Assembly (NCBI GenBank): GCA_910588465.1
Contig: CAJUOP010000007.1
Coordinates: 20,462 to 84,461 of the forward strand
Direction of reading: 5' to 3'
Origin: an uncultured Christensenellaceae bacterium
Lineage (GTDB): Bacteria; Bacillota; Clostridia; Christensenellales; Borkfalkiaceae
Length of the DNA stretch: 64,000 nucleotides
In this document: positions 1 through 64,000 of the stretch, in pieces
Layout: every line of letters starts with the position of its first letter
Numbering within the stretch: position 1 is the first letter of the stretch
Translations under genes and position numbers: made by a program
Notes under the pieces: generated by a model
Seen by the model: only the letters and a program-made list of their open reading frames with translations
Database searches by the model: none
What the model was told of the DNA's origin: nothing

Positions 1-422
1 ATGGCATCCTTTAACGCCGCGATCAGCGCCGATGAGAGCACCTCGTCCGCGCCCTCCTTTTCCTCCGCCTTCACCACGTCGGGCAAGCGCAGAAAAAAGG
101 AAACGGAGGTATCGTCCGTAAGCGCGGGAACGGCGGATTTTATTTCCTTTGCGGCGTTCGCATACGCCTTTACCGCGCCCGTATCCACGTAAAAGCTTTT
201 CGCAGCCTCGCGCTTATCCGTAAAGGACACGAACACGTCGATATGTCCGCGCGAAACACGCTCGCGGAGAACGGAGCGAATTTGCTCTTCGTAACCGAGA
301 AAAACTCTGGGGCACTTTACGCTAAGGTCCAAAAAGCGGTTGTTCACCGACTTTAACTCGACCGTAAGCTCCACGCCGTCCGCGCGATATTCGCCCTTGC
401 CGTACCCCGTCATGCTAAACAT
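1..422 (-). CDS. YicC-family stress-induced protein / endoribonuclease, N-terminal part (gene continues past the left edge)
   Basis: I translated the minus strand from the ATG at 422-420 and obtained MFSMTGYGKGEYRADGVELTVELKSVNNRFLDLSVKCPRVFLGYEEQIRSVLRERVSRGHIDVFVSF... This is the typical YicC N-terminus (SMTGYG, KSVNxRFLD). A GGGGG Shine-Dalgarno (SD)-like run lies just upstream. The ORF is absent from the track because it has no stop inside the window. Confidence 0.7.
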   Translation of the reverse strand, partial: MFSMTGYGKGEYRADGVELTVELKSVNNRFLDLSVKCPRVFLGYEEQIRSVLRERVSRGHIDVFVSFTDKREAAKSFYVDTGAVKAYANAAKEIKSAVPALTDDTSVSFFLRLPDVVKAEEKEGADEVLSSALIAALKDA

Positions 423-496
423 AAAACCCCCGTCAAAGCGGAAATCCCCGCGCGCAAACTATTACGTATAAATTATATCACAGCGGCGAAAAAATT

Positions 497-2446
<1,950 letters not shown>

Positions 2447-2453
2447 TTAACCC

Positions 2454-4766
2454 TCAGTCGAGTATTTCAAGCGGGGCGAGCGCCGCCGCCAAGTCCTTAT
2501 TGCCCGCCTTTTCGAAGTGAACGGTAACGATGAGGTTTCCCTCCTGCCCGCGCATGGCAACCACGAATCCGTCGCCGAAGCGCGCGTGCCGCACCCTCGT
2601 CCCTACTTTAAAGCCGTCCACCGCCTTACGCTGGGGGGCGGGTGCGGGCGCCGCGCTCATCGCGCTTCCCGCACGGAACGCGGGTTTTTCGGAGGAGCCT
2701 CCGAACGTGCGCATAGGCGATTCGCTCTCCCTGCTCCCCGAATACGTCCCCACCCGCTTGGGCGCGGAGGAAAAGCCGCCGCCGAAGCTTCCCCTTGCGG
2801 AGTAACCCGAGCCGATGGCATAATTTCCGTAACCGCCGTAAGCGGACACGCGCGGCTGCGTTTTGGGGAGCGGAAGCAGATCCTTTAATTCCTCCACAAA
2901 CTGCGAACGCACGGTAAGCTCGCGCCTGCCGTATAGGTAACGGCTCTTGGAACGGGTAAGCCACAGCCTTTGCTTGGCGCGCGTAATGGCGACGTACATC
3001 AGCCTGCGCTCCTCCTCGATCGCCGCCGAATCTCCCACGGCGCGCGAGGTGGGCATTATATTTTCCTCCAACCCGCACAGGAACACGTTTTCGAATTCCA
3101 GCCCCTTCACCGCGTGAATGGTGGCGATCGTCACGTAGTCGCCGTCGTCCATCTCGTCCGTGTCCGAATAGAGCGTGATTTGCTGTAAATAATCGGAAAG
3201 GGTCGCGTCCGCGTTCATGCGAACGAATTCGTCTACGGAATTCTGAAATTCGTCGATGTTCGCGCGGCGGGAAACGCTTTCGTCCGAATCGTCGGCGTAC
3301 ATCTCGTACATACCCGAGGTCTTTACCAAATAGGAGGTAAGCAGATTCACGGACATATCCTGCGCGCGGATGACCAGATCCTTGATAAAGTCGCCGAACG
3401 ATTGCAATTTGGCTTTGGTCCCCGCGTTGAAGGGAAGCTGCGCGCTGTCCAGCACGGCGTCGTACAGCGAAAGCTCCTCCCGCTCGGCATATTCCATAAG
3501 CGTTTGCAAGGTCCTCTCGCCGATGCCGCGCTTGGGCACGTTGATCACGCGCAGCACCGCCTCGCTGTCGAACGGATTGGCGCAGATGCGCAGATAGGCG
3601 AGAATGTCTTTCACTTCCTTCCGCTCAAAGAACTTAAAGCCGCCGAATACCTTGTAGCTGATGCCGTATTTGGTAAACTCCTGCTCGTAAGCGCGGGTAA
3701 GCGCGTTTATCCGCATTAAAACCGCGAATTCCGAAAGTCTGTGTCCCTGCCGCACCAGCTCGGAGATGAGCCGCGCCGCATACAGCGCTTCGCCCGTCTC
3801 CTCCTCCGCCTCGTAATATACGGGCGGAACGCCGTCCGCGTTCTCCGTCCAAAGCTCCTTGCCCTTGCGCCGCTTGTTATGCGAAATGGCGGCGTTTGCC
3901 AACGAAAGGATCGCCTTGGTGGAACGGTAATTGCGTTGCAGCTTATAAATTTTCGCGTTGGGATACACGCGTTCGAAGCCTAAAATATTTTCGATTTTCG
4001 CGCCGCGCCAGCCGTAAATGGACTGGTCGTCGTCGCCGACCGCAAACAAATTTCCGTGCACCGAGGCAAGCATACGGATAATTTCGAACTGCACCTCGTT
4101 GGTGTCCTGAAACTCGTCCACGTGAATATAGCGGAATCTGCCCGAAAGATATTCGCGCGCCTCCTTATCTTCCGCCAAAAGATTGCGCGCTTCGGTGAGT
4201 AAATCGTCGAAATCGAGCGCGTTGTTCTGCTTTAAATGGCGTGAATAGGTGCGGTAAACGTTCACGGCGTCCTGCACGTTGCGCTCGTGGGAGTTTCTGC
4301 GCAGATATTCGTCGGGGTCCAGCCCCAGCATTTTGGCGTTGGAGATATGCCACTTTACCGATTTTAACAGTCCCTCATCGTCGGCGAGCCCGCACTCCTT
4401 GAACGCCTGCTTAATCACGGCGGAACGCTCCGTTTCCGAATAAATGGAGAAGTTTTCGTTCAGCCCCCGCTTTTCGGGAAACATTCTTAAAATCTTTACG
4501 CACATGGAGTGAATGGTGCAAACCCACATCTGTTCCGCGTCCGTCATGGCGTTCAGCCGCTCGCGCATTTCGTTGGCGGCTTTGTTGGTAAATGTGATCG
4601 CCAGAATGTTCTGCGGAAGCACGCGCTTTTCCTCGATGAGATAGGCGATACGCGCGGTTAAAACGCGGGTCTTTCCGCTCCCCGCGCCCGCAAGAACCAA
4701 TACCGCGCCCTCGGTATCGAGGACGGGTCCGTTCTGTTCTTCGTTCAGTGACAATAGCTCGTTCAT
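2454..4766 (-). CDS. pcrA: ATP-dependent DNA helicase PcrA/UvrD family
   Basis: 770 aa. It has Walker A GAGSGKT, the DEFQDT motif, YRS, VTIATIHAVKGLEF, and a Gly/Ser-rich linker followed by a C-terminal Tudor-like domain (FKVGTRVRHARFGDG). Confidence 0.9.
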   Translation of the reverse strand: MNELLSLNEEQNGPVLDTEGAVLVLAGAGSGKTRVLTARIAYLIEEKRVLPQNILAITFTNKAANEMRERLNAMTDAEQMWVCTIHSMCVKILRMFPEKRGLNENFSIYSETERSAVIKQAFKECGLADDEGLLKSVKWHISNAKMLGLDPDEYLRRNSHERNVQDAVNVYRTYSRHLKQNNALDFDDLLTEARNLLAEDKEAREYLSGRFRYIHVDEFQDTNEVQFEIIRMLASVHGNLFAVGDDDQSIYGWRGAKIENILGFERVYPNAKIYKLQRNYRSTKAILSLANAAISHNKRRKGKELWTENADGVPPVYYEAEEETGEALYAARLISELVRQGHRLSEFAVLMRINALTRAYEQEFTKYGISYKVFGGFKFFERKEVKDILAYLRICANPFDSEAVLRVINVPKRGIGERTLQTLMEYAEREELSLYDAVLDSAQLPFNAGTKAKLQSFGDFIKDLVIRAQDMSVNLLTSYLVKTSGMYEMYADDSDESVSRRANIDEFQNSVDEFVRMNADATLSDYLQQITLYSDTDEMDDGDYVTIATIHAVKGLEFENVFLCGLEENIMPTSRAVGDSAAIEEERRLMYVAITRAKQRLWLTRSKSRYLYGRRELTVRSQFVEELKDLLPLPKTQPRVSAYGGYGNYAIGSGYSARGSFGGGFSSAPKRVGTYSGSRESESPMRTFGGSSEKPAFRAGSAMSAAPAPAPQRKAVDGFKVGTRVRHARFGDGFVVAMRGQEGNLIVTVHFEKAGNKDLAAALAPLEILD

Positions 4767-4835
4767 ACGCGGATATTATATCATATCCGAGGCGAAATAT
4801 CAAGTTAATGCGCGCACTTTATCGGGCGAAAAAAT

Positions 4836-5228
4836 TCAAACCCTGCCCTTCCACTCGAATTCGTACTCGCGCTTAAAACGTTCGAGCGCGCGCAGATACT
4901 TTTCGGACAAATCGAGCGTATAGCGCTGCTTGTCCGCATAAGAAAGCGTAGCGTAATACTCCTTGTCCGTCAGCCGTCCGATGGCGTCGGAGACCTCTCC
5001 CTCCGAAAGAAGCAGGTCGCGGACGCGCAAATAAAAATCGTCCTGCACCTCGCCCTTTATCTGCGTGGAGACCTTTTCGGCAAAATACCGTTCCATTTTG
5101 CTTTCGTTAATGCCCTGCTCTTTGGCATGCGCCTTTTCGCTTACCAGCCGTTCCTCGCACTGCTGCCAGAATCCTTTTTTCATGCGTGTTTTCGCCTCTT
5201 TTGCAAGCGTTTTTAACGAACGTTCCAT
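4836..5228 (-). CDS. hypothetical protein (charged, helical, 130 aa)
   Basis: The ORF lies between rpsU and pcrA on the same strand, and its composition looks coding. I recognise no family. Confidence 0.5.
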   Translation of the reverse strand: MERSLKTLAKEAKTRMKKGFWQQCEERLVSEKAHAKEQGINESKMERYFAEKVSTQIKGEVQDDFYLRVRDLLLSEGEVSDAIGRLTDKEYYATLSYADKQRYTLDLSEKYLRALERFKREYEFEWKGRV

Positions 5229-5263
5229 GATAGGACCTCCCGCGTTCTTTCGACAATTTTTGC

Positions 5264-5296
5264 AAAAAAAATCCGCAACTTACCGTTACGGATTTT
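5264..5296 (-). terminator. intrinsic terminator of rpsU
   Basis: The minus strand reads AAAATCCGTAAC-GGTAA-GTTGCGGATTTTTTTT immediately after the rpsU stop. Confidence 0.6.
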
Positions 5297-5299
5297 TCG

Positions 5300-5476
5300 T
5301 TAGTTTCTGCTTCTCTTTCTCGCCGCTTCCGCTTTCTTTCTCTTTTTTACGGAAGGCTTCTCGTAAAATTCTTTCTTGCGAAGATCGCCGATGATGCCGT
5401 CGCGCGAGCATTTTCTTTTAAAACGGCGCAGCGCGCTCTCCAAATTCTCGGTATCGCCAACTTTAATGGTAGACAT
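5300..5476 (-). CDS. rpsU: 30S ribosomal protein S21
   Basis: [48 protein letters not shown] is a canonical S21 sequence. I chose the ATG at 5476 because GGAGGG lies 9 nt upstream. The track start at 5485 is a TTG. Confidence 0.9.
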
Positions 5477-5518
5477 TCTGTTCAACCCTCCTTCGCCGCA
5501 GCACTTAGTAACTATGCC

Positions 5519-5547
5519 ATTATAACAAATGCTTTGTTGTCTGTCAA
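5519..5547 (-). promoter_or_regulatory. sigma-A type promoter of rpsU
   Basis: The minus strand reads TTGACA-17 nt-TATAAT (TTGACAGACAACAAAGCATTTGTTATAAT), a perfect consensus about 40 nt upstream of the start codon. Confidence 0.6.
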
Positions 5548-5592
5548 ATTTTTTACGCGCCGATTCGGATATTTTTCGGAAGAATTTTCAAT

Positions 5593-7956
5593 TTATTTTA
5601 ATATGACCAGCTCGCGCAGCGCGCGGGTGTAAGCAATGTACTTTTCGTTCTCCGTCATATCCTTATCGTAAACGGCGACGGCGGAAAATTCCAGCCCCTT
5701 GCTCTCGAACACGCTCATCAAATTTACTTTCGTCTTACTCAGCTTTCCGTCCGAAAGCGTGTGGTAGCCCTTCTTTTCGAACAGCGGCAGGTGCTCCTCT
5801 TTGGCGATGACCGCTTTTAAACCTTGCTTGTCCTTGAAAAACGAATTCAGCTTTTTTACGGGGAGCTCGGTAACGGGCTCGCCGTGCAGTCCGATCGCGG
5901 ACATCTCCGCGCCCAGCCGCTCGCGTACGAATTCCACGATCTCGTTGGTGTTGCGGTAATTGCGGTTCAGCTCGTAGCGAATCTCCGCCGCCTGCGACCA
6001 ATCATCCACGCCCCGCCAGGGCGTCACGTTCTGTTTTCTGTCGCCGAAAATATTAAAGGCGGCGTCCGTATGGATTTCTCGCAGCAGCGCGTATTCCTGC
6101 GCGGAAATATCTTGTCCTTCGTCGATGAACACCAACCCGTAACGGGGCAGCAGCGTCCTGCCCGCCGAGCACAAAGTGCGGCAGATTGCGTAGCCGTCCG
6201 AGGGATAGACGCCCGTCATTTTGTATTTCTTTTTGATCGGCTTTAAAATTTCGCGGTACAGCCAACGGACGGTATCCGCTCTGTCGCGGCACTTCCCCAG
6301 CTCCGCGGCATACGCCGAGCTCTTTATTACGGCGAAGAACTCGCGGAACAGCTCGTTCCCGCGCCCCATCTCCGCGACGGCGGTGCGGATCTTCGCCGCC
6401 TCCGCGCGCATTTCCTCGCGCTTGGCGATCCTGTCCGGATAGGTGAGCGAATCTCCCTCCCCCGTTCTGCGGCGGTAGCGCTTTAAGTCGGCGATCTCAC
6501 GCGCAAATTGCTCCTCCAGCTCGGCGAGGTCCCGCTCCGCCTGCGCAAAAATTTTCTCCGAATTCAACGCCGCTTCGCGCGCGCTGCGATAGAATTCCGC
6601 GAATCTGCGGAAGAAATAATCGGGCGTGCGCGGCTCCTCGTGCAGCACGAAGCGCAGAAAGTCCTCCGCCTGGGCATATGCCCCGACAAGCGAACGGAAG
6701 GGCTTCGTAAAATAAAATCCGCCCTCCTTATCGTCCTTTAATTCCCCCAGTACGGTACGGCGCACGCGCAAAGACGCGTTTTTCACTTTTACGAACTTAT
6801 CCTGCCGCGCGGCGCAGTCGCACAAAATGCGCTCTGCCAGCTCCCTGCACTCCTCGCCCGCGAACAGTCCGTACAGTCCGTCGTAAATTTTTCCGATTTT
6901 CTTTTTTACGTCCGCGGAGAATCGCGGGGAATAGAGGTAGCTTAAATACGCAATCGGCTCCTTTTCGTCCGTCATGCGGGAGGAAAGGTCGACGCCCTCG
7001 TTCTGCAATACACGGATATAATAATTTTTCAGCGTGACCGTGCGCACCTTTTGCAGCTCGAGCACGGCGGAAAGCTCGTCGATAAAGGAATTAAACGAAT
7101 CGGACGGAGTGATCACGAGCACGTCGCGCGGGCGCAGGCTCTCGTTATTGTACATCAAATAACTCAGTCTGTGCAGCAAAATCATCGTTTTTCCGCTTCC
7201 CGCACAGCCCTGCAACACAAAGCTTTCCCTCTCGGGACGGGTAACGACGGCAAATTGCTGCTCCTGAATGGTCTGAATAATGTCGCGGATCCCCGAATCG
7301 TCCTTGCGGCTCTTGATAATGCTTCTCAAATAAGGATCGAAAAGAATTTCCTCGTCTCTTCCCGCGATCTCCTCTTCACTGAGCACGTCCTTGACCGAAA
7401 GGTATTCGTTTTTGAATCCGATCAGATTTCCGTTTTTCACCGAGAGCGCGCGGCGGAGCACCGCCCGATAATGATAGTCGTTAATGTCGAACGAAACGCG
7501 GCTTTTCTGATAATAGCGCACGGCGAGCGGGGCGCGCCAGTCCACGATCTCTAAATTCACGTCCCCTTTTTTGCCGATATAGTAGCTGTTATATCCCTCT
7601 TTATCGTCCACCGTGTCCATGCGGGCGAAATAGGGCTCGAAAAAGAAGCAGCGGTACTCGTTGAGTTTATGTTTCAAAGCGATAATTTCGGCGTTCTTTT
7701 CGATCGAAGCGCGGTAGTCCGCCGCGGAATAATTCTCGCGCTTTTTTATTTCCTCCAGCTCGGCTTTGGCTGCGGATATCTTCGATTGCAGGCGCGAAAT
7801 ATAAACCGCCTTTAACAGAGCAAGCTGAGCGTTTAAACGGTTTTGCTCGTAGCGGTGCTGTTCCCCTTCGTCGAGAAGGGAAAGATACCACTTTTTATCC
7901 GCTTCGATTTTGGGTGAAACGCTCTGTTTCAGCCGCTCCGTTTTCCGATTTTCCAT
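5593..7956 (-). CDS. helD: HelD-like UvrD-family helicase (RNA polymerase recycling ATPase type)
   Basis: About 787 aa. The N-terminus is a coiled coil, followed by YFARMD...YYIGKKG...VDWRAPLAVRYYQ, which matches B. subtilis HelD YFGRIDF...IYDWRAPISSLYY. It also has Walker A GCAGSGKT, Walker B FIDEGQD, and NYRNT. The start is ambiguous (7956 or 7977). Confidence 0.75.
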   Translation of the reverse strand: MENRKTERLKQSVSPKIEADKKWYLSLLDEGEQHRYEQNRLNAQLALLKAVYISRLQSKISAAKAELEEIKKRENYSAADYRASIEKNAEIIALKHKLNEYRCFFFEPYFARMDTVDDKEGYNSYYIGKKGDVNLEIVDWRAPLAVRYYQKSRVSFDINDYHYRAVLRRALSVKNGNLIGFKNEYLSVKDVLSEEEIAGRDEEILFDPYLRSIIKSRKDDSGIRDIIQTIQEQQFAVVTRPERESFVLQGCAGSGKTMILLHRLSYLMYNNESLRPRDVLVITPSDSFNSFIDELSAVLELQKVRTVTLKNYYIRVLQNEGVDLSSRMTDEKEPIAYLSYLYSPRFSADVKKKIGKIYDGLYGLFAGEECRELAERILCDCAARQDKFVKVKNASLRVRRTVLGELKDDKEGGFYFTKPFRSLVGAYAQAEDFLRFVLHEEPRTPDYFFRRFAEFYRSAREAALNSEKIFAQAERDLAELEEQFAREIADLKRYRRRTGEGDSLTYPDRIAKREEMRAEAAKIRTAVAEMGRGNELFREFFAVIKSSAYAAELGKCRDRADTVRWLYREILKPIKKKYKMTGVYPSDGYAICRTLCSAGRTLLPRYGLVFIDEGQDISAQEYALLREIHTDAAFNIFGDRKQNVTPWRGVDDWSQAAEIRYELNRNYRNTNEIVEFVRERLGAEMSAIGLHGEPVTELPVKKLNSFFKDKQGLKAVIAKEEHLPLFEKKGYHTLSDGKLSKTKVNLMSVFESKGLEFSAVAVYDKDMTENEKYIAYTRALRELVILK

Positions 7957-8020
7957 AATCACTCTTAATAATAGCATATTTCAAGCGAAAAAGATAGAAG
8001 TTTTACAAAATTTTTCCACG

Positions 8021-8048
8021 AAAAAACGCGCTTTCCGCGCGTTTTTTT
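8021..8048. terminator. bidirectional hairpin terminator (ends the ABC operon)
   Basis: The sequence is AAAAAACGCGC-TTTCC-GCGCGTTTTTTT, with A/T runs on both sides. Confidence 0.6.
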
Positions 8049-8058
8049 CTTTCGGTTC

Positions 8059-8961
8059 TTATTTTTTTCTCTTTCGACCGAGCAGCGAGCAAATCAAAAC
8101 GTAAATTCCCGCAAGCACGGCGACGGAAAGCGCAAGCACAAGATAGCACACCCACTCGGGCACGGCGTTTCCGAAAAAGGAAAGCGTACAGTCGAAACCT
8201 CTTCTGATCTCGCCGAGATATTCGGCGGGAATCCCGCCCGCGCCGATCGCCTCGATCGCGCCGCCCATAAAATGCTCGTGCAGCAGCGCGGTGCCGTACG
8301 TTCCGGGAAGCAGCGTAAGCGCGTCGCCCAAACCCTTTGCAAGCGAGGCGATGGGCATATACGCCCCGCATAAAAATCCGTAAGAGGCGGAGACGATCGC
8401 CTCCACCGCCGTGATCGCTCCCTGCGATTTTAAAAACCGACAGACGAGCGAAGAAAACGCCGTACCGAACAGGACGAGCAAAACGACGTCCAGCAAAACG
8501 AGGAATACGTCCGCTGCGCTCAGATACCAGCCCACGGCAGCCAGATAAATAAAGCCGACCGCGACGGCGGCAAAACAAATCATCAGCGTTACGATCGCCG
8601 TGGCAAGATAATAGGAAAGCGCAAGCAGCGATTGGTGCACGGGCGAAACGGCAAAATCGTTCGCGCGCCCCGTCACCTTATCCTGCACCATAACGAGGTT
8701 GGCGGTAAACGCTATGGTGACCGAGCAAACCGCCAGCAGCGACGACATCAGCCACCCGCCCGCAAAGCCTTCGATCAGCTTTTTTTCGAGCTGCGTTCCC
8801 TCGGGCAGAACGCTTAACAGACTGTCGCGGTAAACGTTGCCCAAAAACGCGACGAACAGAAACATTAAAATGAGAGGAGCGATCAGCGAGGAAAAGAACA
8901 GCCCTTTATCCTTGTAAAATATCTTGCAGTTGCGCGCGATGAGATAGCCGAGCGTTTTCAT
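8059..8961 (-). CDS. ABC-2 type transporter permease
   Basis: 300 aa with about 6 hydrophobic helices. It overlaps the upstream ATPase gene by 4 nt (ATGA). Confidence 0.8.
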   Translation of the reverse strand: MKTLGYLIARNCKIFYKDKGLFFSSLIAPLILMFLFVAFLGNVYRDSLLSVLPEGTQLEKKLIEGFAGGWLMSSLLAVCSVTIAFTANLVMVQDKVTGRANDFAVSPVHQSLLALSYYLATAIVTLMICFAAVAVGFIYLAAVGWYLSAADVFLVLLDVVLLVLFGTAFSSLVCRFLKSQGAITAVEAIVSASYGFLCGAYMPIASLAKGLGDALTLLPGTYGTALLHEHFMGGAIEAIGAGGIPAEYLGEIRRGFDCTLSFFGNAVPEWVCYLVLALSVAVLAGIYVLICSLLGRKRKK

Positions 8962-9860
8962 ACCGACTCCCCCTTCTTTCCCGTAACGGCAAGGAACACG
9001 TCGTCCATCTTTCCCTTTACGATCTCGTAATCGGTGAATATCTGCGGGAATTTCACCACAAGCTCGGTCGCCTCCGCGGTGTTCTTTACGCCGAGACGGA
9101 ACGCCCCCGCAATCTGTTCGTAGGGCAGTGCGAGAAGCTTCACCTGCTCTTCGTCCGCGCCGTAAAGGGTGATATAGTCGCCCGCGTAACGGTTTTTCAG
9201 CTCCAACGGAGTGGCGTCCGCCAAAATCTTACCGCCGTCGAGAATTACCACGTTATCCGCGTCGGCGGCTTCCTCCATGTAATGCGTGGTCAAAAACACC
9301 GTCATGTTGCGGTTGCGGCGCAGGGAATGGATAATATCCCACGTGGTTTTGCGCGTTTGCGGATCGAGTCCCGTCGTGGGTTCGTCCAGAACGAGGATAT
9401 CGGGTTCGTGCAGCAGAGCGCGGGCAATGTCCGCCTTTCGCCGTTGACCGCCCGAAAGCTTGCCCACGGGGCGGCGCAACAGCTCTTTGAGTCCGAACAG
9501 CTCCGTCAACTCGTCCAGCCGCTTTGCAAAGGCCTTTCCCGTGATTCCATAAAGCGCGGCGCGGTAACGCAGATTGTCGCGCACGCTGAGCGCGGAGTCG
9601 AGCACGCTGTCCTGAAAGACCACGCCCAACCGCCGCTTGATCGCGTCCAGCTGCGTGTCCACGTTCAGTCCGCCCACCGAGACGCTGCCCGCGTCCCGCG
9701 TCTCTTTTCCGCAGAGAATGGAAATGGTGGTGCTCTTTCCCGCGCCGTTCACGCCGAGAAAGGCGAAAAATTCCCCTTCCGTAACCCGAAAGGAAATATC
9801 GTCCACCGCCTTGATTTCCCCGTAATATTTTTTTAAATGTTCGATTTCGATGATATTCAT
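8958..9860 (-). CDS. ABC transporter ATP-binding protein
   Basis: It has Walker A GVNGAGKST, the signature LSGGQRRK, and Walker B ILVLDEPTTGLD. Confidence 0.9.
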   Translation of the reverse strand: MNIIEIEHLKKYYGEIKAVDDISFRVTEGEFFAFLGVNGAGKSTTISILCGKETRDAGSVSVGGLNVDTQLDAIKRRLGVVFQDSVLDSALSVRDNLRYRAALYGITGKAFAKRLDELTELFGLKELLRRPVGKLSGGQRRKADIARALLHEPDILVLDEPTTGLDPQTRKTTWDIIHSLRRNRNMTVFLTTHYMEEAADADNVVILDGGKILADATPLELKNRYAGDYITLYGADEEQVKLLALPYEQIAGAFRLGVKNTAEATELVVKFPQIFTDYEIVKGKMDDVFLAVTGKKGESV

Positions 9861-9866
9861 GATTTT

Positions 9867-9895
9867 ATTTTATCACATACGCGATCAACCTGCAA
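9867..9895 (-). promoter_or_regulatory. candidate promoter of the ABC operon, apparently giving a leaderless mRNA
   Basis: The minus strand reads TTGCAG-17 nt-(TGA)TAAAAT, and the ATG at 9860 lies 7 nt after the -10 element. There is no SD sequence. Confidence 0.4.
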
Positions 9896-9947
9896 CCGCT
9901 TTACGGTTGCATTTTCGTAAAATCGGCGCAATTTGCGGTTGCGTATA

Positions 9948-9975
9948 AAAACGCACCGCCGAAGCGGTGCGTTTT
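9948..9975 (-). terminator. intrinsic terminator of rpoC
   Basis: The minus strand reads AAACGCACCGC-TTCG-GCGGTGCGTTTTTAT, 3 nt after the rpoC stop. Confidence 0.7.
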
Positions 9976-9977
9976 AT

Positions 9978-13769
<3,792 letters not shown>

Positions 13770-13781
13770 ATTTGCCTCCCT

Positions 13782-17825
<4,044 letters not shown>

Positions 17826-18128
17826 CCGTCAAATAACTCCTTTAAAAAATAGTGTTATCATTTGGCGATTTACCGAGTATATCTTTTCATCGGAAAAAAT
17901 CGAAAATGTCGATAAAAATTGTCCGTCCCCTCTTTACTTTTGCGCTCGGTTGCGCTATAATAGAGGGTGAAAGAAAGAAATTGAAACGAGGCGGAGAAAT
18001 TGCCGAAACGCATACTGCCTCAATTTAAACATAATAATACAGTATGTTATTATAACGGAACGCAAAAAAGATGTCAAACGCTTTTCGGGGCGGTTGACAA
18101 ACTTTTTTTGCAAAACGGAGATTTTTTT

Positions 18129-18371
18129 ATGAGAATAGACAAATTTCTAAAAATTTCGCGCATTTTAAAGCGCAGAACAGTGGCGCAGGATGCAGCAAAC
18201 GCGGGAAAAATCACCGTAAACGGAAGAGAGGCGAAACCCTCTACCCGCGTAAAGGCAGGCGATATTGTAGAGCTCAGCTTTGCTTCGGGCACGCTCCGTT
18301 TTAAGATCCTCGAGATCCGCGAGTTTGTAAAAAAGGACGAGGCGCAATCGCTCTACGAGGTCCTCGTATGA
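18129..18371 (+). CDS. S4-domain RNA-binding protein (RqcP/YabO-like)
   Basis: MRIDKFLKISRILKRRTVAQDAANAGKITVNGREAKPSTRVKAGDIVEL is a typical S4 fold start. I chose the ATG at 18129 because GGAG lies 9 nt upstream. The upstream part of the track ORF looks non-coding. Confidence 0.75.
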   Translation: MRIDKFLKISRILKRRTVAQDAANAGKITVNGREAKPSTRVKAGDIVELSFASGTLRFKILEIREFVKKDEAQSLYEVLV

Positions 18372-19546
18372 TCACCGCCGTTCTATGCGCCGCGGGCAAG
18401 GGCGAACGCGCGGGCTTTTCCGAAAATAAGGTCCTGCGCGAGCGGAACGGCTTGCCCCTTTTGTGCTATTCGCTTTCCGCCTTCGCGCAGTGTGCGGAAA
18501 TCACCGAAATACTCGTGGTCTGCCGTAAAGAGGACGAAGTTAAGATCCGACCCCTGCTCTCCCCTTATCCCCGCGCCCGCACGGTGATCGGCGGAGAGCT
18601 GCGCACGCACAGCGTGTATGCCGCGCTGAAAGAAGCGGCGGGCGACATCGTGCTCGTGCACGACGCGGCGCGCCCTTTTCTTACGCAAAAAATCATTTCC
18701 GCCTGTATCGAAAGCGTGAAAAATTTCGGGAGCGGCGTTTGCGCCGTTCCGTCCGTGGACACGGTTGCGCTTGCCAAAAACGGCTGTATTTTAAAAACGC
18801 CCCCGCGTAGCACCGTTTACGCCGCACAAACCCCGCAGGGCTTTTCCACGGGCGAGCTGCTCGGCGCATACCGCGAAATGTTCGAAGAACACCGCGAAGC
18901 GGAGTTCACGGACGAAAGCGGCATTTACGCATATTACTGCAAGCCGCCGCGCATTTGCGAGGGCGACAGAAACAATAAAAAACTCACCTATGCCGAGGAT
19001 TTTCTCCCCGCGGAACGGGTAGGATTCGGCGTAGATACGCACGCTTTTATGCCCCAAAAAAATGCTTCGCCTTTTTTTGGGGACCCCGATTCTCTTGACT
19101 TCCCTTCATTTATCACCCTCGGCGGCGTACGTATTCCCTCCGAGCATACCTTAATCGCCCACAGCGACGGCGACGTTTTGCTTCACGCGCTGATGGATGC
19201 GCTGCTCTCCGCGGCAGGCTTACGCGATATCGGCTATTATTTCCCCGATACGGACGAAAAATATGCGGGTGCGGACAGTTTGAAGCTGTTAAAAGAAGTA
19301 CTATGTCAGATAGAGTACTGTGGATTTGCCCCAAAAAACGTCAGTATTGCCGTTTTAGCCGAAAAACCCCGCCTTTCTCCGCATATCGAAGATATGAAAG
19401 AAAATTTATCAAAGGCGTTAAATCTGCCCCTTTCCGCTATCGGAATTGCGGCGGGAACAAACGAAAAGCTCGGCTACGTCGGCGAAGGCAAGGGAGTTAC
19501 CGTTTACGCTACGGTAATGTTAAAACAAACAAAGGAAGCGATTTAA
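18368..19546 (+). CDS. ispDF: bifunctional IspD/IspF (MEP cytidylyltransferase / MEcPP synthase)
   Basis: The N-terminus AAGKGERAG and VHDAARPF are IspD features. The C-terminal GFGVDTHAF...HSDGDVLLHALMDALL...FPDTD region is IspF. The gene overlaps the S4 gene by 4 nt. Confidence 0.9.
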   Translation: MITAVLCAAGKGERAGFSENKVLRERNGLPLLCYSLSAFAQCAEITEILVVCRKEDEVKIRPLLSPYPRARTVIGGELRTHSVYAALKEAAGDIVLVHDAARPFLTQKIISACIESVKNFGSGVCAVPSVDTVALAKNGCILKTPPRSTVYAAQTPQGFSTGELLGAYREMFEEHREAEFTDESGIYAYYCKPPRICEGDRNNKKLTYAEDFLPAERVGFGVDTHAFMPQKNASPFFGDPDSLDFPSFITLGGVRIPSEHTLIAHSDGDVLLHALMDALLSAAGLRDIGYYFPDTDEKYAGADSLKLLKEVLCQIEYCGFAPKNVSIAVLAEKPRLSPHIEDMKENLSKALNLPLSAIGIAAGTNEKLGYVGEGKGVTVYATVMLKQTKEAI

Positions 19547-19558
19547 CAAGGATTTTAT

Positions 19559-20926
19559 ATGGCAAAAGCAACCACTCAATTCGTATGCGCGGAATGCGGA
19601 TACGCTTCGCCGAAATGGCTGGGGCGGTGCCCCGACTGCGGCAAATTCAACACCCTGGCGGAAGAGGCAGTCGCACCCGCGGCGCCCGCCAAACAAAAGA
19701 GCGCGTTCCGCGCTCCTTCCGCCCGTCCCCTCCCCCTCTCGCAAGTGAAATACGAAAAGTTCGAGCGCGTTTCCTCGGGCAATTCCGAGCTGGACGTGGT
19801 GCTCGGCGGAGGGATCGTGCGCGGCTCGCTCGTGCTGGTGGGCGGCGATCCCGGCGTGGGAAAATCTACCCTGCTCACGCAGGTTGCGGCGCACCTTGCC
19901 AAACAGCATAAAGTGTTGTATCTTTCCGCCGAGGAGAGCTGCTCGCAGGTAAAGCTCCGCTGCGAACGGCTGGGGCTGGATTCGGACAACCTGCTGCTAT
20001 TAAACGAAACCTGCTTAGACGGCGCGGAGGAAGCTTTTTTCGAAGCCGAGTACGTGATTATCGACTCTATTCAGGCGGTTTACACCGACGCGCTCAGCTC
20101 TGCGGCGGGCAGCGTGGGACAGGTGCGTGAATGCGCAAGCAAGCTCATGCGCATCGCCAAAGCCCGCGGCATTACCTTTTTTATCGTGGGACACGTTACC
20201 AAGGAGGGAACGCTGGCGGGTCCGAAGGTGCTCGAACATATTATGGACACCGTGCTCTACTTCGAGGGAGAGCGGACGGAAAACTTTAAAATCCTGCGCG
20301 CGGTAAAAAACCGTTTCGGTTCGGTGCAGGAGGTGGGCGTGTTCGAAATGACGGGCGAAGGCATTTACGGACTTTCGGACTATTCCGCGCTCTTTCTTTC
20401 GGACACCCGCGGAGAAGCGGCAGGCGCGGCGGTCACCCCCAGCGAAACGGGCAACCGCTGCATGATGGTCGAGCTGCAAACGCTGATGTGCAAGACTGCG
20501 TACGGACTCCCCCGCCGTATGGCGCTGGGCGTAGACTTTAACCGCCTTGTGGTGCTGATCGCGGTGCTCGAAAAGCGCTGCTCGCTCGCCATGGGAATGC
20601 AGGACGTCTATTTAAACGCGATGGGCGGAATTAAACTGAACGAGCCGAGCGCGGACCTTGCCGTATGCGCCGCGCTTGCCAGCGCGGAACGCATGATTCC
20701 CGTAGACAAATATACGGCGGTGTTCGGGGAAGTGGGACTTACGGGCGAGGTGCGCGGCGTCAACTTTGCCGAAAAACGAGTAAACGAATGCCTGAAAATG
20801 GGCTTTAAACGCGTGCTGCTTCCCGCAAAAAATATGAAGGCTTGCGAAAAATTCAAAGATAAAATCGAGCTGGTCCCGGTTTCTTACGTCTATCAAATGA
20901 TAAAAACGCTGTTCCCCAAAATATAA
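19559..20926 (+). CDS. radA: DNA repair protein RadA/Sms
   Basis: It has the zinc finger CAECGYASPKWLGRCPDCGKFNT, Walker A GGDPGVGKST, KNRFG, and a Lon-like C-terminal domain. Confidence 0.95.
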   Translation: MAKATTQFVCAECGYASPKWLGRCPDCGKFNTLAEEAVAPAAPAKQKSAFRAPSARPLPLSQVKYEKFERVSSGNSELDVVLGGGIVRGSLVLVGGDPGVGKSTLLTQVAAHLAKQHKVLYLSAEESCSQVKLRCERLGLDSDNLLLLNETCLDGAEEAFFEAEYVIIDSIQAVYTDALSSAAGSVGQVRECASKLMRIAKARGITFFIVGHVTKEGTLAGPKVLEHIMDTVLYFEGERTENFKILRAVKNRFGSVQEVGVFEMTGEGIYGLSDYSALFLSDTRGEAAGAAVTPSETGNRCMMVELQTLMCKTAYGLPRRMALGVDFNRLVVLIAVLEKRCSLAMGMQDVYLNAMGGIKLNEPSADLAVCAALASAERMIPVDKYTAVFGEVGLTGEVRGVNFAEKRVNECLKMGFKRVLLPAKNMKACEKFKDKIELVPVSYVYQMIKTLFPKI

Positions 20927-20930
20927 CGAA

Positions 20931-20954
20931 CCGCCCCGACAAATGTCGGGGCGG
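20931..20954. terminator. hairpin between convergent radA and GNAT genes
   Basis: The sequence is CCGCCCCGAC-AAAT-GTCGGGGCGG. Confidence 0.55.
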
Positions 20955-20960
20955 ATTTCT

Positions 20961-21515
20961 CTACTGTTTCATGAAAACGTACAAGCGTTCGGGGAAGGTT
21001 TTACAGAGAGCTTTTGCAACATACTCGCCCTCCTTTACAAACGTAAAGCCGCACTTTTCGATAACGCGGCGCGATTGCGCGTTGTCGGTAAAATGTCCCG
21101 CCGTAAGCGCGTCTAACTTAAGCGTATCGAAGCAATAGCCCATAGCGGCGTTTACCGCTTCGGGCATGATTCCCCGCCCCCAATACGCCTTCGAAAGCAC
21201 GTAGCCGATTTCCTTCACCTTGAAACGTTCGAACGCGGGATCCCGATTCGCCCAGGAATCGTGCAAGCCCAGCGAGCCGATCACCTTTCCGCTTTCCTTC
21301 TCCTCTATGGCAAACACGTTCTTTTCGGCAAGAAACATTTTTAACACAAACTCCGTTTCCTCCCGCGATTCGTGGTGCTTCCACCCGGCAAGCTCGCCCA
21401 CGCCCTCTACCGAGGCATATTCGAATAAATCGTCCAAATCCGTTTCCTTCCAACCGCGGAGGAGCAAGCGCGGCGTCTCAATCACGGTATGCGTCACGTC
21501 GATTTGCACGTCCAT
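20961..21515 (-). CDS. GNAT family N-acetyltransferase (RimJ/RimL-like)
   Basis: 184 aa. TPRLLLRGWKETDLDDLFEY...WGRGIMPEAV...D..N..S..V.EK.GF is the typical pattern of this subfamily. Confidence 0.8.
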   Translation of the reverse strand: MDVQIDVTHTVIETPRLLLRGWKETDLDDLFEYASVEGVGELAGWKHHESREETEFVLKMFLAEKNVFAIEEKESGKVIGSLGLHDSWANRDPAFERFKVKEIGYVLSKAYWGRGIMPEAVNAAMGYCFDTLKLDALTAGHFTDNAQSRRVIEKCGFTFVKEGEYVAKALCKTFPERLYVFMKQ

Positions 21516-21527
21516 GCTCTCTCCTCC

Positions 21528-22205
21528 TCAGTTTTTCACGGCGACCGCGCGAAAGATGGGAAGCCCGCGGTCGGAAAAGTTCTTTTCGTATTCGGTTACG
21601 ATATTCCCTTGCGCAAAATCGCTGTTGTGCAAATCGCGCGTAATATCCTTTACGGTAAAGCCGTTCTGCGCGAACTGCTCTAACGAATAATCGAAAAACG
21701 GTTCGCTGTCCGTCTTTTGCTCGATTTCCCCGCCCTCGACGAGCAACCGCCTGTAAATTTCCAGAAATCGGGGCGCGGTAAGCCGCTGTTTTTCCCTGCT
21801 CTTTTCGGGCAGCGGCGTGGAAAAATTCAGATAGATCCGTTCGATGCTTCCCTCGGGAAGATAGCACGGCAAAATTTCGGCGGGAATATTCAAAAAGCGT
21901 ACGTTAGGGATCCCCTCCCGCAGCACGTGCTCCATGGCGGTCAGGCAGACGTTGGAGCACAGCTCCGCCGCCAAAAAATTCACGTTCGGCTCGCGCAGCG
22001 CCTTTTCCGAAACAAACTTCCCGTTGCCGCAGCCTACGTCGAGATGCACGGGATTTCCGTTGCCGAAAACCGCTTGCAAATCGACAAGGGCGCGGAAGCC
22101 TTCCGCCGCCTCCTTTAAATTGAGGCAGGGACGACCGCGCGCAAGCAGCACCGCCCCGCACGCCTCGATCCGCGGCTCTAAATTGCGTTTACGGCGCATT
22201 CTCAT
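21528..22205 (-). CDS. trmB: tRNA (guanine-N7)-methyltransferase
   Basis: 225 aa. It has the SAM motif LDVGCGNGKF, plus FLNIP...YLNFSTPLP, with the layout typical of TrmB. Confidence 0.85.
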   Translation of the reverse strand: MRMRRKRNLEPRIEACGAVLLARGRPCLNLKEAAEGFRALVDLQAVFGNGNPVHLDVGCGNGKFVSEKALREPNVNFLAAELCSNVCLTAMEHVLREGIPNVRFLNIPAEILPCYLPEGSIERIYLNFSTPLPEKSREKQRLTAPRFLEIYRRLLVEGGEIEQKTDSEPFFDYSLEQFAQNGFTVKDITRDLHNSDFAQGNIVTEYEKNFSDRGLPIFRAVAVKN

Positions 22206-22636
22206 CAGTTTTTCCCCGTAGAGCCGAATCCGCCCGCGCCGCGCACCGTCTCCGAAAGCGACTCCGCCTCCGCAAATTCCGCCGCGTAATAGGGCGCTAT
22301 CACCAGCTGGGCGATACGGTCGCCCGCTTCCACCTTGCGCGCCTGCGCTCCGTGATTGTGCAGCGCGACCATAATTTCGCCGCGGTAGTCGCAGTCGATG
22401 ACACCGACTTTATTCGCGGGCGCCAGATCCTGTTTGCAAGCAAGCCCGCTGCGGGCGTACACCAGCCCAACCGTGCCCGCGGGAAGCTCGACTGCGATCC
22501 CCGTGTGCACAAAGCGCGTTTCTCCCGCAGGGATCTCCGTCCCCTCGCTCGCATATAAATCCGCTCCCGCGGCAAACTCCGACCCGTACACGGGCAAACG
22601 AGCGCTTTCGCTCAGTTTTTTTACGTTTACTTTCAT
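22205..22636 (-). CDS. dut: dUTP diphosphatase
   Basis: 143 aa. It has AAGADLYA, ARSGLA, GVIDCDYRGEI and the C-terminal RGAGGFGSTG. Confidence 0.9.
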   Translation of the reverse strand: MKVNVKKLSESARLPVYGSEFAAGADLYASEGTEIPAGETRFVHTGIAVELPAGTVGLVYARSGLACKQDLAPANKVGVIDCDYRGEIMVALHNHGAQARKVEAGDRIAQLVIAPYYAAEFAEAESLSETVRGAGGFGSTGKN

Positions 22637-22657
22637 ATAAATTTCCTCTCTTGCTGT

Positions 22658-23686
22658 TTATTGAACATCGACGATCCACCGCTTGGGACGGTTGGGGCGG
22701 ATCAGTACCTTTAACACCGTCCCCTCGGCAGGGGGAAGGTTGCCCTTTACGAACCCTATCGAACGCTTGCCGTCGATTTGCGCTACGACGCGAAATTTTT
22801 TAAACACCGTGTGCGTGCGCGAAAACTCTCCCGAGCTATACTCGCCGGAGGATTCGAACGCCGCGCACAACACCTTCGCTTCCCGTTTCTCGCAAAATTT
22901 TCCGCACTTTACAAGGATCTTAAAATAGACCGAAACGACCGTTTTTAAAATCACGCCCAAAAAGCAATACGCGAACAGCCATTCGAGCGCGCTCCAAAAC
23001 ACGCGCCCCAAAGTGACCGCTTTGCCGAAAAACAGCGGGTAGACGGAAAGCAGAATGATCGGCACAACCAACAGCGAACCGTAAATTACGTTTTCCCATA
23101 CGGAATACGTGCGGAACCTCGCCGCGATCCGCCTGCGCCAAACGCCCGCCTCGCCCGACATTCGTGCAAGCGAATGCTGCGGAAGCCTGGAAAGCTCGTC
23201 TGCAACCGCCTCGTTTTGCGCCGTTGCGTCCGAAACCTCCTGCGGCGGCACCGTCGCGCTTTCGTATTCGTAAGCGATATCCGGCAGCGTGCGCCGCTTC
23301 CCTACGAAAAAATATAAAAACAGCGCTCCCGCAACGGTAAACGCACCGCCGCCCGCAAGCACGGCGATTTCCGTTTTTCCGAACTGCCCCAAACGGTTTT
23401 GTCCGTCCACGCGGATCACGACCTGCTTGCCCTCGTAATACCTTTCCCGTCCCTGTTCGTAAATGTTGTCCGTAAGGCGGGCGCGAACGATCGCCTCTTT
23501 GCCGTCCCGTTCGATCGAAAACGAAACGATCGCACCCTTTGCATCGTACTCGGCGGAAAGCACGGTCGCTTCCGTCGGCTCGGCAAGGCGGTAAATGGCG
23601 AGCCTTGCAAAACCGTATCCGACAAGCCCCAATCCGACGAGAATAAACGCGCCGAAAAATAAAAACAAAAAAATATTTTGCTTCAT
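22658..23686 (-). CDS. membrane protein, DUF3592-like architecture (TM - beta domain - TM, repeated)
   Basis: 342 aa with an N-terminal TM helix, a soluble segment and several further TM helices. The family name is from memory only. Confidence 0.5.
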   Translation of the reverse strand: MKQNIFLFLFFGAFILVGLGLVGYGFARLAIYRLAEPTEATVLSAEYDAKGAIVSFSIERDGKEAIVRARLTDNIYEQGRERYYEGKQVVIRVDGQNRLGQFGKTEIAVLAGGGAFTVAGALFLYFFVGKRRTLPDIAYEYESATVPPQEVSDATAQNEAVADELSRLPQHSLARMSGEAGVWRRRIAARFRTYSVWENVIYGSLLVVPIILLSVYPLFFGKAVTLGRVFWSALEWLFAYCFLGVILKTVVSVYFKILVKCGKFCEKREAKVLCAAFESSGEYSSGEFSRTHTVFKKFRVVAQIDGKRSIGFVKGNLPPAEGTVLKVLIRPNRPKRWIVDVQ

Positions 23687-23703
23687 GACGATCCCGCAAT
23701 AGA

Positions 23704-23735
23704 CAACAGCCGTTCGCTTACGGGAACGGCTGTTG
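23704..23735 (-). terminator. hairpin after the KH-protein gene (weak T-tract)
   Basis: The sequence is CAACAGCCGTTC-8 nt-GAACGGCTGTTG, a perfect 12-bp stem. Confidence 0.4.
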
Positions 23736-23746
23736 CTGCGAACGAA

Positions 23747-23986
23747 TTATTCTTCGCGTTCTTTAATTTCCACGTTATACTTTTTGCCGTCTCTGGGGCT
23801 GGCGTTCCGCACGATCGTGCGCAAAGCCTTGGCAATCTTGCCCTGCTTGCCGATCACCTTTCCCATGTCCGACGCCGAAAGCACGACGGTAACGGTGATG
23901 TCGTTTTCCGTCTCCTCCGTGAGGTATTCGATGTGTTCTTTGTCGTCTGCAAAATGCTCGACGATGTACCGAATCAAATCTAACAT
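23747..23986 (-). CDS. KH-domain RNA-binding protein (YlqC family)
   Basis: 79 aa with the GKVIGKQGKIAKALRTIV (GxxG) KH motif. It occupies the conserved position downstream of rpsP. Confidence 0.85.
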   Translation of the reverse strand: MLDLIRYIVEHFADDKEHIEYLTEETENDITVTVVLSASDMGKVIGKQGKIAKALRTIVRNASPRDGKKYNVEIKEREE

Positions 23987-24012
23987 ATCCGTCTCCTTTC
24001 AGGCGAAAGCGA

Positions 24013-24303
24013 TTACTTCTTTTTCTTGCCTTTGGTTTTTGCGGGGCTGAGCTTTTCGGATTTTTCGATAACGCCCGTCTTTACAAGCAAAGACTTTACC
24101 GTCTCGGTCGGCTGAACGCCCTTGGCAATCCAGTCCTTCGCCTTCTCCACGTCTACGTTCAGCGTAACGGGCTGCGACTTGGGATCGTAAAAGCCGACTT
24201 TGTCGACGTACTCGCCCGTTGCCGCCTTGCGCGCGTCCACCACTACGATGCGGTATACGGGGGACTTTTTGTCGCCCATACGCACCAATCTCATTTTAAC
24301 CAT
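24013..24303 (-). CDS. rpsP: 30S ribosomal protein S16
   Basis: The sequence is MVKMRLVRMGDKKSPVYRIVVVDARKAATGEYVDKVGFYDP. The ATG at 24303 is preceded by GGAGGA. Confidence 0.95.
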   Translation of the reverse strand: MVKMRLVRMGDKKSPVYRIVVVDARKAATGEYVDKVGFYDPKSQPVTLNVDVEKAKDWIAKGVQPTETVKSLLVKTGVIEKSEKLSPAKTKGKKKK

Positions 24304-24354
24304 TTTTTTATCCTCCAAAAATAATTTTTTTATATTTGCTTCCGAAAGCGACCT

Positions 24355-25674
24355 TTAAAAAGGCATCCGCCCGCGGAGTTTGCCGCCCTTTAACTGCTTC
24401 ATTAACAGCTTCGTCTGCTCGAACTGCTTTAACACGCGGTTGATTTCCTGAATACTCGTGCCCGAGCCGTTCGCAATGCGCGTTTTGCGCGAATAGTTGA
24501 TGATCTGCGGGTTGTCCCGCTCCTTGGGCGTCATCGAAAGGATGATCGCCTTCGTGCGTTCGAGCTGCTTTTCGTCGACGTCCTTTTCGCTGAGCTTCAT
24601 TTTTCCCGCCGTGGGGAGCATATTCATCAGCGCGCCCGCGCCGCCCATCTTCTTTAACGATTCGAACTGCTGTAAATAGTCCGTCAGCGTAAAAGAGGCG
24701 TCGCGCATCTTGCGCTCCATCTCCTTTGCCTGCTGCTCGGTAATGGCTTCCTGCGCCTTCTCGATCAAGGAGAGCACGTCGCCCATGCCTAAGATACGCG
24801 AAGCCATACGGTCGGGATAGAAGGGCTCTAAATCGGTCAGCTTTTCGCCCACGCCGATAAACTTGATGGGCTTGCCCGTTACCGCCTTGATGGAAAGACA
24901 CGCGCCGCCGCGAGTGTCGCCGTCGAGCTTGGTCAAGATAACGCCCGTAATGCTCAGCCGCTCGTTAAACGTCTGCGCGACGTTCACGGCGTCCTGCCCC
25001 GTCATGGCGTCTACCGTCAGCAGAATTTCGGTCACGTCCACTTCCCGCTTGATCTCTTCCAGCTCTTTCATGAGCGCGTCGTCGATATGAAGCCGACCCG
25101 CGGTGTCTACGATCACCGTATCGTACCCCATTTTTTTGGCGTACTCCACCGCTTGCTTTGCCGTTTTGGCGGGCGCCTGCGTGCCCTTTTCGAACACCTC
25201 GGTCTCCGCCTTTCCCCCCACGACCTTTAACTGGTCGATCGCGGCGGGGCGGTAAATGTCGCACGCAACGAGCAGCGGCTTTTTACCCTGCTTTTTTAAT
25301 TGCAGCGAGAGCTTTCCGCACAGCGTCGTTTTGCCCGCGCCCTGCAAGCCGCACATTAAAATGACGGTGGGCGGCTTGGGCGAGACCTCCATTTTGGCGT
25401 TGCCCGAGCCCATGAGCGCGATCAGCTCTTCGTTTACGATTTTAATTACCTGCTGGGCGGGATTCAGTGATTGCAGTACCTGCTGCCCCACCGCCTTTTC
25501 CGAAACCTCGGCAATAAACTGTTTGGCAACTTTTAAGTTGACGTCCGCCTCCAAAAGCGCGATTCGCACCTCGCGCATCGCCGTGCGAATTTCCAGCTCG
25601 GTCAGTTTTCCGCGCTTAGTCAGCTTACTGAATATGTGGTTTAACCGCTCCGAGAGCGAAGAAAACAACGCCAT
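24355..25674 (-). CDS. ffh: signal recognition particle protein Ffh
   Basis: 439 aa. The G domain has GLQGAGKTT, DTAGRL and TKLDGD. The C-terminal M domain is Met-rich. Confidence 0.97.
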   Translation of the reverse strand: MALFSSLSERLNHIFSKLTKRGKLTELEIRTAMREVRIALLEADVNLKVAKQFIAEVSEKAVGQQVLQSLNPAQQVIKIVNEELIALMGSGNAKMEVSPKPPTVILMCGLQGAGKTTLCGKLSLQLKKQGKKPLLVACDIYRPAAIDQLKVVGGKAETEVFEKGTQAPAKTAKQAVEYAKKMGYDTVIVDTAGRLHIDDALMKELEEIKREVDVTEILLTVDAMTGQDAVNVAQTFNERLSITGVILTKLDGDTRGGACLSIKAVTGKPIKFIGVGEKLTDLEPFYPDRMASRILGMGDVLSLIEKAQEAITEQQAKEMERKMRDASFTLTDYLQQFESLKKMGGAGALMNMLPTAGKMKLSEKDVDEKQLERTKAIILSMTPKERDNPQIINYSRKTRIANGSGTSIQEINRVLKQFEQTKLLMKQLKGGKLRGRMPF

Positions 25675-25686
25675 GAAATTCTCCTT

Positions 25687-26037
25687 TTAAGCGTTCGGCG
25701 CACCGTGCGCCCGTTCGCCGCCGACGCGGCGCAGAACCGTTTCGATCTGCTCGCGGTAGGGTGCGGGAAGCTTTGTCGCTACCCCTTCGATTTCCTCCGC
25801 AATGCGCGCAGCCTCTGCCAGCGTTTGCGCAAACCGCAGTTTTTCTTCGTAATCTTCCAGCTGCTTTCGGCATTTGTTCAGACAGTCGGATACGCTCTGG
25901 CGCGAACAACCCTTTTGCTCGGCGATTTCCGCAAGCGATAAATCGCAGTTAAAATAAAGGTTCGTAATCTCGCGCTGGCGCTCGGTTAAAAGGGGCTGGT
26001 AGCAATCCCATAGCCGCATGAAACGCAAATCTTCCAT
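25687..26037 (-). CDS. ylxM: YlxM/UPF0122 putative DNA-binding protein
   Basis: 116 aa. LLTERQREITNLYFNCDLSLAEIAEQKGCSRQSVSD is a sigma-70 region-4-like HTH. It occupies the conserved position upstream of ffh. Confidence 0.85.
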   Translation of the reverse strand: MEDLRFMRLWDCYQPLLTERQREITNLYFNCDLSLAEIAEQKGCSRQSVSDCLNKCRKQLEDYEEKLRFAQTLAEAARIAEEIEGVATKLPAPYREQIETVLRRVGGERAHGAPNA

Positions 26038-26077
26038 TTCCGCCCCCCTTTTTAAGCAAGTATATCAAAAAACAAAA

Positions 26078-26107
26078 CGCCTGTCAAGCATTTTTACTTG
26101 ACAGGCG
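26078..26107. terminator. bidirectional hairpin terminator after ftsY
   Basis: The sequence is CGCCTGTCAAG-8 nt-CTTGACAGGCG, flanked by an A-run on one side and a T-run on the other. Confidence 0.6.
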
Positions 26108-26144
26108 GATTTTTTTAGCAAAACTTTATCTGCTGCGCTCGGGT

Positions 26145-27041
26145 TTAAAAGAAACCCTCTACAAACTCTTCCGCGTCGAACAGTTCCAAATCGTCCATTT
26201 TTTCGCCGACGCCCGCGAACACGACGGGCACGCCCAGTTCGCCGCAGAGCGAAAACACGAAGCCGCCCTTTGCCGTGCCGTCCAATTTGGTTAAGACGAT
26301 CCCGTCCAGCTCCACCGCCTCGTCGAACACGCGCGCCTGCGAAACCGCGTTCTGCCCCGTGGTCGCATCCAGCACCAAAAACTTGTAAAACGCCGCTTCG
26401 GGAAATTCGCGGGTAACGACCCGATCCATCTTTTTCAGCTCGTTCATTAAATTTTCTTTTACGTGCAGTCTGCCCGCGGTATCGACCAGCACCACGTCCG
26501 TCCCCTTCGCCTTTGCCGAGGATACGGCGTCGTAAATGACGGCGGCGGGGTCGCTCCCCTCCTCGTGCTTGACGATGCGCACCTTCGCGCGCTCCGCCCA
26601 GACGGACAGCTGATCGCTCGCCGCGGCGCGGAAGGTATCCGCAGCCGCCACCGTGACGTTCTTTTTATTCTTTACGAAATAGTTGGCGACCTTGCCGATG
26701 GTGGTGGTCTTGCCCACGCCGTTCACGCCGACGAACATCATAACGCAGGGGTACTTGATTTCGGGAACGGGCGCTTCGTTCAACGTGTCTTCGAGGATAT
26801 CCTTTAACAGATCGGTTACGTACTGCTCGTCCTTTATCTTGTTTCCGATCGCCTCTTCCTTCACCTGCTCGACGACGTCCTCCGCCGTGCGAACCGAAAC
26901 GTCCGCCGAGATCAAGATCTCTTCCAGCTCGTCGTAAAACTCGTTGCCGATTTTATTCTTTAAAAAGAGTTGCCGCATTTTGTGCGACACGCCCTCTTTC
27001 GTCTTTTTTAAAGCGTCTCTGATTTTTCCGAAAAATCCCAT
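26145..27041 (-). CDS. ftsY: signal recognition particle receptor FtsY
   Basis: 298 aa with GVNGVGKTTT, DTAGRL and TKLDGTAKGG. Confidence 0.95.
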   Translation of the reverse strand: MGFFGKIRDALKKTKEGVSHKMRQLFLKNKIGNEFYDELEEILISADVSVRTAEDVVEQVKEEAIGNKIKDEQYVTDLLKDILEDTLNEAPVPEIKYPCVMMFVGVNGVGKTTTIGKVANYFVKNKKNVTVAAADTFRAAASDQLSVWAERAKVRIVKHEEGSDPAAVIYDAVSSAKAKGTDVVLVDTAGRLHVKENLMNELKKMDRVVTREFPEAAFYKFLVLDATTGQNAVSQARVFDEAVELDGIVLTKLDGTAKGGFVFSLCGELGVPVVFAGVGEKMDDLELFDAEEFVEGFF

Positions 27042-27075
27042 AATTGCCTCTTATTCGATTGCGCCGTTACGTGCA

Positions 27076-30000
27076 TTATATGACGGTATCTCCACCCAAA
27101 CGCGATTCCACTTCGGACAGCTTTACCGAAACGATTTTGGAAACGCCCTTTTCCTCCATGGTAACGCCGAAAAGCGTGTCCGCCTGATTCATGGTGGGCT
27201 TTCTGTGCGTGATCACGATAAACTGCGTATCCTGCGAGAACTTCTTTAAATATTTCGCAAACCGACCCACGTTCGCTTCGTCGAGCGCGGCTTCGATTTC
27301 GTCGAGAATACAGAAGGGCATGGGGCGCGTCTTTAAAATAGCGAACAGAATGGCGATCGCCGTAAACGCCCGCTCTCCGCCCGAAAGCAGCGATATTTTT
27401 GTCAGCTTTTTGCCGGGAGGGCACGCCACGATTTCCACGCCCGCGTTGAGCGGATCGTCGCAATTTTCGTAATCGAGCTGCATTTCGGCTTTTCCGCCGC
27501 CGAACAGCTCTTTGAAAATCTGCGTAAAGCTCTGGTTGATCGAATTGAACCCGTCGTCGAACTGCTTCTGCATTTCCGTTTTCAGCTGTTCGAGCACCGA
27601 GGTAAGGTCGAGGATTCCCTTGTCCAGGTCCTCTTTCTGCGTCTGCATTTCGGTATAGCGCGAAAGCAGCTGGTCGTAATCCTCCTCCGCGTTCATGTTG
27701 ATATTGCCGAGCGCGGATATCTTATGCTTCAAGCTGTTGATCGCGGAAGTCGACTGCGACACGTCGTAATTTTCGTCGCGCAGTTCCTTTGCCGTCTCTT
27801 CGGTAAGCCCGTACGCCTCCGAAATGCGCTGGCGCATATTTTCGAGGTTGGTTTCCGCCTTGGAAATTTCGATTTCGCTGGCGTGCTTCTCCTCACTCAG
27901 CGTGTACTGGCAGGAAAGCAGCGTGCGCTTTTCCTCGTCGATTTTAATTTGCCGTTCTGCTTCCGCGCGCTTGTCCACGTGCAGCTTTTCCACCTGCTCG
28001 CGGAGCGCGGCGACGGTGCGCTTTTCGTCCTCGGTGAGTACGATCTCCTCTTCCTGCACTTTCAGCTTTTCCACTTCCTGCTCGGCAACCGCCATCGCCT
28101 TGCGCGTTTCTTCCACCTTTATGCGGATGTGCTCCTTTTCGCGCTGCAAGCGGAATACGTTCTGCTCCTCCGCTTCGCAAGCGGACGCGATCGCCGCGCT
28201 CTCCACCTGCAATTCGTGCAGCTGCTTCGAGAGCACGTCGCGCTCGGCGCGCAGCTTGTCCGCCTCCGCCTGACGAGCGGAAATTTCCGCCGCCGCTTCC
28301 GAACGGATCTTGTTGAGCAGATCCTCGCTTTCCGCCGAGGACAGCACCTCGTTTTCCAGACTTTCCGCCCGCTGCGAAAGCTGCTCCAACAGGGAAGTGT
28401 ATTCCGCAACGTCGTGCGAAGCCTCCTGCAAGAGCGTGTCGAGCGTGCTCTCCTTTTGCGCCAGCGCGGCAAAATTCGCCGTTTGCCGCTGGACCTCCAC
28501 GCGGAATTTTTCCTGATTTTCGCGCGCGGCGTTCAGGTCGTTTTCGCAATCCTCGAGGGCGGCTTTCAGCTTGGACAAAAGCGCCTGCTTTTGCGCGATC
28601 TGCCCCTCGCATTCCTTGATTCTGCGCTCGCCCGCAAGCAGGTTGCCGCTGTCGCGCCTGTGCGAGCCGCCCGTCATTGCGCCCGAGGTCGCGATGGTAT
28701 CGCCGTCGAGCGTGACGATTTTAAACGCGCGGGCGTACTTTTTGGCAATGCGCGTCGCGCTGGCGATATTATCGCACACGAGCGTGTTTCCCAAAAGATT
28801 TTTAATGACGTTCTCGTAATAGCCGTCGTACTTTACCAAATCGTTGGCAAGCCCCAGCGCGCCCTCTTCCTTTAAGGCGTTTAATATCTCGCGGCTGTCC
28901 CCGCGGGCGCGCATGGTTTCCACGGGCAGAAAGGTGACGATGCCCCCGCCCGTCCGCTTTAAATATTCGATGAGATCGCGTGCGTCGTTCGCCGTGGCGG
29001 TCACAAGGTTTTGCATCGCGCCGCCGAACGCCGTTTCGATGGCGGCTTCGTATTTCGCTTCGGTGGACACGATATCTGCGATCGCGCCCTTGATTTTAGC
29101 TCCGAGCTCGGGCTTCTCCTTTGCGGTAAGCTGCAATTTCCGCACCGAATCGCGGTAGCCGTCGAAGCGGTTTTTCAAATCGCGGTACAGCTCGAGGTTG
29201 TGCGAAAGGTTGGCAATGGAGGTATTGCAGGAGACGATATCCTCCGTAAGCTTCTGGCGGGAGCGCGAGAGGTCCGCAACCGTTTCGGAAAGTTCCTCCT
29301 GTCTTGCGCCCTCTTCGTCCAAAAACGTTTCGCAGGCGGCTTTCTGCGCCTTGCACTCCTCCGCCTCGCGCGAGAACTCCGCCTCGCGCAGCTTCGCCTT
29401 TTCGATCGCCGCGCGCACCTCGCGGATCCGCTCGCTCGTGGCGTCCTTTTTCGCCGAAAGGCTTCCCGCCGCCGCGCGCACGTCCGCAAGGTTTTCCACC
29501 GACGAAAGCTCGCTTTCGCGCTTTTCGCGCGAGATCCGCTCGTATGCTTCTACCCGAGCGTCCGCTTCGCGCAGCTTTCCGGAAAGCAGGGCGCCCTCCT
29601 TTTCGATCTCCTTGGCGCGCTTTACACCCTCCGCCTTTTTCTTTTCGCTCGCCGCGACCGAATCGTCGATTTCAAGCGAACGGCGCAGAGAATATTCCAC
29701 GTCGTCCGAGGCGCGCGAGAGCTGGGTGCGGTAAGAGCGTATCTGCTCGTCGATGACTTTCGCTTCGCCGCTCTTGCGTTCCAGCCCCACCTCAAACACG
29801 CGCAGCTTATCGTTTACGCCGCGCAACCGCTCGTCCGCTTCCAACACGGTTTCGCGCGACTTGCGCTCGTCCATATCCAACTCGGTAAGGCGGAGCTCCA
29901 CCTCCTGCAACCGCTCGTCCGCGCGGCGGATCTTTTCGCGGTGCTTGTCCGTTTCGGCGGTGAACGATTCCGACCGAACGAGATATGTATTTACCTCTTC

Positions 30001-30672
30001 GTATTGCAGCCGTCCCGAATACTCGCGGTATTTCTTCGCCGTTTCCGCCTGCTTTTCCAGAGGGCGGAGCTGATTTTCCGCTTCGTCCATTCTCTGCACG
30101 AACACGGTTAAATTGTCCTTCGCGTTTTCGAGCTTGCGCTCGATCTCACCCTTTTGCGACTTGAACTTCATTACGCCCGTCGCTTCCTCGAAGATGGCGC
30201 GCCGATCCTCTGGCTTGGCGTTCATGATCTGTTCCACCTTGCCCTGACCGATAATAGAGTAGCCCTCTTTTCCGATGCCCACGCCGTGCAGCAGCGCGAC
30301 GATATCCTTTAAGCGACACGCCTGTTTGTTGAGCAGATATTCGCTTTCGCCCGAACGGTACAGGCGGCGCGTCATGGCGACCTCTTCGTAGTCGATATCG
30401 AACAGGCGGGCGCTGTTGTCGAACACCAACGTCACCTCGCAGTAAGAGAGCGCGCGGCGCGATTCCGTGCCGTTAAAAATGACGTCCTGCATACTCGTTC
30501 CGCGCAGCGTCTTTGCGGACTGCTCGCCCAGCACCCAGCGCACGGCGTCCGCAACGTTGCTCTTTCCGCACCCGTTGGGTCCTACGATACAGGTTACCCC
30601 GTCGTCGAATTTTACCGAGGTTTTGTCCGCAAACGATTTAAACCCCACAAGTTGTATTTCTTTAAAATTCAA
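27076..30672 (-). CDS. smc: chromosome segregation protein SMC
   Basis: 1198 aa. It has Walker A GPNGCGKSN, long coiled coils, a hinge, the signature LSGGERA and Walker B CILDEIEAALD. Confidence 0.95.
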   Translation of the reverse strand: MNFKEIQLVGFKSFADKTSVKFDDGVTCIVGPNGCGKSNVADAVRWVLGEQSAKTLRGTSMQDVIFNGTESRRALSYCEVTLVFDNSARLFDIDYEEVAMTRRLYRSGESEYLLNKQACRLKDIVALLHGVGIGKEGYSIIGQGKVEQIMNAKPEDRRAIFEEATGVMKFKSQKGEIERKLENAKDNLTVFVQRMDEAENQLRPLEKQAETAKKYREYSGRLQYEEVNTYLVRSESFTAETDKHREKIRRADERLQEVELRLTELDMDERKSRETVLEADERLRGVNDKLRVFEVGLERKSGEAKVIDEQIRSYRTQLSRASDDVEYSLRRSLEIDDSVAASEKKKAEGVKRAKEIEKEGALLSGKLREADARVEAYERISREKRESELSSVENLADVRAAAGSLSAKKDATSERIREVRAAIEKAKLREAEFSREAEECKAQKAACETFLDEEGARQEELSETVADLSRSRQKLTEDIVSCNTSIANLSHNLELYRDLKNRFDGYRDSVRKLQLTAKEKPELGAKIKGAIADIVSTEAKYEAAIETAFGGAMQNLVTATANDARDLIEYLKRTGGGIVTFLPVETMRARGDSREILNALKEEGALGLANDLVKYDGYYENVIKNLLGNTLVCDNIASATRIAKKYARAFKIVTLDGDTIATSGAMTGGSHRRDSGNLLAGERRIKECEGQIAQKQALLSKLKAALEDCENDLNAARENQEKFRVEVQRQTANFAALAQKESTLDTLLQEASHDVAEYTSLLEQLSQRAESLENEVLSSAESEDLLNKIRSEAAAEISARQAEADKLRAERDVLSKQLHELQVESAAIASACEAEEQNVFRLQREKEHIRIKVEETRKAMAVAEQEVEKLKVQEEEIVLTEDEKRTVAALREQVEKLHVDKRAEAERQIKIDEEKRTLLSCQYTLSEEKHASEIEISKAETNLENMRQRISEAYGLTEETAKELRDENYDVSQSTSAINSLKHKISALGNINMNAEEDYDQLLSRYTEMQTQKEDLDKGILDLTSVLEQLKTEMQKQFDDGFNSINQSFTQIFKELFGGGKAEMQLDYENCDDPLNAGVEIVACPPGKKLTKISLLSGGERAFTAIAILFAILKTRPMPFCILDEIEAALDEANVGRFAKYLKKFSQDTQFIVITHRKPTMNQADTLFGVTMEEKGVSKIVSVKLSEVESRLGGDTVI

Positions 30673-31340
30673 TTCGATTCCCTCGCTAAAAGTTGATACA
30701 GTGCTTTCGCCGCCGCTTTCTCCGCGGCTTTTTTAAACTTCGCCCGCCCCGTCGCGCTTACGCCCAGCGCGCTTGCCGTGCAGACGTATTCTCCGTTTTC
30801 CTCGCGTCCCGTATATAAAACCGCCTTGCCGCCGCCCTGCCTTATCTTACTCTGCACGAGCTCCTGCAACAGCGAGCGGTAATTTTTATCCTCTACGCGC
30901 ACCGCGAACGTTAAGATAAATTCGCTTGCGGCTTTCAGTCCGCCGTCCAGATATATCCCCGCGGCGACCGCCTCGAACAAGCTCGAAGCCGTCTTGCCGC
31001 GCACGTTCTCCTCGCCGCCCGAAAAGCGCAAAAACCGCATGAGATCCGCCCGCTTTTCGCTTTGCGTAAGCGCAGTCTGAGAAACGTATTCCTGCCGCAC
31101 GTCCGTCAGCTCGCCCTCGTCGAAGGAGCGGAAATTCAAAAACAAATTTTCCGAAACGCAAAGCCCGAGCACCGCGTCGCCCAAAAATTCCAGCCGTTCG
31201 TTGCTCGCTTCGTTGTTTCCGTTCGCGTAGCTCGAATGGGTGAAGCACCGCTTTAACAGCTCCTTATCCTCAAACGTATATCCGATCGCCCGCTCGGCTT
31301 TTGCAGCCGTCTCGGCGGTCCAGTCCTCTCCGCTTCTCAT
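30669..31340 (-). CDS. rnc: ribonuclease III
   Basis: It has the RNase III signature ERLEFLGDAVLG and a C-terminal dsRBD. I chose the ATG at 31340, which overlaps the plsX stop (ATGA). The N-terminal 32 aa of the track ORF overlap plsX and look spurious. Confidence 0.9.
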   Translation of the reverse strand: MRSGEDWTAETAAKAERAIGYTFEDKELLKRCFTHSSYANGNNEASNERLEFLGDAVLGLCVSENLFLNFRSFDEGELTDVRQEYVSQTALTQSEKRADLMRFLRFSGGEENVRGKTASSLFEAVAAGIYLDGGLKAASEFILTFAVRVEDKNYRSLLQELVQSKIRQGGGKAVLYTGREENGEYVCTASALGVSATGRAKFKKAAEKAAAKALYQLLARESN

Positions 31341-32359
31341 TCCTGCTCCGCGGCGATTTCCGTTTCCAGCCGAGCGGATATTTCGCCGATCAGATTTCCG
31401 CGGCAAGCGTCCACAGCCTGTATCACGGACGGACAAATGCTCTTCGCCTTACTCGACCCGTGCGACTTGACGACCACCTTTTTCAGCCCCAAAAACACCG
31501 AGCCGCCGTAACGCGAATAATCGAGCGCGGTTGTCAGCTTGCCGATATATTTGCGCGCGCGCAGATACGCGAGCTTCCCGCCCAGCGAGGAGGCGAAAGA
31601 CGAGCGCAGCACCGTTGCGACCATCTTTCCGCAGCCCTCTATGGATTTGAGCGCCACGTTGCCGGAAAAGCCGTCGCTTACCACCACGTCCACGTCTCCG
31701 TACATGATATCGCGCCCCTCCACGTTGCCCGCGAATTCGATCCCCGCGGTTTGCTTTAACAGCGCGTAAGCCTCCTGATGCAGAGGATCGCCCTTATGCT
31801 CCTCCGTCCCGTTGGAAAGCAACCCCACATGCGGCTTTTCCATCTCGAACGCCGTTTTGCCGTAAACGCTCGCCATGAGGGCGAACTGCGAAAGATACGC
31901 GGGCTTGCACTCCGCATTCGCGCCGCAGTCGCAAAGCAAGGTTTGCGTGCCGCGCACGTTGGGAAGCGCGGGGCACAGCGCGGGACGGTGAACGCCCTTA
32001 ATGCGCCCCACAAGCATAACTCCGCCCGTGAGCACCGCGCCCGTAGACCCTGCGGAAACAAACCCGCCCGCTTCTTCGTCCTCTTTTAAAAGCCTCAGCC
32101 CCACCACGAGCGAGCTGTCCTTTTTCGTGCGGACGGCGGAGGTGGGCACGTCGTCGTTGGTGATCGTTTCCGCGCAGTCGACCACTTCCACGCGCGAAGC
32201 GTCGTATTTGTATTTTTTCAGTTCGGCGGCAACCGCCTTTTCCATTCCCGTAAAGACGAGCTTAAAATCCTTTCTCTCGCGCAGCGCTTGCAGCGCGCCC
32301 TTTACGATTTCTGCGGGCGCGTTGTCTCCGCCCATGGCGTCTACGATAATTTTTAACAT
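31337..32359 (-). CDS. plsX: phosphate acyltransferase PlsX
   Basis: The protein starts MLKIIVDAMGGDNAP. The ATG at 32359 is preceded by AGGAGA. Confidence 0.93.
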   Translation of the reverse strand: MLKIIVDAMGGDNAPAEIVKGALQALRERKDFKLVFTGMEKAVAAELKKYKYDASRVEVVDCAETITNDDVPTSAVRTKKDSSLVVGLRLLKEDEEAGGFVSAGSTGAVLTGGVMLVGRIKGVHRPALCPALPNVRGTQTLLCDCGANAECKPAYLSQFALMASVYGKTAFEMEKPHVGLLSNGTEEHKGDPLHQEAYALLKQTAGIEFAGNVEGRDIMYGDVDVVVSDGFSGNVALKSIEGCGKMVATVLRSSFASSLGGKLAYLRARKYIGKLTTALDYSRYGGSVFLGLKKVVVKSHGSSKAKSICPSVIQAVDACRGNLIGEISARLETEIAAEQE

Positions 32360-32487
32360 AATTTCTCCTGTACGAAAACGACAGTACAAAACCGATTATA
32401 CCATTTTTTCCGCAAAAACACAATTCTTTCGTTGGCGGAAAGCAAAATTTTTTTATTTCGCGCCTTTCCCGCGCGCGAAAAACCTTC

Positions 32488-33606
32488 TTATTCGCGCTCC
32501 ACGCGCACCACGGGCTCGTATTCGCCCATCACGCGCACGGCGCGCTCGATCGTCTTTTGTATCTCCTCGTCCTTTTGCGGGCAGGAATAGGGAACCCCCG
32601 CCTCGAAAATCACTTTGATCTGCGCCCCGCGCACCAGGCGGAAATCGTGCAGGTCGATCTCCTCGAACATTCCCTCGACGGCGGCGCGGATGCGCGTTTC
32701 CAGCTCCAACGCTTCCGAATCGTTTAAATCGACGGGATCGAAGTGCGCGGTCAGCTCCACGCCCGTTTCCTCCAATACGCCGCGCTCCACGCGGTCGAGA
32801 TAGGAATGCGTGACTGCCGCGGGAAGGTTAGCGTCCGCCTCGATATGCGCGGTGGCATAGTAACGGTCGCGCCCGAAGCGGTACACGCGCAGATCGTGCA
32901 CGCCGATGATCCCCTCCCCGTTTAAAATAACCGCGCGGATTTTCTCGATCGTTTCGGGGTCGGGCGCAACGCCCAGCAGCTTGGTGCCCGCATCGCGCAA
33001 AACGCTTATCCCCTCCCACGCGATAAACAGCGCCACCACCAGCCCCGCGTAGCCGTCCGCCGCGATCCCGTAATGCGAAAGCAGCAAGCCGGCGCCCACC
33101 GCAAAGGTGGCAAGGCAGTCGCAGGCGCTGTCCGTTGCCGCCGCCTTTAAGGTGTCCGAACCGATTTTTTTCGCGGTGACGGAATACAAAAAAAACATTC
33201 CCGCCTTCACCGCAACCGAAACACCCAAAAGAACGTACACGAACACGTTTCCCTGCGAAAGTCCGCCGTCCGCGATTTTCCCGATCGACTCGCGCAACAG
33301 CTCCGCTGCGAGCAGTAAAATCAAAAACGAAATGATCATCGAAGCGACGTACTCCGCCCGCTGATGTCCGTAGGGGTGCTCCTTATCCGCGGGCTTTTGC
33401 GAAATGCGGAAGGAAACGAGCGAAACCGCCCCGCTGCCGCAGTCGCTCAAATTGTTCAGTCCGTCCGCAACGAGCGAGACCAGCGAGGTAAAGATGCCGA
33501 GCACGATTTTTGCGACCGCCAGCAAAAAATTGAGTGCGATGCCCGCAAGCGAAACCAAGCTTCCCCGCTTACCGCGCGCCGATTCGTTTCGATTCAAGTT
33601 TTCCAT
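32488..33606 (-). CDS. cation diffusion facilitator family transporter
   Basis: It has six TM helices and a C-terminal cytoplasmic domain with the typical CDF layout. I chose the start at MENLNRNE (33606). The longer track ORF runs into the divergent mazF promoter region. Confidence 0.85.
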   Translation of the reverse strand: MENLNRNESARGKRGSLVSLAGIALNFLLAVAKIVLGIFTSLVSLVADGLNNLSDCGSGAVSLVSFRISQKPADKEHPYGHQRAEYVASMIISFLILLLAAELLRESIGKIADGGLSQGNVFVYVLLGVSVAVKAGMFFLYSVTAKKIGSDTLKAAATDSACDCLATFAVGAGLLLSHYGIAADGYAGLVVALFIAWEGISVLRDAGTKLLGVAPDPETIEKIRAVILNGEGIIGVHDLRVYRFGRDRYYATAHIEADANLPAAVTHSYLDRVERGVLEETGVELTAHFDPVDLNDSEALELETRIRAAVEGMFEEIDLHDFRLVRGAQIKVIFEAGVPYSCPQKDEEIQKTIERAVRVMGEYEPVVRVERE

Positions 33607-33770
33607 ATGCAACATTATACACAATAAATAAATTTTTGTCATACGTTTGACGGAAATTATTTCTTTTGCGGTATAATCGGAACAAGTTCGGGCGATAAAA
33701 AATATGTGAGCAAATATTTCGGTTGTTACATAAAATGATAGCGGAGGGTGTTTGTTCACAAAGGAGAAAT

Positions 33771-34127
33771 ATGAACGTTAAACGAGGAGAACTTTACTAT
33801 GCCGACCTCTCTCCCGTGGTGGGGAGCGAGCAGGGCGGCGTGCGCCCCGTTCTTGTGGTGCAGAACGACACGGGGAACAAATATTCCCCCACGGTGATCG
33901 CGGCGGCGGTCACAAGCAGGATACACAAGGCAAAGCTGCCGACGCATATCGAACTGCCCTCCGCGTTCGGGCTTGCCAAGGACAGCGTGATCCTGCTCGA
34001 GCAGATCCGCACGATAGACAAAAAACGGCTGATGTCGCGGATCGGCGAGCTTCCGCCTTCCACCATGTCGCGCGTAAACCGCGCCATTTTAATAAGTCTC
34101 GGCTTCGACGGCTACTACCGCGCATAA
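33771..34127 (+). CDS. mazF: MazF/EndoA (NdoA)-type endoribonuclease toxin
   Basis: [62 protein letters not shown]...[17 protein letters not shown] follows nearly the same pattern as B. subtilis EndoA. AAGGAG lies 6 nt upstream of the ATG at 33771. Confidence 0.88.
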
Positions 34128-34186
34128 TTTCCGCCCGCCGAATTTTTTCACCCGCCCCCTTTTCTCCGCCTCGGCGGTAATCATAT

Positions 34187-34215
34187 CCCGAAAAAACGAG
34201 ACTCGTTTTTTCGGG
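34187..34215 (+). terminator. hairpin downstream of mazF
   Basis: The sequence is CCCGAAAAAAC-GAGACTC-GTTTTTTCGGG. Confidence 0.5.
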
Positions 34216-34229
34216 AACATTACAAAAAC

Positions 34230-34258
34230 GCGCCCCGACGCACGATGCGTCGGGGCGC
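34230..34258 (-). terminator. intrinsic terminator of the isomerase/pgm operon
   Basis: The sequence is GCGCCCCGACGCA-CGA-TGCGTCGGGGCGC. On the minus strand it is followed by GTTTTTGT. Confidence 0.6.
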
Positions 34259-34277
34259 TGTATTTGCTCTTTCTCAT

Positions 34278-35066
34278 TTACGAATACTTTTCCGACTTTT
34301 CCGCAAGGAAATCGTATGCAGATTTCAGCTCGCCTAAATCTTTGTAATCCCCCGCGTAATTTTCGATGATCGCCGCGCCCGTAAATCCCTCGCCGCGCAG
34401 CATACGGAACAGCTCGTCGAAGTCAAACGAGCCCCGCCCCGCAAGGCAAAGCTTTCCGTCCGTCGTAATATCGCTCACGTGCACGTGCGAAATCGCGCCG
34501 CCCATCTCCCGCAGGTACTCCCTGTAATCGTACCCCGAAATGCGTGCCTGCTTGATATCGAGCACGCCCTTTAACTTCGGACAGCGCGCCTTTATCTCGC
34601 GGAAGAGCCCTGGTCGGTTATAAAACGCCCACTCCACGTTTTCCAGACAAAGCGAAACGCCGAAGCGTTCGCAATGCTCCGCGATCTCCCGCGTGAGCTC
34701 CGCCGTGCGAGGGACGTCCTCGCGAAAGGTGCGTTTAATACGGGCAAGCCCGTGAAAGGTGTAATTTTTCGCGCCCAGAATACGCGAGGAGGTCAGCACC
34801 TTGTCCAACAGGGAAAACGAGTCCGCCTTCACCCGCGGGTGCGCATTGTACAACTGGGGCTCGAACTGCGTGTTTAACACGTGAAAGGAGTTTACAAACA
34901 AATCTCCCCGCTTCACGTTCAACATTTCGGAAAAGGACGGCTCGTACTCGCTGAACGAAGTATAAAATACCTCCGCCGCCGCGATTTTCCATTCGGCGAA
35001 CAGCGCGAGCGCATCCTCGTTATACGGTCGGTTAAACAGCGTTGCCGTAGAAATTCCCGCGATCAT
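34278..35066 (-). CDS. sugar phosphate isomerase/epimerase (xylose isomerase-like TIM barrel)
   Basis: About 262 aa. Spaced motifs (FHG..., LENV, HVHVSD, IIEN) fit the AP-endonuclease-2/xylose-isomerase-like fold. I chose the start at MIAGIST. Confidence 0.7.
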   Translation of the reverse strand: MIAGISTATLFNRPYNEDALALFAEWKIAAAEVFYTSFSEYEPSFSEMLNVKRGDLFVNSFHVLNTQFEPQLYNAHPRVKADSFSLLDKVLTSSRILGAKNYTFHGLARIKRTFREDVPRTAELTREIAEHCERFGVSLCLENVEWAFYNRPGLFREIKARCPKLKGVLDIKQARISGYDYREYLREMGGAISHVHVSDITTDGKLCLAGRGSFDFDELFRMLRGEGFTGAAIIENYAGDYKDLGELKSAYDFLAEKSEKYS

Positions 35067-35111
35067 CTTTTCTCCCGAAAACACCCGCCGAATTTCGGCG
35101 GGCGGTCTTTT

Positions 35112-36833
35112 TTAATTCTCTTTTCCTAACAGCTCGGCAACCGATTTTTGGACTTTTGCTAAAATTCCGTTCGCCGACTCTTCGTCCTTTGCCTGAATCG
35201 AATAATAAATTTTCAGCTTGGGCTCCGTTCCCGAAGGGCGCACGCACACGAACGAACCGCCGCCCAGTTCGTAATACACGCAATTGCACTTGGGGATATT
35301 CAGGCTTTCCTCCTTACCGCAGGCGTCGCGGCGGATCCCCGCCGAATAATCGCGCACCGCCTGCACCGCAAACGGACCGATCGCGGCGACGCGCTTTTTC
35401 TTTAATCCGTCCACCACTGCGTTCATCTCCTTCATGGCGTTCAGCCCCGAATAGCCGATGGAAACGTTTTTATCGAGCACGAAGCCGTACTTTTGATAAA
35501 TTTCCTGCAAGCGCCCGTAAACGGTCTTGCCCAGATAGCGATAGTAACAAACCATTTCGGCGCAGAGCATGGAGGCTACCACCGCGTCTTTGTCCCGCGC
35601 GTGCGTTCCGCGCAGATATCCGCACGATTCCTCGAACCCGAATACGAACGTATGCGAGCCGTCCACCTCCCATTCCTTAATTTTTTCGCCGATGAATTTA
35701 AAGCCGACGGGCGTTTCGAACAACTCCGCGCCCGCGCCGTCGCACAGAGCCTTCGCCATGCCCGTCGTCACGAACGATTTTACCACCGCCGCGTTGGCAG
35801 GCAGCGCGTTTTCTTCCTTTAAGCGCGTTAAAATATAGTCGAGCAATAAAATCCCCGTCTGATTGCCCGAAAGCGCGATAAACTCGCCCTTATCGTCCCT
35901 CACGGCAACGCCGAGGCGGTCCGCGTCCGGATCGGTGCCGAATACGACGTCCGCGTCGATCCGATTCGCCAGCGCGATGCCCATCGAGAGTGTTTCTTTA
36001 AATTCGGGGTTGGGCACGGCGACCGTCGAAAATTCGGTATCCTTTTTCGTCTGCTCCTCGACCACCGTCACGTTGATCCCCAGCATTTTTAAAATGCGCG
36101 TCACGGGAAGAAAGCCCGAGCCGTGCACAGGAGTATAAACCAGCTTTAAATCCTTGCCGCATTTTTTGACAGCCTCTTGCGAGAGCGTTAAACGGGCAAG
36201 CTCTTTAAAATATTCCTCGTCTACCCCTTGGGGGACGGGCAAAATATACGGGCTGTTTTCCTCGCCCGAAACGGAGAGATAATCGGTAATTTTCCCGATG
36301 AACTCCACCACGGCGGCAGTCGCCTCGGGCGACATTTGCGCGCCGTCCTCGCCGTATACCTTATATCCGTTGTATTCCTTGGGATTGTGCGAGGCGGTTA
36401 TCATAATCCCCGCGACGGTATGCAGCTTCCGCACCGCGTACGAAAGCATGGGCACGGGGTGCACGTCCGAAAACAGATACGCCTTAATCTTGTTCGCGGC
36501 AAGCACCTCCGCCGCCTTGCGCGCAAACAGCTCGCTGCCCCGCCGCGTGTCGTAAGAAATCACCACGCCCCGCTCGGCGCCATCTTTGCCCAACGTCTTT
36601 ATGTACTCTGCAAGCCCCTGCGTGGCGCGCATCACCGTGCGGGCGTTCATCATGTTCATGCCGCAGCCGATAATGCCGCGCATTCCCGCCGTGCCGAAGG
36701 CGAGCTCTCCGCCGAAGCGGTATTCCTTCTGCTTTTCGTCGCCGCCGATCGCGGCAAGCTGCGCGCGCTCCTCTTGCGTAAGTCTGCCGTCTTTCAGCCA
36801 TGCTTCGTAATTTTCCTGATATCCCATATTCAC
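35112..36833 (-). CDS. phosphoglucomutase / phosphomannomutase family protein
   Basis: 573 aa. It has the active-site loop TASHNPKEYNGYK, the metal loop GTDPDADR, and GFEESCGY. Confidence 0.88.
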   Translation of the reverse strand: MNMGYQENYEAWLKDGRLTQEERAQLAAIGGDEKQKEYRFGGELAFGTAGMRGIIGCGMNMMNARTVMRATQGLAEYIKTLGKDGAERGVVISYDTRRGSELFARKAAEVLAANKIKAYLFSDVHPVPMLSYAVRKLHTVAGIMITASHNPKEYNGYKVYGEDGAQMSPEATAAVVEFIGKITDYLSVSGEENSPYILPVPQGVDEEYFKELARLTLSQEAVKKCGKDLKLVYTPVHGSGFLPVTRILKMLGINVTVVEEQTKKDTEFSTVAVPNPEFKETLSMGIALANRIDADVVFGTDPDADRLGVAVRDDKGEFIALSGNQTGILLLDYILTRLKEENALPANAAVVKSFVTTGMAKALCDGAGAELFETPVGFKFIGEKIKEWEVDGSHTFVFGFEESCGYLRGTHARDKDAVVASMLCAEMVCYYRYLGKTVYGRLQEIYQKYGFVLDKNVSIGYSGLNAMKEMNAVVDGLKKKRVAAIGPFAVQAVRDYSAGIRRDACGKEESLNIPKCNCVYYELGGGSFVCVRPSGTEPKLKIYYSIQAKDEESANGILAKVQKSVAELLGKEN

Positions 36834-36847
36834 TCCTTAAACCAAGC

Positions 36848-37795
36848 TCATTCCCCGAGCACGGGCGGTTCCTCTCCCGCGATTTTATCGGTGGAAATAA
36901 AATATTTTACTCCGTTGTCCTCGTAATAGAACGTAAGCTGCAAGCAGAGCACAAACAAAATGCTCATGGGAAGCGTAAGCACAAACGCGCTGCCGAACGT
37001 AAATACAATGAACAACATGTTTACCGTATATATAATGAAAATGGAAATGACAAACGTTCCCAAACGCCGCCAGAAATTTTTCGCCTTAAAGCTGTAACGG
37101 AACCCCGCCGCCACCGAAAGATTGCCGCAGACAACGGAAGGGATCCAATTCGAAATAACGGCAAGCTTCAACGCCTGCAAACAGAGCACGGAAGCGATTG
37201 TCAGCGCTATCGACATAAGCACGGCGAGCAGCGCGTGAGAAAAAATCATCGTAGGCAGATAAAAACAGACGAACCAACTGAGCGCGAACATTCCCACGTC
37301 GTACACAAACGAAAGCGGAACGTAAATAATCTGATACAGCGCGGCTTTGCCGATGTTTTTGGTAAAGGAAACGTAAAATTTGGTGCGCGAAAGCGTGCGC
37401 GCACGGTCGTTGATGTTATCGGCAAACGCAAACTGCGCCAGCCCGATTGCGAACCGCCCCAAAAGATACATTACGCACACCCCGATCACCGCGCCGATGA
37501 TCGAACCGCTCTCGTTGCCAAGCAGCAGCACGAACGCTTTTATCCCCTCCGAAAAGCTCTCCGAAAAGGTCTTTAAAAATTCGGAGTCTCCCGAAATGAG
37601 CGCGCGAACAAATCCCACGAGCAGCGTTTTCAGCTCCTGCAATTCGGGGCTGTTTAAAATACTGCTTAACCCGAGCTTTAAAATAAGGTAAATAAAGCAG
37701 GCGCTCAGACTCATGATGACCAGCGAGTAAAGCAAAAGCTTGAACACGTTGGTAAAATTATCGATCGTAATGTGCACCGCGTTTCGAAATCTCAT
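36848..37795 (-). CDS. polytopic membrane protein, unknown family
   Basis: 315 aa with about 6 hydrophobic helices. It begins 1 nt after the stop of the upstream paralog. Confidence 0.5.
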   Translation of the reverse strand: MRFRNAVHITIDNFTNVFKLLLYSLVIMSLSACFIYLILKLGLSSILNSPELQELKTLLVGFVRALISGDSEFLKTFSESFSEGIKAFVLLLGNESGSIIGAVIGVCVMYLLGRFAIGLAQFAFADNINDRARTLSRTKFYVSFTKNIGKAALYQIIYVPLSFVYDVGMFALSWFVCFYLPTMIFSHALLAVLMSIALTIASVLCLQALKLAVISNWIPSVVCGNLSVAAGFRYSFKAKNFWRRLGTFVISIFIIYTVNMLFIVFTFGSAFVLTLPMSILFVLCLQLTFYYEDNGVKYFISTDKIAGEEPPVLGE

Positions 37796-37796
37796 A

Positions 37797-38618
37797 TCAA
37801 AGCTCCCTGTAACTGCGAATCAGATCTTCTCTGTCAAGTTTGTCCGTTTTAAAATACACCGTTTCCATGCGGACGCAGAATCCGGGAAACAAAAACAAAA
37901 ACAGCAAAAACGCCACGGGCAGCAGCACGTATTCGGGAAGGAATACGCTCGCCCCCACCACCGCGCAGAACACCGCAAACGAAAGCGCGAACGCCGCCAT
38001 CAGCTTCCCGCGCACCCCCGCCATCAAACGGTAGGAATAGACGAACGCATGATAGGGTTTGAAGCAAGTGATCTGCATACAGGGGATCCAAAGATAAAAC
38101 GTCGCCGCCAGAAACAGCAGCACCGCCGAAATCACGACGAACGCCAGCAGAACGAGCAAGTAACAAAGCGTAGCGGAATTCACCGCGGAAATGGAAAAAC
38201 AAACCGCAGACAGCACAACCGCCCACACCTCGTACATCAGCAGATAAAACAGCGTTACAAAGAACACGGGTCCGATCAGATTTCCGAACTGCGTGAACAC
38301 GCCCCCCAGCGTCCGCTTTCCGATGCGCATATGTTTTTCGGCAAGCGCAAAGATAAACGTTGCAAACAGCGCGACGATCACGACCCCGAGTCCGCTGTAT
38401 ATCCCCCCGAGCACCGAGTCGATGCGGATCAGGCTCAGCGCGCGAAACATCATATCGAAACGAACGCGGGGATCCCCCGAAACAAGGGTGTGCATAAAAG
38501 CGGAAATCGCTCTGTAATCGAGCGAAAGCGCCAAGAACAGCGCGGGCAGAACCGCAAACGGCATGATATACCAGAAGTTCTTGAAAATATATTTCCAATT
38601 TCCGAACATAACTTGCAT
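37797..38618 (-). CDS. polytopic membrane protein, paralog of the 36848-37795 gene
   Basis: I chose the start at MQVMFGNWKY (38618) because GGAGGG lies 8 nt upstream. It shares with its neighbour the overall topology and a C-terminal YF-x-TDK motif. Confidence 0.5.
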   Translation of the reverse strand: MQVMFGNWKYIFKNFWYIMPFAVLPALFLALSLDYRAISAFMHTLVSGDPRVRFDMMFRALSLIRIDSVLGGIYSGLGVVIVALFATFIFALAEKHMRIGKRTLGGVFTQFGNLIGPVFFVTLFYLLMYEVWAVVLSAVCFSISAVNSATLCYLLVLLAFVVISAVLLFLAATFYLWIPCMQITCFKPYHAFVYSYRLMAGVRGKLMAAFALSFAVFCAVVGASVFLPEYVLLPVAFLLFLFLFPGFCVRMETVYFKTDKLDREDLIRSYREL

Positions 38619-38755
38619 GGCGCGATCCCTCCTTATTGTATTATATACCAAAATCGCCCGCGTGTAAAGAGATTTTTTGCAACTTCGCAAGTTTCTTTTC
38701 CGTAAACGAAAAACGCGCCCCCGCCGCCATCTTGCGGCGGGGGCGCGTTCGCCCG

Positions 38756-39466
38756 CTAAACCAATTTGGAAATTTCCTTTTTCAGCCGTTCGATTATCTT
38801 TTTTTCGAGGCGGGATATGTAGCTCTGCGATATCCCCAAACGGTCGGCGACGTCCTTTTGGGTCATCTCCTCCTCTCCGCCCAGTCCGAAGCGCATAAAC
38901 ATGATTTTGCGCTCGCGCTCGGGAAGCTTCCGCAGCGCCTCCTTCAACAGATCCTTTTCCACGTTCGATTCGATTCCGCCGTAAACCGTCTCGCTGTCCG
39001 TGCCGAGAATATCCGAAAGGAGCAGCTCGTTCCCCTCGTAATCGGTGTTCAGCGGCTCGTCGAAGGAAATTTCACTCTTCAATTTCACCGTACGCCGCAA
39101 AAACATTAAAATTTCGTTTTCGATGCAGCGGGAAGCGTACGTCGCAAGCTTGATGTTTTTATCCGTGCGGAAGGAGTTGATTGCCTTGATTAGCCCGATG
39201 GTGCCGATGGAAATCAAATCGTCCTGCTCTACGCCCGTATTTTCGAACTTGTGCGAAATATAGACGACAAGGCGCAGATTATGCTCGATCAGCTTCGCCT
39301 TTACCTCCTCCGTCTCCTCGCCCTCCTCCAGCTTTCTCAGCATCTCCGCCTCTTCCTCTCCCGAAAGCGGCAGCGGAAGCGCCTCGCTCCCGCAAAGATA
39401 ATTTACCACTCCTTCGCCGCCCCGCAGCTTTCCGAGCCAGTTTTTTAACGCCGTAAAAATGTTCAT
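38756..39466 (-). CDS. sigE: sporulation sigma factor SigE (pro-sigma-E)
   Basis: [13 protein letters not shown]...[40 protein letters not shown]...[20 protein letters not shown]...[23 protein letters not shown] is nearly colinear with B. subtilis SigE, including the N-terminal pro-sequence. Confidence 0.93.
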
Positions 39467-40268
39467 TGTATTCCTCCGTCAATGCCGAATGTAATATGAT
39501 TTGAAATTCCTTCGAATGCACGTCGCCCACCGTTAAATACACGTTCCGAAAGGGATACGCCCCCTTCTCCCCGCTCATTTCCAGCGATTCGCAGACGAAC
39601 ACGGGAGAATCCCTCCCGCCGTTCACCGTGTTTACCGTCATTCGCCCCGCCTCCCGCGGGTGCGCGCCGAAGAGCGCGAACACAGCTGCGGGTGAAATGA
39701 CGCTTACGGGATTTCCGCAATAGGAAAGCAGATTTCCGCTGTCCGAGTATCCCGTCCAGCGAACGCTTCGCTCCCCGCTCGTTAAGAAACAAGGATACAG
39801 GTTGTTCTGTTCGCGCATGCGGCGAAACAGAAACTTTAAAAAACGCACCCCGCCAAAAAGAAAGAGCCCCGCCCCCGCAAGCACCAATCCGACGGGCGCA
39901 CGCTCCACCGCAAAACCCTGCCCCTCCGCGTACTCGATCCCGAAAAAGGAATACGCCGCGACAAGCAGTCCGCCCAGCGCGAACGTAAAAAAGAAAAAGG
40001 AACAAACGGCGATCAGGTAGGTTTTAAACGTGCCCTTGCGGACCGCAAGCACCGCAATCAAAATACCCCCCGCGATCTTTACCGCATACGCGCACCAAAG
40101 CGGCAAAACGAGCAGCGGAAACGCCACCGCTTCCGCCCCGCCGACCGCGGCGGCGACGCACACGTGCGGCGCGTGCGGCTTGGAGCGGGCGCAGGCGAGA
40201 GAGAGCAGCACCAACAGCAAATCGAGCAAAAAGTTTTCCGCAAACACGTATTCCCAATATACCGTCAT
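39279..40268 (-). CDS. spoIIGA: sigma-E processing peptidase SpoIIGA (the 3' end runs 188 nt into sigE)
   Basis: It has five N-terminal TM helices and the aspartic-protease motif GYSDSGNLL, and it lies directly upstream of sigE. The last ~62 aa are Arg/Gly-rich and overlap sigE out of frame. Confidence 0.8.
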
Positions 40269-40289
40269 AGTCCCCTCGTTTCATTGAGT

Positions 40290-40376
40290 ATTATAACTAT
40301 TCGGACGGCGCGCAAAAACAAATATCGCGTCGAATAAAGTCGAGATTTCGTTCATTGTACTTTCCCGATTTCGTCA
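40290..40376 (-). promoter_or_regulatory. candidate Spo0A-activated spoIIG promoter
   Basis: On the gene strand, TATAAT lies at 40295-40290. 0A-box-like heptamers are TTCGACG (40334-40328, about -40/-46) and TGACGAA (40376-40370, about -87/-93). This spacing resembles the B. subtilis spoIIG promoter. Confidence 0.35.
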
Positions 40377-40512
40377 CGAAAGCTTCGCCCGCTCCGCCTG
40401 AAATGAATTTTGTAAAAAATGCAGAAATATACGGTGGAAAAGTGTCGATAAACGGGAATAATTGGCATTTCGAAAAAAAATTTTGCGCGTCGATTGCGCA
40501 AGTTTTAAAAAG

Positions 40513-40617
40513 TTATCCACATTTTTGCCAAAAATCTCCACAAAACGACAAAAAACAAATGTTCTTGTGGATAAAATCAAAAAAAGTTATCCACATTTTA
40601 AATTTTTGTGTGGATAT
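40513..40617. promoter_or_regulatory. DnaA-box cluster
   Basis: There are three perfect 9-mers: TTATCCACA at 40513-40521 and 40587-40595, and TGTGGATAA at 40566-40574. TGTGGATAT at 40609-40617 has one mismatch. A weaker ATCTCCACA lies at about 40534-40542. Confidence 0.6.
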
Positions 40618-40639
40618 TTATTTTTATCCCGAAAAACCG

Positions 40640-40668
40640 TTGACAAACGACGGAAAAAGGGCTATAAT
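40640..40668 (+). promoter_or_regulatory. sigma-A promoter of tRNA-Arg
   Basis: The sequence is TTGACA-17 nt-TATAAT, a perfect consensus about 45 nt upstream of the tRNA. Confidence 0.7.
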
Positions 40669-40711
40669 ATCAAAATGTCGAGTCTGAAAACGGCTTGCGA
40701 AAATGATTACT

Positions 40712-40788
40712 GCGCCCGTAGCTCAATTGGATAGAGCGTTGGTCTACGGAACCAAAGGCTAGGAGTTCGAGCCTCTTCGGGCGCGCCA
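40712..40788 (+). tRNA. tRNA-Arg (anticodon ACG), CCA encoded
   Basis: I folded a cloverleaf by hand. The acceptor stem is GCGCCCG/CGGGCGC and the D arm is GCTC-AATTGGATA-GAGC. The anticodon arm is TTGGT-CTACGGA-ACCAA and the T arm is AGGAG-TTCGAGC-CTCTT. Confidence 0.92.
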
Positions 40789-40796
40789 TAGACTTT

Positions 40797-40830
40797 AAGC
40801 CGTCCCCCTTGCGGGACGGCTTGTTTTTTG
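40797..40830 (+). terminator. intrinsic terminator of tRNA-Arg
   Basis: The sequence is AAGCCGTCCC-CCTTGC-GGGACGGCTT, followed by GTTTTTTG. Confidence 0.7.
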
Positions 40831-40907
40831 TCGTCCCCTTTTTATACGGGAAGCCTCCAACGAATAGGAAAACATATGCCGCAATATTAAAAACGAAAAG
40901 TATTCGC

Positions 40908-40936
40908 TTGCAATCCTTTGCGGACTGTGATATAAT
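40908..40936 (+). promoter_or_regulatory. promoter of the MFS transporter gene (extended -10)
   Basis: The sequence is TTGCAA-17 nt-(TGA)TATAAT. Confidence 0.55.
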
Positions 40937-40964
40937 GCGCCGTAGAACTTTGGGAGAACCAGCC

Positions 40965-42167
40965 GTGCCGAACTATAAACCGACTATTTCCGCTTGCTTT
41001 ATCGGCTATATTACGCAGGCGATCGTAAACAACTTTTTGCCGCTGCTGTTTTTTATGCTGCAAACGGATTATTCCATCGCCCTATCGCAGCTTACCCTGC
41101 TTATTTCCGTCAACTTCGCCATACAACTTATCGTGGACCTCCTTGCGACCAAGCTTGTCGATAAAATCGGGATGCGCCCGTGCGTGCTCTTTGCGCACGT
41201 TTGCTGCGCGCTCGGGCTTGTCGGGCTCGCGTTCCTGCCCGATCTGCTCCCCTCCGCGTTCGCGGGATTTTTGATATGCGTATGCGTCTATGCCACGGGC
41301 GGAGGGCTGATCGAAGTCGTCATCAGTCCCGTGGTGGAAGCGACCCCCTCGAAAAACAAAGAAAAGACCATGAGTCTGCTGCACTCCTTTTACTGCTGGG
41401 GACACGTGGGCGTAGTGCTGCTTTCCACCCTGTTTTTTACCGCGTTCGGCATTTCGAACTGGCGGATCCTCGCAGGAGTTTGGGCGGTCGTGCCGGCAGT
41501 CAACCTGGTGCTGTTTTCGTTTGCCCCCATCGCCTCGCTCATTCCCGAAGGCGAACGGGGCTACACGCTGAAAGAGTTGCTCGGTCAAAAGCTGTTCTGG
41601 ATGTTCTTTCTTATGATGATCTGCGCGGGCGCGAGCGAACAGGCGGTAAGCCAATGGGCGTCCGCGTTTGCCGAACAAGGCTTGCAGGTAAGCAAAACGA
41701 TCGGCGATTTGGCGGGTCCCATGGCGTTCGCGTTTTTAATGGGAGTATCCCGCCTGATTTACGGCAAATGGGGAGATAAAATCAACCTCGACCGATTCAT
41801 GATCTTCTCGTGTATTCTCTGCTCGACATGCTATCTTGTTACCGCGCTTGTTCCCAACCCCGTGGCGGGCTTGATCGGTTGCGCGCTGTGCGGCTTCTCG
41901 GTTGGGATCATGTGGCCGGGGCTGTACAGCAAGGCTTCCGCATCCTTAAAGCTGGGAGGGAACGCTATGTTCGCGTTGCTCGCCCTCGGCGGCGATCTGG
42001 GCTGTTGGTCGGGTCCCGCCCTCGCGGGGCTGGTGGCGGACGCGGCGGGCGGAGATCTGCATTACGGAATTTTGGCAGCCGTCGCTTTCCCTGTTCTGCT
42101 TTTGATATGCTTCCCCCTATGCAGGCTTGCCGCAAAACCGAAAGATATCACCCGAAAGCCGTTATAA
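40965..42167 (+). CDS. MFS transporter
   Basis: About 400 aa with 12 predicted TM helices. I chose the GTG start at 40965 because GGGAGA lies 7 nt upstream. The upstream part of the track ORF contains the promoter itself. Confidence 0.8.
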   Translation: MPNYKPTISACFIGYITQAIVNNFLPLLFFMLQTDYSIALSQLTLLISVNFAIQLIVDLLATKLVDKIGMRPCVLFAHVCCALGLVGLAFLPDLLPSAFAGFLICVCVYATGGGLIEVVISPVVEATPSKNKEKTMSLLHSFYCWGHVGVVLLSTLFFTAFGISNWRILAGVWAVVPAVNLVLFSFAPIASLIPEGERGYTLKELLGQKLFWMFFLMMICAGASEQAVSQWASAFAEQGLQVSKTIGDLAGPMAFAFLMGVSRLIYGKWGDKINLDRFMIFSCILCSTCYLVTALVPNPVAGLIGCALCGFSVGIMWPGLYSKASASLKLGGNAMFALLALGGDLGCWSGPALAGLVADAAGGDLHYGILAAVAFPVLLLICFPLCRLAAKPKDITRKPL

Positions 42168-42170
42168 AAA

Positions 42171-42193
42171 CTCCCGCGGAATTCCCGCGGGAG
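42171..42193. terminator. bidirectional terminator between convergent MFS and acetyltransferase genes
   Basis: The sequence is AAAAACTCCCGCGG-AATT-CCCGCGGGAGTTTTG. Confidence 0.7.
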
Positions 42194-42198
42194 TTTTG

Positions 42199-43191
42199 TT
42201 ATTTCTTTTTATCGAGGTATTTTTTGGCACGCTGCGGCTTCACCGTCTCCCGACAGCGCCCGATGCAGAAATCGTCCGTTTCGAGATTCTGCGTTACCGT
42301 TGTTCCCGCCGCGATATAAACTCCGTCTCCCAACCGCAGGGGCGCGATCAGATTGCTGTTGCTGCCCAAAAAACATCCGTTGCCGACGAAAGTTTTCGAT
42401 TTGGTCGTGCCGTTGTAATTCGCAAAAACCGTTCCGCAGCCCACGTTCACCCGCTCACCCAGCTCCGCGTCGCCCACGTATGCAAGGTGCGCCGCCTTGC
42501 AGCCGTCCCCGAGCACGGCGTTTTTCAGCTCTACAAAGTCGCCCACGCGGCAACCGTCGCCCACCCTGCTGCCGCCGCGCAGCAGCGCGCACGGACCGAC
42601 GGTACAGTTTTTCCCCACCTGCACGCCATCCAAAAAGCTCGCGCGGATCACGGTGTTTGCCCCCACTCTGCTGTCCGTGATTTCGCTGCCCGCGCCGATC
42701 TCCGCATTCTCTCCGATCACGCTGTTTCCCTTGATACGAGCGCCCCTGCGCACAATCGCCCCCGCGCAGATCTCCGCCGTAAAATCCACCTCCGCGCCCG
42801 CTTCCACCCAAGCACCCTTTTTACAGCAGCGCAGCGCGCTCTCCCGCATCGCCCGCTCCTTTAACGCCGCAAGATCGGAAAGCGAGAACAGTCCGCCGTC
42901 CAGCTTCTGCGAGCCCAGCCGCATCTTTCCGCCGCGGTCCACGTAGCCGCCCGCAAAGGCGAAACTCCCCGCACGCTCCTTTAAAAGCTCCGTGAACGCC
43001 GCGCGCGTTAAAAGCGGATACACGGGAAAGAACACCGCCTTATCGCCTTCGGGCAGTTCGTCCTCCGCGCATACCTCCGCGTTCAGCCGCTCGCGCATCA
43101 GCTCTAACACAGGTTTTCCCAGCAACTCCAACTCGTAACTCTTTTTTCCGCGAAACGTAAAAAAACTGCGCTTTACCAAATAAATTTTCAT
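42199..43191 (-). CDS. GlmU-like left-handed beta-helix acetyltransferase with a truncated, degenerate N-terminal domain
   Basis: The C-terminal ~200 aa are hexapeptide repeats colinear with the GlmU acetyltransferase domain (...AHLAYVGDAELGERVNVGCGTVFANYNG..K.KT.VG...FLGSNSNLIAPL). The N-terminal ~110 aa keep LLGKPVLE but lack the G-x-G-T-R-M nucleotide loop. Confidence 0.7.
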   Translation of the reverse strand: MKIYLVKRSFFTFRGKKSYELELLGKPVLELMRERLNAEVCAEDELPEGDKAVFFPVYPLLTRAAFTELLKERAGSFAFAGGYVDRGGKMRLGSQKLDGGLFSLSDLAALKERAMRESALRCCKKGAWVEAGAEVDFTAEICAGAIVRRGARIKGNSVIGENAEIGAGSEITDSRVGANTVIRASFLDGVQVGKNCTVGPCALLRGGSRVGDGCRVGDFVELKNAVLGDGCKAAHLAYVGDAELGERVNVGCGTVFANYNGTTKSKTFVGNGCFLGSNSNLIAPLRLGDGVYIAAGTTVTQNLETDDFCIGRCRETVKPQRAKKYLDKKK

Positions 43192-43212
43192 GCTTTCATG
43201 TTATGCGGCAAG

Positions 43213-43238
43213 AAAAAAACCCGTTAAAAAACGGGTTT
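43213..43238 (-). terminator. intrinsic terminator of glpK
   Basis: The minus strand reads AAACCCGTT-TTTT-AACGGGTTTTTTTCTT. Confidence 0.65.
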
Positions 43239-43289
43239 AAGATATATTATGCGTGACATAATACTATATTTCAGTCGAAATATCGCCGT

Positions 43290-44759
43290 TTATTTGCGTA
43301 AAAGCGCGCGTTCTACGGCAAAACGGTAATCTCGGTAACCCTGCTCGACGCGCGAACGGTCCTGCGCGGGCGTAAAGATTTTTTCGGATTTTCTTAAATT
43401 TATGATTTCTTTTTCGTCCGTAAGTCCCAGCGAAACCGCGCACAGCAATGCGGCACCGAGAGCGGTGCTCTCCCGCTCGCACGGACGGTTTACCGAGATC
43501 CCCAGCACGTCCGCCTGAAACTGCATTAAAAAATCGTTGGCGCAGGCTCCGCCGTCGCACTTAATTTCGCGCAGGCGTATCTTACTGTCGCGCTGCATAC
43601 AGTCGGCTAAATCGCGTGCGCCGTAGGCAATGCTTTCAAGCACCGCCCGCACGATATGCTCCTTTTTCGTGCCGCGGGTAAGTCCCGATAAAAGCCCGCG
43701 CGCCTCCCCGTTCCAGTAGGGCGCGCCCAAGCCCGAAAAGGCGGGCACAAAGCAGACCCCGCCCGTATCGGGAACGGAACGGGCAAGCTGTTCGCTCTCC
43801 GCGCTCGTCTCTAAAAGTCCCAAGCCGTCGCGCAGCCATTGCACGGAAGAGCCTGCATGAAACGCGCTCCCCTCCAGCGCGTAAACCGTTTTCTCCGCGG
43901 TGGTATAGCCGATCGTGGTAAGCAAGCCGTTTTCCGAAGAAACGCACTTTTCGCCCGTGGAAAAGAGCAAAAACAAACCCGTTCCGTAGGTGATTTTCGC
44001 GTCGCCTTCGCTCAGGCACGCCTGTCCGTAAAGCGCCGCCTGTTGGTCGCCCGCAACGCCCGCGATCGGAATTTTTACGCCGCCGAACACCGCTTCTCCC
44101 ATGCGGGAGGTGCAGGCGCGCGGCTCGGGCAGCATATCGCGCGAGACCGAAAAATAACGCAACAATTCCGCGTCGTAATCGAGCGAACGGATATCGAACA
44201 GCATCGTACGCGAAGCGTTCGTGTGATCGGTCACGAACGCCTTTCCGCCCGTCAGCTTATAAATCAGATAGGAGTCGACCGTGCCCGCACACAGCTTTCC
44301 CGCCGCTTGCAGTCGGCGCGCCGCGGGGATATGATCGAGATTCCACTTTATTTTGCTTGCGGAAAAATAGGCGTCGGGCAACAGCCCCGTGCGCTCCTTG
44401 ATCCTCTTGCACGTTTCCCCGTCGATCGCGGCGCAAAAGGCGTCCGTACGGCGGCATTGCCACACGATCGCGGGACAGACGGGCTCCCCCGTCTCCCTGT
44501 TCCACATGACCGCCGTTTCGCGCTGGTTAGTAATGCCGATCCCCGCCACGTTTTCCGCACCGACCGCATTCACGCAGTCGTTCAGCACGTAGGCGGACTT
44601 GAAATAAATTTCGTTCGCGTCCTGCTCCACCCAGCCCGGCTGCGGATAGCTTTGCCCCACCTCCTGCTGCGCGCCGCGGATAAACCGCCCCGACCGCAAA
44701 TCGAAAACGAACGCGCGGACGCTCGTCGTGCCCGCGTCCAGCGCAATCACGTACTTCAT
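43290..44759 (-). CDS. glpK: glycerol kinase
   Basis: The sequence is colinear with GlpK: ALDAGTTSVRAFVFD, GWVEQDANEIY, GITNQRET, VWQCRRT, AGVAGDQQAALYGQ and TYGTG. The ATG at 44759 follows AAGGGG. Confidence 0.92.
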   Translation of the reverse strand: MKYVIALDAGTTSVRAFVFDLRSGRFIRGAQQEVGQSYPQPGWVEQDANEIYFKSAYVLNDCVNAVGAENVAGIGITNQRETAVMWNRETGEPVCPAIVWQCRRTDAFCAAIDGETCKRIKERTGLLPDAYFSASKIKWNLDHIPAARRLQAAGKLCAGTVDSYLIYKLTGGKAFVTDHTNASRTMLFDIRSLDYDAELLRYFSVSRDMLPEPRACTSRMGEAVFGGVKIPIAGVAGDQQAALYGQACLSEGDAKITYGTGLFLLFSTGEKCVSSENGLLTTIGYTTAEKTVYALEGSAFHAGSSVQWLRDGLGLLETSAESEQLARSVPDTGGVCFVPAFSGLGAPYWNGEARGLLSGLTRGTKKEHIVRAVLESIAYGARDLADCMQRDSKIRLREIKCDGGACANDFLMQFQADVLGISVNRPCERESTALGAALLCAVSLGLTDEKEIINLRKSEKIFTPAQDRSRVEQGYRDYRFAVERALLRK

Positions 44760-44769
44760 AAACACCCCT

Positions 44770-46692
44770 TTAAAACGATCTTCCGCCGCCTCCGCCGAAG
44801 CCTCCGCCGCCGAAGCCTCCCGAATGACCTCCGCCGAACCCTCCGCCGAAGCCGTGTCCTCCGCTGTTTTTCGAGGGTTTGGAGACCATGGTGCGCCCCA
44901 TATTCGAGCACATGGAGCGGCTGAGCGAATTCCACAGGATACAGCTGAACAGCACGTCGCCCGCGTCGTAACGCGCGTAGGAAGGCGGCTTCATATCCAG
45001 CCCCTTAAACTTCTCCGTCCAGGCGTCCGTCACGCCCAACACCTGCGCATACGGCAGCACTTTGTAGTAAATCTGCGGATTTTCTTTCAGCATAAATTCC
45101 ACCTTATCCCTCTCGGTCATCAGGATAAACTGTTTAAAGCCCAAAACCATGCCAAGCTTTTGCGAATACTCCTCCGTACGGCACTGAAAGAGCCCGCCGA
45201 TAACGCCCGTTGCCGCGGCAAATAATACCGCCGTTAATTTTCCTCCGAAACTAAACAGCGCGCTCGAAAAAATGCAAGGAAACATCCCGATTAAAATTCC
45301 GACAAGCGCCAAGCCCAAGGCGGCAAACACGCTGACCGTGCGTTTCCACTTGTACCAACGCTGCGCCGCCAACACGGAGCCGAGCGCGGCAAACACGTAA
45401 GCGAACAGACAGCCGATACAGGTTACGAAATCGCAGTATCCGGCGGAAACCGTAATAAAAGAATACAAAAAGATAAAACCGCCCAAACAAAGCACGGAGA
45501 GCAGTAAGAACAGAGCGAGAAACGCCGTGCCCTTTCCGCTGTAAAATTTCCCCGCAGCCATCTCCGCATTGCCGCGCACCGCCTCCGCCGTTTTGTAAAA
45601 ACTGCAATTCAAATCGGAAACGCGCACGCTGCTCCTGCCCTTAAACAGTCCCTCGTAAAATATTTTACAGTGCTCGGGCAAATCGTCCCCCGCCTTCTTT
45701 TCGGTCTTGATCAATACGGGATCCTTTTCGCCCTCCGTCATATCGATGGTCAAATAGTCGTTAGAGGCAAGATAAAATACCAGCGACCCGAAATCCTCGC
45801 CGTCTATTTTGTTGTCGATCAGTTTGCCCATCAAAAGCGGGTCCATATCGTCGGGCGCGGTAAGATTGACGGGCTTCACCAGCTGAGGCTGACGGCAAAT
45901 AAACAGCTTGGTTAAAACGGCAAGCGCAACGAGCGCCGCCCCGACGAGCACGACATAAAGCACGGTCAGATCGGGAGCGACGGAAAGCACCCCCGCCGCA
46001 AACCCGAAATCGACGGTAACGCCGCTGTTCTCGATTCCGCCCCCGCCGTCCACCGCAAATTCGAGCGAGGTTTCCGTGCGCTTGCACGCCTCGCCCACGC
46101 CCAGCGAATCCTGCTTGCTCAGCGCCCTGCCCGTATAAAACGCCAGATTTTGCAGTCCTTGCGGGAAATTGATTTTCGCGTGGATCTTTTCCACCCAGTT
46201 CCAACCGAATCCGACGACGTCCAGCGGAAGATACCCCTCCTCTTCCAGCGCGGGCACCGTCATAACATAAGAGAGCATCATTTCGTACGGGACGTGCGCT
46301 TGTAACGGAACACTACGATCACCCAGAGCTACGGACAGAATATTAGAACCGTCCTCCGCCTGCTCGGATTTGACTTTTTGCTTTACTTCGCCGCCGTTGA
46401 GCGATGAACGGAAGTTGCGGTAACGCACGCCGCGCTCGAGGGGCAAATCGAAAATAATGCCGTGCTTGCCGTCCGGAAATTCCACGGTAAGCGTGTTTAC
46501 CACTTCTATTTCGCGGTTTTCGTGCACCGTTATTTCCGCGTCGAACAGCTTTACGGTATAATCCGCCGCCCCGAATGAGTATCCCTCCGCCGAAATGCAA
46601 TCGGGCGGAGTTACCCCCGCCCAAAGCATCAGCGCAAGAAATACTGCCGCTATCAGCAACAGAAATGCTTTCGCTTTTTTTAACGATCTCAT
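44770..46692 (-). CDS. DUF2207-type membrane protein with a Gly-rich C-terminal tail
   Basis: 640 aa. It has a signal peptide, a large extracytoplasmic domain, a TM cluster and a C-terminus GGHGFGGGFGGGHSGGFGGGGFGGGGG. It sits downstream of lemA as usual. The family name is from memory. Confidence 0.75.
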   Translation of the reverse strand: MRSLKKAKAFLLLIAAVFLALMLWAGVTPPDCISAEGYSFGAADYTVKLFDAEITVHENREIEVVNTLTVEFPDGKHGIIFDLPLERGVRYRNFRSSLNGGEVKQKVKSEQAEDGSNILSVALGDRSVPLQAHVPYEMMLSYVMTVPALEEEGYLPLDVVGFGWNWVEKIHAKINFPQGLQNLAFYTGRALSKQDSLGVGEACKRTETSLEFAVDGGGGIENSGVTVDFGFAAGVLSVAPDLTVLYVVLVGAALVALAVLTKLFICRQPQLVKPVNLTAPDDMDPLLMGKLIDNKIDGEDFGSLVFYLASNDYLTIDMTEGEKDPVLIKTEKKAGDDLPEHCKIFYEGLFKGRSSVRVSDLNCSFYKTAEAVRGNAEMAAGKFYSGKGTAFLALFLLLSVLCLGGFIFLYSFITVSAGYCDFVTCIGCLFAYVFAALGSVLAAQRWYKWKRTVSVFAALGLALVGILIGMFPCIFSSALFSFGGKLTAVLFAAATGVIGGLFQCRTEEYSQKLGMVLGFKQFILMTERDKVEFMLKENPQIYYKVLPYAQVLGVTDAWTEKFKGLDMKPPSYARYDAGDVLFSCILWNSLSRSMCSNMGRTMVSKPSKNSGGHGFGGGFGGGHSGGFGGGGFGGGGGRSF

Positions 46693-46703
46693 ACGGATTT
46701 CCC

Positions 46704-47294
46704 TTAAAATCTCACCGCGGGAGCTTTGCGCTCCTCTTCGTCGTCCACTTCGAAATAAGCGCGGATCTCGAGCTTCATTTTACGCGCGATCATGCCCGTA
46801 AAGAAGTAGTCGAGGGAGGTATTGTATTCCTTTACCGTACCGTTATAGTAACGGCGGGCGGAAGCTAGCTCCGTTTCCACCTCGCTCAGCTGAGACTGCA
46901 AACTCATAAAATTGCCGTTCGCCTTTAATTCGGGGTAAGATTCCTTTAACTTAAACAGCGATTTCAGCGTGCCCGTAAGCGCGTTTTCCGCCGCGATCCG
47001 ATCGTCTCCCTTGGCGTTGATCGCCGCGCTGCGCGCCTTGATCACCGCTTCGAGCGTGCCGCTCTCGTGCTTGGCGTAGCCCTTTACCGTCTCGACCAGA
47101 TTGGGGATCAAATCGTAACGCTTTTTTAACTGCACGTCGATGGTAGCCCAGCCTTCGTCCACCAAATTTTTCAGCCGTTTCAGCTTATTGAACGTGGCGA
47201 CGTACCAAATGAACACAATGAGCAGAAGCAGCGCGACCGCTCCCGCAACGATCCCGACGATCGCCCCCGTTCCCAGTAACAGATTGTTGAACAT
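46704..47294 (-). CDS. lemA: LemA family protein
   Basis: 196 aa with an N-terminal TM helix, then FNKLKRLKNLVDEGWATIDVQLKKRYDLIPNLVETVKGYAKHE, the canonical LemA core. Confidence 0.9.
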   Translation of the reverse strand: MFNNLLLGTGAIVGIVAGAVALLLLIVFIWYVATFNKLKRLKNLVDEGWATIDVQLKKRYDLIPNLVETVKGYAKHESGTLEAVIKARSAAINAKGDDRIAAENALTGTLKSLFKLKESYPELKANGNFMSLQSQLSEVETELASARRYYNGTVKEYNTSLDYFFTGMIARKMKLEIRAYFEVDDEEERKAPAVRF

Positions 47295-47375
47295 ATTCTA
47301 TCTCCGTATAATAGATTTTGTAATGTTATTATATCATGCAACCGCCGTAAAATCAACGCTTGCGCTGAAAAAATT

Positions 47376-48230
47376 TTAAATAAGTTTTAAAATATTGCGG
47401 TAAATTTCCGTATCTTCGTTTAAATATGTATCGAAAATAATCTTCATTTTGCCGCTGCCGTGCTTTAACCGCCAGTTCATCGCCGCGCCTACGGCGATTT
47501 CCGCCGCCTCCGCCCGAGGAAAGTTGAACACTCCCGTAGACACGCAGCAAAACGCCACCGACCTTAGCCCCGCCTCTTCGGCAAGGTTCAGACAGGAGGT
47601 ATAACAGGAACGGAGCGCCGCCCTGTCCCTTTCACTCACTTCGCTCCCCACCATAGGACCCGCCGTGTGCAACACGTATTTGCAGGGAAGATTGTAAGCG
47701 AGAGTAAGCTTTGCGTCGCCGCACTCCTCCTCGCAGCCCTGCGCGGAAATGATTTTAGAGCAATCTCCTCTCAGCTGCATTCCCGCATAGGAGTGGATCG
47801 CGTTGTCGATGCAGTTGTGTCCGGGCAAAAAACAGCCGAGCATGGCGCGGTTCGCGGCGTTTACGATCGCGTCCGCGTTCAGGCGGGTGATATCTCCCTG
47901 CCACAGCGAGATCCCGTATTCGTTTGCGGGAAGCTCTTCGGTTTTTACGATCCCGCGTTCCAGCGTCTCCGTCCAGAACAGACGGTCCTGCACCGCCGCG
48001 ATCTCTTCCGGAACGGGCAGCGGAGCGCGCAAGTTCATATATCTGCGCACCAGCGTCCGCTTTTTCTCGTACGGCGCGCTGAACGCCGCGATCATGCCCC
48101 GTTCGCGCAGCAAAAATTTTAACAGCGCGTCGCAGGCTTCCGTTTTTTCCGCCTGCGTACGGTAGGGCTCGGGACGCGGATAGGGCGAAAGCGAAAGGAT
48201 TTTTCGACACTCTTCGAACGAAAGCCCCAT
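47376..48230 (-). CDS. macrodomain protein-ADP-ribose hydrolase (MacroD type with ~100-aa N-terminal extension)
   Basis: The motifs LWQGDITRLNADAIVNAANRAMLG...IDNAIHSYAG...LHTAGP...VFNFP are macrodomain signatures. Confidence 0.85.
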   Translation of the reverse strand: MGLSFEECRKILSLSPYPRPEPYRTQAEKTEACDALLKFLLRERGMIAAFSAPYEKKRTLVRRYMNLRAPLPVPEEIAAVQDRLFWTETLERGIVKTEELPANEYGISLWQGDITRLNADAIVNAANRAMLGCFLPGHNCIDNAIHSYAGMQLRGDCSKIISAQGCEEECGDAKLTLAYNLPCKYVLHTAGPMVGSEVSERDRAALRSCYTSCLNLAEEAGLRSVAFCCVSTGVFNFPRAEAAEIAVGAAMNWRLKHGSGKMKIIFDTYLNEDTEIYRNILKLI

Positions 48231-48232
48231 GG

Positions 48233-50311
48233 TTACTCCGAAACTTTATCCGCGTTGATCTGCCCGCCTGCCAGCAATATCCGCACTTCTTCCGCGGACG
48301 GCGAGCCCGTATAAAGCACCGCGTCCCGCGTTTTCCCCTTGGAAAATACCTTTACCAGAATGCGCCTGTCTCCGCGCTTTAACGCGTCCGTCAAACCCTC
48401 GAGCAGAAGCGTGTCTCCCGCCTTCCATTCGATTTTGTCCGCCACGAGAGGAACGATCCCCGCATTGACGAGCGCGGCGCGCGCCCCCTCGCCGTATTCC
48501 TTACACACGAACACCATACAGCCGAACGCGCGCAGGCAAAGCGCGGTAAGCCCTCCCCGACGGGAAAGGGTCAGCTTGCCCGCCGCCATCGCCCCGCCGT
48601 ATTCGCAGCCCTTTACGGGAGTAAATCCGCCGAGGTCTTTTTTCACGCTCTCCGAAAAACTCTTGTTTTCGCGCTCTGTGCGAACCGCCGCGCCCCGAAC
48701 CGCACACTGTGCGTCGGTCGCCGCCAAAATCTTTTCCGCCGCATTCATGGGCTGAGAACGGTGTGCGAAAAAATCCGCGTCCGACAGCAGGTCGGTCTCG
48801 CTCAGCGCGCCCTTTCCGCATGCGGTCAGCTTTAACAGCAGGTGCTTGGGCAGAGCGGAATATGCGGGATAGCACGGCACGGTCGCAAACGAAATCTCCG
48901 TGTTGCCGTCCGCCTTGCCCGCGCTGCGGAACGCGCCCGCATAAACCGCGGGATCGAATTTGTATTTTTTCAACCGTTTGGCATATTCGCCGTCGAGCGC
49001 GGACGTCACTGCGCCGCCGCTTTTCAAGCTGAACGCGATCGAGCGCGTATCCATACAGTACGCCCCCTCGCCCGGGAAGCAGCCGACGGAAAATCCGCCG
49101 CTCACCGTTGCGGGGATACGGCTTCCCGCGCCCCGTACCTCCGCGCCGAGCAAAGCAAAATCGGCAAGATAGCCGTTTTCGGCAAGCGCCCTCAGCTCCG
49201 CCTGCGAACGGACGGACACGAACGTTTCCGCCCCGCACGCGCCGCCGCGCATGATCTCGGCAAACTCCGCCGCCGCTTCGTAAGAGCCTCCGACGATTGC
49301 CTGCGTCAGATACGCCTTCTTCTGCGCCGTGTTGCGGGAAAGCGCTCCCGACGGGTCCGCGCGCAGCAGAAATTCCGAAGGACGCTCCGCAAACTCCCGC
49401 ACCGTGCATATTTCCGCAAGACGAGGAAATGCGAGCATGGGCTCGATACGCGTCAAGTCCACCATGACGCCCCAATCGTAATAGGCGGGCTGTTTGGGCG
49501 CCAAATGCTTATAAGCCTTCGCCCTGCCCCGTTCCTTGAAAAATTCTTCCGTCCGCTCGTCCGTCTCCCACACGGTGCCGAAGCAGTCCGACTCCGCCAT
49601 GAAAGCATCGACCGTATTGCGCGTATCCATCGACAGATTGGAAAGCCCCGCGCCGAAAAACTCGAACAACTTCCCCTCGGCAAATTTGCCCTGTCTTACC
49701 GTCTGCAACAGCGCGAGCGCGATATCGACGGGACCGACCCCCTTGCGCGGCTTGCCCCGAAGATAAACCGCGACCGTCTGCGGCGGCTCGAACCCGAAAG
49801 GCTTGCCCGCAAGCGCGCACGCCAGCTCTTCGCGCTCCGCACCGACCGCCAACGCCCCCAGAGCGCCGAATCCCGCGCTTTGAAAGCCGAGGTAAACCTG
49901 CCCGCTCTTCGCCGTTAAATCGCGTAAAAATCCGAAATCGGAGCTGAGCGACGCGGGCACGAAGTCCGCCCCGAAACGCTTTGCGCACCGCGATAAAAAT
50001 TCGTTTTCATCCGCGCGCAGGCTGCCCTCTCCGCAGTCCTCCACGCCGCCCAGGGTGAGCGGCAACGCGCAAGTCTCGGCGCCCAGCGCCAGAACCGTCT
50101 GCATCAAAGATACTCCGTCGCGCCCGCCGACAGCGACCGCGTCCGCCTTTAATACGCTTCCGCCCTCTTCCACCGTATGCGCCGAAAGCACGGCATGAGC
50201 AACCGTATTTTTTACCGCCTTTTCCCGCTTGTCGGACGTCATAAACGCTTGCGCCTCTTTCACGAGATGCCCATCCATAAAATAGACGCCCTGACGAATC
50301 AATTTAACCAT
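48233..50311 (-). CDS. aconitase-fold protein lacking Fe-S ligands and catalytic residues (predicted pseudoenzyme)
   Basis: 692 aa, colinear along its whole length with ~640-aa clostridial aconitases. For example, FEFFGAGLSNLSMDTRNTVDAFMAE aligns with IEYGGEGVKTLSVPERATITNMGAE, and the C-terminal swivel domain ends ...AGIVPLVAD..W..GD.L. The signature motifs are replaced as follows: DQTLTQD->DAVAVGG, GSDSHT->GFQSAG, IGSCTN->IVGGSY, CGPCIG->GAGSRIP, SSREHA->SRRGGL. Confidence 0.65.
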   Translation of the reverse strand: MVKLIRQGVYFMDGHLVKEAQAFMTSDKREKAVKNTVAHAVLSAHTVEEGGSVLKADAVAVGGRDGVSLMQTVLALGAETCALPLTLGGVEDCGEGSLRADENEFLSRCAKRFGADFVPASLSSDFGFLRDLTAKSGQVYLGFQSAGFGALGALAVGAEREELACALAGKPFGFEPPQTVAVYLRGKPRKGVGPVDIALALLQTVRQGKFAEGKLFEFFGAGLSNLSMDTRNTVDAFMAESDCFGTVWETDERTEEFFKERGRAKAYKHLAPKQPAYYDWGVMVDLTRIEPMLAFPRLAEICTVREFAERPSEFLLRADPSGALSRNTAQKKAYLTQAIVGGSYEAAAEFAEIMRGGACGAETFVSVRSQAELRALAENGYLADFALLGAEVRGAGSRIPATVSGGFSVGCFPGEGAYCMDTRSIAFSLKSGGAVTSALDGEYAKRLKKYKFDPAVYAGAFRSAGKADGNTEISFATVPCYPAYSALPKHLLLKLTACGKGALSETDLLSDADFFAHRSQPMNAAEKILAATDAQCAVRGAAVRTERENKSFSESVKKDLGGFTPVKGCEYGGAMAAGKLTLSRRGGLTALCLRAFGCMVFVCKEYGEGARAALVNAGIVPLVADKIEWKAGDTLLLEGLTDALKRGDRRILVKVFSKGKTRDAVLYTGSPSAEEVRILLAGGQINADKVSE

Positions 50312-50349
50312 AATTCCCTCGCTCGTAATTTTTTTATACCGTTCGATTT

Positions 50350-50378
50350 ATTATATCGCGTTCGGACGAATATTTCAA
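50350..50378 (-). promoter_or_regulatory. sigma-A promoter of the aconitase-like/macrodomain operon
   Basis: The minus strand reads TTGAAA-17 nt-TATAAT. Confidence 0.6.
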
Positions 50379-50436
50379 GCTAAACCCGCAAAATAAGTGA
50401 AATTCGCATAAAATTTTTTCCGCAAGGAGAAATACC

Positions 50437-50465
50437 TTGCTTTTTTCGGAAATTTGGGCTATAAT
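50437..50465 (+). promoter_or_regulatory. divergent promoter, apparently giving a leaderless mRNA for the 50473 gene
   Basis: The sequence is TTGCTT-17 nt-TATAAT. The ATG at 50473 lies 7 nt after the -10 element, and there is no SD. Confidence 0.45.
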
Positions 50466-50472
50466 TTCAAAC

Positions 50473-50985
50473 ATGAAAGATAAAGAACCGATCATCAAAA
50501 AATATGCGTTTCGTTTTTCCGCCGTTATGCTCGCCGTTCTGATCGCGGGGCTCGTACTTTGCGCGGCGTGCTTTGCCCTCACCACCTGGCAGTTTACGGG
50601 ATTTTTAACGGGCGACGTTTCTTCTTTTTACGAATGGGTCAAATACGCGCTCCTCTACTTTGTGAGCGTGTTCCTCGCCGTGCTCATCACCGCAATGCTC
50701 GTTCGCTCGCAATACGTGCTTACGGAAAAAGAGCTGATTCTGCAATTCGGTTTTTTAAAGACCCGCTACGACGTGAAAAAGATTTTTTCGGTCTGTCTTT
50801 TGAACGGCTCGAAAAAGCTGTGCCTTTACTTCGACGATTTTAAAACCAAATACGCCACCGTGGTTGTGAAAGAGGAATGGTACGACGACTTTATTAAGAC
50901 GCTCACCTCGCTGAACGAACGGATCGAATTCGACTTCTCCACCTACGAGGACGAACAGCAAGGCAAAAAGAACAAGAAAAAATGA
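50473..50985 (+). CDS. membrane protein with two TM helices and a bacterial PH-like C-terminal domain
   Basis: The protein starts MKDKEPIIKKYAFRFSAVMLAVLIAG... and has two hydrophobic helices followed by a soluble domain. The PH-like call is a weak recollection. Confidence 0.55.
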   Translation: MKDKEPIIKKYAFRFSAVMLAVLIAGLVLCAACFALTTWQFTGFLTGDVSSFYEWVKYALLYFVSVFLAVLITAMLVRSQYVLTEKELILQFGFLKTRYDVKKIFSVCLLNGSKKLCLYFDDFKTKYATVVVKEEWYDDFIKTLTSLNERIEFDFSTYEDEQQGKKNKKK

Positions 50986-51011
50986 CTTGAAAATTTCAAG
51001 TCATTTTTTTA
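50982..51011. terminator. bidirectional terminator between convergent genes
   Basis: The sequence is AAAAAATGACTTGA-AAATT-TCAAGTCATTTTTTT. Confidence 0.65.
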
Positions 51012-51012
51012 A

Positions 51013-51804
51013 TTAAAAAGCGTCTTTTTTCGTCTTTTTCCAACGCTTTGCTATAAAATGCAGCTGAACGGAGAGCGGCGCAAGGTCGGTAAAAAATTTG
51101 ATGATTTTATTCCAGAATCCCACAACCTTGGCGCGCTTGTTCTTTTTTACCGCCTTTAACCCCGCGACAGCCACCTGTTCGGGAGATTTTTGGGAAATCT
51201 TTCCCCAGAACCCGTGACCTTCGATATCTTTTTTGATGTCCTCCCGCGTGGGGATCCCTCCCGGAAGAATACAGGTCACCTTCGCCTTCCCTTTCAGCTC
51301 GGTACGGAGCGCGGTGCAAAATTGACAAAGCGCCCTCTTCGTTGCGCTGTAAATCGCAAAATACGGCATGGGACAAATGCCCGACATACTTCCCACGGCA
51401 AGAATTTCCGCTTTCCCGTTAAGGTTGGCACGGGAGAGAAAGGAACGGATAAAGGAAACCGCGCCCTCGAAATTGACGCGCGTCTGAAAAACGAGCTTTT
51501 CCTCCGTGTATTCTTCGAACGCCATTTGGGTATCCACCCCCGCAACGTAAACAAGGCGATGGAAACAAGCCCCCTCTCTATCGGCGAATTCGAAAAAGGC
51601 TTTTCGCGAAAGTCCGTCCGTTAAATCGCAGGCGCGATATTTTATTTTAACTTCGGGATAGTCGGCGGACAACGCTTGCGCAAGTGCGCGCAGACGCTCT
51701 TCGCTCCGCCCCGTTAAAAACAAATTGTCTCCGCGCGAGACGATCTCGCGCACAAACGCGCCACCCAAACCGCCGCAAGCGCCCGTAACCAGCGAATAAC
51801 TCAT
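51013..51804 (-). CDS. SDR family oxidoreductase
   Basis: 263 aa with the N-terminal TGACGGLG cofactor motif and catalytic YSATK. Confidence 0.85.
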   Translation of the reverse strand: MSYSLVTGACGGLGGAFVREIVSRGDNLFLTGRSEERLRALAQALSADYPEVKIKYRACDLTDGLSRKAFFEFADREGACFHRLVYVAGVDTQMAFEEYTEEKLVFQTRVNFEGAVSFIRSFLSRANLNGKAEILAVGSMSGICPMPYFAIYSATKRALCQFCTALRTELKGKAKVTCILPGGIPTREDIKKDIEGHGFWGKISQKSPEQVAVAGLKAVKKNKRAKVVGFWNKIIKFFTDLAPLSVQLHFIAKRWKKTKKDAF

Positions 51805-51896
51805 AACAGTAATTCCTTACAAAAGGATTTCGGACTTTCAGTATATCATAAATTTATGAATTTGAAAAGAAATTTATAAAAACCGTGCAAAAAAAC

Positions 51897-51925
51897 TTGC
51901 GTTTTTTTGAAAAACAAGCTACAAT
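51897..51925 (+). promoter_or_regulatory. promoter of the tRNA-Ser transcription unit
   Basis: The sequence is TTGCGT-17 nt-TACAAT. The predicted start site is near 51932-51936. Confidence 0.5.
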
Positions 51926-51935
51926 AAAACAGCTT

Positions 51936-52024
51936 GCAGAGATGGCGGAGCGGTAAGCACTTCGTGCTTCGGTACGACGAACGCTGCGCGTTCGCCCGCT
52001 CTCATACCTTATTAACAATTACAT
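51936..52024 (+). other. 89-nt structured leader that begins with a 19-nt copy of the tRNA-Ser 5' end (tRNA fragment / scar)
   Basis: GCAGAGATGGCGGAGCGGT at 51936-51954 is identical to 52025-52043. The rest folds as GAGCGG...CCGCTC enclosing the hairpins AAGCAC-TTC-GTGCTT and CGAACGC-TGC-GCGTTCG. There is no T arm and no matching 3' acceptor strand. Confidence 0.4.
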
Positions 52025-52114
52025 GCAGAGATGGCGGAGCGGTCGAACGCGCACGATTCGAAATCGTGTGATGCAGGAATGTATCCAAGGGTTCAAATCC
52101 CTTTCTCTGCGCCA
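52025..52114 (+). tRNA. tRNA-Ser (anticodon CGA), class II with long variable arm, CCA encoded
   Basis: The acceptor stem is GCAGAGA/TCTCTGC and the anticodon arm is CACGA-TTCGAAA-TCGTG. The variable arm is GATGC-AGGAAT-GTATC and the T arm is AAGGG-TTCAAAT-CCCTT. Confidence 0.88.
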
Positions 52115-52119
52115 GTAAG

Positions 52120-52168
52120 AACCTAAATTGAACACCCTATAACGGGTAGTTTGATTTAGGTTTTTTTG
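52120..52168 (+). terminator. terminator-like hairpin after tRNA-Ser
   Basis: The sequence is AACCTAAATTGAAC...GTTTGATTTAGGTT, followed by TTTTTTTG. Confidence 0.5.
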
Positions 52169-52218
52169 TTTGTCTTTTTTTCGTGTTAACATAAAAATGG
52201 CGGTTTATGCCGCGAAAG

Positions 52219-52342
52219 CCGCTTGACATGAGAAAGGCGTGCGGTAGGCTATTTTGCCAACGGCAAACAATAAGCCCCGCAGGGGCGGTGGGTTTGGCTC
52301 TTTGCCTGAATACCGCACGCCTGCGAGGCTCATGTCAAGCGG
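52219..52342. repeat. nested inverted repeat (14 bp + 12 bp arms around a 64-nt core) just 3' of the recombinase gene
   Basis: CCGCTTGACATGAG (52219-52232) pairs with CTCATGTCAAGCGG (52329-52342). AGGCGTGCGGTA (52235-52246) pairs with TACCGCACGCCT (52311-52322). The core contains the mini-hairpins TTGCC-AAC-GGCAA and GCCCC-GCA-GGGGC. Confidence 0.7.
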
Positions 52343-52366
52343 AACGTGGAATAAATAGCCGTTGCG

Positions 52367-53839
52367 TTATATCGTTAAAATCACGGTAACGTTTTGCGCC
52401 GCGTTTATCTGAATGGTTTTAGAGTAAAAAGAAAAGCCCTGACTGTCGTCAGGACTAATTCTTATCGGGCTGTTATAGTGAATTTCTATTTTATCGTCAA
52501 ATAGCACGATTTCCTTAATCAGATAGTTGATAAGCATTTGCGGCTCTAATTTCAACGCTTGTATGTAAAACTGTTTCATGTCGCTTTCAGACAGCTTTAC
52601 GGCGGTTTTACTGCGCTCTATGAGTATCTGCCTTTCTAAATTCTCTTGCTGTTCTTCAAGCTCTTTCAAACGCTTTGTCGTGGTGTTGGTGATTACGCCT
52701 TTTTCAATCGCCGTCATGATATTCTTAATCGCGTTTTCCGTCTGCCGTTTCTCTTTGGTAAGCATATTCAAAACGGGCGTTCCTTTGGCTTGCTGTTCCT
52801 GTATATCGAGCATCCCTTTAACAAGTGCATTAACAACTTGCGGTTTGCTCAATTCTTCAAGCGTGGTATCAATCACTAAATTTTCTAAAAGATCTTTGCG
52901 TATTACAGACTTATTACAATCGCTACCGCGCTTTCTTCCAGAACACTTGTAATAGCGTTTCACCTGTCCGTTTTTGGAAGTACCCGTTTCCGCGCTAATC
53001 GGCATACCGCAATACCCGCATTTCATTTTCTGCCGTAAGAGATAGACGACTTCAACGCTACGCTTGCCGTATTTATTCCCGTCGATTTTAGAGCGTACCC
53101 GTTCATATATTTCGGTGGGAACGATTTGCGGATAGATATTCTCGAACACTTCTCCGTCGTGTCTGTAAATACCCGAATATTTTTCACTCTTTAAGATGTT
53201 ATAAACGGTGTTCCTCGCAAACGGTTTTCCGTGATTATAAATTCCTTTTGCGGTCAACGATTTTATGATGTCTTTCACATACACGCCCAAAGAGTATTGC
53301 TCAAAAATAAAGCGGACTACTTCGGCTTGGTTTTTGTTGATTACTACTTTCCTGTTTTCCACGTTATAGCCGTAAATCAAATAACCGCCTGTAAAATTTC
53401 CCTTTAACCGTGTTTCTTTCATACCTCTGCGCACCTTTTGAGAAAGCTCGGCACTGAAATATTGGTTCATGCCTTCAAGTAAGCTCTCCAAAATAATTCC
53501 TTCGGGCGTGTCGGGAATATTTTCCATAGCCGATAAAAGCGTAACGCCGTTGTTTTTAAGCGTTTTTTTATGAATAGTGCTTTCATACTTGTTACGGGAA
53601 AATCTATCAAGCTTGTAAACGATAACGAAATCCCATTCGCGCCGTGCGCTTTCCTTTATCATGCGCTGAAAATCGGGGCGGTTGTCGTTCGTTCCCGTCA
53701 TAGCTCTGTCGATGTAGGTATTGAGAATTAGAATATTATTCCTCTGTGCATATTCTTCGCACACCCTCAACTGCCCCTCAATAGACTGCTCTGACTGACT
53801 GTCCGACGAATACCTTGCATAGATGACTGCTGTTTTCAT
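52367..53839 (-). CDS. large serine recombinase (resolvase domain + recombinase domain + zinc ribbon + coiled coil)
   Basis: 490 aa. It has the N-terminal catalytic motif AVIYARYSSDSQ, then DRFSRN, GGYLIYGY, and the zinc ribbon CGYCGMP...YYKCSGRKRGSDC. Confidence 0.9.
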   Translation of the reverse strand: MKTAVIYARYSSDSQSEQSIEGQLRVCEEYAQRNNILILNTYIDRAMTGTNDNRPDFQRMIKESARREWDFVIVYKLDRFSRNKYESTIHKKTLKNNGVTLLSAMENIPDTPEGIILESLLEGMNQYFSAELSQKVRRGMKETRLKGNFTGGYLIYGYNVENRKVVINKNQAEVVRFIFEQYSLGVYVKDIIKSLTAKGIYNHGKPFARNTVYNILKSEKYSGIYRHDGEVFENIYPQIVPTEIYERVRSKIDGNKYGKRSVEVVYLLRQKMKCGYCGMPISAETGTSKNGQVKRYYKCSGRKRGSDCNKSVIRKDLLENLVIDTTLEELSKPQVVNALVKGMLDIQEQQAKGTPVLNMLTKEKRQTENAIKNIMTAIEKGVITNTTTKRLKELEEQQENLERQILIERSKTAVKLSESDMKQFYIQALKLEPQMLINYLIKEIVLFDDKIEIHYNSPIRISPDDSQGFSFYSKTIQINAAQNVTVILTI

Positions 53840-53867
53840 TTCAAAACTCCTTATAAATTAGATTTTT

Positions 53868-54024
53868 TATTTGTCTTTCGACAAGGACGGACAAAACGGA
53901 AACGCATGGGCTTATTTCTTATTAGCCGTTCATTCCTTTCCCGCAAGGGCTACCGCAGGTAGTGCATTTTACCCTTGCGGGAAAGTGCGTTTTCGTTTAC
54001 GATCCGCCGGTCGAAAGACAAATA
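53868..54024. repeat. 15-bp perfect inverted repeat flanking a 127-bp segment with an inner 12-bp stem, between rep and the recombinase gene
   Basis: TATTTGTCTTTCGAC (53868-53882) pairs with GTCGAAAGACAAATA (54010-54024). The inner stem is TTCCCGCAAGGG (53938-53949) with CCCTTGCGGGAA (53972-53983), and its loop carries CTACC-GCA-GGTAG. Confidence 0.7.
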
Positions 54025-54026
54025 CG

Positions 54027-54908
54027 TTAGTTGCATTTGGGCATTTGTTTTATCACTTCTTCGCTTGCCTGCCCGACAATGCAGCCGTCCTCAATGCAAG
54101 TGAATTTATCAAATAATATCGCTTTTCTGCCGTCCACCCCGTAGGGGCAAATAATATCGTCGTCAAAAATGTCGCTTACGAAATAGGTTGGAAGTTTTCC
54201 GCCGTAAATCAACCGCTCGTTGCTTTTCTCTATGTATTTGAGCAGGTAACGCACGGACTGCATGACATCTTCCAATCTGCCTAATTCCTTGAAATCGTTT
54301 CGTCCAAAATGCTTTTGAAAGTGCGTGTTCTGAAAGGTCGTTTGCATACGGTGGCTTTTCGTGCTGTAATCTTTAACTTCCACAAGCTCGCCTATCATTT
54401 CGGGAATATAGAATATTCCGTGAAAGTGTAGTCGGTTCTTTTCGGGGCTTCGTTCCCATACGCCGATATACTTCCAACCTTTACGGCTCACCATGTGTTT
54501 TAAGGTATTTCGCAACTTTTCTTTGAACGTTTTTTCCGTGTGAAGCTCATTGCTGAACGTGAACGTTACAAAATAGTTCCATTCCTGCAAATACACTTTT
54601 CGCATTAGCCGAACGCGCCGTTTCGCCGCATTGGTTTTCTTGCGCTCGATATTGCTCTCGATAAATTCCTTTGCGCGTTCTTCGGTGAGAAAAGTGTCTT
54701 GCAATTTCTCTTTGATATATTTCTTTCGTTCTCGTTTCGGTAAGCTCTGACTTTCCGAATATGCCATTTCAAATTTGGCTTTCGGACTGTCGGACACTTC
54801 CCGCTTGGGCTTCGGCTTATATCTCCGCTTACGGCGCGGGAAATTTTCGGGCGGCATGGCGATAAAATGACTGCCGTCGTAATAGACTTTTGCTTTTTGA
54901 TATGACAT
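54027..54908 (-). CDS. rolling-circle replication initiator / HUH endonuclease, phiX174-gpA-like (two-tyrosine) type
   Basis: Motif I is YFVTFTF, motif II (HUH) is RLHFHGIFY, and motif III is VRYLLKYIEKS (Y-x-x-x-Y-x-x-K). The N-terminus is basic. The ATG at 54908 is preceded by GGAGAA. Confidence 0.7.
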   Translation of the reverse strand: MSYQKAKVYYDGSHFIAMPPENFPRRKRRYKPKPKREVSDSPKAKFEMAYSESQSLPKRERKKYIKEKLQDTFLTEERAKEFIESNIERKKTNAAKRRVRLMRKVYLQEWNYFVTFTFSNELHTEKTFKEKLRNTLKHMVSRKGWKYIGVWERSPEKNRLHFHGIFYIPEMIGELVEVKDYSTKSHRMQTTFQNTHFQKHFGRNDFKELGRLEDVMQSVRYLLKYIEKSNERLIYGGKLPTYFVSDIFDDDIICPYGVDGRKAILFDKFTCIEDGCIVGQASEEVIKQMPKCN

Positions 54909-54947
54909 GATTTTTTCTCCTTTTTTGATTTGATTTTTTGCGGTAAA

Positions 54948-54999
54948 TAAAAAAAGAGCAGAATACAAAACAATACAAATGTTTCGTACTCTGCTCTTT
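54948..54999 (-). terminator. hairpin with T-run upstream of rep (ends the small-ORF transcript)
   Basis: The minus strand reads AGAGCAGAGTAC-19 nt-GTATTCTGCTCT, followed by TTTTTTTA. Confidence 0.45.
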
Positions 55000-55103
55000 T
55001 CTCAACGCAACCACTGTTCCTATGCGGAAATCTCGGCTTGCCGTTGGGCGGTACAATCTTACTTTCTATTTACCTTGATTGGTTATTCAGTTGTTTTTTC
55101 TTT

Positions 55104-55232
55104 TTAGTCTTTTTGTGCTTTTAACTCTTTAATTCGCTGTAACAGCGTTTCAAAGAATGTCTTCCGTTCGTTTTCCGATAGTAAATTATCGGCTTCTTCA
55201 ATGGTTATCACTTCAAATTCTTTCGCGGACAC
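55104..55232 (-). CDS. 42-aa acidic helical protein (possible accessory/directionality or regulatory factor), unannotated in the ORF track
   Basis: A GTG start is preceded by GGGAGGTG 8 nt upstream. The translation is VSAKEFEVITIEEADNLLSENERKTFFETLLQRIKELKAQKD. I recognise no family. Confidence 0.3.
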   Translation of the reverse strand: MSAKEFEVITIEEADNLLSENERKTFFETLLQRIKELKAQKD

Positions 55233-55312
55233 CGTTTTCACCTCCCGTTCGGATTTGCTTGAAAAGCAAATCCCATTATACACCGCCCGTAAACAAATTG
55301 CGCGGGAATAAA

Positions 55313-55380
55313 GGGGAACAAAAGCGGTACAAAATAGGAACTAAAAGGAAACTAAACGGGAACTAAAAGTGTACAAAATA
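55313..55380. repeat. iteron-like array of six 11-bp-phased repeats
   Basis: The units are GGAACAAAAG / GGTACAAAATA / GGAACTAAAAG / GAAACTAAACG / GGAACTAAAAG / TGTACAAAATA, read off directly from 55315-55380. Confidence 0.65.
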
Positions 55381-55409
55381 CAAGTTTACGGGTAGAAACG
55401 CAGGAACAG

Positions 55410-55472
55410 CCGCGCGGATCAAAAAGGGCGATTCGCCAAGCGGGTTAGCGGCGAACGCCCTTTTCCGCGCGG
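55410..55472. repeat. long GC-rich hairpin C (about 23 bp stem)
   Basis: CCGCGCGG..AAAAGGGCG.TTCGCC pairs with GGCGAACGCCCTTTTCCGCGCGG around the loop AAGCGGGTTAGC. Confidence 0.65.
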
Positions 55473-55528
55473 CGTTTCGTTTCGCCGTGCATATTTTATG
55501 TTTAGTTGTGTTTGTTCTTTTGTTTCCG

Positions 55529-55593
55529 CTGTGGCGGGGGCTTGAACGCGGCGGCGAAGCCGCCGCGCTCGTTTATTCAAGCACCCGCCACAG
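55529..55593. repeat. long GC-rich hairpin D (about 26 bp stem)
   Basis: CTGTGGCGGG-GCTTGAA-CGCGGCGGC forms one arm, the loop is GAA, and GCCGCCGCG-(bulge)-TTCAAGC-CCCGCCACAG forms the other arm. No T-run follows on either strand. Confidence 0.65.
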
Positions 55594-55611
55594 TGCCAAG
55601 CATTCGCTTTA

Positions 55612-56484
55612 CTAATTTATATCTATAATTTCCGTACCGCTTATCGTTAAATACCATAAGTCCGCTTTACCGATTGTATCACTGTTTTCTACTAAAAAGT
55701 GCAATTCAAATTTACCGTCTATTCGGTGTAGCTCGGCATAGATAATTCTACTCCACGGACAATTCGGTTTGCTTTTGTCGTAGGGAAATATTACTTTATC
55801 TTTGCCCTCTAAAATTTCACCGTCTTTTATCAGTAAACAATCATTGTTTTCAGTTTTCAAATAAATATTGCCGCCTTTTTCTTCAATGCCCATGAGCAAA
55901 TATTCATTATATTCGTTTAAGTCGAGTTCTTGCGTTAAGCTGCTTTCCGCATCGTTCGTTTCGGAATATGCTTTATCTTTTATTTTTTTAACGGTTTTCT
56001 GCAATTTCGCACAATACGGACGCAGCAATTTTTTTACTTCCGCACTCGCATATCCCAATGCAAATACGCGGATATCTGCAATTTTGCTCAATATCTCCTG
56101 CGGCAGTTGACTGTAAATAGCAATCAATTCTCGGTTACGCTCTTCAAATTGTTCCGCGCATAGTTTTTCGTCAAAGTGATATACCGTTTTATTTCGGTTA
56201 TCGTATAAAATTTCGTGCATTTTCTTAAATTCTATCCTGCGCTTGCGTTCTTCTAAGGTAATATTCGGTTCGTTGACGTATACCTCGATTTTTTTCAATT
56301 CTACCTCTGTGTCGCGATACCAATCGCATGATTTGCTGAATCCCTCGAAAATTGCGTAAATTTTTTCATAGGTACGCCGATAAAAAGTCTCGTCTTTTTG
56401 TTCGGCTTTCTTCGATTTCCGTACATGCGAATTTGCATACGATAAAAGCTCACACGTGTAAAATTCTTTTGTCAAATATTTCAT
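55612..56484 (-). CDS. hypothetical island cargo protein (possibly DUF4085-like)
   Basis: 290 aa with AT-rich codon usage. The N-terminus MKYLTKEFYTCELL and the segment ADIRVFALGYASAEV remind me of DUF4085 proteins. This is memory only and unverified. Confidence 0.6.
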   Translation of the reverse strand: MKYLTKEFYTCELLSYANSHVRKSKKAEQKDETFYRRTYEKIYAIFEGFSKSCDWYRDTEVELKKIEVYVNEPNITLEERKRRIEFKKMHEILYDNRNKTVYHFDEKLCAEQFEERNRELIAIYSQLPQEILSKIADIRVFALGYASAEVKKLLRPYCAKLQKTVKKIKDKAYSETNDAESSLTQELDLNEYNEYLLMGIEEKGGNIYLKTENNDCLLIKDGEILEGKDKVIFPYDKSKPNCPWSRIIYAELHRIDGKFELHFLVENSDTIGKADLWYLTISGTEIIDIN

Positions 56485-56840
56485 AATTTATCTCCTGTAT
56501 TTTAATTTTTTAAGTTTAATATCAATACCGGTACTCTTCTTTATCTACCATATAGCGGTTGCGTTTCAACATACATTCGTGCGTATAACGTTCGGAAACG
56601 AGCGTTACTTTGTCTGCCTTTTTTAGGATATGGTGATACCGCGCAATATCTTTTTTATCTCATTTCAAAGTTTGGTTGAGGCACGGAACGGCGCATTCCA
56701 AGGTTAGAAGATACAATAATTCTTTCTACAATCGCAAAATTACGCGGTAACGCTACTTATTGCATACATTGTAGCACGCATTAAAATTTATGTCAACCGT
56801 TATAGAATATTATTGTTAGCACATATTATTGGGGAAGCTT

Positions 56841-57155
56841 ATGACGGTTCAAGAACGAATAGAAGAATTGTTAGAAAAAAATAAATGGTCTAAATATAAA
56901 CTTGCCAAAGAAGCAGGATTTTATCCCACTACTGTTTATGATTGGTTTAATGATAAGCACTATACACCTGATAGAAATTCTATTGAATTGATATGTTTAG
57001 CATTTGGGATTTCACAAGCAGAATTTTATAGCCGAGTAGATGAAAATAAATTAAATGCTGACCAAACAGCACTATTAGAATTGTTTTCAAAGATACCAGA
57101 AAATAAAAAAGCACTGATTTTTGAGATACTAAAATCAATGGCACAACAAGAATAA
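56841..57155 (+). CDS. XRE-family HTH transcriptional regulator
   Basis: The protein reads MTVQERIEELLEKNKWSKYKLAKEAGFYPTTVYDWFNDKHYTPDRNSIELICLAFGISQAEFY, followed by a short C-terminal helix. GGGGAA lies upstream of the ATG at 56841. Confidence 0.8.
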   Translation: MTVQERIEELLEKNKWSKYKLAKEAGFYPTTVYDWFNDKHYTPDRNSIELICLAFGISQAEFYSRVDENKLNADQTALLELFSKIPENKKALIFEILKSMAQQE

Positions 57156-57168
57156 ATTTTGAAATGTT

Positions 57169-57483
57169 ATGAATATTCACGGTAGAATACAAGAGCTTAT
57201 CCAAAAAGAAGGTTGGTCGTTATATCAATTATCCGAAAAAACAGGTATTCATAAAACAACTGTTTATAATTGGTACAATGAAAAACATTATACGCCAGAT
57301 AGAAATTCTATTGAATTGATATGTGCCGCATTAGATATAACATTATCTGAATTTTATAGCGGAATTGACGAAGGCGATCTTGATGGTGAGCAAATACATT
57401 TATTGGAATTATTTGCAAAAGTGCCGCCACGTAAAAGAAAAATCGTTTTTGAACTTTTACGAAACTTGTCGGACGAAATATAA
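57169..57483 (+). CDS. XRE-family HTH transcriptional regulator, tandem paralog
   Basis: The protein reads MNIHGRIQELIQKEGWSLYQLSEKTGIHKTTVYNWYNEKHYTPDRNSIELICAALDITLSEFY. A 27-nt block is identical to the upstream paralog (56970-56996 = 57298-57324). Confidence 0.8.
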   Translation: MNIHGRIQELIQKEGWSLYQLSEKTGIHKTTVYNWYNEKHYTPDRNSIELICAALDITLSEFYSGIDEGDLDGEQIHLLELFAKVPPRKRKIVFELLRNLSDEI

Positions 57484-57520
57484 GGACGTAAGTTAAACTT
57501 TGTGTTCAACTTACGTCCTT
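57482..57520 (+). terminator. hairpin overlapping the stop of the second XRE gene
   Basis: The sequence is AAGGACGTAAGTT-13 nt-AACTTACGTCCTT. Confidence 0.5.
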
Positions 57521-57535
57521 ATTGGCGCGCCACAT

Positions 57536-57579
57536 CAAACCCAACTGAACCCGTAAACGGGCGCAGTTGGGTTTGTTTT
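57536..57579 (+). terminator. intrinsic terminator near the right end of the island
   Basis: The sequence is CAAACCCAACTG-16 nt-CAGTTGGGTTTG, followed by TTTT. Confidence 0.6.
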
Positions 57580-57747
57580 ATGAATTGAGTTTATAATAAG
57601 CTTTTGCCCAACTGACGGACTGCCGCGTTTTCTGATATTAAGCTTTTCCAAATAACAAAAAAACATTTGTAAACATGATGATTTCCGTAACTTACAAACG
57701 CCTTTTTACCCGTTTAATTCTTATAAATTTTTCTTTCTTATAATCCT

Positions 57748-59271
57748 TTATTTTTTATGCACATGAATCACCACTGCGGGGGCGGACTTATCGTCGGCGT
57801 TCCATATTTTTTTAATTTGTTCCGCGCCGATATACAGACGGTTGCCCGTTCCCGACAGCGGTATTTCGATCTCGTTCCCGCCGAGCAGGCTTACAGCCGT
57901 AACGCTCTCCACTTTTCCCTCTTTCCAACTGATTTCAAACCCTTCAGCACAGCCAAACAGTGCAATTTGTTCGGGCATTCTTTGCAGAGTACAGACGACC
58001 TTGCCCCCGACGTAAGCCCGCTTCCCGTTTAACGTACGCGGAAGAACAGCGACGGAATAAGCGCCGCTTTGATTAAGGGAACAAACGACGAACGGCTTTG
58101 CCCCCGTTTGCCCTGCCGAAACCTCGGGCAACGAAGCGTTGCGCGATACGGCTGCGGGCGCGCCCTGATGGATCGTCCGCCCGTTTATCGGTTGATACCA
58201 AAACTCGTTTTCTTGGAACGTCCACTCGTCCGCAAGAATTTCTTTGCTGATTTCCACGTTTCCGCCCGTAAAAGGCGGCGCGATCCTCTGCCAGAACAGC
58301 GCGGCGTCCGCTTCCTTTAACCTGTCGCTGTCGTCCCAGTCGTCCAGTCCTTTTCCGTAAACCGAGCGCATAATGCCCATCTGACAGCCGAGCGCTGCCG
58401 CAAGGTACAACTCGTCCTCCACGTTCAAATAGCCCTTCGCATACGGCAATAAATATGCGGCTCTGTCCAGCGTACTCGCAACCGAAAAAGGCGGCGTTAC
58501 GTCGTACGTGCGGAATACTTCGCTGAACGATACGGCTTTCTTGGAAAGCCCGCTTATCTTTTCATCGTCTTGAAATCTTCCTACTTCTCCGCGCTGCAAC
58601 CGCTCGGTCACACCGTTGACGGGCGGACAACAGATCGCTTGCTCTACCGTCAGTTCGGGATAAAGATCCGCTACAGTGTCGGTTAAAAACTTACGGAACG
58701 CATTATCGTGTTCCGACGTTCCCCAATCCACCTTCCAATACGTTACGCCCGCCTGTTTACACCAAAGAATGCGCTCCCGCCAATATTCCTCGTCCGCTTC
58801 GGAAAACGGCAACTTGTAATCTTTCCCGCACCTTTGCGCCGCTACCCAGATACCGATTCCTTTCCAACCCAAGCCCTTTGCTCGCTCGTTGAGTATTTTC
58901 AGCCTTTCCGCGGGGCTACCCTTTGCACAGGGAAAACGCTGCTCATTCACTTCGAGCGAGCCAAAGTAATCCTTATGTACATAAGGATCAAAATCGAACG
59001 GCACGTCCCAGCCGTCGTCGAGTATAAGATAGAGATCGCCACGCTGTTTTACGGGGTTTTCCGCCATGCCGCCTTTCCCGAACACAGTATGTTCGTTCAC
59101 CTTGTCGCGCACACAGTTCGCGCCCTGATCGCCCGTAAATTGGGGGCGCACGGCGGCGCGCTTTTCACCCGCTTCCGACGCAATAAAATTCTGCGCAAGC
59201 CAAGTGCAGTAATAGCTTCTCTGTTCGCTCTTTTCAATCCCGTTCATAATCCCGTTCATAATCCCGTTCAT
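57748..59271 (-). CDS. putative glycoside hydrolase, alpha-galactosidase-like (clan GH-D TIM barrel)
   Basis: 507 aa. LILDDGWD and VTYWKVDWG resemble the GH27/GH36 DDGW and K-x-D nucleophile motifs. There is no signal peptide. The start codon is ambiguous among three in-frame ATGs. Confidence 0.55.
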   Translation of the reverse strand: MNGIMNGIMNGIEKSEQRSYYCTWLAQNFIASEAGEKRAAVRPQFTGDQGANCVRDKVNEHTVFGKGGMAENPVKQRGDLYLILDDGWDVPFDFDPYVHKDYFGSLEVNEQRFPCAKGSPAERLKILNERAKGLGWKGIGIWVAAQRCGKDYKLPFSEADEEYWRERILWCKQAGVTYWKVDWGTSEHDNAFRKFLTDTVADLYPELTVEQAICCPPVNGVTERLQRGEVGRFQDDEKISGLSKKAVSFSEVFRTYDVTPPFSVASTLDRAAYLLPYAKGYLNVEDELYLAAALGCQMGIMRSVYGKGLDDWDDSDRLKEADAALFWQRIAPPFTGGNVEISKEILADEWTFQENEFWYQPINGRTIHQGAPAAVSRNASLPEVSAGQTGAKPFVVCSLNQSGAYSVAVLPRTLNGKRAYVGGKVVCTLQRMPEQIALFGCAEGFEISWKEGKVESVTAVSLLGGNEIEIPLSGTGNRLYIGAEQIKKIWNADDKSAPAVVIHVHKK

Positions 59272-59282
59272 AATCCCGTCAT
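59236..59282. repeat. 12-bp tandem repeat (3 perfect copies + 1 partial) at the 5' end of the 57748-59271 gene
   Basis: AATCCCGTTCAT occurs three times (59236-59271), followed by AATCCCGTCAT. On the gene strand this encodes MNGI MNGI MNGI. Confidence 0.85.
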
Positions 59283-61446
59283 TTTACTTTTTTTAAATGC
59301 CATTCCCAGCTACCGAAGTCGCCCGTTTGGGGCAGAGGAAGCCCCGCTCCCAGAAGAGCACCACCGCTTAACACCGTTTTCAGTTCTTCGATTTCATAGA
59401 AAGCGTTATGGTCGAGCCCTTGCAAACGAATTCGCGGATAGAATTTATCGCTCGCATAGGGAATACATAAACCCCGTTCTCCCACAACGTAGGCTTCGCT
59501 CTTGTCCTTGCTTACAACGAGCATACAAAAATAATTACTTTCCAACGGATTGGAAAGACGATAGAGTTCCCCGCTTAAAATCAGACGATCCGTGCGCTTA
59601 TACGCTTCGATCTGCGCCTTTACGCTCTCTTTTTCCTCGTCCGTCATCTTCGTTACGTCGAGCTCGTACCCGAACGCGCCGAGCGAAGCGATCCGCCCCC
59701 GCGTATCGAACGGCACCGTTCTGCCCGTCTGATGGTTAGGGCAAACGGAAACGTGACAGCTCATGGAAGAGAGCGGATAACAGAGCGACGTGCCCCACTG
59801 TATTTTCGTGCGCTCGTAACCGTCGCTGTCGTCGCTTGTCCAGATCTGCGGAAAGTAGTACAGCATACCCGCATCGAACCTGCCACCGCCGCCTGCACAG
59901 CCCTCAATGAACAAATCGGGAGATTCGTCCAATAATCGCTGCGCCAAGTCGTACACGCCCAAGATATAGCGGTGCATGACCTCGCCCTGTCGGTGATAAG
60001 GCAACGAAGCGGAGTAGCATTCGCTTACGTATCGGTTCATATCCCATTTAATATAAGATATATCGTTTTCTTTTATAATCTTGCTTACCGCGCCGAAGAT
60101 ATAGTCCACAACTTCTTTGCGCGTGAAGTCCAACACCAATTGCTGACGGCTGCGCATGGGTTCCACGCCCTCTTTGCACAGCGCCCAGTCGGGATGCGCG
60201 CGGAAAAGTTCGCTGTCCTCGTTCACCATTTCGGGCTCGAACCACAATCCGAACTTCATACCGTGCTCTTTGCAACATGCGGAAACTTTTTTCAGCCCGC
60301 CCTTTAATTTTTCTTCGTTGACAACCCAATCGCCGAGCCCCGCAAAATCGTTCGTACGATTCCCGAACCAACCATCGTCCAAGACAAATGTATCGATTCC
60401 GAGATTTGCCGCCGCGGTAATGATCGCGCAGAGTTTTTCGTTATCGAAATCAAAATATGTTGCCTCCCAATTATTGATCACCACGGGACGGCGTTTGAAC
60501 GCATAGGCAGGGTTGATAATTCTCTCGCGCAAAAAGTCGTGTACGGAGCGCGACATACCGCCCATACCCGCATTTGAATAGGTCAAAAGCACTTGCGGCG
60601 TTACAAAGCTTTCGCCGCCACGAAGCTCCCAGCAAAAGCTCGTTTCGTTGATCCCGCCCTGCAAGGTAAGCGCGCCGTGTTTGCTCCACTCCGCCGTCAA
60701 GGCGAACGAGCCGCTGTACACGAGCTGTATGCCGTAGCACTCGCCGCTCTGTTCCCCGCAATCCTCTCTTAATATCCCCATAAACGGGTTGGTCTGGTGC
60801 GACGACGAACCGCGCAGCGAATGAATACGCGTTACCCCGTGCGCGATCGGCGCGATTTCGGGAATGCGTTCCTGACCCCATCTGCCTGCAAGGCGCAACA
60901 GTTTGTATTCCCCGTTTGCAAGTTCCGCACGGAAGGAATACGCCCTTTTCAACATGACGGGCTTTTTGCCGACGTTTCGAATCACAGCGTTTCTTACAAG
61001 CACGTTCGAATTTTCGCAGACGGTATAATACAGATCGACTTCGATATCCGAAAAGTCGTCTTTAAGCGTGATGACGAGCGTTTCGTGCCGCTTCGCACAT
61101 GCGGCATACCGACAATTTTAGGGGCGTCTTTTTCAACACGATAGGAATCATAGCGCAGTCTGCTCATGCTCGCGCCGTCTTGCCGCTCGAAAATCGCGGT
61201 AGGTTCTTTATTATCGCCCTTGGCGTAGAATCCGTATTCGGAAGGCAGATAGTCGAACGCCTCGTCCTTGTTGATCCAATGATTGGGCACGATCGACGCA
61301 TAGGTTTCGGCAAGATAAGCAACATCCTCTCGTTTCATTTTTCCGCCGTAATGGAGCTGTTGTAAAAAACCGTCGCCGTTTACGAACATGGCATAGCCGT
61401 AATTTTTGCCTTCGAGCAAAAACTGCTTTCCGTCCGCATAAATCAT
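59279..61446 (-). pseudogene. GH36 alpha-galactosidase interrupted by a frameshift near 61084-61100 (or a sequencing error)
   Basis: ORF 60994-61446 encodes the GH36 N-terminal domain (...LRYDSYRVEKDAPKIVGMPHV). ORF 59279-61003, extended upstream in its own frame, reads ...HETLVITLKDDFSDIEVDLYYTVCENSNVLVRNAVIRN... It continues through VINNWEATYFDF, VLDDGWFG, YIKWDMNR and CAGGGGRFD. The two frames join only with a 1-nt shift. Confidence 0.75.
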
Positions 61447-61466
61447 TTTATTTCTCCCTCCAAAGT

Positions 61467-63872
61467 TCAATCGTTCGTTTCAATAAAGAGTTCGTTCGCC
61501 CTTTTCATCATTGCGGGAAAATCCGAAAGCTTCATCTTTCCCTCTTTATCGCGAAACCACGCCATAAAGCCGAGTGTCTTTGGCTCGTCCTTCATCCAGG
61601 CAATTTCGCTCCCCGTGAAGATTCCGCCAAACACCTCGTTAAACGCCTTTACCGCTTTCGGGCTGTCGAACACTTCCGTGACGTAGCAATCAGGCGTAAA
61701 GGGCGTATAATGAAAATCTTTGCAAGTTCGTTCAAACACGTGCTTGCCGCTGCAAACCTTTACGGGCGCCTCGTTCGGCAAAACGATCTCCGCTTCCGCG
61801 CCTGAGGGAAGTTCGATTTCATATATAATTTTATCGTTCTTCTGCTCATACTTAGAAACAATTTTGCCTTTGACGCTGTCATACTCCCCTTGAAAATTCT
61901 TTAATGCCAAGCACGGGTTGGGCACAACTCTTATTTTGTTAAAACCCGCTTCCGTTGCTTCGATTCCCGCGATTCTACGGTATACGAATTCCATGACGGA
62001 ACCGTAGGCATAATGGTTGTAGCTGTTCATGCCGTCGGGATTTGGCGTGCCGTCGGGAAGCAGGCTGTCCCAACGCTCCCACATCGTCGTTGCGCCCATG
62101 TCCACTTCGTAGAGCCAACCGGGGAAACTGCTGTTTAACAAAATTTTGAACGCCGTGTCGATAAATCCGTTGTCCGCCAATGCAAACAACAAATAAGGCG
62201 TGCCCGCAAAGCCCGTGGTCACTTTATAGCTGTGCGCCCGTGCGTTCTCGCTCAACACCCTTGCGCCGTTCTTCGCGTTTTCCGCGGGCACGATCCCGAA
62301 ACACAGCGCCAACGCCTGAGCCGTCATCGTGTCGACCGCCACTCTGCCGTTCGGCGTGATATATTCCGCACGGATTCTGTCCAACGATTTTTGATATTTT
62401 ACACGGTATACGCTTTCCGCAGAATCGCCGAGCAGCTTCGCTGTTTCGGAGACAATCCGCAAACATTCCAAATAAAACGCGCTTGCAAGAAACACGCTTT
62501 CCGTTCTGCCGTTAATACTCTGCTTGAACTTTTCGCCGTCCTGCGCGAGCCAATCACCGTAGTTGAATCCGCGCACCACAAGTCCGTCGTCCACGTTCTT
62601 CTCATACGCATTCATATACTTTTGCATGGCGGCGTAATTGTCCGAAAGGAAAGAGATATCGCCGTACATTTGATAGAGCTTCCACGGAATCATTACGATC
62701 GCGTCGCTCCACAGCGCGGCGGTAGACCTGTCGCCCGCTCCACGCAAACAGTCGGGGATCACGTGCGGAATTTCGCCGCTTTCCGCTTGGTCGTTGCGCA
62801 CGTCCGCGAGCCATTTTTTCATGAACGCGCGGATATCGTAATTATATGCCGCCGTGGTGCAGAACGCATTGATATCCCCCGTCCAGCCCAAACGTTCGTC
62901 GCGCTGCGGGCAATCGGTGGGAACGTCCACAAAATTGCTCTTCTGTCCCCAAACGACGTTTTCCATTAAACGGTTAAAACGCGCGTTATTCGTACGTACG
63001 TGCCCCGCACGCTTCATGTCGGTATGCCGCACGATTGCAGTGATATTGTCTTTGGGCAATTCCGCGCCCGTCAGCTTCATATAGCGGAAACCGTGAAAGG
63101 TAAACTCGGGAGAAAGCGTTTTTGCTCCTTTCACCGTAAACGTGTCCGTCGCCTTTGCCGAGCGCAGATTATCGGTATAAAAATTCCCGTTCACTAAAAT
63201 TTCGGCAAACTGCAACGTGATCGTACCATGAAAGGTTTCGGGCGTTTTCACTTCCGCGACGCCCGCCATGTTCTGCCCGAAATCGTAAACCAATTCGCCC
63301 TTAGGCGTATGTATGACCTCTTTCACGGCAAGCCGTTCGATATTGCGGACGGGTTCGCAGATTTGCGGTACAAGCACGTATTTGTTAAAGACAACCTCAC
63401 AAACAGTGAGCGGTTTCAAGTCCGCCGTAAAATCCTGCGTTTCGCCGTCGTAAATGCCGCTCTCACGGATATAGCTCTCGCGTGCCGTCCAGCTCTCGTC
63501 CGTAGTAATAATTTTATCCGATAAAATCAAATCGGCGCACACTGCGGACTGTTCTCCATACAAATCGCGCTTTTTCTCCCAGGTAACGCCGCCGCAAAAC
63601 CAACCCTCGCCGACGGTGAGCGTTAAAACGTTTTCACCCTCTTTGAGCATTGATGAAACGTCGTATTCCTGCACCTGCAACATTTTGTTGTACGATGTCC
63701 AGCCGGGCGTTAAATACCGATCGCCCACGCGTACGCCGTTGAGTTCGGCAAAATACAAACCGAGCGCCGTTGCTTTCAAAACAGCTTTCTCATTCGCGTG
63801 CGCCGTAAACTTCTTTTCAACGGCGAACACGTTCGCCTTTTCTTTGACTCCAATAAACTTGCCCTTTAACAT
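61467..63872 (-). CDS. GH78 alpha-L-rhamnosidase
   Basis: 801 aa. [50 protein letters not shown] and GATTMWERW are typical bacterial rhamnosidase blocks. Confidence 0.88.
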
Positions 63873-64000
63873 TTTCTTTTCCCTGATTCAAAAATAGATT
63901 TCAATTTATGCACATCGAACTTCGGCGTATGATCGGCGCGTAACAGCCCGTTGATTTCCTGCTGTACGTCGGTGAGCTGGGTATAACAATATCCCTGAAA
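63866..64000 (-). CDS. C-terminal fragment of a GH2-like glycosidase (gene continues past the right edge)
   Basis: My translation is [44 protein letters not shown]. The [13 protein letters not shown]...PK block resembles GH2 C-termini as I remember them. It overlaps the GH78 start by 7 nt. Confidence 0.35.

Follow-up and report, generated by a model that had tools for sequence, protein, structure and literature searches.

A dead YbhJ-type aconitase homolog, apparently maintained as a pseudoenzyme, is predicted to share an operon with a Zn-dependent macrodomain hydrolase

Results

The combined analyses of the window (the whole 64,000-nucleotide stretch of DNA under study) suggest that its 692-aa pseudo-hydratase is a dead, selectively maintained descendant of the YbhJ-type hydratases that would retain a non-catalytic role and that inherited its pairing with a downstream macrodomain gene, a reading that, taken as a whole, we consider rather probable. 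To our knowledge, no bacterial aconitase-family pseudoenzyme has been described. The pseudo-hydratases form a sizeable, fast-diverging clade, with states apparently tied to the loss of isocitrate dehydrogenase, and the locus would offer a clean natural system for following the route from enzyme to pseudoenzyme and the second functions of aconitase-fold proteins. The features of the locus are as follows.

50437..50985, plus strand: small membrane protein, 182 aa, divergent to the pseudo-hydratase (tblastn neighbour conservation)
50350..50378, minus strand: predicted sigma-70-type promoter of the two-gene unit, TTGAAA-17-TATAAT (11/12 consensus match)
50315..50320, minus strand: ribosome-binding site GAGGGA, a few nt 5′ of the ATG at 50311 (sequence reading)
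48233..50311, minus strand: pseudo-hydratase ORF, 692 aa (Pfam PF00330, 1e-31; NF008503, 306 bits)
50204..50311, minus strand: N-terminal module MVKLIRQGVYFMDGHLVKEAQAFMTSDKREKAVKNT, codons 1-36 of the pseudo-hydratase (best-conserved part in the dead clade)
47376..48230, minus strand: Zn-dependent MacroD-type macrodomain gene, 284 aa (NF003163, PDB 8rsi/5kiv, motifs)
47328..47356, minus strand: second promoter-like site 5′ of LemA, TTGATT-17-(TG)TATAAT (consensus scan)
46704-47294, minus strand: LemA gene (Pfam; synteny in relatives)
44770-46692, minus strand: DUF2207 gene (Pfam; synteny in relatives)
43290-44765, minus strand: glycerol kinase gene (Pfam; synteny in relatives)

Both ORFs lie on the minus strand where the original prediction had placed them, and the spacing that it gave is exact, the junction reading TAA, CC, ATG (a 2-nt gap). 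The consensus promoter that it described upstream of the pair is likewise present at 50378..50350. The two genes are thus predicted to form a tight operon behind this near-consensus promoter, and the promoter-like site ahead of LemA likely marks the 3′ limit of the unit.

Every replacement of a hallmark aconitase motif quoted in the original prediction (DAVAVGG, GFQSAG, IVGGSY, GAGSRIP, and SRRGGL) is present in the translated sequence, and the replaced segments align opposite the invariant motifs SHDITY, GSDSHT, GCAGG, FCGPCFGAGD, RHTTRNFENREGS, and GDGSAREQAA of the intact homologs. In this alignment SHDITY is changed to VGGRDG, GSDSHT to GFQS-A, and GDGSAREQAA to TLSRRGGLTA; the segment RHTTRNFENREGS is deleted, and two active-site loops are missing from the protein. 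The Asp-His, GSDSHT, NRNFxGR, and domain-4 SxR substrate and catalytic motifs of active hydratases are all absent. At the three [4Fe-4S] ligand columns, Cys is found in 100% of intact homologs versus 0%, 6%, and 12% in the dead clade, the window protein having a gap, a Ser, and a gap, respectively. The claimed loss of the Fe-S cysteines also withstood inspection of the other alignment columns, which revealed no compensating conserved Cys triad at shifted positions in the dead clade. Across 91 homolog clusters, motif loss is all-or-none.

The AF2 model of the pseudo-hydratase (pLDDT 90.6, pTM 0.89) was matched by Foldseek over its full length to 1nis, 5acn, and 7acn (E ~1e-39; query-normalised TM 0.65), with mitochondrial aconitase among the matches (E 1e-39) and the LeuD-like C-terminal domain also recovered. 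By model and structure search the protein therefore has the four-domain aconitase fold from end to end, as had been proposed from the letters alone. Because the cluster cysteines and the substrate motifs are all absent, the pseudo-hydratase is called non-catalytic. Sequence and predicted structure together confirm the 692-aa ORF as a dead aconitase-fold protein, in line with the earlier statement that it cannot be an aconitase.

The best family for the protein is NCBIfam NF008503 (PRK11413, YbhJ-type; E 3e-91), although its score of 306.4 bits falls below the curated cutoff of 641. Close relatives were recovered with an alignment as query; single-protein scans of genome and metagenome contigs gave none. 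The host is a gut Clostridia bacterium of the Candidatus Gallimonas group. In its congener G279, an intact hydratase of 741 aa is flanked by the same membrane-protein gene and the same macrodomain gene; the identical site is occupied by an intact hydratase, with the same macrodomain downstream, in about 30 further Gallimonas-type species. Because it occupies this syntenic site and nests among the intact sequences in the tree, the pseudo-hydratase is a degenerated ortholog of the YbhJ-type [4Fe-4S] hydratases. It shares with the family of Escherichia coli YbhJ the four-domain fold, the N-terminal segment, and the length class, but has lost the three cluster cysteines, all motifs, and two loops. 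Among the matches listed, the titles and abstracts of literature mentioning YbhJ do not address its function.

One locus in one genus displays intact, early-degenerate (L067), dead, truncated, and deleted states. Dead forms span 753 to 621 aa, truncated forms lack domain 4 entirely, and G294 retains a remnant of about 400 aa. The hydratase gene has been cleanly deleted in G212, G229, and G246, each of which keeps the macrodomain; the most degenerate form is the sister of these genomes in the tree. With three congeners lacking the gene and a fourth carrying a truncated copy, some backgrounds can do without it. All dead forms are grouped in the hydratase tree (100; long-branch attraction is likely). 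A single origin of the dead clade was examined and set aside, because a post hoc AU test on the flank-gene tree rejected one clade (p = 0.00016). L067 and P0102 represent separate inactivation events, and the trees point to at least three inactivations, apparently independent.

Despite this decay, the dead gene is under constraint. Comparison of the window hydratase with that of L134 gave 12 synonymous and 3 nonsynonymous changes (dN/dS 0.08; P = 1.1e-5 against neutrality), and comparison of L135 with L137 gave 91 and 50 (dS 0.27; dN/dS 0.14), the estimate of purifying selection being based on these two independent close pairs; in diverged pairs YN00 was saturated and NG86 values are qualitative. 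Because both ratios denote purifying selection, the dead gene appears to be a maintained pseudoenzyme, not a pseudogene. The ratio of hydratase dN to macrodomain dN was ~2-2.5 in dead lineages versus ~0.55-0.7 in intact lineages. The amino-acid substitution rate of the dead hydratases was approximately 4-fold higher relative to neighbours, and macrodomain divergence was similar with a dead or an intact partner.

Of the 88 positions conserved at ≥85% in the dead clade, 20 fall within codons 1-36. By profile comparison, this N-terminal module is conserved to the same degree in dead and in active forms, and even the truncated remnant of G294 retains it. We ruled out that these codons are conserved as a DNA or RNA element, as only 57% of the codons for the same amino acid are identical; because synonymous sites vary, the constraint acts at the protein level. 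Pocket-lining segments have a mean conservation of 0.0-0.4 within the dead clade and contain deletions, and the segments of the inter-domain cleft are the least conserved parts of the dead hydratases. The dead-clade alignment contains no new clade-specific conserved polar residues outside the N-terminus. Net charge varies across the clade between -24 and +16, and pI between 4.8 and 9.1.

The macrodomain was found to be intact, as predicted. It scores 303.4 bits against NF003163 (curated cutoff 272) and matches PDB 8rsi (E 7.7e-73) and 5kiv (E 4e-59) over residues 31-281, its N-terminal extension aligning to 8rsi from residue 7. The hallmarks of Zn-Macro proteins given in PMC11490716 are NAAN, a Cx(4)HxC Zn-loop, an Asp/His dyad, and an N-terminal 3-alpha bundle. 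By sequence and 8rsi alignment the window protein has this set, carrying IVNAAN and GC-FLPG-H-N-C-IDNAIH (NAAN, C-x4-H-x-C Zn-loop, and IDNAIH). The Zn-loop and IDNxIH occur in all 40+ Gallimonas-type macrodomains, a few of which deviate from NAAN at a single residue. It is thus a bona fide predicted Zn-dependent protein-ADP-ribose hydrolase.

No ADP-ribosyltransferase partner, for which the original prediction had proposed a search, was recovered in the genome of the window (G000; 95% complete). SIR2 PF02146 gave no match at E ≤ 0.1, three order-level SirTMs used as tblastn queries gave E > 0.6, and a further genome search recovered no SirTM in G000, making the absence of SirTM probable. Profiles of Tpt1 and ADPrib_exo_Tox had no match, nor did DarT, for which the control was likewise silent. 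The window locus has no GcvH-L/LplA operon. The macrodomain matches the described SirTM/Zn-Macro system (Rack 2015, PMC4518038; Ariza 2024, PMC11490716) by score and motifs but lies downstream of a hydratase gene, with no SirTM linkage; a hydratase context was not found by keyword in PMC11490716. In this genome the protein is therefore best described as a predicted orphan eraser, its usual SirTM writer probably being absent. Canonical pairs of Zn-Macro and SirTM are found elsewhere in the order, and even within the genus itself (G294, G175, and L130-L132).

Discussion

The intact hydratase of the relatives is probably the cell's aconitase, because the genus genomes checked yielded no other aconitase-family gene and because it co-occurs with NADP-isocitrate dehydrogenase. 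The latter was present in 6 of 6 genomes with an intact hydratase versus 0 of 5 in which the hydratase is dead, reduced to a remnant, or deleted, a correlation over 11 related genomes that are not phylogenetically independent. This suggests that loss of the pathway was the cause of inactivation. The pathway assignment is incomplete, as G279 has isocitrate dehydrogenase but no PF00285 citrate synthase match in a search of its genome. For the YbhJ family in Clostridia, aconitase activity becomes a testable function hypothesis.

We propose that the operon arrangement would have arisen in a Gallimonas ancestor, when the hydratase was still active, and would have been inherited since. In the lineage of the window, isocitrate dehydrogenase is gone; the hydratase would then have lost its cluster ligands and substrate-binding motifs, deleted two active-site loops, and afterwards evolved about 4 times faster than its neighbours, leaving a dead protein predicted to be co-transcribed with an intact Zn-dependent macrodomain. 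Because the aconitase fold is kept and the gene is under purifying selection, the dead hydratase most likely keeps a non-catalytic role, which would be one that the ancestral enzyme already held. This role would be to bind or scaffold other proteins, with the N-terminal module (36 residues) and the structural core as the parts involved.

The graded series that ends in truncation and deletion within one genus, the fall in protein length from 753 to 621 aa, the rapid substitution, and the unconserved active-site regions would also be expected of a functionless gene heading for loss, in which low dN/dS reflects selection against misfolding or toxicity, or translation into the coupled macrodomain gene. 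We regard this as unlikely, given that dN/dS values of 0.08 and 0.14 are far below 1, that translational coupling alone keeps a frame open and not an amino-acid sequence, that long ORFs are retained in >40 clusters at 90% identity (at least 20 at 50% identity), and that conservation of the N-terminal module matches that seen in active enzymes. An RNA-binding regulator resembling IRP2, that is, a permanently apo aconitase binding mRNA, has a precedent in IRP1, IRP2, and bacterial apo-aconitases. IRP1 and IRP2 were among the Foldseek matches (IRP2, or IREB2, through 6vcd), IRP2 is an inactive, non-catalytic aconitase-fold protein like the pseudo-hydratase, and the loss of cluster ligands is complete. 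However, IRP2 is eukaryotic, belongs to the AcnA/IRP subfamily, distinct from the YbhJ type, and binds IRE RNA; in the pseudo-hydratases the cleft is the least conserved region, truncated forms lack domain 4, and the breadth of net charge and pI implies no conserved basic surface, so that no RNA role is indicated. The analogy drawn by the original prediction is weakened accordingly by the charge range, and we consider such a regulator very improbable. Still less probable is repurposing, in which the old pocket, with new residues and no cluster, would serve a different enzymatic reaction or sense a small molecule. The model does recover the fold and its domain layout with high confidence, but neither the pocket segments nor, beyond the N-terminus, any new polar residues are conserved.

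The original prediction had read the pair as a new module joining a dead aconitase to a de-ADP-ribosylase. The same macrodomain accompanies an intact hydratase in about 30 Gallimonas species. The pairing is therefore older than the inactivation and, being inherited from such relatives, is not a purpose-built new module. That prediction had also missed the descent of the gene within a natural decay series and the purifying selection that nevertheless acts on it. Co-conservation stood in part: the pairing recurs in relatives, but loss of one gene does not entail loss of its partner, the macrodomain persisting in G212, G229, and G246 and an intact or dead hydratase persisting in L042, L062, L065, and L071. 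Among 301 genomes of the order, the pairing was not seen outside one genus-level clade. A functional ADP-ribosylation unit independent of SirTM, with the dead hydratase as substrate, targeting adaptor, or regulator of the Zn-macrodomain, nonetheless has points in its favour. In every species examined, whether its hydratase is dead or intact, the stop codon touches or overlaps the start codon, and the conservation of this tight junction across ~40 species could stem from a functional tie with the macrodomain; purifying selection acts on both genes. Fe-S hydratases are sensitive to oxidation. The SirTM/Zn-Macro system is tied to oxidative stress in PMC11490716. The macrodomain also persists without SirTM in G000, G279, and G229 and must therefore have another substrate there. 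Against this stand the age and narrow range of the pairing, the loss of either gene alone, the presence in G294 of the macrodomain and, elsewhere, a SirTM with only a hydratase remnant at hand, the similar macrodomain divergence with dead and intact partners, and the lack of an ADP-ribosyltransferase match in the window's genome (the DarT control being silent), and we judge such a unit as doubtful as the functionless gene. Slightly more doubtful is the specific case in which the dead hydratase was recruited as adaptor, substrate, or regulator of a SirTM-less Zn-macrodomain, forming a previously undescribed ADP-ribosylation-linked module; if true, the scaffold of a former metabolic enzyme would replace the GcvH-L/SirTM context.

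Compared with these alternatives, the retained ancestral non-catalytic role is the reading that we prefer. In genomes without SirTM, selection still maintains Zn-dependent macrodomains, hitherto known as partners of SirTM, and their persistence points to other substrates or writers.

The LemA, DUF2207, and glycerol kinase genes (43290..47294, minus strand) make up the same-strand downstream context of the unit. A defence-system reading was dropped after none of five locus proteins matched the PADLOC anti-phage models. The 182-aa membrane protein gave weak Pfam hints (bPH_4, E 0.08); in 77 of 80 loci, tblastn places its gene beside that of the hydratase, in divergent orientation except in L090. 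This neighbour is conserved across Gallimonas- and Coproplasma-type genomes.

Organization of the two-gene unit

The original prediction of a tight two-gene unit was confirmed by abutting stop and start codons (TAA, CC, then the ATG of the second ORF) and a promoter at 11/12 consensus.

50378..50350, minus strand: promoter TTGAAA-17-TATAAT, 11/12 consensus, from a consensus scan
48233..50311, minus strand: 692-aa ORF (aconitase-fold), from ORF reading
47376..48230, minus strand: 284-aa ORF (macrodomain, macro), from ORF reading

A GAGGGA ribosome-binding site read from the sequence lies ahead of the ATG of the 692-aa ORF. Since LemA, the next gene after macro, has its own promoter-like site upstream, the two ORFs probably form a two-gene operon. 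LemA, DUF2207, and glycerol kinase (glpK) lie downstream of macro on the same strand, while a divergent 182-aa membrane protein and then a short-chain dehydrogenase (SDR) gene on the minus strand occupy the other side. PADLOC models gave no match to any of the locus proteins.

The 692-aa protein appears catalytically dead but retains an aconitase fold

The Pfam Aconitase match in the 692-aa protein was limited to residues 105-396 (1e-31), and the best NCBIfam model was NF008503/PRK11413, a YbhJ-type "hydratase" (306 bits versus a cutoff of 641). Its 96 relatives, from a search of 5.8 billion proteins, split by motif content into two sharply distinct sets. The intact set (about 50 clusters, 736-759 aa) carries six invariant motifs including the three cluster cysteines (SHDITY, GSDSHT, GCAGG, FCGPCFGAGD, RHTTRNFENREGS, and GDGSAREQAA), whereas the dead set, which includes the query (about 41 clusters, 590-753 aa), has none of them left, its Cys loop and RNFxNR loop being physically deleted. 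Cysteines were present at the ligand columns in 100% of intact sequences versus 0-12% of dead ones, and no replacement Cys column exceeded 50% in the dead set except at two non-ligand positions, so the shifted ligands that would have refuted the original prediction were not found. The AlphaFold2 model (54-sequence alignment; pLDDT 90.6, pTM 0.89) matched mitochondrial aconitase over its whole length in Foldseek (E~1e-39, TM 0.65, 15% identity), followed by IRP1, the IPM isomerase large subunit, and LeuD. The loss of all six motifs and the modelled fold uphold the proposal that this is a catalytically dead aconitase-fold protein, as judged from sequence and model.

Mean conservation of the old active-site segments dropped from 0.9 or more to 0.0-0.4 in the dead clade, while residues 1-40, 181-200, 341-360, 421-440, and the C-terminal 70 residues remained as conserved as in active enzymes. 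Residues 1-36 hold 20 of the 88 positions that are at least 85% conserved in this clade, forming the motif MVKLIRQGVY..G..VKE.QAFMTSDKK..A.KNT, whose codons vary synonymously, indicating that constraint acts at the protein level. The wide variation of pI (4.8 to 9.1) and net charge (-24 to +16) across the dead clade argues against a conserved nucleic-acid-binding surface.

Inactivation appears recurrent

Locus L067 keeps the three cysteines, with otherwise invariant sites altered to SHDVAY, TNRRNS, CGSC, GAGG, RHTTCNFENR, and WATD, and its sister L079 has an intact hydratase. Database cluster P0102 is a dead form with a Coproplasma-type N-terminus, all of whose nearest relatives are intact. 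In genome G294 the hydratase is reduced to about 400 aa (L147, G294:C7, 5899-7161); this remnant lacks domain 4 but retains the N-terminal motif VIRQNVYYMENRLVKESQAFMTSDKREAAKKRT, an architecture shared by truncated database clusters of 400-535 aa (P0076, P0081, P0086, and P0105). The hydratase tree gathered the main dead set into a single clade (100*) that arises from within the intact Gallimonas sequences on branches 4-10 times longer, a grouping that could well be due to long-branch attraction. The tree built from the flanking genes (macro, membrane protein, SDR, and glpK) placed the intact locus L050 within the group holding the window (99*). In it, the three species that have lost the hydratase gene are sister to P0090, the most degenerate form (100*), and monophyly of the dead plus deleted species was rejected (post hoc AU test, p = 0.00016). 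L067, P0102, and the flanking-gene tree together indicate that inactivation occurred at least three times.

In a small, phylogenetically clustered sample of 11 genomes, NADP-isocitrate dehydrogenase (roughly 400 aa) was found in all six with an intact hydratase (G279, G007, G129, G046, G175, and G194) and in none of the five whose hydratase is dead, reduced to a remnant, or deleted (the window's own genome G000, G294, G212, G229, and G246). Citrate synthase (PF00285) was found in Coproplasma-type genomes only. On the simplest reading, the intact YbhJ-type enzyme would act as an aconitase in an oxidative branch towards 2-oxoglutarate, and loss of that branch could then have freed the hydratase active site.

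The hydratase-macro pairing is inherited and separable

The window's own genome (1.94 Mb, 41 contigs, 95% complete) has a single aconitase-family gene. Related loci, from the gut of chickens, rabbits, and mice, are assigned to taxa such as Candidatus Gallimonas merdigallinarum, G. intestinalis, G. merdae, and "uncultured Christensenellaceae"; Candidatus Coproplasma is the next most distant genus. A YbhJ-type match occurred in 245/301 genomes of the order (E<=1e-10), the weaker ones probably being other aconitase-family genes.

The congener G279 has at the same site an intact 741-aa hydratase, 42% identical to the query, flanked by the same membrane-protein gene and by a macro 68% identical to the window's, with stop and start abutting. 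Across 80 species-representative loci of Gallimonas- and Coproplasma-type, macro followed the hydratase in the Gallimonas-type set only (about 30 species, nearly all with intact hydratase). A dead hydratase preceded macro in no fewer than seven other lineages (P0002, P0048, P0051, P0057, P0090, P0068, and P0069). Outside the Gallimonas-type clade the two genes were never adjacent where both were present (far apart in G003, G009, G020, G029, and G130), and all of the other 28 top-scoring loci lacked a macro within 1.5 kb. The pairing is thus older than the inactivation and was inherited from an active-enzyme ancestor.

Each gene also occurs without the other. The deletion genomes G212, G229, and G246 retain SDR, membrane protein, macro, LemA, DUF2207, and glpK, with about 200 bp at the hydratase site and no aconitase-family match anywhere. 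Conversely, macro is absent from L042 (dead hydratase) and from L062, L065, and L071 (intact hydratase), and the G294 remnant has no adjacent macro, which lies elsewhere next to a SirTM sirtuin gene.

The macrodomain is a predicted orphan Zn-Macro

The 284-aa protein scored 303 bits against NF003163 (cutoff 272) and aligned along its whole length with two Zn-Macros of known structure, 8rsi (E 8e-73) and 5kiv. Zn-Macros are defined by NAAN, a Cx(4)HxC Zn-loop, an Asp/His dyad, and an N-terminal helical extension (Ariza et al. 2024, PMC11490716); the protein has NAAN, the Zn-loop C-FLPG-H-N-C, the dyad in IDNAIH, and the extension. The Zn-loop and IDNxIH were invariant across all 40+ Gallimonas-type orthologs, a few of which had single-residue NAAN variants. 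The score and motifs support the predicted intact, Zn-dependent macrodomain.

Canonical Zn-Macro and SirTM pairs occur in the order (L130-L132) and family (G175). SirTM is adjacent to macro in G294, where the canonical pair is intact away from the hydratase remnant, follows glpK four genes downstream of macro in G212, and lies on another contig in G246. Besides the window's macro, L035 (G212; 2607-3446) and L038 (G294) are the loci noted for this variation. The own genome has a single macrodomain and no match to the ADP-ribosyltransferase families PF02146, Tpt1, and ADPrib_exo_Tox; a DarT search was also silent, as was its control. Its macro is therefore a putative orphan eraser. No SirTM was found in G000, G279, or G229, where the Zn-Macros are nevertheless kept under purifying selection. 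Such orphans imply writers or substrates outside the described SirTM system.

Selection on the dead hydratase and its proposed role

A pseudogene reading was rejected by the substitution pattern. The window and the near-identical metagenome contig L134 differed by 12 synonymous and 3 nonsynonymous codons (dN/dS 0.08; P = 1.1e-5 against 75% nonsynonymous sites), and L135 and L137, from a 637-639-aa subclade (dS 0.27), by 91 and 50, respectively (dN/dS 0.14). Translational coupling as the sole cause was likewise rejected, since it would keep only the frame open. Constraint is real but relaxed: neighbours of the L135/L137 pair gave dN/dS of 0.065 (macro), 0.066 (SDR), and 0.05 (LemA), and an intact hydratase pair 0.06. 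At longer distances the dead protein was 36-53% identical where macro was 61-76%, compared to 76-80% for intact hydratases where macro was 63-70%, an acceleration of about four-fold relative to macro.

The original prediction of a new sensing or regulatory module is supported in part: the pair of a dead aconitase-fold protein and an intact macrodomain hydrolase is real, and it recurs. Because the pairing is inherited, restricted to one clade, and separable, however, the evidence points to a pseudoenzyme that is maintained in an operon of older origin rather than to a module dedicated to sensing. For this maintained pseudoenzyme, protein binding via the N-terminal module is the favoured role. 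That it partners the orphan Zn-Macro seems rather unlikely, although if true this would be the outcome of greatest interest.

Other features of the locus

The membrane protein (50437-50985, plus strand) has two predicted TM helices and only a weak hint of bPH_4 (E 0.08). It adjoins the hydratase in 77 of the 80 Gallimonas- and Coproplasma-type loci (L050-L129), divergently in all but one, a linkage much deeper than the hydratase-macro pairing, and its gene is still present where the hydratase is deleted. Very long antisense ORFs, the longest of 1240 aa, run across the GC-rich hydratase genes (L004, 1-3723, plus strand; window 48842-49918, plus strand); they were rejected as genes, being an expected artefact of stop-codon-poor, GC-rich coding DNA. 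P0106 (4729 aa) gave 35 separate matches to the query, the best covering query residues 458-557 (27% identity, 244 bits); these are probably artefacts of composition or repeats in the Ala/Gly-rich linker. An AT-rich block adjoining the locus (52115-57584; GC 0.36-0.42 versus about 0.55) encodes a large serine recombinase and has no relation to the hydratase-macro finding. The LemA-DUF2207 pair (44770-47294), between macro and glpK, is present in some Gallimonas species and missing in others, where glpK directly follows macro (L039, L041, and L048 being the loci noted for this variation), and behaves like an insertion/deletion cassette that carries a promoter of its own.

Follow-up and report, generated by a model that had tools for sequence, protein, structure and literature searches.

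A 5.4-kb element integrated at a tRNA-Ser 3′ end, with an HUH Rep and a large serine recombinase

Closest described systems

Integrative mobilizable elements of Firmicutes carry relaxases related to rolling-circle initiators—Rel_PHA00330, Rel_PF01719, and MobT—and some of them use serine integrases (PMC5357655, PMC5704250). PHA00330 is a Microviridae Rep model; it belongs to the same broad Rep type as the Rep of the element described here. Further shared features are a small size, an outward-facing recombinase at one end, variable cargo, DNA processing by a single enzyme, an HUH Rep-like protein, and the absence of type IV secretion genes. The present family features several differences: the described serine-integrase mobilizable elements disrupt protein-coding genes (rumA, traG, snf2, maff2), whereas insertion in this family takes place at the CCA end of a tRNA gene, which is restored; TcpA is absent; the Rep is of the PF23343 type; the hosts are Christensenellales; and the structured regions S1, S2, and S3 (below) are undescribed for those elements.

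The filamentous Ralstonia phages phiRSM1 and phiRSM3 encode a serine recombinase that acts on the tRNA-Ser 3′ end (Askora 2011; PMC4471427). The likeness to the element comprises a rolling-circle replicon (predicted here), integration and excision at the tRNA-Ser 3′ end, and a repressor gene beside attP. However, phiRSM is an inovirus with coat and morphogenesis genes, a small resolvase/invertase, a 13-bp tRNA match in attP, and a proteobacterial host, whereas the element has no structural genes and features a 490-aa recombinase, a 6-bp core, a 2-bp crossover, and a microvirus-type Rep.

The mobilization protein of Tn4451 is TnpZ, not a rolling-circle Rep. Tn4451 and Tn4453, with the recombinase TnpX, are mobilizable transposons of approximately 6 kb from Clostridia and share with the present element excision and integration by a large serine recombinase, a circular form (predicted here), and a single mobilization protein (PMC5704250). 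Recombinases of the Tn4451 kind are filed under low integration specificity (PMC5704250). Ends of tRNA genes are not a target of Tn4451. The recombinase of the element is matched by the catalytic domain of TnpX.

Rolling-circle plasmids of the pMV158 or pC194 type have a size of approximately 5 kb, encode an HUH Rep after a small ORF (compare CopG), and carry iterons as well as hairpins near rep. The element is similar in the small ORF before Rep, the iterons and hairpins, and the separate long structured regions that are possible double- and single-strand origins. In contrast to these plasmids, it is integrated and has an integrase, and it encodes a microvirus-type Rep (PF23343, with two tyrosines) in place of Rep_1 or Rep_2.

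The integrases Bxb1, phiC31, and TP901-1 have the domain architecture of the element recombinase and likewise use short, imperfectly symmetric att sites that cross over at 2 bp in the centre and lack long duplications. In these model systems, a non-palindromic central dinucleotide fixes the orientation, whereas the element has a palindromic GC and both orientations are natural; its target, a tRNA 3′ end common to several tRNAs, also differs. According to Ghosh et al. 2003, as cited in PMC12884075, the orientation of serine integrases is set by the central dinucleotide alone.

A preliminary description of this locus had rated it the likeliest place in the window for an undescribed mechanism, which was overstated because integrative elements with a serine recombinase and a rolling-circle Rep that serves as relaxase or replicase (PMC5704250, PMC5357655) and likewise phiRSM (PMC4471427) are described. 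The family, the design of the att sites, and the conserved structured elements are new.

The element and its boundaries

The AT-rich block is a genuine 5.4-kb mobile element that was put into the last bases of tRNA-Ser by a serine recombinase. It is the sole low-GC block of the window—the whole stretch of 64 kb that was analysed—with a GC content of 0.399 compared with 0.544 and 0.513 in the flanks. The length of 5,418 bp was obtained by comparing occupied with empty sites. The target and the ends of the element are:

52025..52114, + strand: tRNA-Ser(CGA), host, integration target (ARAGORN; Rfam tRNA 58 bits)
52109–52114: attL core GCGCCA, the last 6 nt of tRNA-Ser(CGA)
52111..57528, no strand: inserted element, 5,418 bp, which begins directly behind the attL crossover dinucleotide and includes that of attR at its end
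52115..52168, + strand: P′ arm of the att site and element-borne hairpin with T-run (52117–52165)
57480..57532, + strand: hairpin 57480–57522 (XRE terminator and att P arm), then attR core (inverted repeats I1 and I6; junction comparison)
57527–57532: attR core GCGCCA, with the crossover GC at 57527–57528
57536..57579, + strand: native tRNA-Ser terminator hairpin, host sequence, directly after the tRNA in all empty-site contigs

The sequence 52115..52168 is the same after the tRNA or flank at every insertion site (L001, L007, L008). Insertion displaces the native terminator 5.4 kb from the tRNA, and the element-borne hairpin replaces it. The region 57480..57532 pairs with 52109–52135 in a 27-nt terminal inverted repeat, and the architecture of the recombinase end, AACCTAAA...TTTAGGTT-N5-TGG, is conserved in the 35 parsed loci.

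The inventory of the preliminary description is borne out: an AT-rich island at tRNA-Ser with a 490-aa large serine recombinase, a phiX-type HUH Rep with Y-x-x-x-Y motif, a 42-aa acidic ORF, an 11-bp iteron array, four GC-rich palindromes, a 290-aa cargo protein, and two XRE genes, with phage structural and conjugation genes lacking. Searched against Pfam and PHROGs, the complete set of ORFs in the element yields no capsid, tail, or conjugation genes. The right end falls inside the range given there; the left end lies 5–6 nt inside the tRNA, just outside that range. The similar hairpin loops near both ends had been taken as marks of a disrupted target, which was wrong: one hairpin is the native terminator, also found at empty sites, and the other travels with the element to every insertion site.

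Integration sites and crossover

An empty tRNA-Ser locus, reading ...CTCTGCGCCACATCAAACCC, is found in seven related contigs (L011–L014, L017–L019). Window positions 52108–57531 share 99.945% identity with L001 and L004, whose flanks are unrelated. The copy in L001 sits at tRNA-Arg(CCG) in inverted orientation, and L007 and L008 carry the same element at tRNA-Ser(GCT). Beyond tRNA-Ser(CGA), the element thus occupies three further tRNA loci, and it is naturally found in either orientation. The empty tRNA-Arg site, ...GGGTGCACCAAAAAATGCCGC, was predicted beforehand and matched exactly in L103 and L104; strand exchange is, therefore, confined to one GC dinucleotide. This crossover GC is located at 52109–52110 and corresponds to tRNA positions 71–72. 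attB, attL, and attR share 6 bp at tRNA-Ser and only the GC at tRNA-Arg.

The deduced attP sequence, CCTTATTGGCGCGCCAGTAAGAACC, is symmetric about the crossover GC. The core TGGC-GC-GCCA is palindromic: it contains the tRNA 3′ end twice, in inverted arrangement, so that entry in either orientation always rebuilds the tRNA end (N73-CCA). The tRNA target, the GCGCCA end, is not disrupted. The circular form of the element was inserted by the recombinase into the 3′ end of tRNA-Ser(CGA), and the element targets several tRNAs whose last bases fit the attP core. The att sites have the form known from serine integrases—they are short, exchange 2 bp in the centre, and lack a long target duplication—and the element has its own integration/excision module, defined att sites, and empty sites, as integrative elements do. 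Integration by the serine recombinase, as proposed in the preliminary description, is strongly supported by the empty sites, the exact junctions, the additional tRNA loci, and the 2-bp crossover.

Proteins, cargo, and promoters

The genes of the element and their promoter-like region are:

52367..53839, − strand: large serine recombinase (integrase), 490 aa, catalytic motif AVIYARYSSDSQ
54027..54908, − strand: HUH rolling-circle Rep, 293 aa, motifs FVTFT, RLHFHGIFY, VRYLLKYIEKS
55104..55232, − strand: 42-aa acidic ORF upstream of Rep, GTG start, strong ribosome-binding site GGAGGTG, pI 4.8
55612..56484, − strand: cargo protein, 290 aa, DUF4085 (PF13315, E = 4.8e-10)
56768..56808, no strand: overlapping divergent promoter-like sites between the DUF4085–Rep–recombinase operon (−) and the XRE genes (+)
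56829..57483, + strand: two tandem XRE/Cro-C1 regulators, 56829–57155 and 57169–57483 (HTH_26, HTH_3, HTH_19)

The recombinase features the three domains of large serine recombinases: the resolvase domain with the catalytic serine (PF00239, Resolvase, residues 4–147, E = 1.7e-28), the recombinase domain (PF07508, Recombinase, E = 2.8e-14), and the zinc ribbon (PF13408, Zn_ribbon_recom, E = 1.1e-11). In PHROGs, it matches the integrase family phrog_95 (1e-104); the PDB matches of the catalytic domain are TP901-1 integrase and TnpX. The 42-aa ORF and the DUF4085 protein are possibilities for a directionality factor; TnpX-type enzymes require none (PMC5704250).

The Rep ORF spans 54027–54968(−), with the true start at ATG 54908, as in public gene calls. 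Rep scores 43.2 bits against PF23343 (cutoff 27.8) and carries motif 1, the HUH motif, and a Y-x-x-x-Y motif with two tyrosines. FVTFT, H161-F-H163, and Y221-LLK-Y225 are invariant among 17 homologues of 67–93% identity (alignment A1). The best BFVD matches of its AlphaFold model are Microviridae replication initiators (E = 2e-6 to 1e-4, probability 1.0), and in the PDB, the nuclease domains of CRESS-virus Reps match weakly (E = 0.05–0.1). By motifs, Pfam match, and predicted fold, Rep is assigned to the phiX/Microviridae type.

The 42-aa ORF is a gene call in public contigs, and tblastn places homologues upstream of Rep in many loci, with a conserved C-terminal ...ER(K/R)(T/S)F(F/Y)ETLL.... 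Pfam, PHROGs, PADLOC, and further profile searches give no family match for it; possible roles are those of a Cop-like regulator and of a recombination directionality factor. The DUF4085 protein has no match in PHROGs and PADLOC. In other family members, the same slot carries different cargo, mostly restriction-modification and defence genes.

The XRE proteins are paralogues of approximately 50% identity that belong to the PHROGs repressor families phrog_8 and phrog_3, with a weak RstR-family match below cutoff, and are the presumed repressors of the element. The promoter scan, which uses the consensus only, places TTGACA-17-TACAAT with an upstream TG (11/12 matches) on the − strand and TTAAAA-16-TAGAAT on the + strand.

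Structured regions and iterons

The noncoding features of the element are:

52180..52366, − strand: S2, multi-helix element directly 3′ of the recombinase gene, main hairpin 52219–52342, fold z = −7.9
53868..54024, − strand: S1, long nested hairpin that adjoins the Rep stop codon on its 3′ side, −50 kcal/mol, z = −9.8
54952..55000, − strand: 20-bp hairpin with trailing T-run, shortly upstream of Rep (inverted repeat I4; terminator scan)
55309..55380, no strand: iteron-like array of six 11-bp repeats, GGAAC(A/T)AAA-type (repeat family D1; TRF periods 11 and 22)
55411..55593, − strand: S3, two GC-rich hairpins, S3b 55411–55471 and S3a 55529–55593, fold z = −7.1

The four GC-rich palindromes (52219–52342, 53868–54024, 55411–55471, and 55529–55593) lie in three intergenic stretches that fold far better than shuffles, with z of −7.1 to −9.8. 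These long palindromes are conserved across the family, and S1 and S2 show strong, control-tested covariation.

In S1, the apical stem CAAGGG/CCCTTG is accompanied by a small hairpin and by the motif TAAA(G/A)TGCA, which is conserved and unpaired. Each Rep of the family is followed by one S1 copy, also at loci with a replaced or truncated recombinase; because of this strict linkage, S1 is the candidate nick site of Rep (double-strand origin or oriT). In the alignment of 36 loci (A2), 96.2% of cells pair, a share that falls to 37–51% once the partners are slid, and both sides have changed in 19 pairs; none of 500 shuffles matches the observed values.

S2 carries the invariant motifs TTGACA (52223–52228, + strand) and TAGGCT (52245–52250). 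In its alignment of 25 loci (A3), 97.4% of cells pair compared with 36–43% when slid, with 15 double-sided pair changes. No shuffle matched the observed pairing or covariation score, and the count of extra pair types lies within the shuffle range. S2 has no match in Rfam and is a candidate for a single-strand origin, a single-stranded DNA promoter, or a noncoding RNA.

S3 is located 450–950 nt upstream of Rep across the family, and nhmmer finds it in nearly all loci. In alignment A4, the stems are conserved, and the apical and outer stems vary in step as judged by eye, uncounted. S1, S2, and S3 could be RNA structures; counts of G-T and A-C mismatches in the S1 and S2 alignments do not reveal the folding strand. 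The hairpin at 54952..55000 resembles a terminator or attenuator, through which Rep expression may be controlled. The iteron-like array lies upstream of the operon of the 42-aa ORF and Rep.

Family and distribution

The element belongs to a large, unnamed family of gut Clostridia with a Rep and a large serine recombinase. The Rep has 3,552 homologues, with 386 loci in species-representative genomes, mostly of Christensenellales. The order Rep, S1, recombinase, S2 is kept in approximately 60 of the 80 loci examined among these, and in 30 of the 35 parsed loci, a tRNA adjoins the recombinase end at CCA, with at least 10 amino-acid identities represented. Complete elements have sizes of 5.2–12 kb: 8 of the 12 delimited ones lie between 5.2 and 6.2 kb, and the others include elements of 7.5, 9.6, and 12 kb. 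In the translations of the 11 other delimited elements, no cargo resembles a structural gene.

Among 72,556 plasmid records, none matches the Rep family, so that autonomous maintenance in the manner of a plasmid is undocumented; the DNA of the element is found in no plasmid record either. IMG/VR and the JGI metagenome contigs lack the deduced attP junction, and none of the 28 short contigs checked is circular. These searches found no extrachromosomal circle of the kind that defines rolling-circle plasmids, although a transient circle may leave no trace in assemblies.

Life cycle and alternative explanations

The element is probably an integrative mobile element of this Rep and large serine recombinase family that integrates via tRNA ends and would replicate by rolling circle after excision. 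In the integrated state, the two XRE repressors would silence the operon of DUF4085, 42-aa ORF, Rep, and recombinase. Once the element is excised, its HUH Rep of the Microviridae type would nick the S1 hairpin just downstream of the rep gene and thereby start rolling-circle replication of the excised circle, with S2, S3, or both serving as putative single-strand origin or control regions. It is probably as the displaced single strand that the element is maintained or passes to another cell, and the variable slot carries cargo, here DUF4085. Rolling-circle replication and the passage between cells are inferred; of the preliminary description's proposal of rolling-circle replication or transfer, the phiX/Microviridae type of the Rep is borne out, and neither a circular junction nor a circular contig was found.

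A strict integrative mobilizable element—with Rep as a relaxase that nicks S1 as oriT, export via the pore of a co-resident conjugative element, and replication as a secondary trait—is possible but clearly less probable. Rep and S1 may act as relaxase and oriT by analogy with Rel_PHA00330 elements. Streptococcal elements carry putative relaxases related to rolling-circle initiators, including the Microviridae-type PHA00330, some with serine integrases (PMC5357655, PMC5704250). Restriction-modification and defence genes are the usual cargo of such elements, phage structural genes are lacking in all family members, and viral contigs are almost devoid of the family. However, neither a TcpA-type coupling protein nor any other transfer gene is seen in the elements examined, whereas 83 of 118 streptococcal elements with Rep-like relaxases encode a TcpA-type protein; no helper conjugative element was found, and the relaxase role of PHA00330-type proteins is itself putative in the literature. 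The strict mobilizable reading refines the integrative rolling-circle reading, and the two are compatible.

A satellite of a single-stranded DNA phage, microvirus-like or filamentous, would use a helper capsid together with its own Rep and origin and be packaged as a single-stranded circle; we regard this as unlikely. The Rep fold resembles Microviridae replication initiators, the common size of 5.2–6.2 kb is that of microvirus genomes, the repressor and divergent-promoter layout with its weak RstR-like matches recalls the CTX/RS1 satellite system, and phiRSM is a rolling-circle phage that uses a serine recombinase at tRNA-Ser (PMC4471427). Against this, elements of up to 12 kb are known, no helper was found, and the viral relatives of Rep are not microvirus-sized: IMG/VR holds three distant ones only, in contigs of 20–84 kb, and the phage collection one distant match in a 57-kb genome. 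Integrase, repressor, and replication module are present as in PICI-like satellites, but terminase small subunit, capsid-remodelling or capsid-redirecting, and packaging genes are absent. The capsid, coat, and morphogenesis genes (VP1/F, Zot-like ATPase) of Microviridae or Inoviridae prophages are absent as well.

An immobile remnant of a decayed microvirus or inovirus prophage would explain a phage-type Rep and XRE repressors without structural genes, but it is highly improbable and close to refuted by nearly identical copies at four different tRNA loci, empty sites in close relatives, a compact core kept in dozens of species with the recombinase intact in most and capsid genes in none, and the purifying selection on the recombinase, which follows from 50 synonymous compared with 16 non-synonymous codon differences to L008.

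Organization of the Element

The element is the only low-GC block of the 64-kb window, with a GC content of 0.399 compared with 0.544 and 0.513 in the flanks, and the AT-rich shift after tRNA-Ser noted in the preliminary description is thereby borne out. The gene set listed there—recombinase, Rep, 42-aa ORF, iterons, palindromes, 290-aa protein, and XRE pair—was found item by item in sequence and profile searches.

Features of the window element and its target
52025-52114: tRNA-Ser(cga), the integration target
about 52180-52366: S2, a structured stretch after the recombinase gene
52367-53839, minus strand: large serine recombinase, 490 aa, with Resolvase, Recombinase, and Zn_ribbon_recom domains and a phrog_95 integrase match (1e-104)
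53868-54024: S1, a structured stretch directly 3' of the Rep stop codon in every family member
54027-54908: Rep, 293 aa, true start ATG 54908; PF23343 (REP_ORF2-G2P) match above the gathering score
54952-55000: terminator-like hairpin
55104-55232, minus strand: acidic ORF, 42 aa, with a strong ribosome-binding site
55310-55380: 11-bp iterons, confirmed by TRF
55411-55593: S3, a conserved structured stretch upstream of Rep
56768-56808: divergent promoter-like sites
Also in the element: DUF4085 protein, 290 aa, the cargo; two XRE genes, paralogues of each other

Three intergenic stretches contain the four long GC-rich palindromes and fold much more stably than shuffled sequence (z = -7.1 to -9.8). 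In agreement with the preliminary description, scans with Pfam and PHROGs detected no structural, conjugation, or canonical relaxase genes in the element. Rep, the 42-aa ORF, and DUF4085 have no match in PADLOC, NCBIfam, or PHROGs. Exact-protein look-ups with the longest ORFs (Rep from TTG 54968 and a 507-aa flank protein) returned no match because the real starts differ; the Rep look-up from ATG 54908 gave matches. Purifying selection on the recombinase is apparent from its codon differences, 50 of which are synonymous and 16 non-synonymous.

Element Ends and Empty Sites

Window positions 52108-57531 are 99.945% identical over 5,424 bp to the public contigs L001 and L004, and the flanks are unrelated. 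The host locus without the island was recovered in seven contigs by looking up the flanking short-chain dehydrogenase, and the empty tRNA-Ser site reads ...CCCTTTCTCTGCGCCACATCAAACCCAACTG... in these. The proposal of an integrative element, pursued as a search for the empty site in related genomes, thus yielded exact att junctions. The core GCGCCA occupies 52109-52114 in the attL of the window (CTCT[GCGCCA]GTAAGAACC) and 57527-57532 in its attR (CCTTATTGGC[GCGCCA]CATCAAACC); the inserted DNA amounts to 5,418 bp, and the repaired attB would read ...CTCTGCGCCACATCAAACCC.

The tRNA-Ser is left undisrupted by the insertion. Two hairpins with similar loops had been suspected of marking a disrupted target. 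That idea is wrong, since the hairpin at 57536-57579 is the native terminator of tRNA-Ser and the one at 52117-52165 is borne by the element, which it accompanies to each insertion site.

Two features of the host sequence may be recorded here. An exact 20-nt copy of the tRNA-Ser 5' end (TGCAGAGATGGCGGAGCGGT) is located at 51935-51954, 89 nt upstream of the tRNA; it opens a stretch that folds as a hairpin (-27.9 kcal/mol) and is not recognized as a tRNA. This duplicate is host sequence because it is also found at the empty sites. The GH36 alpha-galactosidase at 59279-61003 is a single 574-aa ORF in the window and is divided into two or three ORFs in the empty-site contigs L011 and L012 (L011 5817-7944), probably through frameshifts or assembly errors.

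Crossover and Attachment Site Design

In the loci L007 and L008, the element is found at tRNA-Ser(GCT) and is oriented as in the window; in L001, it is inserted at tRNA-Arg(CCG) with the opposite end adjoining the tRNA. The junctions of L001 predicted an empty tRNA-Arg site, ...CCGGGTGCACCAAAAAATGCCGC..., which is exactly matched in L103 and L104, contigs recovered through homologues of a neighbouring protein, MnmA. Here attB and attP agree only in the GC at the exchange point (T-GC-A versus C-GC-G), which limits strand exchange to these 2 bp, in keeping with a serine integrase. Integration by the serine recombinase, part of the preliminary description, accordingly stands on empty sites, exact junctions, and a 2-bp crossover.

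The crossover GC corresponds to tRNA positions 71-72. The deduced attP is CCTTATTGGC-GC-GCCAGTAAGAACC, symmetric around the GC, with the junction reading ...ACGTCCTTATTGGCGCGCCAGTAAGAACCTAAA..., and the two element ends form a 27-nt inverted repeat. GCCA opens both attP arms, and N73-CCA is therefore rebuilt in either orientation. Insertion at tRNA-Arg(CCG) (L001 7378-7386 compared with L103/L104) changes the discriminator from A73 to G73 (GGGTGC-A-CCA to GGGTGC-G-CCA). The two natural orientations follow from the self-complementary crossover GC, since the central dinucleotide is the sole determinant of orientation in serine integrases according to a passage of PMC12884075 citing Ghosh 2003.

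Site-specific insertion by a serine-recombinase-type reaction is demonstrated, with several tRNAs reused and both orientations occurring. A palindromic core that copies the 3' end of the tRNA, a self-complementary GC, both orientations, and several target tRNAs with last bases fitting the core together make an att design that is unusual for a large serine recombinase. Serine integrases are major tools of genome engineering, and enzymes that recognize near-universal tRNA ends would give ready-made landing sites for it.

The Rep Protein

The AlphaFold model of Rep has a pLDDT of 71 with a confident core. Its best matches in BFVD are Microviridae replication initiator proteins (E = 2e-6 to 1e-4, probability 1.0), and CRESS-virus Reps of the PDB are matched only weakly, through their HUH nuclease domains. 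Together with the motifs and the PF23343 match, this upholds the earlier assignment to the phiX/Microviridae type. A PDB sequence search with the Rep profile gave no match. The plasmid collection holds no BLAST-level relatives of Rep, and the phage and IMG/VR collections contain only distant Reps (38-49% identity), located in records 20-84 kb long. The element DNA has no match in plasmids and a single 84-bp match in phages.

Rep homologues number 3,552 at E <= 1e-3; among the matches listed, all with a source name are labelled hypothetical protein. The motifs FVTFT, HFH, and YLLKY are invariant in an alignment of 17 homologues. The identical 293-aa Rep occurs on at least 22 public contigs in differing contexts. 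Data sets in which the element is present include SRR10593849, ERZ14915577, and JGI 3300027374. The Rep gene shows 0 differences over 882 nt among the copies of the window, L001, L002, L007, and L008, and its neighbours vary: the recombinase of L008 has 70 nt differences, and the DUF4085 protein of L002 has 83% protein identity. This points to recent modular recombination among elements.

Conserved Structured Stretches

S1 is kept after Rep even where the recombinase is replaced or truncated. Among 36 S1 sequences, 96.2% of cells pair, compared with 37-51% when the partners are slid; 19 pairs are altered on both sides, and none of 500 shuffles matches the observed values. Among 25 S2 sequences, pairing amounts to 97.4%, compared with 36-43% when slid, with 15 pairs altered on both sides. 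No Rfam match was obtained for S1, S2, or S3 at E <= 1, only tRNA and chance hits being returned.

S1 is a candidate Rep nick site because of its strict linkage to Rep, and a single-strand origin or a control element may reside in S2 or S3. S2 features, on the plus strand at 52223-52250, the family-invariant hexamers TTGACA and TAGGCT, 16 bp apart and facing into the recombinase gene from its 3' end in the antisense direction; these could act as an antisense promoter when the DNA is double-stranded, or as one that the hairpin rebuilds in single-stranded DNA. Counts of G-T versus A-C mismatches in S1 and S2 have no clear bias toward folding of either strand, and RNA roles for the structures are therefore possible. 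With a microvirus-type Rep on a cellular integrative element and structures supported by covariation, the origin and the single-strand biology of such Reps are directly testable.

Distribution and Cargo of the Family

The family is a widespread, unannotated group of mobile elements of gut Christensenellales. When a single genome of each species was scanned, 386 loci were obtained; the best 80 are mostly from Christensenellales, with hosts named Christensenella sp., Borkfalkiaceae, Coproplasma, Limadaptatus, and the isolate Pumilibacter intestinalis. Two or more copies are present in several of the genomes. The cultured strain P. intestinalis CLA-AA-M10 has two family members, L058 and L061. 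The recombinase–Rep pair, singled out earlier for a search of metagenomic and plasmid databases, proved to be a conserved module: an orthologous recombinase (55-72% identity) follows about 190 bp after Rep in about 60 of these best 80 loci. A tRNA-gene CCA adjoins the recombinase end in 30 of the 35 loci with a parsable end. The target tRNAs include Gln, Thr, Lys, Leu, Glu, Val, Ser, Ala, Met, and Tyr, and Arg in other loci; different tRNAs with the last 6-7 nt in common carry near-identical element ends.

The 12 fully delimited elements measure 5.2-12 kb, eight of them 5.2-6.2 kb. Their cargo, as judged from reading translated ORFs, comprises pairs of C5-methyltransferase and restriction enzyme, Vsr, a pair of ATPase and UvrD-like helicase, a DUF262-like protein, a leucine-rich surface protein, and assorted metabolic enzymes; the cargo of L008 includes an N6 methyltransferase. 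No transfer or capsid genes were recognized in these translations. The elements ferry restriction–modification and other defence genes and therefore help explain the genome plasticity of a poorly studied clade.

Relation to Known Systems

Among the integrative mobilizable elements of Firmicutes, relaxases with a relationship to rolling-circle initiators are frequent, those of the Microviridae-type PHA00330 group among them, and some of the elements use serine integrases (PMC5357655, PMC5704250). In the phiRSM inoviruses, integration at tRNA-Ser is the work of a serine recombinase (PMC4471427). The kind of element is thus already known, and the novelty is in the family, the att design, the Rep family, and the structured stretches. 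The described serine-integrase elements of Firmicutes reside inside genes, which they disrupt, whereas the present family occupies tRNA CCA ends, which are restored. In contrast to the mobilizable elements and phiRSM, its attP is a palindrome mimicking a tRNA end with a self-complementary crossover, and it lacks a coupling protein and structural genes. The Rep family and S1, S2, and S3 have not been described before in such a setting.

Proposed Life Cycle and Possible Routes between Cells

The two XRE regulators may act together with the divergent promoter-like sites at 56768-56808 as a repressor switch, and the hairpin at 54952-55000 and the small ORF may regulate Rep. Excision would come first; Rep would then nick S1, and the circle would be replicated by the rolling-circle route. 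The circular junction that the preliminary description had called for was sought in assemblies and not found: the attP junction is absent from IMG/VR and JGI metagenome contigs, and none of 28 short contigs is circular by a terminal-overlap test. Transfer between cells could proceed by mobilization through a conjugative element with Rep as the relaxase, by helper-phage packaging, or by something else.

It is rather improbable that the family represents the first satellites of microvirus-like ssDNA phages, or elements that move as single-stranded circles made by Rep, with all the steps that this entails. As satellites, they would use the Microviridae-type Rep and the cognate S1 to feed a single strand of about 5.4 kb into a helper capsid; S2 and S3 would prime complementary-strand synthesis in the new host; and the palindromic, tRNA-mimicking attP would allow the serine recombinase to insert the element, in one orientation or the other, at any tRNA whose 3' end is compatible.

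Composite and Apparently Stacked Loci

A composite locus is shared by L002, L003, L005, L006, and L010 (e.g., L002 6836-16650), with a Rep gene nucleotide-identical to that of the window. The recombinase gene is cut off at about 123 codons (annotated product 138 aa). Behind it come a 210-aa gene, a Bro-N gene, another Rep that is distant (352 aa, 50% identity, without S1 behind it), and a sigma-70 region-4 protein. At the XRE end is a degenerate tRNA-Ser 3' fragment (...TTCCCTCTCTCTGCGCCA), beside tailed-phage structural genes. The composite looks like tandem accretion and decay, and a reading of the structural genes as a helper or larger phage genome was rejected in view of this appearance, the degenerate-tRNA edge site, and the truncated recombinase.

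In L073 (~11085), L066 (~3770), and L080 (~11083), the recombinase gene ends within its first few codons and gives way to unrelated sequence. The break in L073 and L066 falls directly after ATGAAAACAGCAGTT (with a TTG start in L066), and the continuing sequence is similar in both (GCTNTTTNATTTTATGGACAC); in these three loci, the conserved 5' end of the recombinase genes may be a target of another element.

In L057, L069, L070, and L098, the recombinase end adjoins another element instead of a tRNA. On its opposite strand, this neighbour encodes a large serine recombinase of a different sequence (39-48% identity); apparently, a single tRNA-derived site is occupied by two elements stacked head-to-head. 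A sub-family (L060, L062, L063, L066, L077, L081, L083, L084, L089, and L090) features the order Rep, S1, an unrelated gene (METNVKKVFL...), and then a serine recombinase that is a distant relative (22-28% identity), beyond which L060 and L062 carry a further recombinase of 39-45% identity.
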